From contig JANQRR010000017.1 in assembly GCA_028284465.1 (NCBI GenBank), positions 27,948-91,947 of the forward strand: 64,000 nt of DNA, in the 5' to 3' direction. This stretch comes from Gammaproteobacteria bacterium. GTDB lineage: Bacteria > Pseudomonadota > Gammaproteobacteria > JAJFKO01. The notes under the pieces were generated by a model. It had not been told where the DNA came from. It made no database searches and worked only from the letters and a program-made list of their open reading frames with translations. The position numbers and the translations under genes are program-made. This document shows, piece after piece, positions 1 to 64,000 of the stretch (position 1 is its first letter; each line of letters opens with the position of its first letter).

Positions 1-606
1 TTTAGCATCTTTACAAATCTCTTGTAACATCAAGCCAACTTTCACTTTGGGTAAACTATCTTCGTCAGGCAGCTTGATCTCTAAACGTGATAACAATAAT
101 AAATCTTTAATTAGCTTACCCATACGCACAGTTTGTTGATACATTTGATTATAGATAGATGTTAATGGATTTTTTTCAGCCTTATCTTGTTCAATCAAAT
201 TTTCTAAATAGCCATGAACCACCGTCAATGGGGTACGCAATTCATGTGAAACGTTAGCCACAAAATCTCGGCGCATCATTTCCAAACGACGAATTCGAGT
301 GACATCTTTAGCAATCAATAATTGCTGCTCTTCATCATAATTGACTAACGAACATGATACGATTGTTTTATGTTCATTTAACAATTGGATCTCGATCGGT
401 TTATGCGTCTTGCGGGTGAGGAATTCTTTAAATTCACTTTGTGTTAACAGATCACCGATATAAGTATCTTGATGATCTTTTAACTCAAATAATATAGTAG
501 CTGCACGATTCCACCATAATATTTCACCGCGTGGATTAAGCGCGATAATGGCATCAGGTAAAACATCAGCTAAATGTTGATCGGTATTGCTGATTTTAGT
601 GTTCAT
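1..606 (-). CDS. phoR: Phosphate regulon sensor histidine kinase PhoR, N-terminal 202 codons. The gene runs off the window start. It begins directly with a PAS-like domain and has no transmembrane anchor.
   Basis: Manual reverse-complement translation from ATG at 606 is open to position 1: MNTKISNTDQHLADVLPDAIIALNPRGEILWWNRAA...VSHELRTPLTVVHGYLENL (HisKA H-box). Overlaps phoB stop by 11 nt. Confidence 0.8.
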   Translation of the reverse strand, partial: MNTKISNTDQHLADVLPDAIIALNPRGEILWWNRAATILFELKDHQDTYIGDLLTQSEFKEFLTRKTHKPIEIQLLNEHKTIVSCSLVNYDEEQQLLIAKDVTRIRRLEMMRRDFVANVSHELRTPLTVVHGYLENLIEQDKAEKNPLTSIYNQMYQQTVRMGKLIKDLLLLSRLEIKLPDEDSLPKVKVGLMLQEICKDAK

Positions 607-1318
607 GTTGATATGCAACAAACTTATAACCTGAACCGCGCACGGTTTTAATTAAATCGGCACAATCATACTGACTTAATGCTTTACGCAAGCGGCGTAT
701 TTGTACATCTACCGTTCTTTCATCATGATAAACATTAGCACCCCAAACATGATTAAGTAATTGCCCACGACTGTAAACACGGTCTTGGTGAGTTGCTAAA
801 AATCGCAATAACTGATATTCGATCGGTGATAATTGCACGATATTACCTGCGATTGTTACTCGATGCGCAGCAACATCAATACATAAATCATTAATTTCAA
901 TTTTGCCTTCTGGTGATACCAATGGCCCACGCCGCAACACAGCTCTGATCCGCGCGACTAATTCCTTAGGCGAGAAAGGCTTAACGATATAATCATCAAC
1001 TCCAATGTCAAAACCACGAATTTTACTTTCTTCTTCTGCTCGCGCTGTTAACATAATGAGAGGAATATTGCGTGTAAGAGCATCACGCTTAAAATTCTTG
1101 GCAATCTCAATGCCACTCAGGCCAGGTAACATCCAATCTAGCAAAATCAAATCCGGAAGATTTTTTTTAATCACTGCTTGTGCAGATTTAGCATCGCCAG
1201 CCTCACCAATAGCAAAACCTTCCAATTCTAATGTGTAACGTACCATATCACGGATCGGTGCTTCATCTTCAATGATCAAAACAAAGGTTTTGGGCGCTTT
1301 AGTGGCTCTACGCTGCAT
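596..1318 (-). CDS. phoB: Phosphate regulon response regulator PhoB (OmpR family, receiver + winged helix)
   Basis: VLIIEDEAPIRDMV receiver motif, C-terminal OmpR-type wHTH (RLRKAL...GSGYKF); immediately upstream of phoR. Confidence 0.9.
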   Translation of the reverse strand: MQRRATKAPKTFVLIIEDEAPIRDMVRYTLELEGFAIGEAGDAKSAQAVIKKNLPDLILLDWMLPGLSGIEIAKNFKRDALTRNIPLIMLTARAEEESKIRGFDIGVDDYIVKPFSPKELVARIRAVLRRGPLVSPEGKIEINDLCIDVAAHRVTIAGNIVQLSPIEYQLLRFLATHQDRVYSRGQLLNHVWGANVYHDERTVDVQIRRLRKALSQYDCADLIKTVRGSGYKFVAYQHEH

Positions 1319-1556
1319 TTTTTTCCTTCAATATCAATTCACTAGCTTTGCTTATATAAGATATTCTAACGAATATTATGGAGCCATGCTAGTAAATAAC
1401 CTATTAATTACGTGATCAAATTATGCTAAAATCCCCTTGGCTCAAGACGAGGCGCAGAGATTTTTTTACGCAGGAGTTTACTAAAGTAAATGACTGCGTA
1501 GGAAAATCTGTGCAACGAAGTCTTGGGCCAAAAGACGAAGTTATTGAGAGGGTAAA

Positions 1557-1769
1557 ATGAGAAAATATGCTACTGATGACCAAACCCGCGGCAACACCAA
1601 AGCCAAATACGAAGTCACCGCTGCGGATCTGCCATTATCCTGCCCACTACCTAAATTTCGTTTATGGGATTCTCACCCTCGAGTTTATTTACCAATTGAA
1701 GAAACTGGCCATGCAGTTTGCCCGTACTGTGATGCTGAATATGTATTAATTAAACAAAATGAAACATAA
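1557..1769 (+). CDS. Small zinc-finger protein of zf-CHCC type (COG4391-like), first gene of the LPS core cluster
   Basis: 70 aa ...HPRVYLPIEETGHAVCPYCDAEY... pattern typical of the CHCC zinc-finger domain; overlaps waaF start by 11 nt. Confidence 0.5.
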   Translation: MRKYATDDQTRGNTKAKYEVTAADLPLSCPLPKFRLWDSHPRVYLPIEETGHAVCPYCDAEYVLIKQNET

Positions 1770-2781
1770 ATTTCTTATCATTGGCCCTGCTTGGGTTGGC
1801 GATATGGTGATGTCACAAACGCTATATCAACGACTCAAACAAATTTACCCAGATTGTATCATTGATGTTATTGCACCTGCTTGGAGTGAAGCAATCCTAG
1901 CTCGTATGCCTGAAGTTAACACTGCTATTCACTTGCCAATAACTCATGGTGAATTAAAATTGCGACAACGTTATCAACTTGCTAAAAGTTTACGCCAACG
2001 TTGTTATACTCATGCTATCGTATTACCTAACTCATGGAAATCTGCATTAATCCCTTGGTGGGCAAAGATCCCCACACGTACGGGTTATCGTGGTGAAATG
2101 CGTTGGGGTTTACTCAATGACATTCGCACATTGGACAAACAGCGTTATCCATTAATGATTGAACAATTCATGGCTTTAGCACAAACTACTAATAAAACTC
2201 ACGCTTGTAAACCGCGACTAATAGTTTCTGCCACTGATGTCGACACTGCGTTACACAAACATCATCTTAATACTCATAACAAACCTATTTTAGGCTTATG
2301 CCCTGGCGCAGAATATGGCCCTGCTAAACGTTGGCCGGCACAACACTTTGCAACCGTTGCAAAAGAAAAACTGGCTCAAGGCTGGCAAATATGGATTTTT
2401 GGATCTGCTAAAGAACAACCGATTGCCACTACAATTCAACAACATTGCCAACAAAAATGTATTGATTTAACCGGAAAAACCAATTTAGCACAAGCCATAG
2501 ACTTACTTTCATTAACTGATGCAGTGATCACTAATGATTCCGGTTTAATGCATATTGCTAGTGCATTACAACGACCATTAATTGCATTATATGGTTCATC
2601 AAGCCCTGCATTTACTCCACCTTTATCGGCTAATGCAAAAATACTTTCACTACAGCTTAGCTGTAGCCCATGTTTTAAGCGCGAATGTCCTTTAGGTCAT
2701 TTTAAATGTTTAACTGATTTAATGCCGCAAAGAGTATTAAATACCTTAAATGAACTATTAACCACGGCAACACCATCATGA
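1759..2781 (+). CDS. waaF: ADP-heptose:LPS heptosyltransferase II
   Basis: N-terminus MKHKFLIIGPAWVGDMVMSQTLYQRLKQIYPDCIIDVIAPAWSEAILARMPEVN closely parallels E. coli WaaF; GT9 family. Confidence 0.9.
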   Translation: MKHKFLIIGPAWVGDMVMSQTLYQRLKQIYPDCIIDVIAPAWSEAILARMPEVNTAIHLPITHGELKLRQRYQLAKSLRQRCYTHAIVLPNSWKSALIPWWAKIPTRTGYRGEMRWGLLNDIRTLDKQRYPLMIEQFMALAQTTNKTHACKPRLIVSATDVDTALHKHHLNTHNKPILGLCPGAEYGPAKRWPAQHFATVAKEKLAQGWQIWIFGSAKEQPIATTIQQHCQQKCIDLTGKTNLAQAIDLLSLTDAVITNDSGLMHIASALQRPLIALYGSSSPAFTPPLSANAKILSLQLSCSPCFKRECPLGHFKCLTDLMPQRVLNTLNELLTTATPS

Positions 2782-3797
2782 AAATATTATTAATTAAAAC
2801 TACTTCGATGGGTGATGTTATTCATTCGTTGCCTGCGTTAACTGACGCCGCCGATCACATCACTGATCTACAATGTGATTGGGTTGTTGAAACTAGTTTT
2901 AGTGATATTCCAAAATTACATCCTGCGGTTAACAATATTATTCCTGTGGCAATACGTCGTTGGCGCAAACATCTTATTAGCGCCATTATGAATGGTGACA
3001 TTAAACGATTTTTACAGCAATTACGCGCTACTAATTATGATTACATCATTGATGGCCAAGGCTTAATTAAAAGTGCATGTATCGCTCGACTAGCACGTGG
3101 CATACGCTGTGGTTTTGATCGCACGTCAGCGCGTGAAGCATTAGCGACATTAGGTTATAAACGTACTTTCACAGCTTCGTGGCAAATTCATGCAGTAGAA
3201 CGACAGCGACAATTATTCGCCCAAGCATTAGGTTATCGCATTCCACAAAGCATTCCTAATTATGGCATTCCTCGAACGCAATTTGATAAACCATGCAATG
3301 AAACTCCATACATTATATTTTTGCATGGCACTACTTGGGCTACGAAACACTGGCCAGAATCTTATTGGTTAGCATTAGCTAAACTAGCGGCAGCTAAAGG
3401 CTTTAGAATAAAACTTCCTTGGGGTAATAACATAGAATACAATCGCGCGAAGCGTTTACACGCGCAATGCGCACACATTGATGTGTTAGAGAAAATGTCC
3501 ATAAATACATTAAGCAAGGTTATTGCTCACGCCAAAGCTGCAGTTGCAGTTGATACTGGCCTTGGACATCTTGCTGCTGCTTTGCAAGTACCAACCATTT
3601 CTATTTATGGCGCAACTGATCCACAATTAACAGGCACCATAGGGATCAAGCAAATTCATGTTGCCGCACAATTTGAGTGTGCTCCCTGCTTGCAAAAGAA
3701 ATGCAGCTATCGTGATAAATCCGCTGTCAAACCTGCTTGTTTTTCCTCGGTAGATCCGAAGCGAGTCTGGGAGCAGCTTATTGGTTTCATGAGCTGA
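2778..3797 (+). CDS. waaC: ADP-heptose:LPS heptosyltransferase I
   Basis: MKILLIKTTSMGDVIHSLPALTDA...VIPVAIRRWRK...KLPWG collinear with E. coli WaaC; ATGA overlap with waaF. Confidence 0.9.
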   Translation: MKILLIKTTSMGDVIHSLPALTDAADHITDLQCDWVVETSFSDIPKLHPAVNNIIPVAIRRWRKHLISAIMNGDIKRFLQQLRATNYDYIIDGQGLIKSACIARLARGIRCGFDRTSAREALATLGYKRTFTASWQIHAVERQRQLFAQALGYRIPQSIPNYGIPRTQFDKPCNETPYIIFLHGTTWATKHWPESYWLALAKLAAAKGFRIKLPWGNNIEYNRAKRLHAQCAHIDVLEKMSINTLSKVIAHAKAAVAVDTGLGHLAAALQVPTISIYGATDPQLTGTIGIKQIHVAAQFECAPCLQKKCSYRDKSAVKPACFSSVDPKRVWEQLIGFMS

Positions 3798-3800
3798 AGT

Positions 3801-3830
3801 GGATCCCCCAGTCAAGCCGCGGGATGACAA
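3801..3830. repeat. REP-like palindromic intergenic element, copy 1 (ggatcccccagtcaagccgcgggatgacaa)
   Basis: 27/30 nt identical to 42949-42978; contains CCGCGG core and GTCA..TGAC arms; sits 3 nt after the waaC stop. Confidence 0.6.
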
Positions 3831-3901
3831 GCTAACAAGCCACAAAATAGCAATGTAACTATCATTGAAATAAGTCAAGCTTAGCGTATAATAGCGACAT
3901 T

Positions 3902-4792
3902 ATGGATATATCAATTATTACCGTTAACTATAATACCAGCAAATATATCAGACAATGTTTGGATTCCGTCTTATCGCAGCAAGGAATTGAATTTGAAATC
4001 ATTGTCATCGATAATGCCAGCCAAGATAATAGCCTGATTATCCTCGAACAATATCGCGATAAAAACCATATTAAACTTATCGCTAATAATCAAAACCTCG
4101 GTTTTGGTCGCGCAAATAATTTAGCATTTAAATATTGCCAAGGTCGTTATATTTTTTTATTAAACCCTGATGCTAAATTCACTGAGCCTAATGCGTTAAA
4201 AAACATGTTAAGCTATATGCAACAACATCCAGAAATTGGTATTGCAGGCACTCACATTATTGACTCGGCTGGTACAAAACCGACGTTGCCAAAGCTCTTG
4301 TACCCAGGGCAAAAATATATCGCTCCTGATCCCTTTGCACAACTTCCCGGTGATATTGCTTGGATTTTAGGTGCCAGCATGATGTTGCCACGTCATGTTT
4401 ATGAACAAACGGGTGGGTTTGATGAAGATTATTTTCTCTATGGCGATGAAACAGATTGGTGCTTGCGAATTCGTAAAGCTGGCTATCACATCGGCTATAA
4501 TGCCAAAGTTAGTGTCACCCATATTGCAAGAGGCAGCGAACGTAATACACCAACGTATGATTATTGGCATAAAAAACAATGTGGACTACATTTATTTTAT
4601 CGCAAACATTATTCTCCTAAACAATGTGCATTGTTGCTTAAACGTGATTTAAAACGCAGTAAACGCCGCACATTTTTACTTAATTTGAAACAATATGTGC
4701 GCAAACTAACTCAAACTGATAAAATCAAATATGACCGCCACCAAGCTATTATTAATACTTCAAAAAAATTACTGACTGAAAATAATTTATGA
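3902..4792 (+). CDS. Family 2 glycosyltransferase (LPS core/O-chain)
   Basis: ISIITVNYNTSKYIRQCLDSVLSQ...VIDNASQDNS GT2 N-terminal signature. Confidence 0.8.
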   Translation: MDISIITVNYNTSKYIRQCLDSVLSQQGIEFEIIVIDNASQDNSLIILEQYRDKNHIKLIANNQNLGFGRANNLAFKYCQGRYIFLLNPDAKFTEPNALKNMLSYMQQHPEIGIAGTHIIDSAGTKPTLPKLLYPGQKYIAPDPFAQLPGDIAWILGASMMLPRHVYEQTGGFDEDYFLYGDETDWCLRIRKAGYHIGYNAKVSVTHIARGSERNTPTYDYWHKKQCGLHLFYRKHYSPKQCALLLKRDLKRSKRRTFLLNLKQYVRKLTQTDKIKYDRHQAIINTSKKLLTENNL

Positions 4793-5886
4793 AACTCGCA
4801 TTTTGTTTATTCAACTATTTTCCTCATGGCGGCTTACAAAAAATGTTTTTGCACGTTGCCAAAGCGAGTGTATCGCGTGGCCATGATGTCGATGTGTATA
4901 CTCAATCCTGGCAAGGTGAAAAACCTGCAAAATTAAATATTCAAATCATTCCTCAACATGGCTTTACTAATCATCGTCGCTGCCTTAATTTTAGTAATCG
5001 TTTGCAAAAGCATCTAGCACACAATAATTATGATCAAGTGATTGGGTTTAATCGTTTGCCTGGGCTCGATATTTATTTTGCAGCAGATAATTGTTATGCA
5101 TATGAACATAAATCGCAATCTAGTCATTGGCAACGTTTCAGCAAACGTGCACAAATATACCATAAGCTAGAACAAGCTGTATTTGCTGATGATTCTAAAA
5201 CTAAAATTTTATTTATCTCTAACAAACAACAACAAGGTTATGCTGCTTGCTATAACCTCGTCAAACAACGATATCAACTTTTACCACCATATGTTAATGA
5301 GGATTTCATCAATACCTCATCGACAAATACACAAACTGAACATCATCAACAAACTATTTTAATGGTTGGCTCAAGTTTTCACACAAAAGGGGTCGATCGT
5401 GCCATTCTCGCTTTTGCAAATTTGCCAGAGGCTTTACGTCAACAGTGTACGCTCAAAATTGCTGGAACCGGTAACCCTGCGAAGTTTAAACGATTAGCAA
5501 AACGTTATCATGTTAACACTCAGGTTGAATTTTTAGGCGTGCGTGATGATATTGCCACTCTTATGCGCCAAGCTGATCTTTTACTACATCCTGCGCGCAA
5601 AGAAGCTGGTGGCAATGTATTACTTGAAGCGATGGCTTGCGGTTTACCAGTATTAACAACCGCAAACTGCGGCTATGCAGAGTATATTCTAGCAGCTAAT
5701 GCTGGTATAATTATACCCGAGCCATATTCACAAACGCTATGTAACCAACAATTAAGGATAATGCTAACAAATGAACAACGTTCTATTTGGAGTGAAAATG
5801 GCAAGCGCTTTGTGCAACAACACAAGATGCACACTTTGCCACAACAAATCGTTAAAATAATTGAGGCAAACTGGAATGCACGCTGA
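4789..5886 (+). CDS. waaG: LPS core glucosyltransferase I (GT4, WaaG/RfaG-like)
   Basis: MKLAFCLFNYFPHGGLQKMF...QSWQGE...GLDIYFAADNCYA...LLHPARKEAGGNVLLEAMACGLPVLTTANCGYAEYI collinear with E. coli WaaG. Confidence 0.85.
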   Translation: MKLAFCLFNYFPHGGLQKMFLHVAKASVSRGHDVDVYTQSWQGEKPAKLNIQIIPQHGFTNHRRCLNFSNRLQKHLAHNNYDQVIGFNRLPGLDIYFAADNCYAYEHKSQSSHWQRFSKRAQIYHKLEQAVFADDSKTKILFISNKQQQGYAACYNLVKQRYQLLPPYVNEDFINTSSTNTQTEHHQQTILMVGSSFHTKGVDRAILAFANLPEALRQQCTLKIAGTGNPAKFKRLAKRYHVNTQVEFLGVRDDIATLMRQADLLLHPARKEAGGNVLLEAMACGLPVLTTANCGYAEYILAANAGIIIPEPYSQTLCNQQLRIMLTNEQRSIWSENGKRFVQQHKMHTLPQQIVKIIEANWNAR

Positions 5887-7285
5887 ACCTAAATTTCCAT
5901 TTACCTTATCGCTCTTCAATGCAAGTCAACCACTAGTTTGTCAACAAACATTGCGATTTATTCCCAATAAACGCTTAGTTGTTAAAGGTGAATGGCAAAA
6001 GAAAAGAGTCGTTGCAAAATTATTTTTTACTTTAAAAGCCGAAAAAGCTTTACAACGTGAAATTAATGGTTTGCGTGCATTACAAACTGCTGGATTACTT
6101 ACTCCAAAGATTTTGTATACAGGGACTGATCAAACGCATAAAATTAAAATTTTAATCATCGAACACATCGACAGTAATTATCCAATTGATCAGATCTGGC
6201 AGCCACAACATGCCAACAGTGAACTCAAAAAACGTTTACTGCAAGCTATTGTCACTGATCTAGCTTCGCAGCATCAAGCTGGCTTGCGTCAGCTCGATAT
6301 GCACCCAAACAATTTTATTATTCATGATAAAGGTATTTATCACATTGATGGCGATGCAATCACTTGCACAGCTAATAATACACCGTTGCCTAAAAAAGCA
6401 AGTTACTACAATCTTGCTAGTTTATTTTCATTATTGTATCCACAACAAGATCACCTTTGTGAAAGTTTAATTAAATTATACACTGCCAAACGCGATTGGC
6501 AGTATTCTCCTGCTATATTCAATTATGTTAGAAAATTACAATTTCGATTTCGACGGTTACGCATTAAGCGTTACTTAAAAAAATCATGCCGCAACGGTAG
6601 CAAATTTATCAAACATCAAAATTCAACTCAGCTGCGCATCTGTCGACGCAAATATTACACGCCAGCTATGCAGAAATTATTACACAATCCCGATCAAGTG
6701 ATTGCAACTGCAGAAATAATTAAAGCTGGCAATAGTAGCACTGTTGCTAAAATAAAAATAGATAATAAATTTATGGTGATCAAACGCTATAACATCAAGA
6801 ATTTTAGACATCGACTTAAGCGCTTGCTACGAACAAGCCGCGCCCTTAAATCTTGGCGCAATGCGCATTGTCTCATTCATTACGGTTTAGCCACTCCCAA
6901 GCCAATTGCGCTATTAGAAAAACGTTTTGGCCCTCTACGCAGTAAAGCTTATTTTATTTGTAGCTATGTTGATGCCCATAATGCGGATGATTATTTTCAA
7001 CAAACAACAGCTGATAATAAAGATAAACAACGACAAGCTCAGGCTATCAAGCAATACATTAATGATTTAGCGAAACTTAAAATTTATCATGGCGATATGA
7101 AAGCGACCAATTGGCTCATCGGCACTGATCACGTTTACCTAACCGATCTTGATAGCATGAAAAGAATTCACAACAAACGTCGCTTGCGGCGCGCTCTTAA
7201 AAAAGATCGCCAACGTTTTTTGCGAAATTGGCATGATGATGAAAATTTGCTTGCGTTGTTTGCTGATCTGAATGATGTGATTTAA
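5876..7285 (+). CDS. LPS kinase-family protein with two tandem Kdo/WaaP-type kinase-like domains (KdkA/WaaY-like fusion). Start may be 5861.
   Basis: Two halves each with kinase catalytic-loop-like motifs (LDMHPNNFIIHD... and IYHGDMKATNWLIGTDHVYLTDLDSM); location inside the LPS core cluster. Confidence 0.5.
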   Translation: MHAEPKFPFTLSLFNASQPLVCQQTLRFIPNKRLVVKGEWQKKRVVAKLFFTLKAEKALQREINGLRALQTAGLLTPKILYTGTDQTHKIKILIIEHIDSNYPIDQIWQPQHANSELKKRLLQAIVTDLASQHQAGLRQLDMHPNNFIIHDKGIYHIDGDAITCTANNTPLPKKASYYNLASLFSLLYPQQDHLCESLIKLYTAKRDWQYSPAIFNYVRKLQFRFRRLRIKRYLKKSCRNGSKFIKHQNSTQLRICRRKYYTPAMQKLLHNPDQVIATAEIIKAGNSSTVAKIKIDNKFMVIKRYNIKNFRHRLKRLLRTSRALKSWRNAHCLIHYGLATPKPIALLEKRFGPLRSKAYFICSYVDAHNADDYFQQTTADNKDKQRQAQAIKQYINDLAKLKIYHGDMKATNWLIGTDHVYLTDLDSMKRIHNKRRLRRALKKDRQRFLRNWHDDENLLALFADLNDVI

Positions 7286-7323
7286 ACACAAAATTTTAAC
7301 TAACTTTTAACTAATCTTTAGTT

Positions 7324-7455
7324 TCATTCTGCATTTTGTTGAATTCGACGATTATTACGTAACCATTGTTCATACATGGATTTAGCTCTTGGAAAATCAT
7401 GTGCTAATACATTCATGATTTTTTGTTGCTGTTCAAGGGGTAGTTGCTTAAACAT
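7324..7455 (-). CDS. Possible 43-aa small protein (MFKQLPLEQQQKIMNVLAHDFPRAKSMYEQWLRNNRRIQQNAE) in the long convergent intergenic gap
   Basis: ORF found by manual translation; weak SD; no homology recognised. Confidence 0.2.
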   Translation of the reverse strand: MFKQLPLEQQQKIMNVLAHDFPRAKSMYEQWLRNNRRIQQNAE

Positions 7456-7487
7456 TTTTTATGTACTCACTGTTTTGGTTAAAAGTT

Positions 7488-7517
7488 CCTATAAAGAACT
7501 TCCATGCTCTTTATAGG
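7488..7517. terminator. Candidate bidirectional terminator hairpin between convergent LPS operon and gyrB-waaP
   Basis: Perfect 9-bp inverted repeat cctataaag/ctttatagg with 12-nt loop, T-rich flanks on both strands; AT-rich stem so weak. Confidence 0.3.
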
Positions 7518-7767
7518 TCCAAGTTGTTGTATTGCCTCCATGCTCATAATTCCATATTCTTATTGTCTTGGTCACCGTTCCCGGTGATGGGGCTCCTTGC
7601 AGAAGTTATTCCTTGTTGCTCCTTTAACTCTGTGTTCATTTTACTCACTACCAAGATTTTATTGAAGAAGATATGCTCAGTCAGTCTTGTAAGAGATCTG
7701 CCATTTTAGTTTGAGATATACTGGAATATTTTCATTTAAATTGCTGTTTTTTATGCCATTTCTGCAT

Positions 7768-11071
<3,304 letters not shown>

Positions 11072-11149
11072 TTACAGTTTTTACAGCCTTTTAGCCATAT
11101 ATTCCTTGCTGGAGCGAATTATTTTTGCAAAAAACTTTAATCACAATTT

Positions 11150-12889
11150 TTAATCCAAATGTAGCGGTGGCAAGGTATCATTATTTTGTTTAGCACTTTT
11201 ATGTGAATTTGATTTTGCCAAATTTGAACGCAATGTTTGCCAAAAGTTTTTCCCAGACCAAACCTTATGTGGATCTTTGTAGAGTGCCTCATCTAACTCT
11301 GTCAACAATGCAGTTAGCTCTGGATTATCAAGCTGCTGACTAATATCTCCTAAATTACGAATTGATGCTTGTGGCCAATTAGCTTGTGCCCAAGCTAACA
11401 ACGCTTTGCGCAAAGCATGTTTATCATTCGCTAAGCTTGCTTTTTTAATGGCTGTTAAAAAAGTTTTTGCTGGTTGATGTTGGATTTTTGCTAATTTCGG
11501 CTCGCGTTGTCGCCACCAGAAAAACAATGTCGCTAACCATAAAATTAGCAAAATAACGGCAAGCCAAAGCCAACGATTATGTATGATTTCATGAGGGCCT
11601 TGGTTCGTTTGCTGGGTTGGGCCAGTAAGCTTCAATGCTGTTGGTAATGATGGCGATGGTTTTATCTTAGGAGCAGCTGGCGCTAAACGCTTGGCGCCAC
11701 TACTTGCTAGCGCTGGCAGGATAGTGACAGTTTTTGCCGGCAAGCTGGCAACGTGTGGTTTACGGGTTTGCGGATCCCACCAATGCACTTTAACCGCCGG
11801 CAAAGTAAATTTACCGGCTTTTTCAGGAATTAACGCAATTCGCTCAGTGCGTGTACCGATCACTCCTTGGGGGCCTGCATTATTTTGTAAGTACGGTTTA
11901 TCTGGATAGGTTTTAAATTCTGATAATGTTTGTTTAGCAACACTGGGCAGCTGACCCGCTGTCACGCCTACTCCAGAAATTATAATCGTACGGGTAACTG
12001 GCTCATTGACACGTAATCTATTTGGGCTTACTGACCAACCATCTTGGATCACCACGCGTTGTGCTGGTAGCCATTGTGAATAAGGCACGTTAGCCGGTTT
12101 ACGTTGCACATGTAATTTCAATGTTTTTGCTTTGATATGAATAGGCTTGCGTGCTCCAACGCCAAAAATCTGATCGATAGGTGATCGTGAGTTAGTATCG
12201 ATATATCCAGAAAATGTTGGCGGATGTATAGTAACTTTACCTGCATCTTGTGGGAAAATAACATAACGACGCTCAACAACTTGATAAAGCTGTTGATGGC
12301 GAGTAGTTTGATACATAATATCGCGCCCTAAACGTTTAATTAGTGCATTAGCAACTTTGGGCGGGGTTAAGGTTGGCTGTGCGATATTTACATCAAAATA
12401 AATCTGGACAGTATACATGACTTGGCTTTGCTGAAAAGGTGCTGTTGGTGTGACTTTTACATCTAAATAGATATCTTGCTTTTCACCAGCACTAACACTT
12501 CGTGAAGCCGCCTGTGGAGTCATTTTTTTTACTTCGATAGTGATCGGTTGCGTTGTTAACTTACCCAAACGAATCGCGGGTATAGTAATTTTGCCTGTAT
12601 GTCGTGCCGATAAGATAATATCCCAAGTTGTTTTCGTAGAAGACTTGCCATTAATATTTTTAAATTCGGTATTTTTTGCCGTCCCAAAAACTTGGAAATG
12701 TTTTTCCAATGGCAAAATATCTGGTTGGCCGTGAGCTTTGCCATGCAACGTAATAATTAATTGAAACGTTTCTCCAAATGCAATATTATTTCGGTCAACT
12801 CGCGCAGTTAAAACATTAGCTGTGCTTATTGAGGTTAATAAACCCCACAGAATAATGATGGCGAAAAACCTTCGTACTATTGTTATCAT
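11150..12889 (-). CDS. batD: BatD-like aerotolerance operon protein (signal peptide, C-terminal TM)
   Basis: 579 aa, N-terminal signal, C-terminal WLWLAVILLILWLATLFFWW anchor; last gene of moxR-DUF58-batABCD array. Confidence 0.7.
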   Translation of the reverse strand: MITIVRRFFAIIILWGLLTSISTANVLTARVDRNNIAFGETFQLIITLHGKAHGQPDILPLEKHFQVFGTAKNTEFKNINGKSSTKTTWDIILSARHTGKITIPAIRLGKLTTQPITIEVKKMTPQAASRSVSAGEKQDIYLDVKVTPTAPFQQSQVMYTVQIYFDVNIAQPTLTPPKVANALIKRLGRDIMYQTTRHQQLYQVVERRYVIFPQDAGKVTIHPPTFSGYIDTNSRSPIDQIFGVGARKPIHIKAKTLKLHVQRKPANVPYSQWLPAQRVVIQDGWSVSPNRLRVNEPVTRTIIISGVGVTAGQLPSVAKQTLSEFKTYPDKPYLQNNAGPQGVIGTRTERIALIPEKAGKFTLPAVKVHWWDPQTRKPHVASLPAKTVTILPALASSGAKRLAPAAPKIKPSPSLPTALKLTGPTQQTNQGPHEIIHNRWLWLAVILLILWLATLFFWWRQREPKLAKIQHQPAKTFLTAIKKASLANDKHALRKALLAWAQANWPQASIRNLGDISQQLDNPELTALLTELDEALYKDPHKVWSGKNFWQTLRSNLAKSNSHKSAKQNNDTLPPLHLD

Positions 12890-13764
12890 GATGTCTGCCT
12901 TCCTTTAATAATTCTACGTTGATAATCACGTAAAAATTTCTGCCGCAGCAAACCACCAGGATCATCAGGAATTTGATCCAACCATTGTTTTGCTTGCCAA
13001 TCTTTTAACCGTTGCGCACGACTCCGCTTAGGCTTTACTGGTTGTCGTTGCTGCTTTGGTTGTTGTTGTCGCTTTGCCTGTTGTTGTGCTTTGGGTTGTT
13101 GCTGATGTTGTTGCTGCGACTGATCATTACCTTGCTGTGCTGATTGTTTTTGCTGGTTTTGTTGCTGTGACTGATCATTACCTTGCTGTGCTGATTGTTT
13201 TTGCTGATTTTGTTGCTGCGACTGATTATTGCCTTGGTGTTGTGGCTGATTCTTACCTTGCTGTTGTGATTGTTGGCGCTGATTTTGATTTTGCTGTTGT
13301 GGTTTTTTTTGTTGTTGCTTTTGCTGCTGCTTTGGCTGCTGTTGTGGTGGTTGCTGCTGTTTATTTTGTTGTGCTAATAATTTTTTTAATAAATCTCGAT
13401 TATATTTCGCATCGGGATAATTCGCCTGTAATTTAAGTGCTTGTTCATAAGCATTAATCGCAGCACGATACTGGCCTAAATGCGCTAACGCATTGCCACG
13501 ATTGTAATGCGCAAGTGGGGTATTTTCATGCTTTAGCGTAGCTGCTGCTTGTTTATAATGTTTTGCACGATAATTAGCAACAGCACGCCAATCAGGTTGC
13601 TTAAACAATTGCGCTGCTTGTTTAGCATTACCTTTTTTTAATGCTTGTTGCGCTTGTTGATCTGGACGCAACCATAGATCGCGCCACGAAAAAGCAAAGC
13701 TTGTATTAATAAAAAATACACTTACCAAGCAACCAAGACATATATATCTATAATATTTCATCAT
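12886..13764 (-). CDS. batC: BatC-like TPR protein with long Gln-rich low-complexity C-terminal region
   Basis: TPR repeats (ANYRAKHYKQAA...ALAHLGQYRAAINAYEQALKL) then about 120 aa of Q/K/N repeats. Confidence 0.7.
   Translation of the reverse strand: MMKYYRYICLGCLVSVFFINTSFAFSWRDLWLRPDQQAQQALKKGNAKQAAQLFKQPDWRAVANYRAKHYKQAAATLKHENTPLAHYNRGNALAHLGQYRAAINAYEQALKLQANYPDAKYNRDLLKKLLAQQNKQQQPPQQQPKQQQKQQQKKPQQQNQNQRQQSQQQGKNQPQHQGNNQSQQQNQQKQSAQQGNDQSQQQNQQKQSAQQGNDQSQQQHQQQPKAQQQAKRQQQPKQQRQPVKPKRSRAQRLKDWQAKQWLDQIPDDPGGLLRQKFLRDYQRRIIKGRQTS
13111..13260. repeat. 51-nt tandem repeat (about 2.5 copies) inside batC encoding SAQQGNDQSQQQNQQKQ units
   Basis: Direct comparison: ttgctgcgactgatcattaccttgctgtgctgattgtttttgctggttttg repeated at 13111 and 13162, with a diverged third unit. 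Confidence 0.8.
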
Positions 13765-14765
13765 ATTTCTTCAAGCCAGCCACGACGAAATAGCAATAAC
13801 ATCAATAACAATATCGGTAGAATAAAATAACGCCCGCTGTCTTGCCAAATTTTAATATCATGTTGCGTTTGTTTAGCCTTTGCTAGCTGCTGCGTAAATA
13901 AAGAACCGGCTAAAATCCGTTTTAAATCACTATTATCATTAGTAAATTGCGCGTAAATACCGCCGCCTGCATTAGCTAATTTTTGTAATGACGCCTGTGC
14001 TAATTTGCTTACCACAATATTGCCTTTTTTATCTCGCAAAAAATTGCCTGAGCTTAATGGAATTGGCGCACCTTCTCGCGTGCCTACGCCAAGCACAGAA
14101 ATTTTATCACCACGCGCTTTAAGCTTTTTAGCTAATTTTATTGCCGCTGGATCAGCACGATTATAAGTAATTACTATAATATCACCTTTACGCACACCAG
14201 CTTGGGTTAATAATTTAGCCGCAAAGCTTAACGCCCAAGCCATATTGTTGCCAGACACTGGCATGATCTGTGGATCAAGCTCTGGGATCATTGCAGCAAT
14301 GGTATTATTATCTTGAGTGAGAGGCGATACTACGTAAGGCTCCCCACTAAAAGCAATTAAACCTGTTTGACCTTCATGAGTACGTTTTAACAAATCCAAC
14401 AATTTAAATTTTGCCCGTGTTAACCGTGATGGCGCAATATCTTGTGCATACATTGAAGGCGATAAATCAAATACAATGACTCGTGCAGCTTGCGAACGAT
14501 AACTGGGAATAGTAATTTGCTGCCAAGAAGGCCCCGCTAATGCGATGACAGCTAATATCCAAATTAACCCGAGCAATAACAATGGCCACAACAAACGTCG
14601 AGCACGCATATTGATTAATAAATGCGGCAATAAATGTGGATCACATACTTGTTGCCAATTATTAGCATGACGTAAGCGATACGCAATGCCAATCATTAAC
14701 AACGCTAAAGGTATTAAAGCGTAAAACCAATTTGGGCGTAAAAAATGTAAATTACTTAAGTCCAT
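13761..14765 (-). CDS. batB: BatB-like von Willebrand factor A domain membrane protein
   Basis: VIVFDLSPSMYAQD VWA MIDAS motif, N-terminal TM helices. Confidence 0.75.
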   Translation of the reverse strand: MDLSNLHFLRPNWFYALIPLALLMIGIAYRLRHANNWQQVCDPHLLPHLLINMRARRLLWPLLLLGLIWILAVIALAGPSWQQITIPSYRSQAARVIVFDLSPSMYAQDIAPSRLTRAKFKLLDLLKRTHEGQTGLIAFSGEPYVVSPLTQDNNTIAAMIPELDPQIMPVSGNNMAWALSFAAKLLTQAGVRKGDIIVITYNRADPAAIKLAKKLKARGDKISVLGVGTREGAPIPLSSGNFLRDKKGNIVVSKLAQASLQKLANAGGGIYAQFTNDNSDLKRILAGSLFTQQLAKAKQTQHDIKIWQDSGRYFILPILLLMLLLFRRGWLEEI

Positions 14766-15750
14766 ATGTGCGGATCACTCGGGTCATCATTAAAATAATT
14801 GACAATACTAATGCTAGCGCTAACGGCCAAGGATATAATGGCGTAATATTTCGAATTGTGGTACTTGCCGCAGCTACTGGTTCTATTTGATTAATTTGTT
14901 GATATGCTCGCGCTAAGGCACGGGTATTTTTAGCACGAAAATACATACCTCCTGTTATTTTCGCAATTTGTTTTAAAGTTTTTTCATCCAGATCTGCCGA
15001 TGGATTAGTGACTTGATTGCCTAATAATGTTGGCAATACCATCTGATCAGCGCCAATGCCAATAGTGTAGATCCGAATGCCGTATTGTTTTGCTAATTTT
15101 GCCGCAGCTAAGGGTGAGACATGCCCAGAATTATTAACACCATCTGTTAACAACACTAACACTCGGCTTTGTCTAGGACGTTTGCGTAAACGCTTTATTG
15201 CTAAACCGATTGCATCACCAATTGCCGTTTGTGACCCTGCTAAACCAATAGTGGCATCATTTAACATCGTTCGTACCGTTTTACGATCGAACGTTAATGG
15301 GGTTTGCAAATACGCGCGCGAACCAAATAGAATTAAACCCAACTGATCACCTTGACGATGACTAATAAATTCATCAGCAATATATTTCACAATATTTAAG
15401 CGATCAACTCGACGATGATTTAGTTGCATATCTGGAATTTGCATACTTCCAGAAAGATCAATCGCTAACATGATATCGCGACCTTGTCGTGGCAATTGTA
15501 TCGGTTTGCCTAACCAACGCGGCCCACTTGCGGCAAACACGAGCAATGCCCAAATTAAATAAATAACCCACGGTCGTAATCTGATTGTCAGCGAAGCCCA
15601 TGATGACGTTTTTGTAAGGTTAGTAATGGCAGTAAAAAAAGGGACTTTTAATGCGGCACCGGTTTTTACCTTGGCAGCAGGGACCAACCATCGTATTAAT
15701 AATGGCAACGGTAATAACAACAATATTGCTGGCCACGCAAGTTGAAACAT
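14752..15750 (-). CDS. batA: BatA-like von Willebrand factor A domain membrane protein
   Basis: MLAIDLSGSMQIPD...VLLTDGVNNSG VWA motifs. Confidence 0.75.
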   Translation of the reverse strand: MFQLAWPAILLLLPLPLLIRWLVPAAKVKTGAALKVPFFTAITNLTKTSSWASLTIRLRPWVIYLIWALLVFAASGPRWLGKPIQLPRQGRDIMLAIDLSGSMQIPDMQLNHRRVDRLNIVKYIADEFISHRQGDQLGLILFGSRAYLQTPLTFDRKTVRTMLNDATIGLAGSQTAIGDAIGLAIKRLRKRPRQSRVLVLLTDGVNNSGHVSPLAAAKLAKQYGIRIYTIGIGADQMVLPTLLGNQVTNPSADLDEKTLKQIAKITGGMYFRAKNTRALARAYQQINQIEPVAAASTTIRNITPLYPWPLALALVLSIILMMTRVIRTYGLK

Positions 15751-15751
15751 A

Positions 15752-16594
15752 TTACTGCTTGGTACCGTTTTCTTTATGCAAACTATTTAGTGCCCAGTCG
15801 TATTCACTATTAGAAATTGTTGTTATATCTTTGAGCTTAGCTAATAGCTTTGGATCAGCATATAATTTAATAAAAGCGATCACTCCAGCATCAGTGCCAC
15901 CAAAATCAGACATATACCAAATAAATATTTTTGACACTGTTAACGTGCCATCAGCGACGATCACACCGCGTGGATCGTTGATGTATTCACGCGTTGCTGC
16001 ATTTAACATAAGATCGATGTTCTTGCCGACAAACACTTGTTTTTGTAAATTAGGACAGCCATACGATGCACAATTGACTGCAAAATGAATACGAGGATCA
16101 TGCCATATGGGCCGCAAGATCCGATGTTCAATATCATTTAATGATAATGCCACACCCTTAACTTTGACTAATTTCATTTCCCACGGGCCACGCGTGAACA
16201 AAGAAATATTAGGAGAAATATCCATAATACTTGCGACAGGATAATGTTTTAAAATCAAATCTACGGTAGCAATATTATATAAATTAATCCAAAATGCCAT
16301 TTGCACATTACGATTGTAATTATCAATATTGATAGCTTCTAACTTTTTAATAAACTTACTAAGCTGAGCTTTTTCTGCAGCAGTCACCCCTGCATAATTT
16401 ACTAAATTAACACCTTCATCATTAGTGCTAACGTACTTATTTAGGAACTGTTGCCAAGGCTGATAATCAATAGTCTTTGTTGATAATGGATTAAACGCTA
16501 TCCATCGTGGCGATAATTCTTTTTGCGGTGCAGCAATAGCAGCACTAAGACAGAAAATCATAAAGATGCTAATTAATATGCGAGTTAATTTCAT
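15752..16594 (-). CDS. DUF547 family secreted protein inserted in the Bat operon (start chosen at MKLTRIL signal peptide)
   Basis: AFWINLYNIATV...HFAVNCASYGCP pattern characteristic of DUF547; signal peptide. Confidence 0.6.
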   Translation of the reverse strand: MKLTRILISIFMIFCLSAAIAAPQKELSPRWIAFNPLSTKTIDYQPWQQFLNKYVSTNDEGVNLVNYAGVTAAEKAQLSKFIKKLEAINIDNYNRNVQMAFWINLYNIATVDLILKHYPVASIMDISPNISLFTRGPWEMKLVKVKGVALSLNDIEHRILRPIWHDPRIHFAVNCASYGCPNLQKQVFVGKNIDLMLNAATREYINDPRGVIVADGTLTVSKIFIWYMSDFGGTDAGVIAFIKLYADPKLLAKLKDITTISNSEYDWALNSLHKENGTKQ

Positions 16595-16626
16595 AAATAC
16601 ATATCCTTTTTGTACTGGGCCCATAG

Positions 16627-17112
16627 TCAAGCCGCGCGGTGACGGCTATTTATTTTCAATGCATTTAACCATTGTCGCACTAATTGAAACAGTGGTGTTA
16701 ATTCGACTGTTGTTTGATTGCGATAAGGTTCGTCAATAAATACTCGCCCCCGACCATGAGCAAATTCATGAGTACCGCCAACGTCATCTAAAAATTGCAA
16801 CCATGCTGCTCCTTGTAAACCTGCTACTTGATCACGCGGAAAATATGCTAAAGAAACCCGCCGTAATAACATCGATAATTCCATGATAATACCATCTACA
16901 TCTTTATTTTGATAGCGATTTTCTAGCATTTGCACACACGCTAGTGCTTGTTTGCGTGCATGATTGCGACGCTGATATTTTCTCCACCATATGACTGCAC
17001 CACATATTATAAGCGCAATAATGATTACTAAAAACCACCAACCTGGCGCCGGCGGCCAAATAGATATCGCTTTAGGCAAATGAATATCACGTAATTGAGA
17101 CAAACTATCCAT
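16627..17112 (-). CDS. DUF4381-like small membrane protein of MoxR/Bat operons
   Basis: LPKAISIWPPAPGWWFLVIIIALII motif. Confidence 0.6.
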   Translation of the reverse strand: MDSLSQLRDIHLPKAISIWPPAPGWWFLVIIIALIICGAVIWWRKYQRRNHARKQALACVQMLENRYQNKDVDGIIMELSMLLRRVSLAYFPRDQVAGLQGAAWLQFLDDVGGTHEFAHGRGRVFIDEPYRNQTTVELTPLFQLVRQWLNALKINSRHRAA

Positions 17113-18016
17113 GGCGTAACTCTCTTAAGTGTATTCGCAACTTTTCGGTAATATCATCATTGGTGACGATTGACCATAATGGGATCCGTAATTTGCGTAA
17201 TTGTTGTTGCAAGTTTTGCTGTTGTTTCGCAAAATGATCGCGATAAGCTTGGCAAAAAGCCTTATTGCGCGTGTCTAACGCTGCTAAATTTGCACCATTA
17301 CTTACTAAATAACGATCTGCAGCTGGTGGTTCAATTTCTAATGGATCAATGATCTGAATTGCAATAACTTGCTGATGTAAATAAAGTTGATTTAAGGCTT
17401 GCTCAAGCGCTGGATTCAAAGTGTTGAAATCACTAATAATAAATACTGTGCTAGCAGGTCGCGCAAGCAAATCTAATCTTTGTAACGCTTTAGCTAAGCC
17501 ATCTGGATCAGTTGTCGGGGCAGGTGATTGTGAATACTTTGTTAATGTATGTAATAAGTGTAAGGCACTTTGCGCGCGTGAACGAGGCCGACATTGTGTT
17601 AACTGATCATCGGCAAAAACAATGCCGCCAACTCGATCACCTTGCGCCACACCCGCCCATGCTAGCAAGCTAGCAACTTTAGCCGCAATCACTGATTTAA
17701 ACGCTACCTTAGTGCCAAAAAACATGCTGTGACTAAAGTCAGTGACAATAAATAAATTATGTTCGCGTTCTTCACGATAAATTTTAGTATGCGCCGTACC
17801 AGTACGTGCGGTAACTCGCCAATCCATGGTACGAATATCATCGCCAGGTTGATAGGCGCGCACTTCATCAAAATCAATCCCACGCCCGCGAAAACACGAA
17901 ATAATATCACCACTGTGAGAAGCCATGGTACGTTTAGTTCGTGCTAATTGCAACTTGCGTGCTGCATGTCGCAAATTAATTAGCTCAGCTAAACTAACGT
18001 TAACGCCTGTGCTCAT
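17105..18016 (-). CDS. DUF58 (VWA-like) protein partner of MoxR
   Basis: Position immediately after moxR; DUF58-like motifs; classic MoxR-DUF58 pair. Confidence 0.75.
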   Translation of the reverse strand: MSTGVNVSLAELINLRHAARKLQLARTKRTMASHSGDIISCFRGRGIDFDEVRAYQPGDDIRTMDWRVTARTGTAHTKIYREEREHNLFIVTDFSHSMFFGTKVAFKSVIAAKVASLLAWAGVAQGDRVGGIVFADDQLTQCRPRSRAQSALHLLHTLTKYSQSPAPTTDPDGLAKALQRLDLLARPASTVFIISDFNTLNPALEQALNQLYLHQQVIAIQIIDPLEIEPPAADRYLVSNGANLAALDTRNKAFCQAYRDHFAKQQQNLQQQLRKLRIPLWSIVTNDDITEKLRIHLRELRHG

Positions 18017-18020
18017 AAAA

Positions 18021-19016
18021 TTATGGTATCGCTACTTGATTTAATAATTCATCGATAAAATCATCGGTGCTGATCGCTTGCGCTTGTGCTTCATAAGTTA
18101 AAATAATCCGATGTCGTAGCACATCGTGGATCACTGCATGAATATCTTCAGGTGACACATAATCACGATCGTGCAACCATGCATGCGCACGAGCGCAACG
18201 ATCTAAAGCGATAGTACCACGTGGGCTAGCACCAAAACGTACTTGGCTGGCAAGCTCGTCACTATATGCCTTAGCATCTCGTGTAGTAGTGATCAGTCGC
18301 ACCATATATTCAGTTAATGCAGCACTCACATGTAATTGCAACACTTGCTGACGAGCATCAAATAAAATAGTTTGTGGGATCATCGCTTGAGGCTTAACAA
18401 CTTGTTCATAACCTTGTAAAGCTTCTGAATGATTTAATGCTAAGATTTTTTGTTCTGCATCTAGCGGTGGATAATTAATACAAACATACATTAAAAATCG
18501 ATCCAATTGTGCTTCTGGCAATGGATATGTACCTTCTTGCTCAATCGGGTTTTGCGTCGCCATGACTAAAAATAATTGCGGCAGTGAATAGGTTTTTTGC
18601 CCAATCGTCACTTGTCGCTCTGCCATCGCTTCTAACAATGCTGATTGTACTTTCGCTGGAGCACGATTAATTTCATCCGCTAAAATTAAATTATTGAAAA
18701 TTGGCCCTTGTTGAAATTCAAAGCTGCCATTTTGTGGACGATAAATATCAGTTCCAGTAATATCTCCTGGCAACAGATCAGGAGTAAATTGAATACGATG
18801 AAAACTACCTTCAATTGCTACTGCCAATTCTTTAATAGCTTTCGTTTTCGCTAACCCCGGCGCACCTTCGACAAGCAAATGGCCATCGCATAATAATGCT
18901 ATTAGCATGCGTTTAATTAAATCTTGCTGACCGATAATACGCTCATTGAGATGAGCTTGTAATTGATTAAGCGCAGTATACGCTTCACTTGATTGAGAAA
19001 CTTCGACTTGTTGCAT
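18021..19016 (-). CDS. moxR: MoxR-family AAA+ ATPase
   Basis: Walker A GAPGLAKT, LADEINRAPAKVQSALLEAMAERQVT; first codon of the track ORF reads TGG, so start moved to the in-frame ATG. Confidence 0.85.
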   Translation of the reverse strand: MQQVEVSQSSEAYTALNQLQAHLNERIIGQQDLIKRMLIALLCDGHLLVEGAPGLAKTKAIKELAVAIEGSFHRIQFTPDLLPGDITGTDIYRPQNGSFEFQQGPIFNNLILADEINRAPAKVQSALLEAMAERQVTIGQKTYSLPQLFLVMATQNPIEQEGTYPLPEAQLDRFLMYVCINYPPLDAEQKILALNHSEALQGYEQVVKPQAMIPQTILFDARQQVLQLHVSAALTEYMVRLITTTRDAKAYSDELASQVRFGASPRGTIALDRCARAHAWLHDRDYVSPEDIHAVIHDVLRHRIILTYEAQAQAISTDDFIDELLNQVAIP

Positions 19017-19120
19017 TGTCAATTAGCTCCAAATTTAGCTATAGCGGTATTGCTAATGCTAACCTGAAATAAGGAGCCTGACAAATGTCTCACTCAAAAA
19101 TATTCTCTTCGCCAGATTTT

Positions 19121-19900
19121 TTAAGCTAGGCGATCAACATACGCTTGCCAGCCAGCTTGGCGAAATTGTTGCGCTGCTGCTAAAGGATCATCGGCTTGAT
19201 AAATTGCACGACCAACAATAATCACATCACTACCGTTACGGGTAATAACACTTTCCGGAGTATTATATTGTTGACCGATTGCATCAGTATTTTGCTGTAA
19301 TTGCACGCCTGGAGTTAAATGAATGAAACCTGGCTCATCAATGAGTTTCTGTTGCGCAATAAAACCGATAACAAAATCTGCGTGTTGCTTAGCCAAAGCG
19401 ACACTCGCTTGGGTATAATGATCTGTGAAAAAATTATCAGCCGAACTCATTTGCGCTAATAACAACAAGCCGCGTTGCTTTGCTAAACCTACTTGTTTTA
19501 AGCCTGCAATAATTCCCGGGCCTGGAAGAATATGTGCATTAATTATGTCTGCCCATGCCGCGATATGATAAATCCCGTGTTGATATTGATGTTTAACCGT
19601 ATTGCCAATATCAGCAAATTTGCGATCTTCAAAAATTAAGAACTGATGTCGCTTTGCTAATTCGACTAACTGATCAACTAGATCTTGATCGAAATCTTCA
19701 ACGATATCGATATGTGTTTTAAGCACACATAATTCTGGACCAAGTTGATGGGCTAAGGTTAATAATTGTTGTTTACTCGTCACATCAGCAGCTAATGCAA
19801 GATTTGTTTGTTTTTCCGCAATAATAGTTAATAACTTTTTTGCTAATGGATGTTGCGCTAATGTTGCGCGTTGTTCATAGGTTAAATGCGATGTCTTCAT
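19121..19900 (-). CDS. pyrF: Orotidine 5'-phosphate decarboxylase, eukaryote-like (UMP synthase C-domain type)
   Basis: KTHIDI...FLIFEDRKFADIGNTVKHQY...LLLLAQMSS...FVIGFIAQ nearly identical in motif order to yeast URA3. Confidence 0.85.
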   Translation of the reverse strand: MKTSHLTYEQRATLAQHPLAKKLLTIIAEKQTNLALAADVTSKQQLLTLAHQLGPELCVLKTHIDIVEDFDQDLVDQLVELAKRHQFLIFEDRKFADIGNTVKHQYQHGIYHIAAWADIINAHILPGPGIIAGLKQVGLAKQRGLLLLAQMSSADNFFTDHYTQASVALAKQHADFVIGFIAQQKLIDEPGFIHLTPGVQLQQNTDAIGQQYNTPESVITRNGSDVIIVGRAIYQADDPLAAAQQFRQAGWQAYVDRLA

Positions 19901-19902
19901 TT

Positions 19903-20490
19903 TTAAGTAAAGCTCGCAATTGCAGCACGTTCTTCGTCATTTAATTCAACTTGTCGCGGCAATAATTCCAATACTTCTGGCAATGTCATAACCGCATGCA
20001 AATGATAACCCTTATTAACAATATTTTCATTGCCACCTTGGCAACGATCAATAAAAACTACAATATCCTTTACCGCAACGCCTGTTGTTGTTAATAATTC
20101 ACATGTTGTTAATACACTGCCACCACTAGTGATCACATCTTCAACCACTAGACATGTTTGTCCTTTATCAAAGACACCCTCAACCATTTTTTTAGTGCCG
20201 TAATCTTTTTGCTCTTTACGCACTAATAACATTGGCATGTTGTGTTCGAGAGACATACAAGTTGCAATCGGCAATGCAGTGTAAGGAACTCCGCAAATTA
20301 AATCTTTATTAATGCTTGCTACTTGCGCCCACATCGCTGTGGCGATATCACGTAACAAATCTGGATAAGAGACGATTTGGCGCAGATCAATATATACTGG
20401 TGAAGTCGCGCCACTTTTTAAAGTAAAGGTCCCAAACTTTATACCGCCAATTTTATAAAGGCGCTCTAATAAGCGTTTTTTGTCAACCAT
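19903..20490 (-). CDS. pyrE: Orotate phosphoribosyltransferase, eukaryote-like (UMP synthase N-domain type)
   Basis: IKFGTFTLKSGATSPVYIDLRQIVSYPDLL matches the UMPS OPRT domain signature; stop 2 nt before pyrF start. Confidence 0.8.
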   Translation of the reverse strand: MVDKKRLLERLYKIGGIKFGTFTLKSGATSPVYIDLRQIVSYPDLLRDIATAMWAQVASINKDLICGVPYTALPIATCMSLEHNMPMLLVRKEQKDYGTKKMVEGVFDKGQTCLVVEDVITSGGSVLTTCELLTTTGVAVKDIVVFIDRCQGGNENIVNKGYHLHAVMTLPEVLELLPRQVELNDEERAAIASFT

Positions 20491-20569
20491 GATAATCTTT
20501 CAGCTCCTTAATCAAATTTCAGCACAATTGTAACACATTTCAAAAATAACTATGCAAACCAAAAATAGT

Positions 20570-20598
20570 TTGACTTATGTTTCTAACTCTGGTATGAT
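20570..20598 (+). promoter_or_regulatory. Sigma70-type promoter for the carA operon (TTGACT-17 nt-TATGAT)
   Basis: Read directly: ttgact at 20570-20575, tatgat at 20593-20598, about 45 nt upstream of the carA start. Confidence 0.5.
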
Positions 20599-20648
20599 TT
20601 CGCAGTTTTATCTAAATTTCGCTGAAGAGGTATGAACCCACAGTGGCC

Positions 20649-21692
20649 ATGAACGCGGCAAAACTGGTGCTAAAAACCGGAGAGTGTTTTCACGGCTTAT
20701 CTCCCGTTTGGGTAAACAATCCTATTGGTGGTGAAATTGTCTTTAACACTAGCATGGTCGGTTATGTTGAAGCCTTAACTGATCCCTCTTACGCTGGACA
20801 AATTCTTACATTCACCTATCCTTTAATCGGTAACTACGGCGTACCAACAGGTGATGCTTGGCAATCGAAAAAAATCCAAGCTCGCGGCATGGTAGTTTCA
20901 GAACTTGCCGACTTTCACGCTCATCCTGATGCTAAATATTCATTATATGAATGGTGTGAGCAACAAGGCTTACCAATAATCACCGGTGTTGACACTCGCG
21001 CTGTGACTAAAGTGCTACGTCATCAAGGTGTTGTGGCAGGTGCAATCACTCCAGCTGATCAACCATTTACAAACTTCCCAAACATCAATGACACTAACCT
21101 TGTTGCTGATGTGAGCATCACCGCACCACTGGAATATGGCAGTGGCGATAAAACCGTGATCTTAGTAGACTGCGGTATGAAAACCAGCATCCTTAAATGC
21201 TTACAACAATATCCCATCAAAATTAAACGTGTACCTTATAATTATGATTTCACCAGTGAACCCTATGACGGCGTGCTCATCTCTAATGGTCCTGGCGATC
21301 CACAAATGTGTACTGAGACGATCAAAATTTTACAAGCTGCATTAACTAATGCCAAACCAATGTTCGGGATTTGCTTAGGATCACAATTGATGGCATTAGC
21401 GATTGGCGCGCAAACTTACAAACTTGGCTTTGGTCATCGCGCCCAAAATCACCCTTGCATGGATTTAACCAGCGGCCGTTGTTATTTAACGTCACAAAAC
21501 CACGGCTACAGCATTAAAGAAGACACTTTGCCAAACGAATGGAAGGTTTGGTTTAAGCATTTAAATGACGATACGGTACAAGGGATCAGGCATCAGACAT
21601 TGCCACATTTTGCTGTGCAATTTCATCCGGAAGCAATGCCTGGGCCTGTGGATACGCAATGGATATTTGATAAATTTTACCAAACATTATGA
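20649..21692 (+). CDS. carA: Carbamoyl-phosphate synthase small (glutaminase) subunit
   Basis: VFNTSMVGYVEALTDPSYAGQILTFTYPLIGNYG, catalytic GICLGSQ; track start is GTG at 20643. Confidence 0.9.
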   Translation: MNAAKLVLKTGECFHGLSPVWVNNPIGGEIVFNTSMVGYVEALTDPSYAGQILTFTYPLIGNYGVPTGDAWQSKKIQARGMVVSELADFHAHPDAKYSLYEWCEQQGLPIITGVDTRAVTKVLRHQGVVAGAITPADQPFTNFPNINDTNLVADVSITAPLEYGSGDKTVILVDCGMKTSILKCLQQYPIKIKRVPYNYDFTSEPYDGVLISNGPGDPQMCTETIKILQAALTNAKPMFGICLGSQLMALAIGAQTYKLGFGHRAQNHPCMDLTSGRCYLTSQNHGYSIKEDTLPNEWKVWFKHLNDDTVQGIRHQTLPHFAVQFHPEAMPGPVDTQWIFDKFYQTL

Positions 21693-24600
21693 ATACATTA
21701 GCACTTAAAAAAGTATTATTACTCGGTTCAGGTGGACTGCGGATCGGTCAAGCAGGCGAATTTGATTATTCTGGTTCACAAGCAATAAAAGCATTAAAAG
21801 AAGAAAACATTGAAGTGGTGTTAGTAAATCCTAACATCGCGACCGTCCAAACTGATCCTAACATGGCAGATAAAGTGTATTTACAACCACTGAATTCTGA
21901 CATTGTCACTAATATTATTGAAAAAGAACAACCGGATGCGATTTTGCTAGGTTTCGGCGGACAAACTGCGTTAAACCTCGGCTTGAAGCTAGCTGATCTT
22001 GGTGTGTTGGCTAAACACAATGTTAAAGTGCTTGGTACTTCAACAAAGAGTATTAAGCTTGCTGAAGATCGCGCTTTATTCAAACAAGAATTGCAAACCA
22101 TCGAAATTAAAACACCCGTAAGCGTATGTGTTGATACGGTTGAAGATGCTTTAACTGCTGCTAAAGAGATCGGCTTCCCGGTAATGGTACGTTCAGGTTT
22201 CACTCTAGGTGGCATGGGTTCTGGGATCATCCATAATCCGCAAGATTTACGCAAGCTTGCGCAAGCGACGTTAAGCGGCGCGCCACATATTCTGGTTGAA
22301 GAATATTTATGTGGCTGGAGTGAATTTGAATATGAAATTATACGTGATGTTGATGGCAATACGTTAACAATTTGTAATATGGAAAACATGGATCCGATGG
22401 GCATTCACACGGGTGAAAGTATTGTCGTTGCTCCATCACAATCATTAACTAACGAACAATATCATTTCTTACGTAAAATCTCGTTAGATGTGGCCAATCA
22501 CTTTGGCATTATTGGCGAATGCAATATTCAATTCGCTTTTAACCTTAACACTGGCGATTACCGCGTTATTGAAATTAATCCGCGTTTATCGCGCTCCAGT
22601 GCTCTAGCTTCTAAAGCAACCGGTTATCCATTAGCATTTGTTGCCACTAAACTTGCGCTGGGTTATCGCTTACATGAAATTAAAAATTCGATCACGCAAA
22701 AAACCTGTGCTTTCTTCGAGCCTGCGCTAGATTATATCGTAGTGAAAATTCCACGCTGGGATACTCATAAATTAAGAGCAGCGGAGCGTTTCATCGGCAC
22801 CGAAATGAAAAGTGTTGGCGAAGTGATGGCGATTGGCCGCACTTTTCCTGAAGCATTGCAAAAAGCTGTCGGCATGTTAAATATTGGCGCGAATGATCTA
22901 ACCGATTATCCATATCCGATTGATAATCCTACCAATGAAATTGCGCATGCGACCGATCGACGATTATTTGCTTTATACAATTTCTTTAAAAATGGTGGCT
23001 CGACTGAAGAAGCACACACTTTATCAAAAATTAATTTATGGTTCTTGCACCATGTACACTCGATTGCCATGCTTGCTAAGCAATTAAACGAACAAACCCT
23101 TGATCAAAATCTCTTACTCGCAGCAAAACGCTTAGGTTGCACTGATAAAAGTATTGCTAAAATCACTCAACAAACTGAAGCTGATATTCGTCAATTACGC
23201 TTACAACATGGTATTACGCCATACATTAAACAAATTGATACATTAGCAGGCGAATTTGACGCGCAAACCAATTATTTATATTTAACTTATCATGGTTGTG
23301 AGCATGATTTAGCTCCATCGTCACAACCAGCCGTTATTGTGTTAGGCTCGGGGCCTTACAGTATTGGCTCCTCGGTTGAATTTGATTGGTGTGGAGTTAA
23401 CACATCACGCACTTTACGTCGCTTAGGTGAGCAATCCATTATTATTAATTCTAATCCTGAAACAGTTTCTACTGATTACGATGAATCTGATCGCTTGTAC
23501 TTCGAACAATTAAGCTTTGAGCGCGTGCAAGACATTGCAGATTTTGAAAACCTTAAAGGCATTATCGTTTCTGTCGGTGGCCAAGTCGCTAATAATTTAG
23601 CGCTCCCACTGCATGAAGCTGGCTATCCTATTTTAGGCACTGCGGCACAATCAATTAACCAAGCTGAAAATCGTCAATTATTTTCTTCTCTATTAAATAA
23701 ACTCCATATCGATCAACCCGCATGGAGTACTGCCGACAGCATTGACAACGCACAAGAATTTGCTGCACAAGTTGGTTATCCCGTATTAATCCGTCCGTCA
23801 TTTGTATTATCGGGCGCAGCGATGAATATTGTGTTCAACGATACCGAAATGCAACAATACTTAGAAGAAGCCTCACTGGTGTCACCTGATCATCCGGTGG
23901 TTATTTCTAAATTCATTCAAAACGCTAAAGAATTACAAATCGACGGGGTTGCTGATCATGGCAATGTGATCGTCGAAGCAATCTCTGAACATATTGAAAA
24001 TGCTGGCGTACATTCTGGTGATGCAACTATAGTGATGCCACCGCAACGGCTTTATCTCGAAACAATTCGCAACACTAAAAAGATCATGCGTAAAATTGTT
24101 AAAGCTTTAAATATTACAGGGCCATTTAACATTCAATTTTTAGCGAAAGATAATAAAGTACGCGTGATTGAATGTAACTTACGTGCCTCACGATCGTTTC
24201 CATTTGCTTCAAAAGTCGCAAATCATAATTTCATTGCCGTTTCTACTGAAATTATGTTAGATCGTTATAAGCCGGCGGCGTATGAAACCTTAGAATTAGA
24301 TTACGTCGGCGTTAAATCACCACAATTTTCCTATAATCGCCTCAAAGGCGCTAATCCAGTTGCGCATGTTGAAATGGCATCAACCGGTGAAGTTGCTTGT
24401 TTGGGCGATAATTTATTACAAGCTTTTTATCACTCTTGGCAAGCGACAGAAAAATTTATCGACCGCAAAAAAATCTTTTTGAGCATTGGTGGCGATAAGA
24501 AATCTACCTTATTAAACTATATTAAAAAATTAGCTGAACTCGATTGGGAGATCTTTACTACCGGCGGCACACATGATTTTCTGGCGGTAAATGGCGTTGC

Positions 24601-24886
24601 TTCACTGCATGTATTTAAAGCCAGCAAAAACATTGAACCTAGCGTCGCTAGCATTGTCGCACAGCGCAAAGTGGATTTGATCATCAATATCCCTAACAAA
24701 AACCGTAATTATAATCATCAACAAACATCTGATGGTTACCTGATCCGCCGTTTAGCTATCGATCATAACATTCCACTGATCACTAATTTACAAAGTGCAT
24801 TACTGACTTTGCAGTGTTTGACTGAATTAGATCCTAACGATTTAGCGATTAAATCGTGGCAAGAGTTTATAGGTGAAAATGCATGA
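21689..24886 (+). CDS. carB: Carbamoyl-phosphate synthase large subunit
   Basis: 1065 aa, duplicated ATP-grasp halves, MGS-like C-terminal domain. Confidence 0.95.
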   Translation: MNTLALKKVLLLGSGGLRIGQAGEFDYSGSQAIKALKEENIEVVLVNPNIATVQTDPNMADKVYLQPLNSDIVTNIIEKEQPDAILLGFGGQTALNLGLKLADLGVLAKHNVKVLGTSTKSIKLAEDRALFKQELQTIEIKTPVSVCVDTVEDALTAAKEIGFPVMVRSGFTLGGMGSGIIHNPQDLRKLAQATLSGAPHILVEEYLCGWSEFEYEIIRDVDGNTLTICNMENMDPMGIHTGESIVVAPSQSLTNEQYHFLRKISLDVANHFGIIGECNIQFAFNLNTGDYRVIEINPRLSRSSALASKATGYPLAFVATKLALGYRLHEIKNSITQKTCAFFEPALDYIVVKIPRWDTHKLRAAERFIGTEMKSVGEVMAIGRTFPEALQKAVGMLNIGANDLTDYPYPIDNPTNEIAHATDRRLFALYNFFKNGGSTEEAHTLSKINLWFLHHVHSIAMLAKQLNEQTLDQNLLLAAKRLGCTDKSIAKITQQTEADIRQLRLQHGITPYIKQIDTLAGEFDAQTNYLYLTYHGCEHDLAPSSQPAVIVLGSGPYSIGSSVEFDWCGVNTSRTLRRLGEQSIIINSNPETVSTDYDESDRLYFEQLSFERVQDIADFENLKGIIVSVGGQVANNLALPLHEAGYPILGTAAQSINQAENRQLFSSLLNKLHIDQPAWSTADSIDNAQEFAAQVGYPVLIRPSFVLSGAAMNIVFNDTEMQQYLEEASLVSPDHPVVISKFIQNAKELQIDGVADHGNVIVEAISEHIENAGVHSGDATIVMPPQRLYLETIRNTKKIMRKIVKALNITGPFNIQFLAKDNKVRVIECNLRASRSFPFASKVANHNFIAVSTEIMLDRYKPAAYETLELDYVGVKSPQFSYNRLKGANPVAHVEMASTGEVACLGDNLLQAFYHSWQATEKFIDRKKIFLSIGGDKKSTLLNYIKKLAELDWEIFTTGGTHDFLAVNGVASLHVFKASKNIEPSVASIVAQRKVDLIINIPNKNRNYNHQQTSDGYLIRRLAIDHNIPLITNLQSALLTLQCLTELDPNDLAIKSWQEFIGENA

Positions 24887-25812
24887 AAAACCCGTTCTAT
24901 TCCCGTGATTTAGTTTCCATCGCTGATTTTAATCTAACCGAAATCGAATTCTTATTAAATTATGCTGCTCAAATTAAACAAGACAAAATTGTGAAACCAG
25001 CAAGCGGAAAATTATTAGCGAGCTGTTTTTTCGAACCGTCGACACGTACGCGTTTATCATTTGAATCATCAATGTTAAAACTCGGTGGCCAAATCATTGG
25101 CTTTGCAGATCCGACTAATACGTCAGAGCAAAAAGGCGAATCACTATACGATTCGATGAAAGTGATCTCACCTTATGCGGATATAATTGTGCTACGTCAC
25201 CCACGTGAAGGTGCAGCCAGATTAGCTGCACAAGCTAGCGATAAGCCAGTGATCAATGCCGGTGATGGTGCTAACAAACACCCAACGCAAACTTTGTTAG
25301 ACTTATTCACCATTAAAGAATGCCAGGGCAACATTGACAATTTAAACATTGCACTAGTTGGTGATTTAAAATATAGCCGCACGATTCATTCTTTAGTGCG
25401 TGCTTGTGCGCTATATAAAACACGCTTCTTTTTCATTTGCCCGAACACTTTAATGATGCCTGAACATATCTGCCACTTTTTAAAAACCCAAGGCGTGCGT
25501 TTTTCATTTCATCAAAGCATTGAAGAAGTCATTAAGCACCTTGATATTATTTATATGACTCGTTTACAGAAAGAACGTTTTCAAACTCACGAATACGCTA
25601 TGATCCAGCAACAATTTACTTTGCAGCCAAATATGCTGGTTGATGCCAAAAAGAATTTAAAAATTTTACATCCACTGCCGCGGATCAAAGAAATTGACCC
25701 GACAATTGATGACACACCATATGCTTATTATTTTCAGCAAGCGGCTAATGCTTTGCCTGTGCGCCAAGCTATTTTAAGTGCAATTTTAAATGAGGACCTT
25801 ACGCATGGCTGA
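24883..25812 (+). CDS. pyrB: Aspartate carbamoyltransferase catalytic subunit
   Basis: STRTRLSFE...HPTQ...HPLP motifs. Confidence 0.9.
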   Translation: MKNPFYSRDLVSIADFNLTEIEFLLNYAAQIKQDKIVKPASGKLLASCFFEPSTRTRLSFESSMLKLGGQIIGFADPTNTSEQKGESLYDSMKVISPYADIIVLRHPREGAARLAAQASDKPVINAGDGANKHPTQTLLDLFTIKECQGNIDNLNIALVGDLKYSRTIHSLVRACALYKTRFFFICPNTLMMPEHICHFLKTQGVRFSFHQSIEEVIKHLDIIYMTRLQKERFQTHEYAMIQQQFTLQPNMLVDAKKNLKILHPLPRIKEIDPTIDDTPYAYYFQQAANALPVRQAILSAILNEDLTHG

Positions 25813-26251
25813 AATGTTATCGGTAACTGCAATTAATAATGGCATGGTGATTGATCACATCCCCGCAGGCCAAGCGATAAATATTGCGCAACTATTACAA
25901 CTGTCTAAACATCGTAAACGTATTACTTTAGGATTAAATTTATCAAGCAACACGATGGGTTTAAAAGATTTAATTAAAATTGAAAATCGCCAACTAACCG
26001 CCGAAGAATTAGCCCAGGTTGCAGTGTTTGCGCCTCAAGGTATTGTTAATATCATTGAGAACTATAATGTGATTGAGAAAATTAAATTACAACCACCAAC
26101 AAGTATTAGCAAAATTTTTACTTGCCCGAATCAATTATGTATTACCCACACAGAACCTGTTAATAGCGATTTTTATTTAGTGCATCAAAACCAAACGATC
26201 CAATTAACATGCAAATATTGCGAACGCAACTTCACACAAGGGTCAACATAG
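25805..26251 (+). CDS. pyrI: Aspartate carbamoyltransferase regulatory subunit
   Basis: GMVIDHIPAG...ITLGLNLSS...KIEN... and C-terminal CPNQLCITH...CKYCE zinc domain, collinear with E. coli PyrI. Confidence 0.85.
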   Translation: MAEMLSVTAINNGMVIDHIPAGQAINIAQLLQLSKHRKRITLGLNLSSNTMGLKDLIKIENRQLTAEELAQVAVFAPQGIVNIIENYNVIEKIKLQPPTSISKIFTCPNQLCITHTEPVNSDFYLVHQNQTIQLTCKYCERNFTQGST

Positions 26252-26258
26252 GATTATT

Positions 26259-27479
26259 ATGATCAATATCAAAAATGCTAACACTATCACTGGCGAACGT
26301 AAAAATCTCACCATCGATAGTGAACAAGACATCACTATTGATGCTAGTCATTTGACAATATTCCCTGGATTAATCGATCCACACGTTCATTTTCGTACTC
26401 CCGGTGAAGAACATAAAGAAAATTGGTGCAGTGCTGCAGCAGCTACTATTAAAGGCGGCTATACCACTGTTTGTGACATGCCCAATAATATTCCTGCGTG
26501 TGTTACCGCCGAGCGTTTACGCGATAAAGTTTCATTAATCGAACAACAATTAAAACAAGTTGATATTCCACTTAAATACCGTTTGTATTTTGGCGCGGAT
26601 AAAAATAACTTTGATCAGATCCATAAAATCAAAAATGATGTCGTCGGTATAAAAGTGTTTATGGGTTCTAGCACCGGCGATTTATTAATGGATGATGATA
26701 GTAGTTTACATGCGATTTTTGCCTTGGCTGCAGCCCATGACTTGCTAGTTGCCGTGCACGCTGAAGATGAAGATATGATCCGTGAACGCACTAAACAATT
26801 TGCTAGTGAAAAATCTCATCACATTCATTCATGCATTCGCACACCGGAAGTTGCCGCTGCTGCTGTGGCTAAAGCGACTAGCTTAGCGAAAATGTATGGC
26901 ACCCGTTTATATATATTGCACGTTAGTACCACCAATGAATTAGAGTTAATCGCTAAAGCCAAACAAGAACATGTACAAGTTTACGCTGAAACCACGCCGC
27001 ATCATTTATTTCTAAATACTAATGATTATCAAGCATTAGCTGGCAAAGCCCAAATGAACCCGCCATTGCGATCGCCTGAGCATCAAGATGCTTTATTCTC
27101 AGCGATTCATACCGGGCTTATTGACACTATTGGCTCGGATCACGCACCGCATTTATTAACAGAAAAAAATAAACCTTATGGCCAATGCCCATCTGGTGTG
27201 CCTGGGGTTGAAACTAACTTACCATTATTACTCAACGCACATCATCAAGGTTTATTATCATTAGAAAAGATCATCTCGTTAACGTGTGAACGTCCGCGCG
27301 AAATGCTTAATTTACCTGCCAATGATGACATCGTGTTAGTTGATTTGAATCATCAAAAAATGGTCAATGATGCTGAGCTGAAAACCAAAGCTGGTTGGTC
27401 GCCATTTCATGGTCGCACCTTAACGGGCTGGCCAATGATAGTGATTGCTAATGGCAAATATTATGATTTGGAAAATTAG
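26259..27479 (+). CDS. pyrC: Dihydroorotase (type I, allantoinase-like)
   Basis: PGLIDPHVHFRTPG...metal-binding His/Asp pattern; position after pyrBI. Confidence 0.8.
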   Translation: MINIKNANTITGERKNLTIDSEQDITIDASHLTIFPGLIDPHVHFRTPGEEHKENWCSAAAATIKGGYTTVCDMPNNIPACVTAERLRDKVSLIEQQLKQVDIPLKYRLYFGADKNNFDQIHKIKNDVVGIKVFMGSSTGDLLMDDDSSLHAIFALAAAHDLLVAVHAEDEDMIRERTKQFASEKSHHIHSCIRTPEVAAAAVAKATSLAKMYGTRLYILHVSTTNELELIAKAKQEHVQVYAETTPHHLFLNTNDYQALAGKAQMNPPLRSPEHQDALFSAIHTGLIDTIGSDHAPHLLTEKNKPYGQCPSGVPGVETNLPLLLNAHHQGLLSLEKIISLTCERPREMLNLPANDDIVLVDLNHQKMVNDAELKTKAGWSPFHGRTLTGWPMIVIANGKYYDLEN

Positions 27480-27481
27480 TA

Positions 27482-28492
27482 TTATTTGGGATCTATGATT
27501 TTTGCTAACATCATCGCATGCGCATCACCAGCATTCAACGCTGGAATATAATTGAATTGCTCGCCACCCGCTTGCATAAATAAATGTTTATACTCAATAG
27601 CAATTTCTTGCAACGTTTCCAAGCAATCGGTGGCAAACCCTGGGCAAATGATATCAACTGATTTTACACCTTGTTTGGCTAATTTTTTTAAAACATCATC
27701 ACAATAAGGTTGCAACCAAGGTTGCAAACCAAATCGCGATTGAAAAACCAATTGCCATTGATCATCATTTAATTGTAATTGCTTTGCAACATTCTTTGCC
27801 GTCATTAAACAAAAACAATAATAGGGGTCACCCGCTTGGCAATACGATTTCGGTAGCCCATGAAATGACATTAACAATTTTTCACTTTTACCATGTTGCT
27901 GCCAATGTTGATTAATACTCTTAGCGATGGCTGCAATATAATGGTTGTTATCGGCATAATGATTAATAAAATCAACTTTTGGGATCCAGCGCCAAGTTTG
28001 TAATTCTGCAGATACAGCGTCGAAAGTAGAACCTGATGTTGTCGCTGAATATTGTGGATATAGTGGCAGCACTATGATCCGGGTTGCATTAGCATCACGT
28101 AATGCTCGCAAGCCTTGTGGGATTGAAGGATTGCCATAGCGCATCGCTAATTCTACTTTAACTGGCTTGTCATCTAACGTTGTTAAATGTGAACTTAGTT
28201 GCTGCGCAAGTTGTTGTGAATAGACTAACAGTGGCGAACCTTGTTCGAGCCAGATCTGTTGATAGAGTTTCGCAGAACGCTTTGGCCGAATTCGTAAAAT
28301 AATGCCGTGTAATATTAACCACCACAACCATCGCGGTAAGCTAACCACCCGTGGGTCCCATAAAAATTCACCTAGATAGCGGCGTAATGCTTTTGCATTT
28401 GGCGCATCTGGCGTCCCTAAATTAATTAATAAAACACCGATGATTTCTTCGCGTCCATGCGGATCAATATCACTGCTTGTATAACGCGCCAT
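27482..28492 (-). CDS. hemH: Ferrochelatase
   Basis: IGVLLINLGTPDAP...LPLYPQYS ferrochelatase signature. Confidence 0.9.
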   Translation of the reverse strand: MARYTSSDIDPHGREEIIGVLLINLGTPDAPNAKALRRYLGEFLWDPRVVSLPRWLWWLILHGIILRIRPKRSAKLYQQIWLEQGSPLLVYSQQLAQQLSSHLTTLDDKPVKVELAMRYGNPSIPQGLRALRDANATRIIVLPLYPQYSATTSGSTFDAVSAELQTWRWIPKVDFINHYADNNHYIAAIAKSINQHWQQHGKSEKLLMSFHGLPKSYCQAGDPYYCFCLMTAKNVAKQLQLNDDQWQLVFQSRFGLQPWLQPYCDDVLKKLAKQGVKSVDIICPGFATDCLETLQEIAIEYKHLFMQAGGEQFNYIPALNAGDAHAMMLAKIIDPK

Positions 28493-28495
28493 AAA

Positions 28496-29044
28496 TTATT
28501 GTTGGATCCCCAATTGTTGATCGGTAAGTGGAATACCATAATTTCGATAATTATCGACAGCAATACATAAACCTTTTTCTTGCACCGTCATTTTACTATG
28601 ATCAGCATTTTTGCAATGATTTTCAACTTGTTGAATACGCTCTTGACGACGTTGCGCAATCGGTTTATTCAATTCTTCAGCTGTTGGCTGCTTAGGTGCG
28701 GGAAAAGTTGTCTTTGGTGCTGTCGTAGTTGTTGCTGTAGTTGGCGTCGTTGGTGTATTTACTGAAGGTGTTGCAACTGCTGGTTGTTGTGTTTGTGTTT
28801 GAGTTTGATTTTGTTGTGGTCTAATTGGCTGCTTGAGTTTTTGCTCTTGACGTTTTACATCTTGGGTAAAATTCTGATCGATATCACTTTGTGGATTAAT
28901 CTGATAAGCAGTAGATGCATTAGGATCAGTAGTAGAGTTAGTATTAGTGCTAGTGTTAATGTTGGCATTGGCATTTAAGCTTGCTAGAGCCAAAAAAATT
29001 GCAATTATTTGTACAAAAATAATTTTTGTGTGTTTTATTGCCAT
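28496..29044 (-). CDS. Secreted Thr/Pro/Gln-rich protein with C-terminal Cys-containing domain (start at MAIKHTK signal peptide)
   Basis: Signal peptide IIFVQIIAIFLALASLNANA, low-complexity TPTTPTTATTTTAPKTT linker, C-terminal CKNADHSKMTVQEKGLCIAVDNY. Confidence 0.5.
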   Translation of the reverse strand: MAIKHTKIIFVQIIAIFLALASLNANANINTSTNTNSTTDPNASTAYQINPQSDIDQNFTQDVKRQEQKLKQPIRPQQNQTQTQTQQPAVATPSVNTPTTPTTATTTTAPKTTFPAPKQPTAEELNKPIAQRRQERIQQVENHCKNADHSKMTVQEKGLCIAVDNYRNYGIPLTDQQLGIQQ

Positions 29045-29167
29045 GAGTGCTCTCCCTAATAATTTGCCCTCGTTATGAATTATATAATGAATTGTTAAAA
29101 CAGGTATTGTCAACTTTTATCTTGCTTATATAATACGTTATGCTTAGCTCAATAAAAGGAAATAATT

Positions 29168-30310
29168 GTGTTCACAAAAACTATCAAACAGTACGCTCAA
29201 GAATTATTAGGTGAAGTAGGAATTGCCATCAATGGCCCTAATCCTTGGGATATTAAAGTGCTTAATGAAAAAGCATATGATCGTATTATTCGCCAAGGCT
29301 CTTTAGGCCTCGGTGAATCTTATATGGATCATTGGTGGGATTGTGATCGCCTTGATGAATTTGTATTTCGCTTGATTAATGGTGATGTTGAAGCAAAAAT
29401 TTACCACCGTTTCGGCATTGTTTATAAGCTGCTGAATTATCAATTAATCAAACCATTGACTCGCTTAATTAATTTTCAAAACAAAACACGGGCGAAAGAA
29501 GTTGCTTATAAACATTATGATCTTAGCAATCAATTATTTTCATTGATGCTTGATCCACTCATGATTTATTCTTGTGCTTATTGGAAAGATAGCGATACTC
29601 TTGAAGATGCACAACTAGCCAAACTCGCATTGATTTGTGGTAAATTGCAATTACGTCCGGGAATGAAAGTGCTTGATATCGGTTGTGGCTGGGGCGGCTT
29701 TGCTCGCTATGCTGCACAAAATTATGGTGTATCTGTTGTCGGGATCACCATTTCTGAAGAACAACAAAAATTAGCGCGCCAGCGTTGTGCCGATTTACCC
29801 ATTGAAATTCGTTTACAAGATTATCGTGATTTGAATGAAAAATTTGATCGGATTGTATCGATTGGCATGTTTGAACATGTTGGCTTTCGTAATTATCGTG
29901 AATTTATGGAAATTTCCCAACGTTGCTTGATTGATGAAGGCTTATTTTTACTACATACCATCGGCCATAACCTCACTACATTTAGTGGTGATCCTTGGAT
30001 GAAAAAATATATATTTCCGCATGGTCAGATCCCATCAATTGCGCAGATCGGCGAAGCTTACGAAGGCTTATTAGTTATGGAAGATTGGCATAATTTTGGT
30101 GTTTATTACGATAAAACCTTATTATCATGGTATACAAACTTCAGCCAACATTGGGATGATATTAAAAACCAATACGATGATCGATTTTATCGAATGTGGC
30201 GCTATTATTTATTAGCTTGTGCCGGATTATTTCGAGCGCGCAAATTACAACTATGGCAAATCGTATTTTCTAACGGTGGCATGCGCGGCGGTTATCGCTC
30301 TATACGTTAA
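29168..30310 (+). CDS. cfa: Cyclopropane-fatty-acyl-phospholipid synthase
   Basis: VLDIGCGWGGFARYAA SAM motif, overall CFA synthase collinearity. Confidence 0.9.
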   Translation: MFTKTIKQYAQELLGEVGIAINGPNPWDIKVLNEKAYDRIIRQGSLGLGESYMDHWWDCDRLDEFVFRLINGDVEAKIYHRFGIVYKLLNYQLIKPLTRLINFQNKTRAKEVAYKHYDLSNQLFSLMLDPLMIYSCAYWKDSDTLEDAQLAKLALICGKLQLRPGMKVLDIGCGWGGFARYAAQNYGVSVVGITISEEQQKLARQRCADLPIEIRLQDYRDLNEKFDRIVSIGMFEHVGFRNYREFMEISQRCLIDEGLFLLHTIGHNLTTFSGDPWMKKYIFPHGQIPSIAQIGEAYEGLLVMEDWHNFGVYYDKTLLSWYTNFSQHWDDIKNQYDDRFYRMWRYYLLACAGLFRARKLQLWQIVFSNGGMRGGYRSIR

Positions 30311-31475
30311 CCACGCCTTTTTTATAACAAACTAAGGCTTTATTATGCTCGCCAAGCTGCTCGTAAATTTGGCCTAACTCATAATAACTTTCAGGGCGCG
30401 CAGCGGTTTCAATACTTGCTTCTAAGTAAGAACGCGCTTTACCCCATAATGCATTACGTTTTGCTAATCTACCTAATGTCAACAGCAGCACAGGATTATC
30501 TTTATGACTTCTATACCAACCTTCAGCAACCGACAATTGTTTTTCCGGATGATCTGATTGCGCTAAGCCATATAATTCAACTAAGTTGTCATTCCATTGC
30601 TTACGCAGAGTTTCACGTAAAATAGCTTCAGCATCGTTATGCTCACCTTTTTCAATCATCGCCCACACATAAGTATTAACAATATCTGTATCCATTTGTA
30701 AGTTTCTGGGTATTTTCCCCCAGGTTTTACGTAATTTTTCACTGTCACTTTGTTTGCGTGCTAATAATAATAATTCGTTATTCGCTTGTTTTTCTAATGA
30801 CAACAATTGTGATGATGGCAACACTTTATATTTACGACATTGTGGTAGTAACTCAATTAAACTTTTCCAATCATGCAAATTGACATAAAGTTTCTGTAAT
30901 AACTTTAAGACATGTTTATGATAGGGCACAATCGATTGCAAATGGCGTAACGTTGCTAAGCCTTGCTCTAATTGACCATGACGCAATTGCAACTCAGCTT
31001 GGGTTAAACCGACTGCAACTTCAGCTTCAGGCGTTGCTTGATGAGCTAATCTTAAATAATTATCGCGTCTTTCATAAGCACCTTGCTCTTGCGCTGCACG
31101 CGCAGCCGATAAATAATTTATTAATGGTGTTTTACTATGTTCTGCACTACGAATAAGAAAACGTTCGGCTTTAGCCCAATGACCTTCTGTTAATTCAATT
31201 AAACCTTGGCTAGTTTGCGAATGTGAACGGCGGAAGCGACGTTCTAAACCCCACAACTGAATACGATCAGACATTGAAGTGAAAAATTTAAACGTTCTTA
31301 AAATATAATAAATAATAATAAACAACACAACGATAATAACAAAACCAAGCCAAAGCGGCATTTCCACTGTCCATTTGGCATATGACATTAATAAGTAACC
31401 GGGATCTCGACTAATTTCAATCCCAACCCAAACTGCTAAAATTAAAACGATTAAAAATAAGATGGTTCGTTTCAT
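30300..31475 (-). CDS. hemY: HemY-like TPR membrane protein
   Basis: Two N-terminal TM helices plus TPR region; position after hemX. Confidence 0.7.
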   Translation of the reverse strand: MKRTILFLIVLILAVWVGIEISRDPGYLLMSYAKWTVEMPLWLGFVIIVVLFIIIYYILRTFKFFTSMSDRIQLWGLERRFRRSHSQTSQGLIELTEGHWAKAERFLIRSAEHSKTPLINYLSAARAAQEQGAYERRDNYLRLAHQATPEAEVAVGLTQAELQLRHGQLEQGLATLRHLQSIVPYHKHVLKLLQKLYVNLHDWKSLIELLPQCRKYKVLPSSQLLSLEKQANNELLLLARKQSDSEKLRKTWGKIPRNLQMDTDIVNTYVWAMIEKGEHNDAEAILRETLRKQWNDNLVELYGLAQSDHPEKQLSVAEGWYRSHKDNPVLLLTLGRLAKRNALWGKARSYLEASIETAARPESYYELGQIYEQLGEHNKALVCYKKGVVNV

Positions 31476-31486
31476 ATATTAAAGTC

Positions 31487-32548
31487 CTATGTGCTTATAT
31501 TCGTACTGGTGTCAGAATTTGTATTAGGGCTATGCAATAAACGATCGATCACTTTTAATGATGTTAAGGTCGGCAGCGATGGATTAACATCAATATCACC
31601 TAATTTTGTTAATTCTTGTAACACACTTGCTGCTGCTGGCTCTTTGTAAGCATAATAACGTTTAATTAACACCTCAGCTTGTTCAATGGTTTGTTTATAA
31701 ATCGCTTGTTGCTGATTGAGTGCAGCCCATTGCGCTTGTTGCAGTAATAAATGTAGATTCTGCGCTAAATAAAACTGTTGTTGCGGTGATAATAATGGAT
31801 TGATCGGTTGTTGGTGATGGCGCACAATCACTAATTTCTCTAACGTACGCCAAGTACTTTGTAAGCCGCTGCGCCAATCGATAGCTGATTTTGCTTGCGT
31901 AGTAGTTTGAGTTTGTTCTGGTTTTGCAGTTGGTTTTGTTGTTGTAGTTGCGGTGTCTATCTGGGCTAACTTCATCTCACTGATCTGAGTCTCCAGAGCA
32001 ATAAAGCGCTGTAGAATATCGGCTAAATTAACTTTAGGCACAGCATTTAATGCCGCAATATCGTTAGTAATCGCTTGTGCGGCATGCACGACATCGGCAC
32101 CAACTAAGCCTGCTAATTGTTGTTTCGCAGCTTCTAATAATTTAACGGCAAGCTGCGGATTATGTTGGATATCCACATTATAAGACGCTAACTGCACTAA
32201 ATAATGCGCCGCTGCTATTTTCCATCCATCACCAACATCGCGCTGTTGATGCTGTAATACCTGAACCATTTGCTGTTTATTCATTTTAATTTGTTGTTGC
32301 AATTGTTGTTGTTGCGTAACTATGCGTGCAAACGTACTCTTTTGCCCCGTTAACAAACTTCGTTGATCGGTAACATTCTTTTTCAACATCAACCAATTCA
32401 ACACACCAATGCCGCATGCAATTAAACTGACAAGCACTGCAAGCCCTGCGACGAAAGAAATCGTGCGGATCAAGCTACGTTGCCCGCGCTGTTGTTTATC
32501 CAGTGATTTTTCTGGCTGTTTATTGGCAGTTGTCGTTGGTTCACTCAT
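31487..32548 (-). CDS. hemX: HemX-like membrane protein
   Basis: Single TM after basic N-terminus, coiled-coil Q-rich body; between hemD and hemY. Confidence 0.6.
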   Translation of the reverse strand: MSEPTTTANKQPEKSLDKQQRGQRSLIRTISFVAGLAVLVSLIACGIGVLNWLMLKKNVTDQRSLLTGQKSTFARIVTQQQQLQQQIKMNKQQMVQVLQHQQRDVGDGWKIAAAHYLVQLASYNVDIQHNPQLAVKLLEAAKQQLAGLVGADVVHAAQAITNDIAALNAVPKVNLADILQRFIALETQISEMKLAQIDTATTTTKPTAKPEQTQTTTQAKSAIDWRSGLQSTWRTLEKLVIVRHHQQPINPLLSPQQQFYLAQNLHLLLQQAQWAALNQQQAIYKQTIEQAEVLIKRYYAYKEPAAASVLQELTKLGDIDVNPSLPTLTSLKVIDRLLHSPNTNSDTSTNIST

Positions 32549-43227: not shown

Positions 43228-44625
43228 ATGCCAAATAATAAAACTCGACGCGAAACAGATAGTATGGGTGCCATTGAAGTCCCTGCTGATCATTATTGGG
43301 GCGCGCAAACTGAACGCTCTTTGCATCACTTTCCGATTGGTCATGATGTCATGCCCAAAGAATTAATCACAGCATTTGGGATCTTAAAAAAATCTGCCGC
43401 TAAAACTAATCATGCGTTAGGTAAGCTACCTAAAGATAAAATGACGTTAATTACTCAAGCCGCCGATGATGTGATCAACAATAAGCTCACTGGTAATTTT
43501 CCATTACGCATTTGGCAAACAGGTAGTGGCACTCAAACCAATATGAATGTCAACGAGGTCATTGCGAATCGCGCCATTGAAATTGCTGGCGGTGAGATGG
43601 GTAGCAAAGATCCTATTCATCCTAATGATCACGTTAACATGTCACAATCGTCTAACGATACTTTTCCTACTGCCATGCACATTGCAAGTGCACAAATGAT
43701 CAAACATAAATTGATCCCTGCAGTCACACTACTAAAAGAAGCATTGGCAAAAAAATCAAATAGCTTTAAAGACATTGTCAAAATTGGCCGGACTCATTTG
43801 CAAGATGCGGTGCCACTAACTCTTGGGCAAGAATTTTCGGGTTATGTTGCTCAACTCGACGCTGATCTAACTAACATTAACAATGCTTTACCACATTTAT
43901 ATGAATTAGCCTTAGGCGGCACTGCAGTCGGCACCGGCTTAAATTCCGATCCACAATTTGCGCCTAAAGTCGCTGCAGAAATTGCTACTGAAACTAAATT
44001 ACCTTTTGTTTCAGCACCGAATAAATTTGCTGCTTTAGCCGCGCATGATGCTATTGTGATGGCAAGCGGCACATTAAAAACGCTAGCTTGCTCATTAATG
44101 AAAATCGCTAATGACATTCGCTGGCTGGGTTCTGGCCCACGTTGTGGCTTAGGTGAAATTCATTTACCAGAAAATGAACCCGGTTCTTCGATCATGCCAG
44201 GCAAAGTGAACCCAACGCAATGTGAAGCCATGACCATGGTGTGCGTACAAGTGATCGGCAACGACACTGCTATTAGTGTTGCTGGTTCACAAGGTAATTT
44301 TGAATTAAACGTCTTTAAACCTGTGATGATCCATAACTTATTACATTCTATTACTATAATTAGTGATGTTTGCCACACGTTCACTGAATTTTGTGTTGAA
44401 GGTTTAGAAGCTAATAAAGAAAAAATTTCTTATTACCTAGAAAATTCATTAATGCTGGTGACAGCGTTAAGTCCCGTGATTGGCTATGACAAAGCGGCTA
44501 AAATTGCCCATCATGCCCACGTTAAGGGCTTGACCTTACGCGAGGCTTGTTTAGAATTAGGGATGTTGACATCAGAAGAATTTGATAAACACGTTAAACC
44601 AAAGGATATGGTAGGCCCACAATAA
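43228..44625 (+). CDS. fumC: Fumarate hydratase class II
   Basis: [38 protein letters not shown] signature; SD GGAG upstream of ATG at 43228. Confidence 0.95.
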
Positions 44626-44626
44626 T

Positions 44627-45499
44627 ATGGATGCAGTTGCTCGGTTAAAAGATTACGGGCGTCTCATACGGTTAGACAAGCCCATTGGAATTTTTTTGCT
44701 ATTATGGCCAACATTATGGGCTTTGTGGATTGCCAGTGATGGCTTTCCACAGCTTTCCCTATTATTGATCTTTATTGCAGGTGTCGTGTTAACTCGATCT
44801 GCAGGTTGTATTTTTAATGATCTTGCCGATCAGCGATACGATGGCCATGTAAAACGCACGCAACAACGACCGCTAGCCACAGGTCAGGTTTCACGTTTTG
44901 AAGCGTATTCTTTAGCCGCGTTTTTTCTCTTAATGGCTTTTAATTTAGTATTATTACTCAATATACTAACGCTCGAACTCGCCTTTATTGGCGCAGTGCT
45001 CATGATTATTTATCCATTTATGAAACGCTTTATTCACTTACCGCAAGCCATTCTTGGGCTGGCTTACAGTTGGGGAATTCCGATGGCGTTTGCGGCGCAA
45101 ACTAACCAGGTACCATTGATTGCTTGGCTGTTATTTGCCACAGCAGGATTATGGTCAATTGCTTACGACACAATGTATGCAATGGTTGATCGCGATGATG
45201 ATATCAAAATTGGTGTTAAATCTTCAGCGATTTTGTTTGGCAAACAAGACCGCCTTATTATCGCTTGTCTACAATTTAGTTTGTTAGGCTTGCTAGTACT
45301 GATCGGAAATTTATTGCAATTTAACTTTTGGTATTTTTTAAGTTTAGCTATCGCTGCTGGGCTTGCGATTTATCAACAAGTGTTGATCATTAATCGTGAG
45401 CCTGAAAAATGCTTCCAAGCTTTTTTAAATAACAATTGGTTTGGCTTAACGATTTTTTTCGGCATTCTGATCAGCTATCTGTCGATGCGTATTTATTAA
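44627..45499 (+). CDS. ubiA: 4-hydroxybenzoate octaprenyltransferase
   Basis: NDLADQRYDGHVKRT Asp-rich motif and second DxxxD; multi-TM. Confidence 0.9.
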   Translation: MDAVARLKDYGRLIRLDKPIGIFLLLWPTLWALWIASDGFPQLSLLLIFIAGVVLTRSAGCIFNDLADQRYDGHVKRTQQRPLATGQVSRFEAYSLAAFFLLMAFNLVLLLNILTLELAFIGAVLMIIYPFMKRFIHLPQAILGLAYSWGIPMAFAAQTNQVPLIAWLLFATAGLWSIAYDTMYAMVDRDDDIKIGVKSSAILFGKQDRLIIACLQFSLLGLLVLIGNLLQFNFWYFLSLAIAAGLAIYQQVLIINREPEKCFQAFLNNNWFGLTIFFGILISYLSMRIY

Positions 45500-45527
45500 G
45501 TAGCACTACCTTTGATAAGATTGATAT

Positions 45528-46340
45528 TCAAGTATTCTTATGTTCGCGACACGTCACATTTTTATCGATAAAACGAATAACTTCACTTGCTGGAAACATA
45601 TTATTATGGCCTTTCCAAGCATAAGTATGCATTTGTTTAGGTTCATTAGCAGCGGCATGAAGCTTATAACCAAATTTAGCTGGGATCACCCGGTCATTCT
45701 CGCCATGGACGATGAACAAAGGCACATGAATTTGTTTGATCTTTTTAATGGAATTAAATCTATCCTTTAGCAGCGTTCGCACCGGCAAATACGGATAATG
45801 ATGGCGCCCAACATCAGCTAATGATGAGTATGGCGATTGTAAAATCAATGCTGCAATTTTATATTTAGTTGCTAATTCTACTGCCACACCGCTACCCAAC
45901 GATGCACCAAATAATACTAAACATTGTGCTGAAATGTTTTGTTGTTGAATAAATTTCATAGCTGCTGCACCATCACGATATAAGCCTTGTTCACTCGGCC
46001 TACCAGGATTATTACTGTAGCCACGATACGTTACTAACAATACCCCATAACCTTGATCCAAATACGGCTTGATCAAAGCTGCACGATCACTAATTGCACC
46101 AGCATTGCCATGAAAATATATTAATGTTGGTTTGCCAGTTTTTGCTGGCTGATACCAAGCTTGCAGTTTTAAACCATCGGCTGTTTGCAAAGATACAATC
46201 TTCATGGTGCTAACACCGGCATCCGTTGGCGTTGCTTTGCTGCTTTTTTTGGGGAAATAAATAAATTGGCGCTGCATAACATAAAATACTGCTATGAAGA
46301 TCAGGTAAAACCCAACAATGATAGCAATTGCTCTTAACAT
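45528..46340 (-). CDS. Membrane-anchored alpha/beta hydrolase
   Basis: GASLGSG nucleophile elbow, His near C-terminus. Confidence 0.65.
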   Translation of the reverse strand: MLRAIAIIVGFYLIFIAVFYVMQRQFIYFPKKSSKATPTDAGVSTMKIVSLQTADGLKLQAWYQPAKTGKPTLIYFHGNAGAISDRAALIKPYLDQGYGVLLVTYRGYSNNPGRPSEQGLYRDGAAAMKFIQQQNISAQCLVLFGASLGSGVAVELATKYKIAALILQSPYSSLADVGRHHYPYLPVRTLLKDRFNSIKKIKQIHVPLFIVHGENDRVIPAKFGYKLHAAANEPKQMHTYAWKGHNNMFPASEVIRFIDKNVTCREHKNT

Positions 46341-46400
46341 CGATCTGTCCTTTTATTCATCCAAATAGCGAAAAAACCGGTTATATCCATAGGTTATTTT

Positions 46401-46409
46401 TGCTAGAAT
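46401..46409 (+). promoter_or_regulatory. Extended -10 promoter (TGcTAGAAT) upstream of asnS
   Basis: tgctagaat read directly about 42 nt upstream of the asnS ATG. Confidence 0.3.
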
Positions 46410-46450
46410 GCGTAGCACTTAATAGTTCATTGTAACGAGGTCAGCCAATA

Positions 46451-47851
46451 ATGTCAGTAGCCATGATAGCCGATTGTCTTGCAGGGAAATTACCATCAGA
46501 CACCAGCGTTAGCGTGCAAGGATGGGTGCGCACACGCCGAGACTCTAAAGCGGGAATTTCATTTATTAACATCCATGATGGTTCATGTTACCATCCAATT
46601 CAAGCTGTGGTAGCTAACAACATTGCTAATTATCACTCTGAAATCTTAAAGCTAACTGCTGGTTGCGCGATTAAAGTTAGCGGTAAATTAGTTGAATCAC
46701 CCGGTAAAGGCCAACGCTTTGAAATTCAAGCAGAGCAAGTTGAAGTGATCGGCTGGGTCGAAAACCCAGATACGTATCCAATTTCACCAAAGCACCATTC
46801 GCTAGAATATTTACGCGAATATGCTCATCTGCGTCCGCGCACTAATGTGATCGGTGCAGTCACGCGCTTGCGCCATCATCTCGCGCAAGCTATTCATCAA
46901 TTTTTTCATCAACAAGGTTTTTTCTGGGTAAATACGCCTTTAATCACTGCTAACGATTGTGAAGGCGCGGGCGAATTATTTCGCGTTAGCACTTTAGATT
47001 TACTTAACTTGCCGCGCCAAGATAACGGTAACATTAATTTTAATGAAGATTTTTTTGGTCGTGAAACATTTTTAACAGTATCAGGCCAGTTAAATGTTGA
47101 ATGTTATTGCTTAGCGCTCAGTAAAGTTTATACCTTTGGCCCGACATTCCGCGCTGAAAATTCTAATACTAGTCGCCATCTTGCTGAATTTTGGATGGTG
47201 GAACCCGAAATGGCATTTGCTGATTTAACCACGATCATTCAACTTGCAGAAACTATGCTGAAATCAGTGTTTACCACCATTCTCAAAGAACGCGCTGATG
47301 ATATGGCATTTTTTGCCGAACGCATTGATAAAACGTGTATTCAGCGTTTAGAAAATATTATCGCAGCGGATTTTGTGCATATGGAATACAGCGATGCGAT
47401 TAAGGAATTAGAAAAATCCGCTAAAAAATTTGAATTCCCAGTGCGCTGGGGTGTGGATCTGCACACCGAACATGAACGTTTCTTATGTGAAGAATTAATT
47501 GGCGGTCCACTCGTTGTAAAGAATTATCCCAAAGACGTCAAAGCCTTTTATATGCGCAATAACGCCGATGGCAAGACAGTTGCAGCCATGGATGTGTTAG
47601 TCCCGGGGATAGGTGAGATCATTGGTGGTAGCCAACGAGAGGAGCGTTTAACGGCATTAGATGAACGAATTGCCGCCATGGGGCTCAACAAAGACGCTTT
47701 TTGGTGGTATCGTGAATTAAGAAAGTATGGGACTGTACCTCATGCTGGTTTTGGGTTAGGCTTTGAACGTTTACTAAGTTATATATCAGGGATGAGTAAT
47801 ATTCGGGATGTTATTCCCTTTCCACGCACTCCCGGTAATGCAGAATTTTAA
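46451..47851 (+). CDS. asnS: Asparaginyl-tRNA synthetase
   Basis: 466 aa class II aaRS; motifs [36 protein letters not shown]. Confidence 0.95.
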
Positions 47852-47866
47852 TTAGGAGAGTAAATT

Positions 47867-48625
47867 ATGCGATCAAAACTACGTTACTTATGGATAATTT
47901 TATTATTGATCCCCTGCTTGACGTTTGCCGCAGAATTTCAAGAAGGCATCGATTATCAAGCTATCCATGTAAAACCTCAACGTTTTCCAGGCACTAAAAT
48001 TTTAATCGATAAAATTGATACTAAACCTGGGCAAATAGCAGTGATTGAATTTTTCAGCTTTGGTTGTCCAGCGTGTTATCGCTTTGAATCGGTGATTGAA
48101 AACTGGTTGAGAACTAAACCCAGAGATGTAAAGTTCGTGCGCATTCCAGTTATCTTCAACACGCAATGGCAGATCTACGCTAAAGCTTTTTATGTGGCTA
48201 AACAATTAAATATTGAAAATAAAATGATGCCAATATTATTTGAAGCGGTGCAAAGGCAAGGTCTAGATTTTAATAGAAAGGGTGTCATGCAAAAACTATT
48301 TGTGGAAAAAGGCGGGGTTACGCCGCAGCAATTTAATGCAGCATTTGATTTCGCGCCAGTGATGGCTGCACGAGTCACTCAAGGCAATGCATTGTTGCGT
48401 CTATATCGAGTATATGAGATCCCCACGATTGTTATTGACGGTAAATATAAAATCGATCCTGGCATGACTAAAGGCAACACCGATCGGATGATCCAAGTTG
48501 TTAATTTCTTGCTTAATAAAATACGCAAACAAAAAGGCTTGCCGGCACAAAATCCAAATCAACAACAATTAAGCCTGCTGTTGAAACGTGCACCAAAACA
48601 ACAACATCAAATTTTGTTGTCATAA
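47867..48625 (+). CDS. dsbA: DsbA-family thiol:disulfide oxidoreductase with Gln-rich C-terminal extension
   Basis: FFSFGCPACYRFE thioredoxin-fold active site (CPAC instead of canonical CPHC), signal peptide. Confidence 0.75.
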   Translation: MRSKLRYLWIILLLIPCLTFAAEFQEGIDYQAIHVKPQRFPGTKILIDKIDTKPGQIAVIEFFSFGCPACYRFESVIENWLRTKPRDVKFVRIPVIFNTQWQIYAKAFYVAKQLNIENKMMPILFEAVQRQGLDFNRKGVMQKLFVEKGGVTPQQFNAAFDFAPVMAARVTQGNALLRLYRVYEIPTIVIDGKYKIDPGMTKGNTDRMIQVVNFLLNKIRKQKGLPAQNPNQQQLSLLLKRAPKQQHQILLS

Positions 48626-48650
48626 TTACTTAAATAACGGGCTTTAATAG

Positions 48651-49115
48651 ATGCAAGAAACAACCATCACTATTGCTGACGCTGCCGCCATGGAACAACT
48701 TGGCGGCAAGCTTGCTAAACTGTGTCAACCGGGGATGACTTATTTTCTCTATGGCGAACTCGGCTCAGGTAAAACCACCTTGGTGCGTGGATTTTTACGC
48801 GGTTATGGTTATCAAGGCATCGTCAAAAGCCCAACCTTTACTTTAGTTGAACCATACAAAGTTAATGATCAAACAATTTATCACTTTGATCTTTATCGTC
48901 TCGTCAATAGAGATGAACTCGCTAACATTGGCATTCGCGATTATTTTGACAAAAACGCTATTAGCTTAATTGAATGGCCAGAGCGCGGTTCACATAGCTT
49001 ACCAAAACCTGACCTACATTGTTATTTTGAGATTGACCAAAACCATAGAAATGTGCGGATCTGCGCAACCAGTGCCACGGGAGAACAATTATTAACACAA
49101 CTTTCCGCGGATTAA
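48651..49115 (+). CDS. tsaE: tRNA threonylcarbamoyladenosine biosynthesis ATPase TsaE
   Basis: LYGELGSGKTTLVRG P-loop, YHFDLYRL. Confidence 0.85.
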   Translation: MQETTITIADAAAMEQLGGKLAKLCQPGMTYFLYGELGSGKTTLVRGFLRGYGYQGIVKSPTFTLVEPYKVNDQTIYHFDLYRLVNRDELANIGIRDYFDKNAISLIEWPERGSHSLPKPDLHCYFEIDQNHRNVRICATSATGEQLLTQLSAD

Positions 49116-50251
49116 TGACCAAATTAATTAAAAACTTACTGATCACTTTACTCTTATTGCCGTTAGCTAGTGTTGCTAAACCCATTAATATTATTGCGAC
49201 ACGACTTACTGCATCGCATACTGATCTTCGTTTAGTGATCGAATTTGATCAAGAACCGGTGTATCACATTTTTATGCTCAAACATCCTGATCGCATCGTA
49301 CTTGATCTAGAAACTGCATCACCGCCGCAACATTTACCTAAAATTGCTAATAATAATACGTTCATTACAGAAATTCGCAGCAGTAAACGCCCGCCTGATC
49401 ACAGTCGCATAGTGATCGAATTAAAACATCCAGCAAATTATAAACATTTTATTCTCGCGCCAAATAAGCATTATCCTTGGCGCTTAGTGGTTGATTTACA
49501 TCACTCAGCTCAACAAGTAAAAATACCTAAAAAGCTACGCAATGTCGTGGTGATCATTGATCCTGGCCATGGCGGCAAAGATCCTGGCGCTACTGGCAAG
49601 CGTGGCACGCATGAAAAAGATATTGTGCTGGCAATTGCCAAAAAACTAAAACGTCGTTTAGATCAAGAACCCGGGATCACTGCAATATTAACTCGTCGTG
49701 GTAATTATTACATCGGTTTGCGGCAACGATTACGCATTGCACGTCGCAACAAAGCTGATATTTTTATTTCAATCCATGCCGATGCGTTTAATAAACGTTC
49801 TTCACATGGTGCTTCAGTATTTGCCTTATCGCTAGGTGGTGCAAGCAGTGAAGCAGCACGTTGGCTGGCTGAAAAAGAAAACCAATCTGAACTGTTAGGT
49901 GGTGTCGCTTTGCATGGTAAGAGTCAAACGTTACAATCCGTACTATTAGATTTATCACAAACAGCAACGATTAGTGCTAGTTTGCAACTTGGTGATAACG
50001 TATTACATTCGCTGCATGCAATTGCACGGTTACATCACGAACGAGTTGAGCAAGCAGGCTTTGTGGTATTAAAATCTCCGGATATTCCTTCAATTTTGAT
50101 TGAAACGGGATTTTTGTCTAATCCCAAAGAAGAACGTAAGTTACGTGATCCTTATTATCAGCGCCGAATTGCGCAAGCAATCGTGAATGGTATTAACCAG
50201 TATTTCGCTCACAAAGCACCGCGTGGTAGCTGGCTGGCAGCGCATCGCTGA
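49115..50251 (+). CDS. amiC: N-acetylmuramoyl-L-alanine amidase (AMIN + Amidase_3)
   Basis: VVIIDPGHGGKDPGATGKRGTHEKD, SIHADA motifs. Confidence 0.9.
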   Translation: MTKLIKNLLITLLLLPLASVAKPINIIATRLTASHTDLRLVIEFDQEPVYHIFMLKHPDRIVLDLETASPPQHLPKIANNNTFITEIRSSKRPPDHSRIVIELKHPANYKHFILAPNKHYPWRLVVDLHHSAQQVKIPKKLRNVVVIIDPGHGGKDPGATGKRGTHEKDIVLAIAKKLKRRLDQEPGITAILTRRGNYYIGLRQRLRIARRNKADIFISIHADAFNKRSSHGASVFALSLGGASSEAARWLAEKENQSELLGGVALHGKSQTLQSVLLDLSQTATISASLQLGDNVLHSLHAIARLHHERVEQAGFVVLKSPDIPSILIETGFLSNPKEERKLRDPYYQRRIAQAIVNGINQYFAHKAPRGSWLAAHR

Positions 50252-50265
50252 ATAACTCATTAAAG

Positions 50266-50925
50266 CTATGAATTAAAGCTATGATGATAATCGCTATATC
50301 TTGAATGTGCAGTTTGAGGTTGACGTGCATTTGCTGACGGCAATTGCATCACTTCATCTGCTATTTCTTTATCACTATTAGCAGATACTTCCTTTCCCTT
50401 TTTGTGACTTAAGGTTGTTACTTCTAGAATATTGAAAAGCTTATGCAGATCACCTCTACCAATTTTTTGATTAATTCGATGAAGCCCCACAACAAGCTTC
50501 TCAAGGTTGCCTTCTTCATGAGTCATATTTTCAATTTCAGCAACTTCACGTAAATATACTTTAGAATGAGATCGGTTTTTGCCAAACATACCACAGCCAC
50601 GAATTGGATTCTTTCTATCTTGTTGACGTTGCTCTCCACAACGATGTCTATACCAATTAACTGCTAACCTTATTGCCGTAACGACAGCATTAATTTGCTT
50701 CTTTACATGAGCGCCATCATCTTGGAGAGGACTCTGATAAGCAACACTTTTAGCTATAAACACGATGTCTTTTGGCTTTACATTGCCATAATTGCCATTA
50801 GCTACTTTCTGCATTATTTCATCATATTTTTGTTGCTTATCGGTTAAGCCGGACTCTGCAACATCTGTAAATGTCGTTTCAACTGGCTCAGAAATTAAAT
50901 TTGCTTGTTGTATTTGTACTGCCAT
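50266..50925 (-). CDS. Hypothetical protein, no recognisable domain (start at ATG after purine-rich SD; track ORF starts at GTG 50940)
   Basis: ORF only; adjacent to the acid phosphatase gene. Confidence 0.4.
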   Translation of the reverse strand: MAVQIQQANLISEPVETTFTDVAESGLTDKQQKYDEIMQKVANGNYGNVKPKDIVFIAKSVAYQSPLQDDGAHVKKQINAVVTAIRLAVNWYRHRCGEQRQQDRKNPIRGCGMFGKNRSHSKVYLREVAEIENMTHEEGNLEKLVVGLHRINQKIGRGDLHKLFNILEVTTLSHKKGKEVSANSDKEIADEVMQLPSANARQPQTAHSRYSDYHHSFNS

Positions 50926-50943
50926 TTTTCTTTCTCTCACTCA

Positions 50944-51648
50944 TCACATTATATAATAATACGGATTTGGCATTTTGAATGCTCGCTGTGCCGCACCACC
51001 AATTAGATCACTGAACTGGTCACCTAAATTGATCACAATATCATAGCTTTGCTTTTGTAAACGATTTCTAACACCTGATTTAAATGGTACAACCGAAGCT
51101 AAATGGTACGACTCTGGTTTCATAAACAATTTAGTCCAATCTTTATAACCAGCATGGTGTAAATTCCTAATGGTTGCTTCGCGTAATTTTTCAGGTCGCC
51201 CGGTTACAAAGAAGATTGCAACATTATGTTGCTTAGCAAAATTAAATAATTTTAATGTTGGTGAGATCACTGGATCATTGCCTAACGCTTTTAACTTAAC
51301 TATTTCTTCTGGCGAGCCGCCAAAACGTAATTTATGCAAACTCTTATAATTTGATATTGCGGTATCATCGATATCTAACACAATCGCTAGTTTTTTCTTA
51401 TTACCAGCTTTTGCATTCGCCGCTAATTGCTGCTTTAGATATGCTATGGCTTTATCAACCACGGCTGTTTGCTCGCGTGAATAATTTCCAGAATCGTGAT
51501 ATTGCACTAAACGTTGTTTAGTAAAATATAAATTTTCAGGTTCGGCAGAGATGGTAGGACTAATTTGGGCATAAGCAGTAGCGCTGCTCATCAGCACAAT
51601 GATCAGCAATACAAATAATGAAACAGCTTGCTTACAGTGATGCAGCAT
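50944..51648 (-). CDS. Class B acid phosphatase (HAD superfamily IIIB) with signal peptide
   Basis: Signal peptide; LAIVLDIDDTAISNY DDDD-type motif; FFVTGRPE. Confidence 0.75.
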   Translation of the reverse strand: MLHHCKQAVSLFVLLIIVLMSSATAYAQISPTISAEPENLYFTKQRLVQYHDSGNYSREQTAVVDKAIAYLKQQLAANAKAGNKKKLAIVLDIDDTAISNYKSLHKLRFGGSPEEIVKLKALGNDPVISPTLKLFNFAKQHNVAIFFVTGRPEKLREATIRNLHHAGYKDWTKLFMKPESYHLASVVPFKSGVRNRLQKQSYDIVINLGDQFSDLIGGAAQRAFKMPNPYYYIM

Positions 51649-51750
51649 CCGTAACTCCCTTTACTCGGCTTACATCGAATCGTTGAGATATTCGAGTTTT
51701 CTTTCTACTTTAGGTTATAATCTATTAAATTGTCAATAAGGTGTAAGCTA

Positions 51751-52518
51751 ATGCCACAGTCTGATCAACAAAAGCACACTGAAACCACGCATTTTGGATT
51801 TAAACAAATCCCTAAACACGAAAAGACTGCTAAAGTGGGTGACGTATTTCATTCTGTAGCAAACAAGTACGATTTAATGAATGACTTAATGTCATTAGGC
51901 ATTCATCGTCTGTGGAAAAAAGTGGCAATTGAGCTCAGTAGTATTAGAAAAGGTCAAAAGGTACTGGATGTTGCTGCTGGCAGTGGTGATCTGAGTAAGA
52001 AATATGCCAACTTAGTCGGTGATGATGGTTTAGTGGTATCACTAGATATTAATCGAGATATGCTAGAGGTTGGTCGCGATCGTTTAGTCGATGCCGGCGT
52101 TGTCAGCAATGTGGTTTATTGCCAAGCTGATGCTGAAAATCTACCTTTTCCTGATGATCACTTTGATTGCATTAGCATTGGCTTTGGGTTGCGCAATGTT
52201 ACTGATCAAGCGAGTGCATTACGTTCAATGTTTCGGGTGTTAAAACCTGGTGGTAAATTAATTATTCTTGAATTCTCCAAGCCAAACTTTCCTGGCTTAA
52301 AACCTATTTATGATGCATATTCCTTTAAATTGCTACCTTTGCTCGGCAAGCTGGTTGCCAAAGATGAAGCGAGTTATCGTTATTTAGCAGAATCTATTCG
52401 CATGCATCCTGATCAACAAACATTAAAACAAATGATGGAAACCGCAGGTTTTGAACAATGCCAATATTTCAATTTAACTGGCGGCATCGTAGCTTTACAT
52501 CGAGGATATAAATTCTAA
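51751..52518 (+). CDS. ubiE: Ubiquinone/menaquinone C-methyltransferase
   Basis: TTHFGF...[24 protein letters not shown]...[10 protein letters not shown] collinear with E. coli UbiE; SD AAGGTG before ATG 51751. Confidence 0.9.
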
Positions 52519-53135
52519 TGATTTTTGCTAATTTATTGCAGTCAGCGATTAACCGTTACTTTCAATTAGATCCTGAAAGTCTTACAAATTGTGCGGCGTT
52601 AGAAAATAAAGTGATCGGTATTAAACTGCAACGTTCACCGATAAGGTTTTATTTACAATTCACACCTGATCCGCAGCAACATTATAAAATCCTCGTACTC
52701 AATCATCATGAAAAACCTGATGCAACTATAACTGGCACACCGATAGCATTTATCAAATCTCGTTTACCCACTGCTGATCCAACATCCAAAGCACCTGCAG
52801 GAATTAACATTGAAGGTGATATTCATGTTGCTAAAGCATTTAATGAAGTTCTCGATGATTTAGACATTGATTGGGAAGAGCAATTAGCAAAATTTACCGG
52901 CGATACAGTGGCGCACGGCTTATCGAAACTGTTACGCGGCGGTTTAAAATGGGGTAAGTCGACGTGTCAAAGCGTGCAAGAAAATATTACCGAATTTATG
53001 CAAGAAGAAGCACGTTGCATACCACCACGTGCTGAAGTTGAAGATTTTATTACTGACATTCAAACGCTTGTTGCTGACACTGATCGGATCGCTGCAAGAG
53101 TACAGCGACTTAAGCAACATTTAGAAAACAGCTAA
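52518..53135 (+). CDS. ubiJ: Ubiquinone biosynthesis accessory protein UbiJ (SCP2 domain)
   Basis: Position between ubiE and ubiB, length and profile like E. coli UbiJ/YigP. Confidence 0.7.
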   Translation: MIFANLLQSAINRYFQLDPESLTNCAALENKVIGIKLQRSPIRFYLQFTPDPQQHYKILVLNHHEKPDATITGTPIAFIKSRLPTADPTSKAPAGINIEGDIHVAKAFNEVLDDLDIDWEEQLAKFTGDTVAHGLSKLLRGGLKWGKSTCQSVQENITEFMQEEARCIPPRAEVEDFITDIQTLVADTDRIAARVQRLKQHLENS

Positions 53136-53145
53136 GGATATAAAC

Positions 53146-54816
53146 GTGCATTATTTACGACAAATCTTTCGCATCATCCACATTCAATTTGTGTTGATCC
53201 GTTGTGGTTTGGATCAAGTTGTGCTGACTATCCCATGGTTTTATCCCATTCGTTTTCTAGCATATGTTAACCCCTGGAACTGGACTGCTAATAAAAACAA
53301 AAGTCGCGGCGAACGGATCAGGCTAGCGCTTGAAGCATTAGGCCCCATCTTTGTGAAATTTGGCCAAGTGCTATCAACTCGGCGTGACTTATTACCTGAT
53401 GATATCGCGAATGAATTAGCTAAGCTGCAAGATAAAGTGCCGCCGTTTGCTAGTAATGAAGTTATTAAAATTATTGAAGCAGCTTATGCTAAACCATTAA
53501 CTGATGTATTTGCTGAATTTGATCCAACGCCATTAGCATCTGCCTCCATTGCACAAGTGCATACAGCACGCTTACCTGATCAACGAGAAGTGGTGATTAA
53601 AGTATTACGGCCTGGCATAAAAAAAGTGATCAGAAGTGACTTAAGTATATTATACACTTTAGCTGACCTTGTTAGCCGTTATTGGTCCGGTAGTAAACGC
53701 TTACATCCTCGCGATATCGTGCGTGAATTTGAACACACGTTGTATGATGAATTAGATTTAATGCGCGAAGCGGCTAATGCATCCCAACTACGCCGTAACT
53801 TCGCTCATAACAATAAATTACAAATTCCTGAAATTTACTGGCAATACGCCAAGCAAAATGTTTTAGTGATGGAAAAAATTAGCGGTATTCCTGTTTCCGA
53901 TATCGCTACATTAAAACGCCACGGAGTCAACTTAAAAAAATTGGCTGAACGTGGCGTAGAAATCTTCTTTACACAAGTTTTTCAAGATTGTTTTTTTCAT
54001 GCCGATATGCATCCTGGTAACATTTTTGTGTCGCCACTTAATCCACATGATCCGCAATATATCGCTGTCGACTTTGGCATTATGGGAACATTAAGCCCAG
54101 AAGACCAACGCTATTTAGCCGAAAATTTATTAGCCTTTTTTCAACGTGATTATCGCCGCGTTGCGATTTTACATGTTGAATCCGGTTGGGTACCATCATG
54201 GGTACGCATTGATGAATTCGAAGCTTCCATCCGCACCGTGTGTGAGCCTGCCTTTGAAAGACCACTGAAAGAAATCTCTTTTGCTTATTTAGTTATTCGT
54301 TTATTTCAAACTGCAAAACGTTTCAACATGGAATTACAACCACAATTATTATTATTACAAAAAACCTTGTTTAACGTTGAAGGGCTAGGGCGTCAATTGT
54401 ATCCAGAGCTTGATTTATGGAGCACGGGAAAACCATTTTTGGAAAAATGGGTCAGGCAACAGATTGGGCCGCAAGCATTTATCCGCAAAACTCGCGAGCA
54501 ATTACCCATTTGGCTAGAAAAAATGCCCGATATCCCTGAACTTATGTATAAATTCTTAGTGAATGCCAATCAACAACAAAATGTGATGACTAAATTAACT
54601 AATAATAATCATGAGGCAAATGTTAGCAAAACTAAAACATCAGGGTTTTGGTTCGGGCTTGGGTTTGGATTAGTGATCATCGCAGTCATTAACTTTTTTG
54701 CGCTTGCTGATATTACGATGCAAGATAATGTGTATAATGGCTTGGTCTGGGGAGTCGGTGGGTTTGGGATCCTATCAATTGGGTTTGCTTGGTTATGGCG
54801 AAATTTTGCAGATTAA
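53146..54816 (+). CDS. ubiB: Ubiquinone biosynthesis regulatory kinase-like protein UbiB
   Basis: LALEALGPIFVKFGQVLSTRRDLLP...ASASIAQVH...FFHADMHPGNIFV collinear with E. coli UbiB. Confidence 0.95.
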   Translation: MHYLRQIFRIIHIQFVLIRCGLDQVVLTIPWFYPIRFLAYVNPWNWTANKNKSRGERIRLALEALGPIFVKFGQVLSTRRDLLPDDIANELAKLQDKVPPFASNEVIKIIEAAYAKPLTDVFAEFDPTPLASASIAQVHTARLPDQREVVIKVLRPGIKKVIRSDLSILYTLADLVSRYWSGSKRLHPRDIVREFEHTLYDELDLMREAANASQLRRNFAHNNKLQIPEIYWQYAKQNVLVMEKISGIPVSDIATLKRHGVNLKKLAERGVEIFFTQVFQDCFFHADMHPGNIFVSPLNPHDPQYIAVDFGIMGTLSPEDQRYLAENLLAFFQRDYRRVAILHVESGWVPSWVRIDEFEASIRTVCEPAFERPLKEISFAYLVIRLFQTAKRFNMELQPQLLLLQKTLFNVEGLGRQLYPELDLWSTGKPFLEKWVRQQIGPQAFIRKTREQLPIWLEKMPDIPELMYKFLVNANQQQNVMTKLTNNNHEANVSKTKTSGFWFGLGFGLVIIAVINFFALADITMQDNVYNGLVWGVGGFGILSIGFAWLWRNFAD

Positions 54817-54824
54817 CCTCCCTC

Positions 54825-54857
54825 TCTCGCACATGGGATTAACCATCATGTGCGAGA
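54825..54857. terminator. Hairpin (11-bp perfect stem tctcgcacatg/catgtgcgaga, 11-nt loop) between convergent ubiB and the small-peptide genes
   Basis: Read directly; 9 nt after ubiB stop and 25 nt after the K-rich ORF stop on the other strand; no clear U-tract. Confidence 0.4.
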
Positions 54858-54881
54858 AAGAAGAAATAGCTCTAAGCACTA

Positions 54882-64000: not shown

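Follow-up and report, generated by a model that had tools for sequence, protein, structure and literature searches.

As judged from their sequences, the pyrE and pyrF genes of this bacterium encode members of a subfamily that is already known from bacteria and shares homology with eukaryotic UMP synthase (UMPS). The genes lie side by side but separate in the window, by which we mean the whole 64-kb stretch of DNA that was analysed. We conclude with good confidence that they are a working pyrE and pyrF of this UMPS-type subfamily, and that they most likely displaced the ordinary gammaproteobacterial genes. The UMPS-type version is common in several bacterial groups, and the case is real yet fairly ordinary. 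GyrB homologs place the host as a deep gammaproteobacterium: the GyrB of the window is about 70% identical to that of Legionellales, Coxiella and Legionella, and equally to that of Microbulbifer and others, with a best match of 75%.

The features of the locus are collected in Table 1. The two reading frames are 2 nt apart, with coordinates and spacing exactly as in the first-pass annotation, and they follow the order of the UMPS domains, OPRT then ODC, with the split point within the UMPS linker. At the junction, ACT TAA AA ATG, a stop codon is followed by two nucleotides and a start codon, and the frame of pyrF differs from that of pyrE, so the split is not an artefact that a single-base read-through would explain. 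The 2-nt junction leaves no room for an independent ribosome-binding site; pyrF is thus probably translationally coupled to pyrE. Sequence inspection around the pair identified no clear Shine-Dalgarno sequence or promoter. The GC and GC3 contents are 0.39 and 0.31 for pyrE and 0.39 and 0.27 for pyrF, which match those of gyrB and moxR of the window, and the codon composition of both genes is fully host-like.

Table 1 Features of the pyrimidine locus, in window coordinates.
Feature	Position	Strand	Length and basis
pyrF, orotidine-5'-phosphate decarboxylase (ODCase), UMPS/URA3-like branch of subfamily 1	19121..19900	-	259 aa; ORF, HMM and homology
pyrE stop / pyrF start junction (TAA-AA-ATG)	19898..19905	-	sequence
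pyrE, orotate phosphoribosyltransferase (OPRTase), UMPS-type NF010382/PRK13809 subfamily	19903..20490	-	195 aa; ORF, HMM and homology
Divergent intergenic region pyrE(-)/carA(+)	20491..20642	.	152 bp; sequence
carA	20643..21692	+	TIGR01368 415 bits
carB	21689..24886	+	TIGR01369 1391 bits
pyrB, aspartate carbamoyltransferase catalytic chain, enterobacterial-like	24883..25812	+	TIGR00670 360 bits
pyrI, aspartate carbamoyltransferase regulatory chain	25790..26251	+	TIGR00240 168 bits; E. coli PyrI 132 bits
pyrC, dihydroorotase, long form (type I, TIGR00857)	26259..27479	+	TIGR00857 305 bits vs cutoff 279

Profile models assign both proteins to the subfamily of the eukaryotic UMPS domains and not to the ordinary proteobacterial PyrE and PyrF types. 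PyrF matches PF00215 over its full length (profile positions 1-221 of 221) with 219.2 bits (cutoff 27), and passes the family-HMM test for OMP decarboxylase subfamily 1 with 200.7 bits against TIGR01740 (cutoff 92.3). PyrE scores 228.3 bits against NF010382, a curated NCBIfam model of bacterial PyrE for which the equivalog cutoff is 208, over profile positions 11-198 of 210. In contrast, both fail the models of the ordinary proteobacterial enzymes: PyrF has 66.8 bits against NF001273 (PRK00230; equivalog cutoff 193) and PyrE has 97.3 bits against NF001729 (PRK00455; equivalog cutoff 245). Since standard models already assign pyrE and pyrF, annotation of the locus is routine.

The residues expected for catalysis are in place. 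Yeast ODCase has a catalytic Lys-Asp-Lys-Asp array, K59/D91/K93/D96, and a phosphate-binding residue, R235. In the window PyrF, K61, D92, K94 and D97, together with R231, are invariant in an alignment with the human, yeast, two bacterial and E. coli enzymes. For PyrE, an alignment with human, bacterial and E. coli enzymes shows K25, R91-K92-E93, K95, D118, T121, G123 and D148-R149 to be invariant. PyrE also has the acidic PRPP-binding motif with T-S-G after it, the lysines of the flexible loop and the N-terminal lysine of FxLKSG; it shares V-E-D118-V-I-T121-S-G123, R91-K92-E93-x-K95 and K25 with the human and E. coli proteins. Both enzymes are thus predicted to be active. Among the longer signatures listed in the first-pass annotation, FEDRKFADIGNTV, LLLLAQMSS and ...KFGTFTLKSGATSPVYIDLR are present, but FKFG is not: an isoleucine precedes KFG here, and FKFG is the human form.

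For both proteins, the best match in the PDB is a domain of human UMPS. PyrF scores 313 bits against human UMPS (E=1e-92), 245 bits against yeast URA3, 40 bits against Coxiella PyrF (3tr2) and 29 bits against E. coli PyrF, and its BLASTP identities are 54% to human, 53% to spinach, 48% to yeast and 24% to E. coli. PyrE scores 188 bits against the human OPRT domain (2wns) and 56 bits against E. coli PyrE, with identities of 51% and 29%, respectively. These scores and identities bear out the proposal of a eukaryote-type OPRTase and ODCase as separate neighbours, with an affinity far beyond chance.

Structurally defined homologs allow a closer comparison. Human UMPS (PDB 2wns for OPRT, 2qcc/2jgy for ODCase) aligns with 51% identity over 182 aa of PyrE and 54% over 255 aa of PyrF, and it has the same domain order and identical catalytic residues. 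Human UMPS is, however, one polypeptide with a linker, while the window has two reading frames, a stop codon, 2 nt, a start codon and a change of frame. As we read the alignment, the pair presumably lacks about 17 residues of the human linker. Both domains of a bifunctional UMPS are represented by their subfamilies, but a single reading frame with a linker is not found. Because of the TAA stop, the 2-nt spacer and the ATG in another frame, the locus is not a UMPS gene, although the same two reactions should be expected from it.

Yeast URA3 (PDB 1dqw/3gdk) is a stand-alone ODCase of the same branch, with 48% identity and shared catalytic residues. The yeast OPRTase URA5 (PDB 2pry), however, has no more than 46 bits with the window PyrE, fewer than the 56 bits of E. 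coli PyrE; yeast thus combines two types, while in the window the two UMPS-type genes are neighbours. The E. coli enzymes and Coxiella PyrF share the reactions, the folds and the invariant catalytic residues with the window proteins, but the E. coli enzymes are only 29% (PyrE) and 24% (PyrF) identical, and pyrE and pyrF are unlinked in E. coli. Fusions in the reverse order, ODCase-OPRTase, are found in cyanobacteria, kinetoplastids and stramenopiles (NF004034/PRK05500; Leishmania UMPS, PDB 3qw4). They have the opposite order and are fused, but their OPRT module is related: the window PyrE scores 129 bits to 3qw4 and 166 bits to NF004034, far under the cutoff of 656. PMC2705460, citing Makiuchi et al., reports independent pyrE/pyrF fusions in eukaryotes and cyanobacteria, and the forward- and reverse-order fusions together show that pyrE and pyrF have fused repeatedly.

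The pair is divergent from a carA-carB-pyrB-pyrI-pyrC operon on the other strand. As proposed before, the de novo pyrimidine genes are clustered except for pyrD: carAB, pyrBI, pyrC, pyrE and pyrF are found, and tblastn detects no pyrD in the 64-kb window. CarA scores 285 bits against human CPS1 and 227 bits against E. coli CarA, and CarB 1089 bits against human CPS1 and 790 bits against E. coli CarB, so that these two are also nearer to the human enzyme. The best PDB match of PyrB is 3lxm with 369 bits, ahead of the E. coli chains (350-358 bits) and human CAD (266 bits). The best PDB match of PyrC is 2gwn, with 219 bits. The divergent intergenic region contains a putative sigma-70-like site for carA, TTGACT-17-TATGAT (20570..20598), identified by its consensus match only. 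An Rfam scan of the window found no family, rRNA and tRNA included; on this ground a leader of the PyrR or another riboswitch-like kind is discarded.

Both proteins have their closest relatives in bacteria. These relatives are 59-66% identical for PyrF and 50-63% identical for PyrE, and come from Patescibacteria, Chlamydiia and gammaproteobacterial MAGs. ODCase homologs number 6037 at E<=1e-10, and the best 120 of these 6037 are 61-66% identical; those with a taxon belong to Kaiserbacteria, Magasanikbacteria, Patescibacteria and Gammaproteobacteria. For the OPRTase, the search gave 1703 homologs; the highest-ranking are stand-alone proteins about 200 aa long, some of them encoded on Mb-scale contigs. 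A scan of GTDB representative genomes gave matches in Magasanikbacteria, Parcubacteria, Gammaproteobacteria and Chlamydiales MAGs. Eukaryotes appear among the 50%-identity cluster representatives, of which 5 of 20 carry an organism: Spinacia, a Chlamydiia MAG, Trichoplax, Salpingoeca and ticks. The bacterial PRK13809-type PyrE and UMPS/URA3-like PyrF of Patescibacteria, Chlamydiia and gammaproteobacterial MAGs are thus the family of the window genes, and like them they are stand-alone genes, often adjacent and often inside the same car/pyr cluster. Our literature search turned up no open-access study of bacterial UMPS-type pyrE/pyrF, only peripheral mentions (PMC12547972, PMC6016236, PMC3091639, PMC2705460), one of which concerns 22 split gut-microbial homologs of UMPS (PMC12547972).

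Synteny comparison shows that the pyr cluster is shared across Gammaproteobacteria, Chlamydiia and Patescibacteria. In a gammaproteobacterial MAG (L009), the order is pyrE-pyrF-carA-carB-pyrB-pyrI-pyrC, a colinear layout, while that of the window is divergent (pyrEF / carAB-pyrBIC); in a Chlamydiales MAG (L010) it is carB-pyrC-pyrE-pyrF. The PyrE of both also passes the NF010382 cutoff. The spacing differs among these relatives: 2 nt in the window, a gap of 149 nt in L009, an overlap in L010 and a fusion in others (L005/L011, P0263, P0088). The search for fused genes that the first-pass annotation had suggested found several kinds beside the split pairs, namely PyrE-PyrF, PyrK-PyrE-PyrF and PyrD-PyrE-PyrF. 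Patescibacteria have the bacterial operon order pyrD-pyrK-pyrE-pyrF, from which their PyrK-PyrE-PyrF fusion arose. In two loci (L007 and L016) a UMPS-type PyrF adjoins a different PyrE type, and in a third (L014) it stands alone; the pair is therefore not conserved as a 'split UMPS' unit. Since the relatives carry every arrangement, split, fused and with a mixed PyrE type, the window lineage is not a special 'progenitor'.

Neighbor-joining (NJ) trees with Kimura distances and bootstrap were built from 166 ODCase sequences and from 50 concatenated OPRT and ODC sequences; the concatenated set includes one patescibacterial locus (Patesc_L016) whose PyrE is of the non-UMPS type, which adds noise. 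When rooted with E. coli, an outgroup of about 24% identity, the NJ trees set the bacterial group in the crown, where its neighbours are fused sequences, metazoan, plant and choanoflagellate UMPS among them; this placement is without support. The backbone bootstrap is about 0-40% throughout, and bacterial monophyly receives 1-23% in both trees, so that no direction of transfer is claimed. The window proteins are not placed inside ordinary gammaproteobacterial PyrE/PyrF clades, the position that the first-pass annotation had named as contrary to its proposal of an inter-domain transfer or a retained progenitor. The kinship to the UMPS subfamily in that proposal stands; its view of the locus as a special case does not, as the nearest relatives are bacterial, the cluster is syntenic across phyla and the fusions are varied.

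For the history of the whole family, the alternative that survives best is an ancient transfer from a eukaryote to a bacterium, to which we would give somewhat less than an even chance. A fused UMPS would have entered a host-associated bacterium, been divided at the linker and then passed through symbiont-like or intracellular lineages (Chlamydiia, Patescibacteria and Legionellales-like Gammaproteobacteria). The carrier lineages are so far largely host-associated, the split lies exactly in the UMPS linker and the gene order is the domain order. The bacterial ODCases also fall within the range of eukaryotic diversity: human and patescibacterial enzymes are 55% identical, and plant and patescibacterial ones 58%, compared with 52% for human and yeast and 47% for human and choanoflagellate. 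The crown position in the rooted trees agrees with this, but it depends on the low backbone bootstraps and the distant outgroup given above. Furthermore, a non-UMPS PyrE beside a UMPS-type PyrF, or PyrF alone, is unexpected if a fused gene moved, and the patescibacterial PyrK-PyrE-PyrF fusion stems from a bacterial operon order.

The opposite direction is possible but rather unlikely. Here a UMPS-type pyrE-pyrF operon would originally be bacterial, and the adjacent pair would have given the eukaryotic genes that were later fused; this is the progenitor idea of the first-pass annotation, but it concerns the family as a whole and not the window lineage. In bacteria the family has very many and diverse members, its operons have bacterial-only partners (pyrI, pyrK), and the step from adjacent genes to a fusion is directly seen within bacteria. 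The CarA and CarB affinity to human CPS1 points the same way, as do the independent fusions in eukaryotes and cyanobacteria that PMC2705460 reports, citing Makiuchi et al. However, the trees do not nest eukaryotes in bacteria; the bacterial clade looks derived in the rooted NJ trees, without support, and there is no supported evidence for a basal position of the window lineage. In bacteria the distribution is patchy, and Coxiella and E. coli have the ordinary type, which points to a secondary spread by horizontal transfer among bacteria.

A recent direct acquisition by the window bacterium from a eukaryotic host such as an amoeba, as for the 'eukaryotic-like' genes of Legionella, is very improbable. 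The GyrB affinity is partly to Legionellales, and an ODCase motif is among the 'eukaryotic motifs' reported for a member of that order, Ca. Rickettsiella viridis (PMC6016236). This explanation was rejected because bacterial homologs (59-66%) are nearer than all the eukaryotic ones found (<=54% by BLASTP), GC and GC3 do not depart from the host background, and the synteny of the cluster extends to other bacterial phyla, with a MoxR-DUF58-DUF4381 neighbourhood on the pyrF side that is common to the window and to the closest PyrF relative, GCA_021773175.1. Still more improbable is an artefact, by eukaryotic contamination, chimeric assembly or a sequencing error that falsely splits a fused gene: although the window proteins are singletons at 90% identity, it was rejected because bacterial operons of the same composition lie on both sides, the junction is clean, split pairs occur again in L009 and L010, which are independent assemblies, and the lengths fit hundreds of stand-alone homologs.

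The preferred reading, displacement by a bacterial UMPS-type pair, accounts for the locus as follows. The genes pyrE and pyrF would be co-transcribed; PyrE would convert orotate and PRPP to OMP, PyrF would decarboxylate OMP to UMP, and coupled translation would keep the two enzymes balanced without a covalent fusion. The UMPS-type subfamily extends beyond eukaryotes, as separate and sometimes fused genes in Patescibacteria, Chlamydiia and some Gammaproteobacteria, often in a car/pyr cluster. By xenologous displacement, such genes most likely took the place of ordinary gammaproteobacterial pyrE and pyrF, either through transfer among bacteria or by inheritance from an earlier gammaproteobacterial recipient, and long enough ago, we infer, for the composition to become fully host-like. 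The displacement is judged from 64 kb of the genome, and a second, ordinary pyrE or pyrF may lie elsewhere in it. The low score of Coxiella PyrF shows that the ordinary type persists in at least one Legionellales genome, in agreement with displacement in the window lineage. Vertical inheritance and transfer within Gammaproteobacteria are weighed on one syntenic relative, GCA_021773175.1.

The cluster also bears on the origin of the eukaryotic pathway. It is common to Gammaproteobacteria, Chlamydiia and Patescibacteria, and its CarA, CarB, PyrE and PyrF are nearer to the eukaryotic enzymes than to those of E. coli. This suggests, as a long shot, that car/pyr clusters of the window type may descend from a bacterial lineage that donated CPSase and OPRT/ODC genes to the eukaryotic stem, the adjacent pyrE-pyrF being a UMP synthase before its fusion. 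If true, several pieces of the 'mosaic' eukaryotic pyrimidine pathway would be accounted for by a single bacterial operon. The survey shows that Patescibacteria, Chlamydiia and uncultured Gammaproteobacteria are rich in the subfamily, and that its genes move in a recognisable pyr cluster and have fused several times in bacteria. It also cautions that 'eukaryote-like' best matches to model organisms are no evidence of a recent inter-domain transfer. The value of the locus is evolutionary: it is a clean gammaproteobacterial case in which the last two pyrimidine enzymes, and possibly the CPSase too, are eukaryote-like, and it sets up a test of the origin of eukaryotic UMP synthase.

The pyrE and pyrF genes of the window, which encode an orotate phosphoribosyltransferase (OPRTase) and an OMP decarboxylase (ODCase), form a pair that is predicted from its sequence to be functional and that belongs to a known subfamily, widespread in bacteria, with homology to eukaryotic UMP synthase (UMPS), where both domains lie in one chain. 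The first-pass annotation had placed two open reading frames here, two nucleotides apart, and the ORF listing agrees with it exactly. The coding-strand junction reads ...GCG AGC TTT ACT TAA AA ATG AAG ACA..., in which the stop codon of pyrE is followed by two bases and by the ATG of pyrF, in another frame. PyrF matches PF00215 (OMPdecase) over its full length with 219 bits in Pfam, and PyrE matches the phosphoribosyltransferase domain. In NCBIfam, PyrE is called orotate phosphoribosyltransferase by NF010382/PRK13809 (228.3 bits, cutoff 208) and PyrF is called pyrF by TIGR01740 (200.7 bits, cutoff 92.3), while both fall below the ordinary bacterial models, PyrE with 97 against a cutoff of 245 (NF001729) and PyrF with 67 against 193 (NF001273). 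A curated NCBIfam equivalog exists for this type of PyrE, which makes it an established family in bacteria.

Alignments show that the catalytic residues are intact in PyrF (K61, D92, K94, D97 and R231, corresponding to yeast K59, D91, K93, D96 and R235) and in PyrE (K25, the R91-K92-E93-x-K95 loop, the VEDVITSG PRPP motif and D148-R149). PyrE would convert orotate and PRPP to OMP, and PyrF would decarboxylate OMP to UMP. Since there is no space for a separate initiation region at the TAA-AA-ATG junction, the two proteins are likely to be kept stoichiometric by termination-reinitiation coupling, which would make the pair an equivalent of the eukaryotic fusion that needs no covalent link. Upstream of carA lies a sigma-70-like site, a consensus match only, and the window has no known RNA leader.

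Coordinates of features in the window and in relatives' loci
Sequence	Feature	Position	Strand	Description
Window	PhoB	596..1318
Window	LPS inner-core cluster	1759..8625		RfaF and RfaC heptosyltransferases, two glycosyltransferases, RfaP heptose kinase; 474-aa Kdo/WaaP-family kinase-like protein
Window	gyrB	8603..11047	-	ORF, TTG start, 814 aa
Window	BatD / TPR / VWA / VWA / DUF547 / DUF4381 / DUF58 / MoxR-AAA operon	11150..19022	-	Directly downstream of pyrF
Window	pyrF	19121..19900	-	ORF, 259 aa; PF00215, TIGR01740
Window	pyrE	19903..20490	-	ORF, 195 aa; phosphoribosyltransferase domain (Pfam), NF010382
Window	carA-carB	20643..24886	+
Window	205-aa ORF	28496..29113	-	Between hemH and cfa; no NCBIfam match
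Window	377-aa protein	33778..34911	-	'ATPase_2/AAA_14', family mostly archaeal; adjoins hemD-hemX-hemY
Window	2204-aa ORF	36312..42926	+	No Pfam family at E<1e-5; gene GC 0.318, GC3 0.225
L005	PyrK-PyrE-PyrF	4477..6762		One uninterrupted ORF, 761 aa
L011	PyrK-PyrE-PyrF	4465..>6555		One uninterrupted ORF
L018; L015; P0250	Fused OPRT-ODC, or PyrD-OPRT-ODC	8001..10323; 1..2242;		Fused gene directly followed by pyrD on proteobacterial-looking contigs, or triple fusion
L007	UMPS-type pyrF	5337..6777		Pair with PRK00455-like PyrE
L016	UMPS-type pyrF	9371..10768		Pair with pyrE_Therm-like PyrE
L014	UMPS-type pyrF	10001..10777		Without adjacent pyrE

Both proteins had been described as eukaryote-type, and scores against PDB sequences and BLASTP identities confirm this. 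PyrF scores 313 bits with human UMPS (E=1e-92) and 245 bits with yeast URA3, against 40 bits with Coxiella burnetii PyrF (3tr2) and 29 bits with E. coli PyrF. PyrE scores 188 bits with the OPRT domain of human UMPS and 129 bits with Leishmania UMPS, against 56 bits with E. coli PyrE and 46 bits with yeast URA5. PyrF is 54%, 53%, 48% and 24% identical to its human, spinach, yeast and E. coli counterparts, respectively, the URA3 query being 100% identical to 3gdk; for PyrE, the identities are 51% (human), 49% (spinach) and 29% (E. coli), yeast being not applicable. The motifs singled out earlier are all present, except that FKFG is the human form and the window reads IKFG.

The closest relatives are bacterial. 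The best 120 of 6037 ODCase homologs (E<=1e-10) are 61-66% identical, closer than any eukaryote seen, and nearly all are stand-alone proteins of ~255 residues; where named, their sources are Kaiserbacteria, Magasanikbacteria, 'Patescibacteria group' and Gammaproteobacteria MAGs. The best of the 1703 OPRTase homologs are likewise stand-alone (~200 residues, 50-63% identical), some on contigs of 0.4-2.4 Mb. Among GTDB-representative genomes, the ODCase is found in Magasanikbacteria, Parcubacteria, two Gammaproteobacteria MAGs and one Chlamydiales MAG. Clustering at 50% gave 537 clusters with E<=1e-30, one represented by a Chlamydiia MAG. A Gammaproteobacteria MAG (L009) has a colinear pyrE-pyrF-carA-carB-pyrB-pyrI-pyrC locus, with CarB 66% and PyrB 58% identical to those of the window, the Chlamydiales MAG (L010) has carB-pyrC-pyrE-pyrF, and Magasanikbacteria loci have pyrB-pyrI-pyrC...pyrF. 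The closest PyrF (P0006, 64%, GCA_021773175.1) has no pyrE beside its gene, which adjoins, as in the window, MoxR-DUF58-DUF4381 genes; this common neighbourhood suggests that pyrF was inherited within a gammaproteobacterial lineage.

A fused gene, which the first-pass annotation proposed to look for, occurs repeatedly among relatives, in Parcubacteria, a Gammaproteobacteria MAG, a sediment metagenome and others. Two independent Parcubacteria MAGs (L005 and L011) carry a tri-domain fusion of PyrK (NAD_binding_1 and DHODB Fe-S domain), OPRTase and ODCase, and a related Patescibacteria-type contig has pyrD-pyrK-pyrE-pyrF as separate genes. In P0263, whose contig also encodes BamD, RNase E and QueA, the fused PyrE-PyrF gene overlaps the pyrD that follows it, the same fusion with pyrD is found in a Gammaproteobacteria MAG (P0088), three sediment-metagenome contigs carry a fused gene (P0015), and P0250 is a PyrD-PyrE-PyrF protein of 799 residues. 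The mixed or absent PyrE partners in L007, L016 and L014 show that the histories of pyrE and pyrF are separable. Together with the fused relatives, the mixed PyrE types indicate that the pair is not a fixed unit; within bacteria, these genes pass back and forth between the split and the fused state.

Neighbour-joining trees with bootstrap were made from 166 ODCase sequences and from 50 concatenated OPRT and ODC sequences. The bacterial sequences group together, with the two gammaproteobacterial ones basal, at a support of just 1-23% and with an unresolved backbone. Confirmed eukaryotes are among the fused sequences around this group, namely spinach, Trichoplax, Salpingoeca, ticks and two contigs whose gene content is eukaryotic. 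Pairwise identities are 55% for human-Patescibacteria and 58% for plant-Patescibacteria, compared with 52% for human-yeast and 47% for human-choanoflagellate. On these comparisons, the bacterial clade falls inside the range of divergence found among eukaryotes themselves, and the identities and trees fit an inter-domain transfer at some time, in either direction. Of the earlier reading, a transfer or a lineage retaining the progenitor of UMPS, the homology to UMPS holds and the special lineage does not, as the best relatives are bacterial and widespread.

The host is a gammaproteobacterium, and its window carries hemX/hemY, LPS-core heptosyltransferases and a long-form GyrB. Among named relatives, Legionellales MAGs, Ca. 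Coxiella mudrowiae and Legionella spp. come closest in GyrB (~70% identity), tied with Microbulbifer, Kangiellaceae and others, and the top match overall is 75% identical; the host lineage is therefore deep and uncultured. The true gyrB start is probably ~9 codons downstream of the listed TTG, since database homologs, including an identical protein, have ~805 residues. In GC and GC3, pyrE and pyrF match gyrB and moxR. As had been noted, the pyrimidine genes other than pyrD are clustered: carA, carB, pyrB, pyrI and pyrC diverge from pyrE across a 152-bp spacer, and pyrD was not detectable within the 64-kb window. CarA scores 285 bits with human CPS1 against 227 with E. coli CarA, and CarB 1089 against 790 with E. 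coli CarB, while PyrB and PyrI resemble their enterobacterial counterparts and PyrC has the long type-I form. Given these differing affinities, the cluster is a mosaic, with four of its seven proteins 'eukaryote-like'. On the 3' side of pyrF lies the MoxR-DUF58-DUF4381-VWA-VWA-TPR-BatD operon, which we take to resemble the aerotolerance 'Bat' operon. The 2204-aa ORF, in a stretch with a GC of 0.29-0.34 against ~0.39 elsewhere, appears to be a giant orphan or effector-like gene gained by horizontal transfer.

According to a passage of PMC2705460 that cites Makiuchi et al., pyrE/pyrF fusions arose independently and in both orders. A catalogue of homologs of human UMPS in gut bacteria lists 22 split ones and none of full length (PMC12547972), an ODCase motif is among the 'eukaryotic motifs' listed for Ca. 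Rickettsiella viridis (Legionellales) (PMC6016236), and Chlamydia pyrE carries the annotation 'UMP synthase' (PMC3091639). In the open-access literature, we found no paper tracing the distribution of the UMPS-type pair in Patescibacteria, Chlamydiia and Gammaproteobacteria, and no report of a PyrK-PyrE-PyrF fusion. The ordinary type persists in Coxiella and E. coli, so the pair of the window most likely displaced the ordinary gammaproteobacterial pyrE and pyrF. With the present survey, it can be asked more precisely where eukaryotic UMPS, and perhaps CPSase too, came from.
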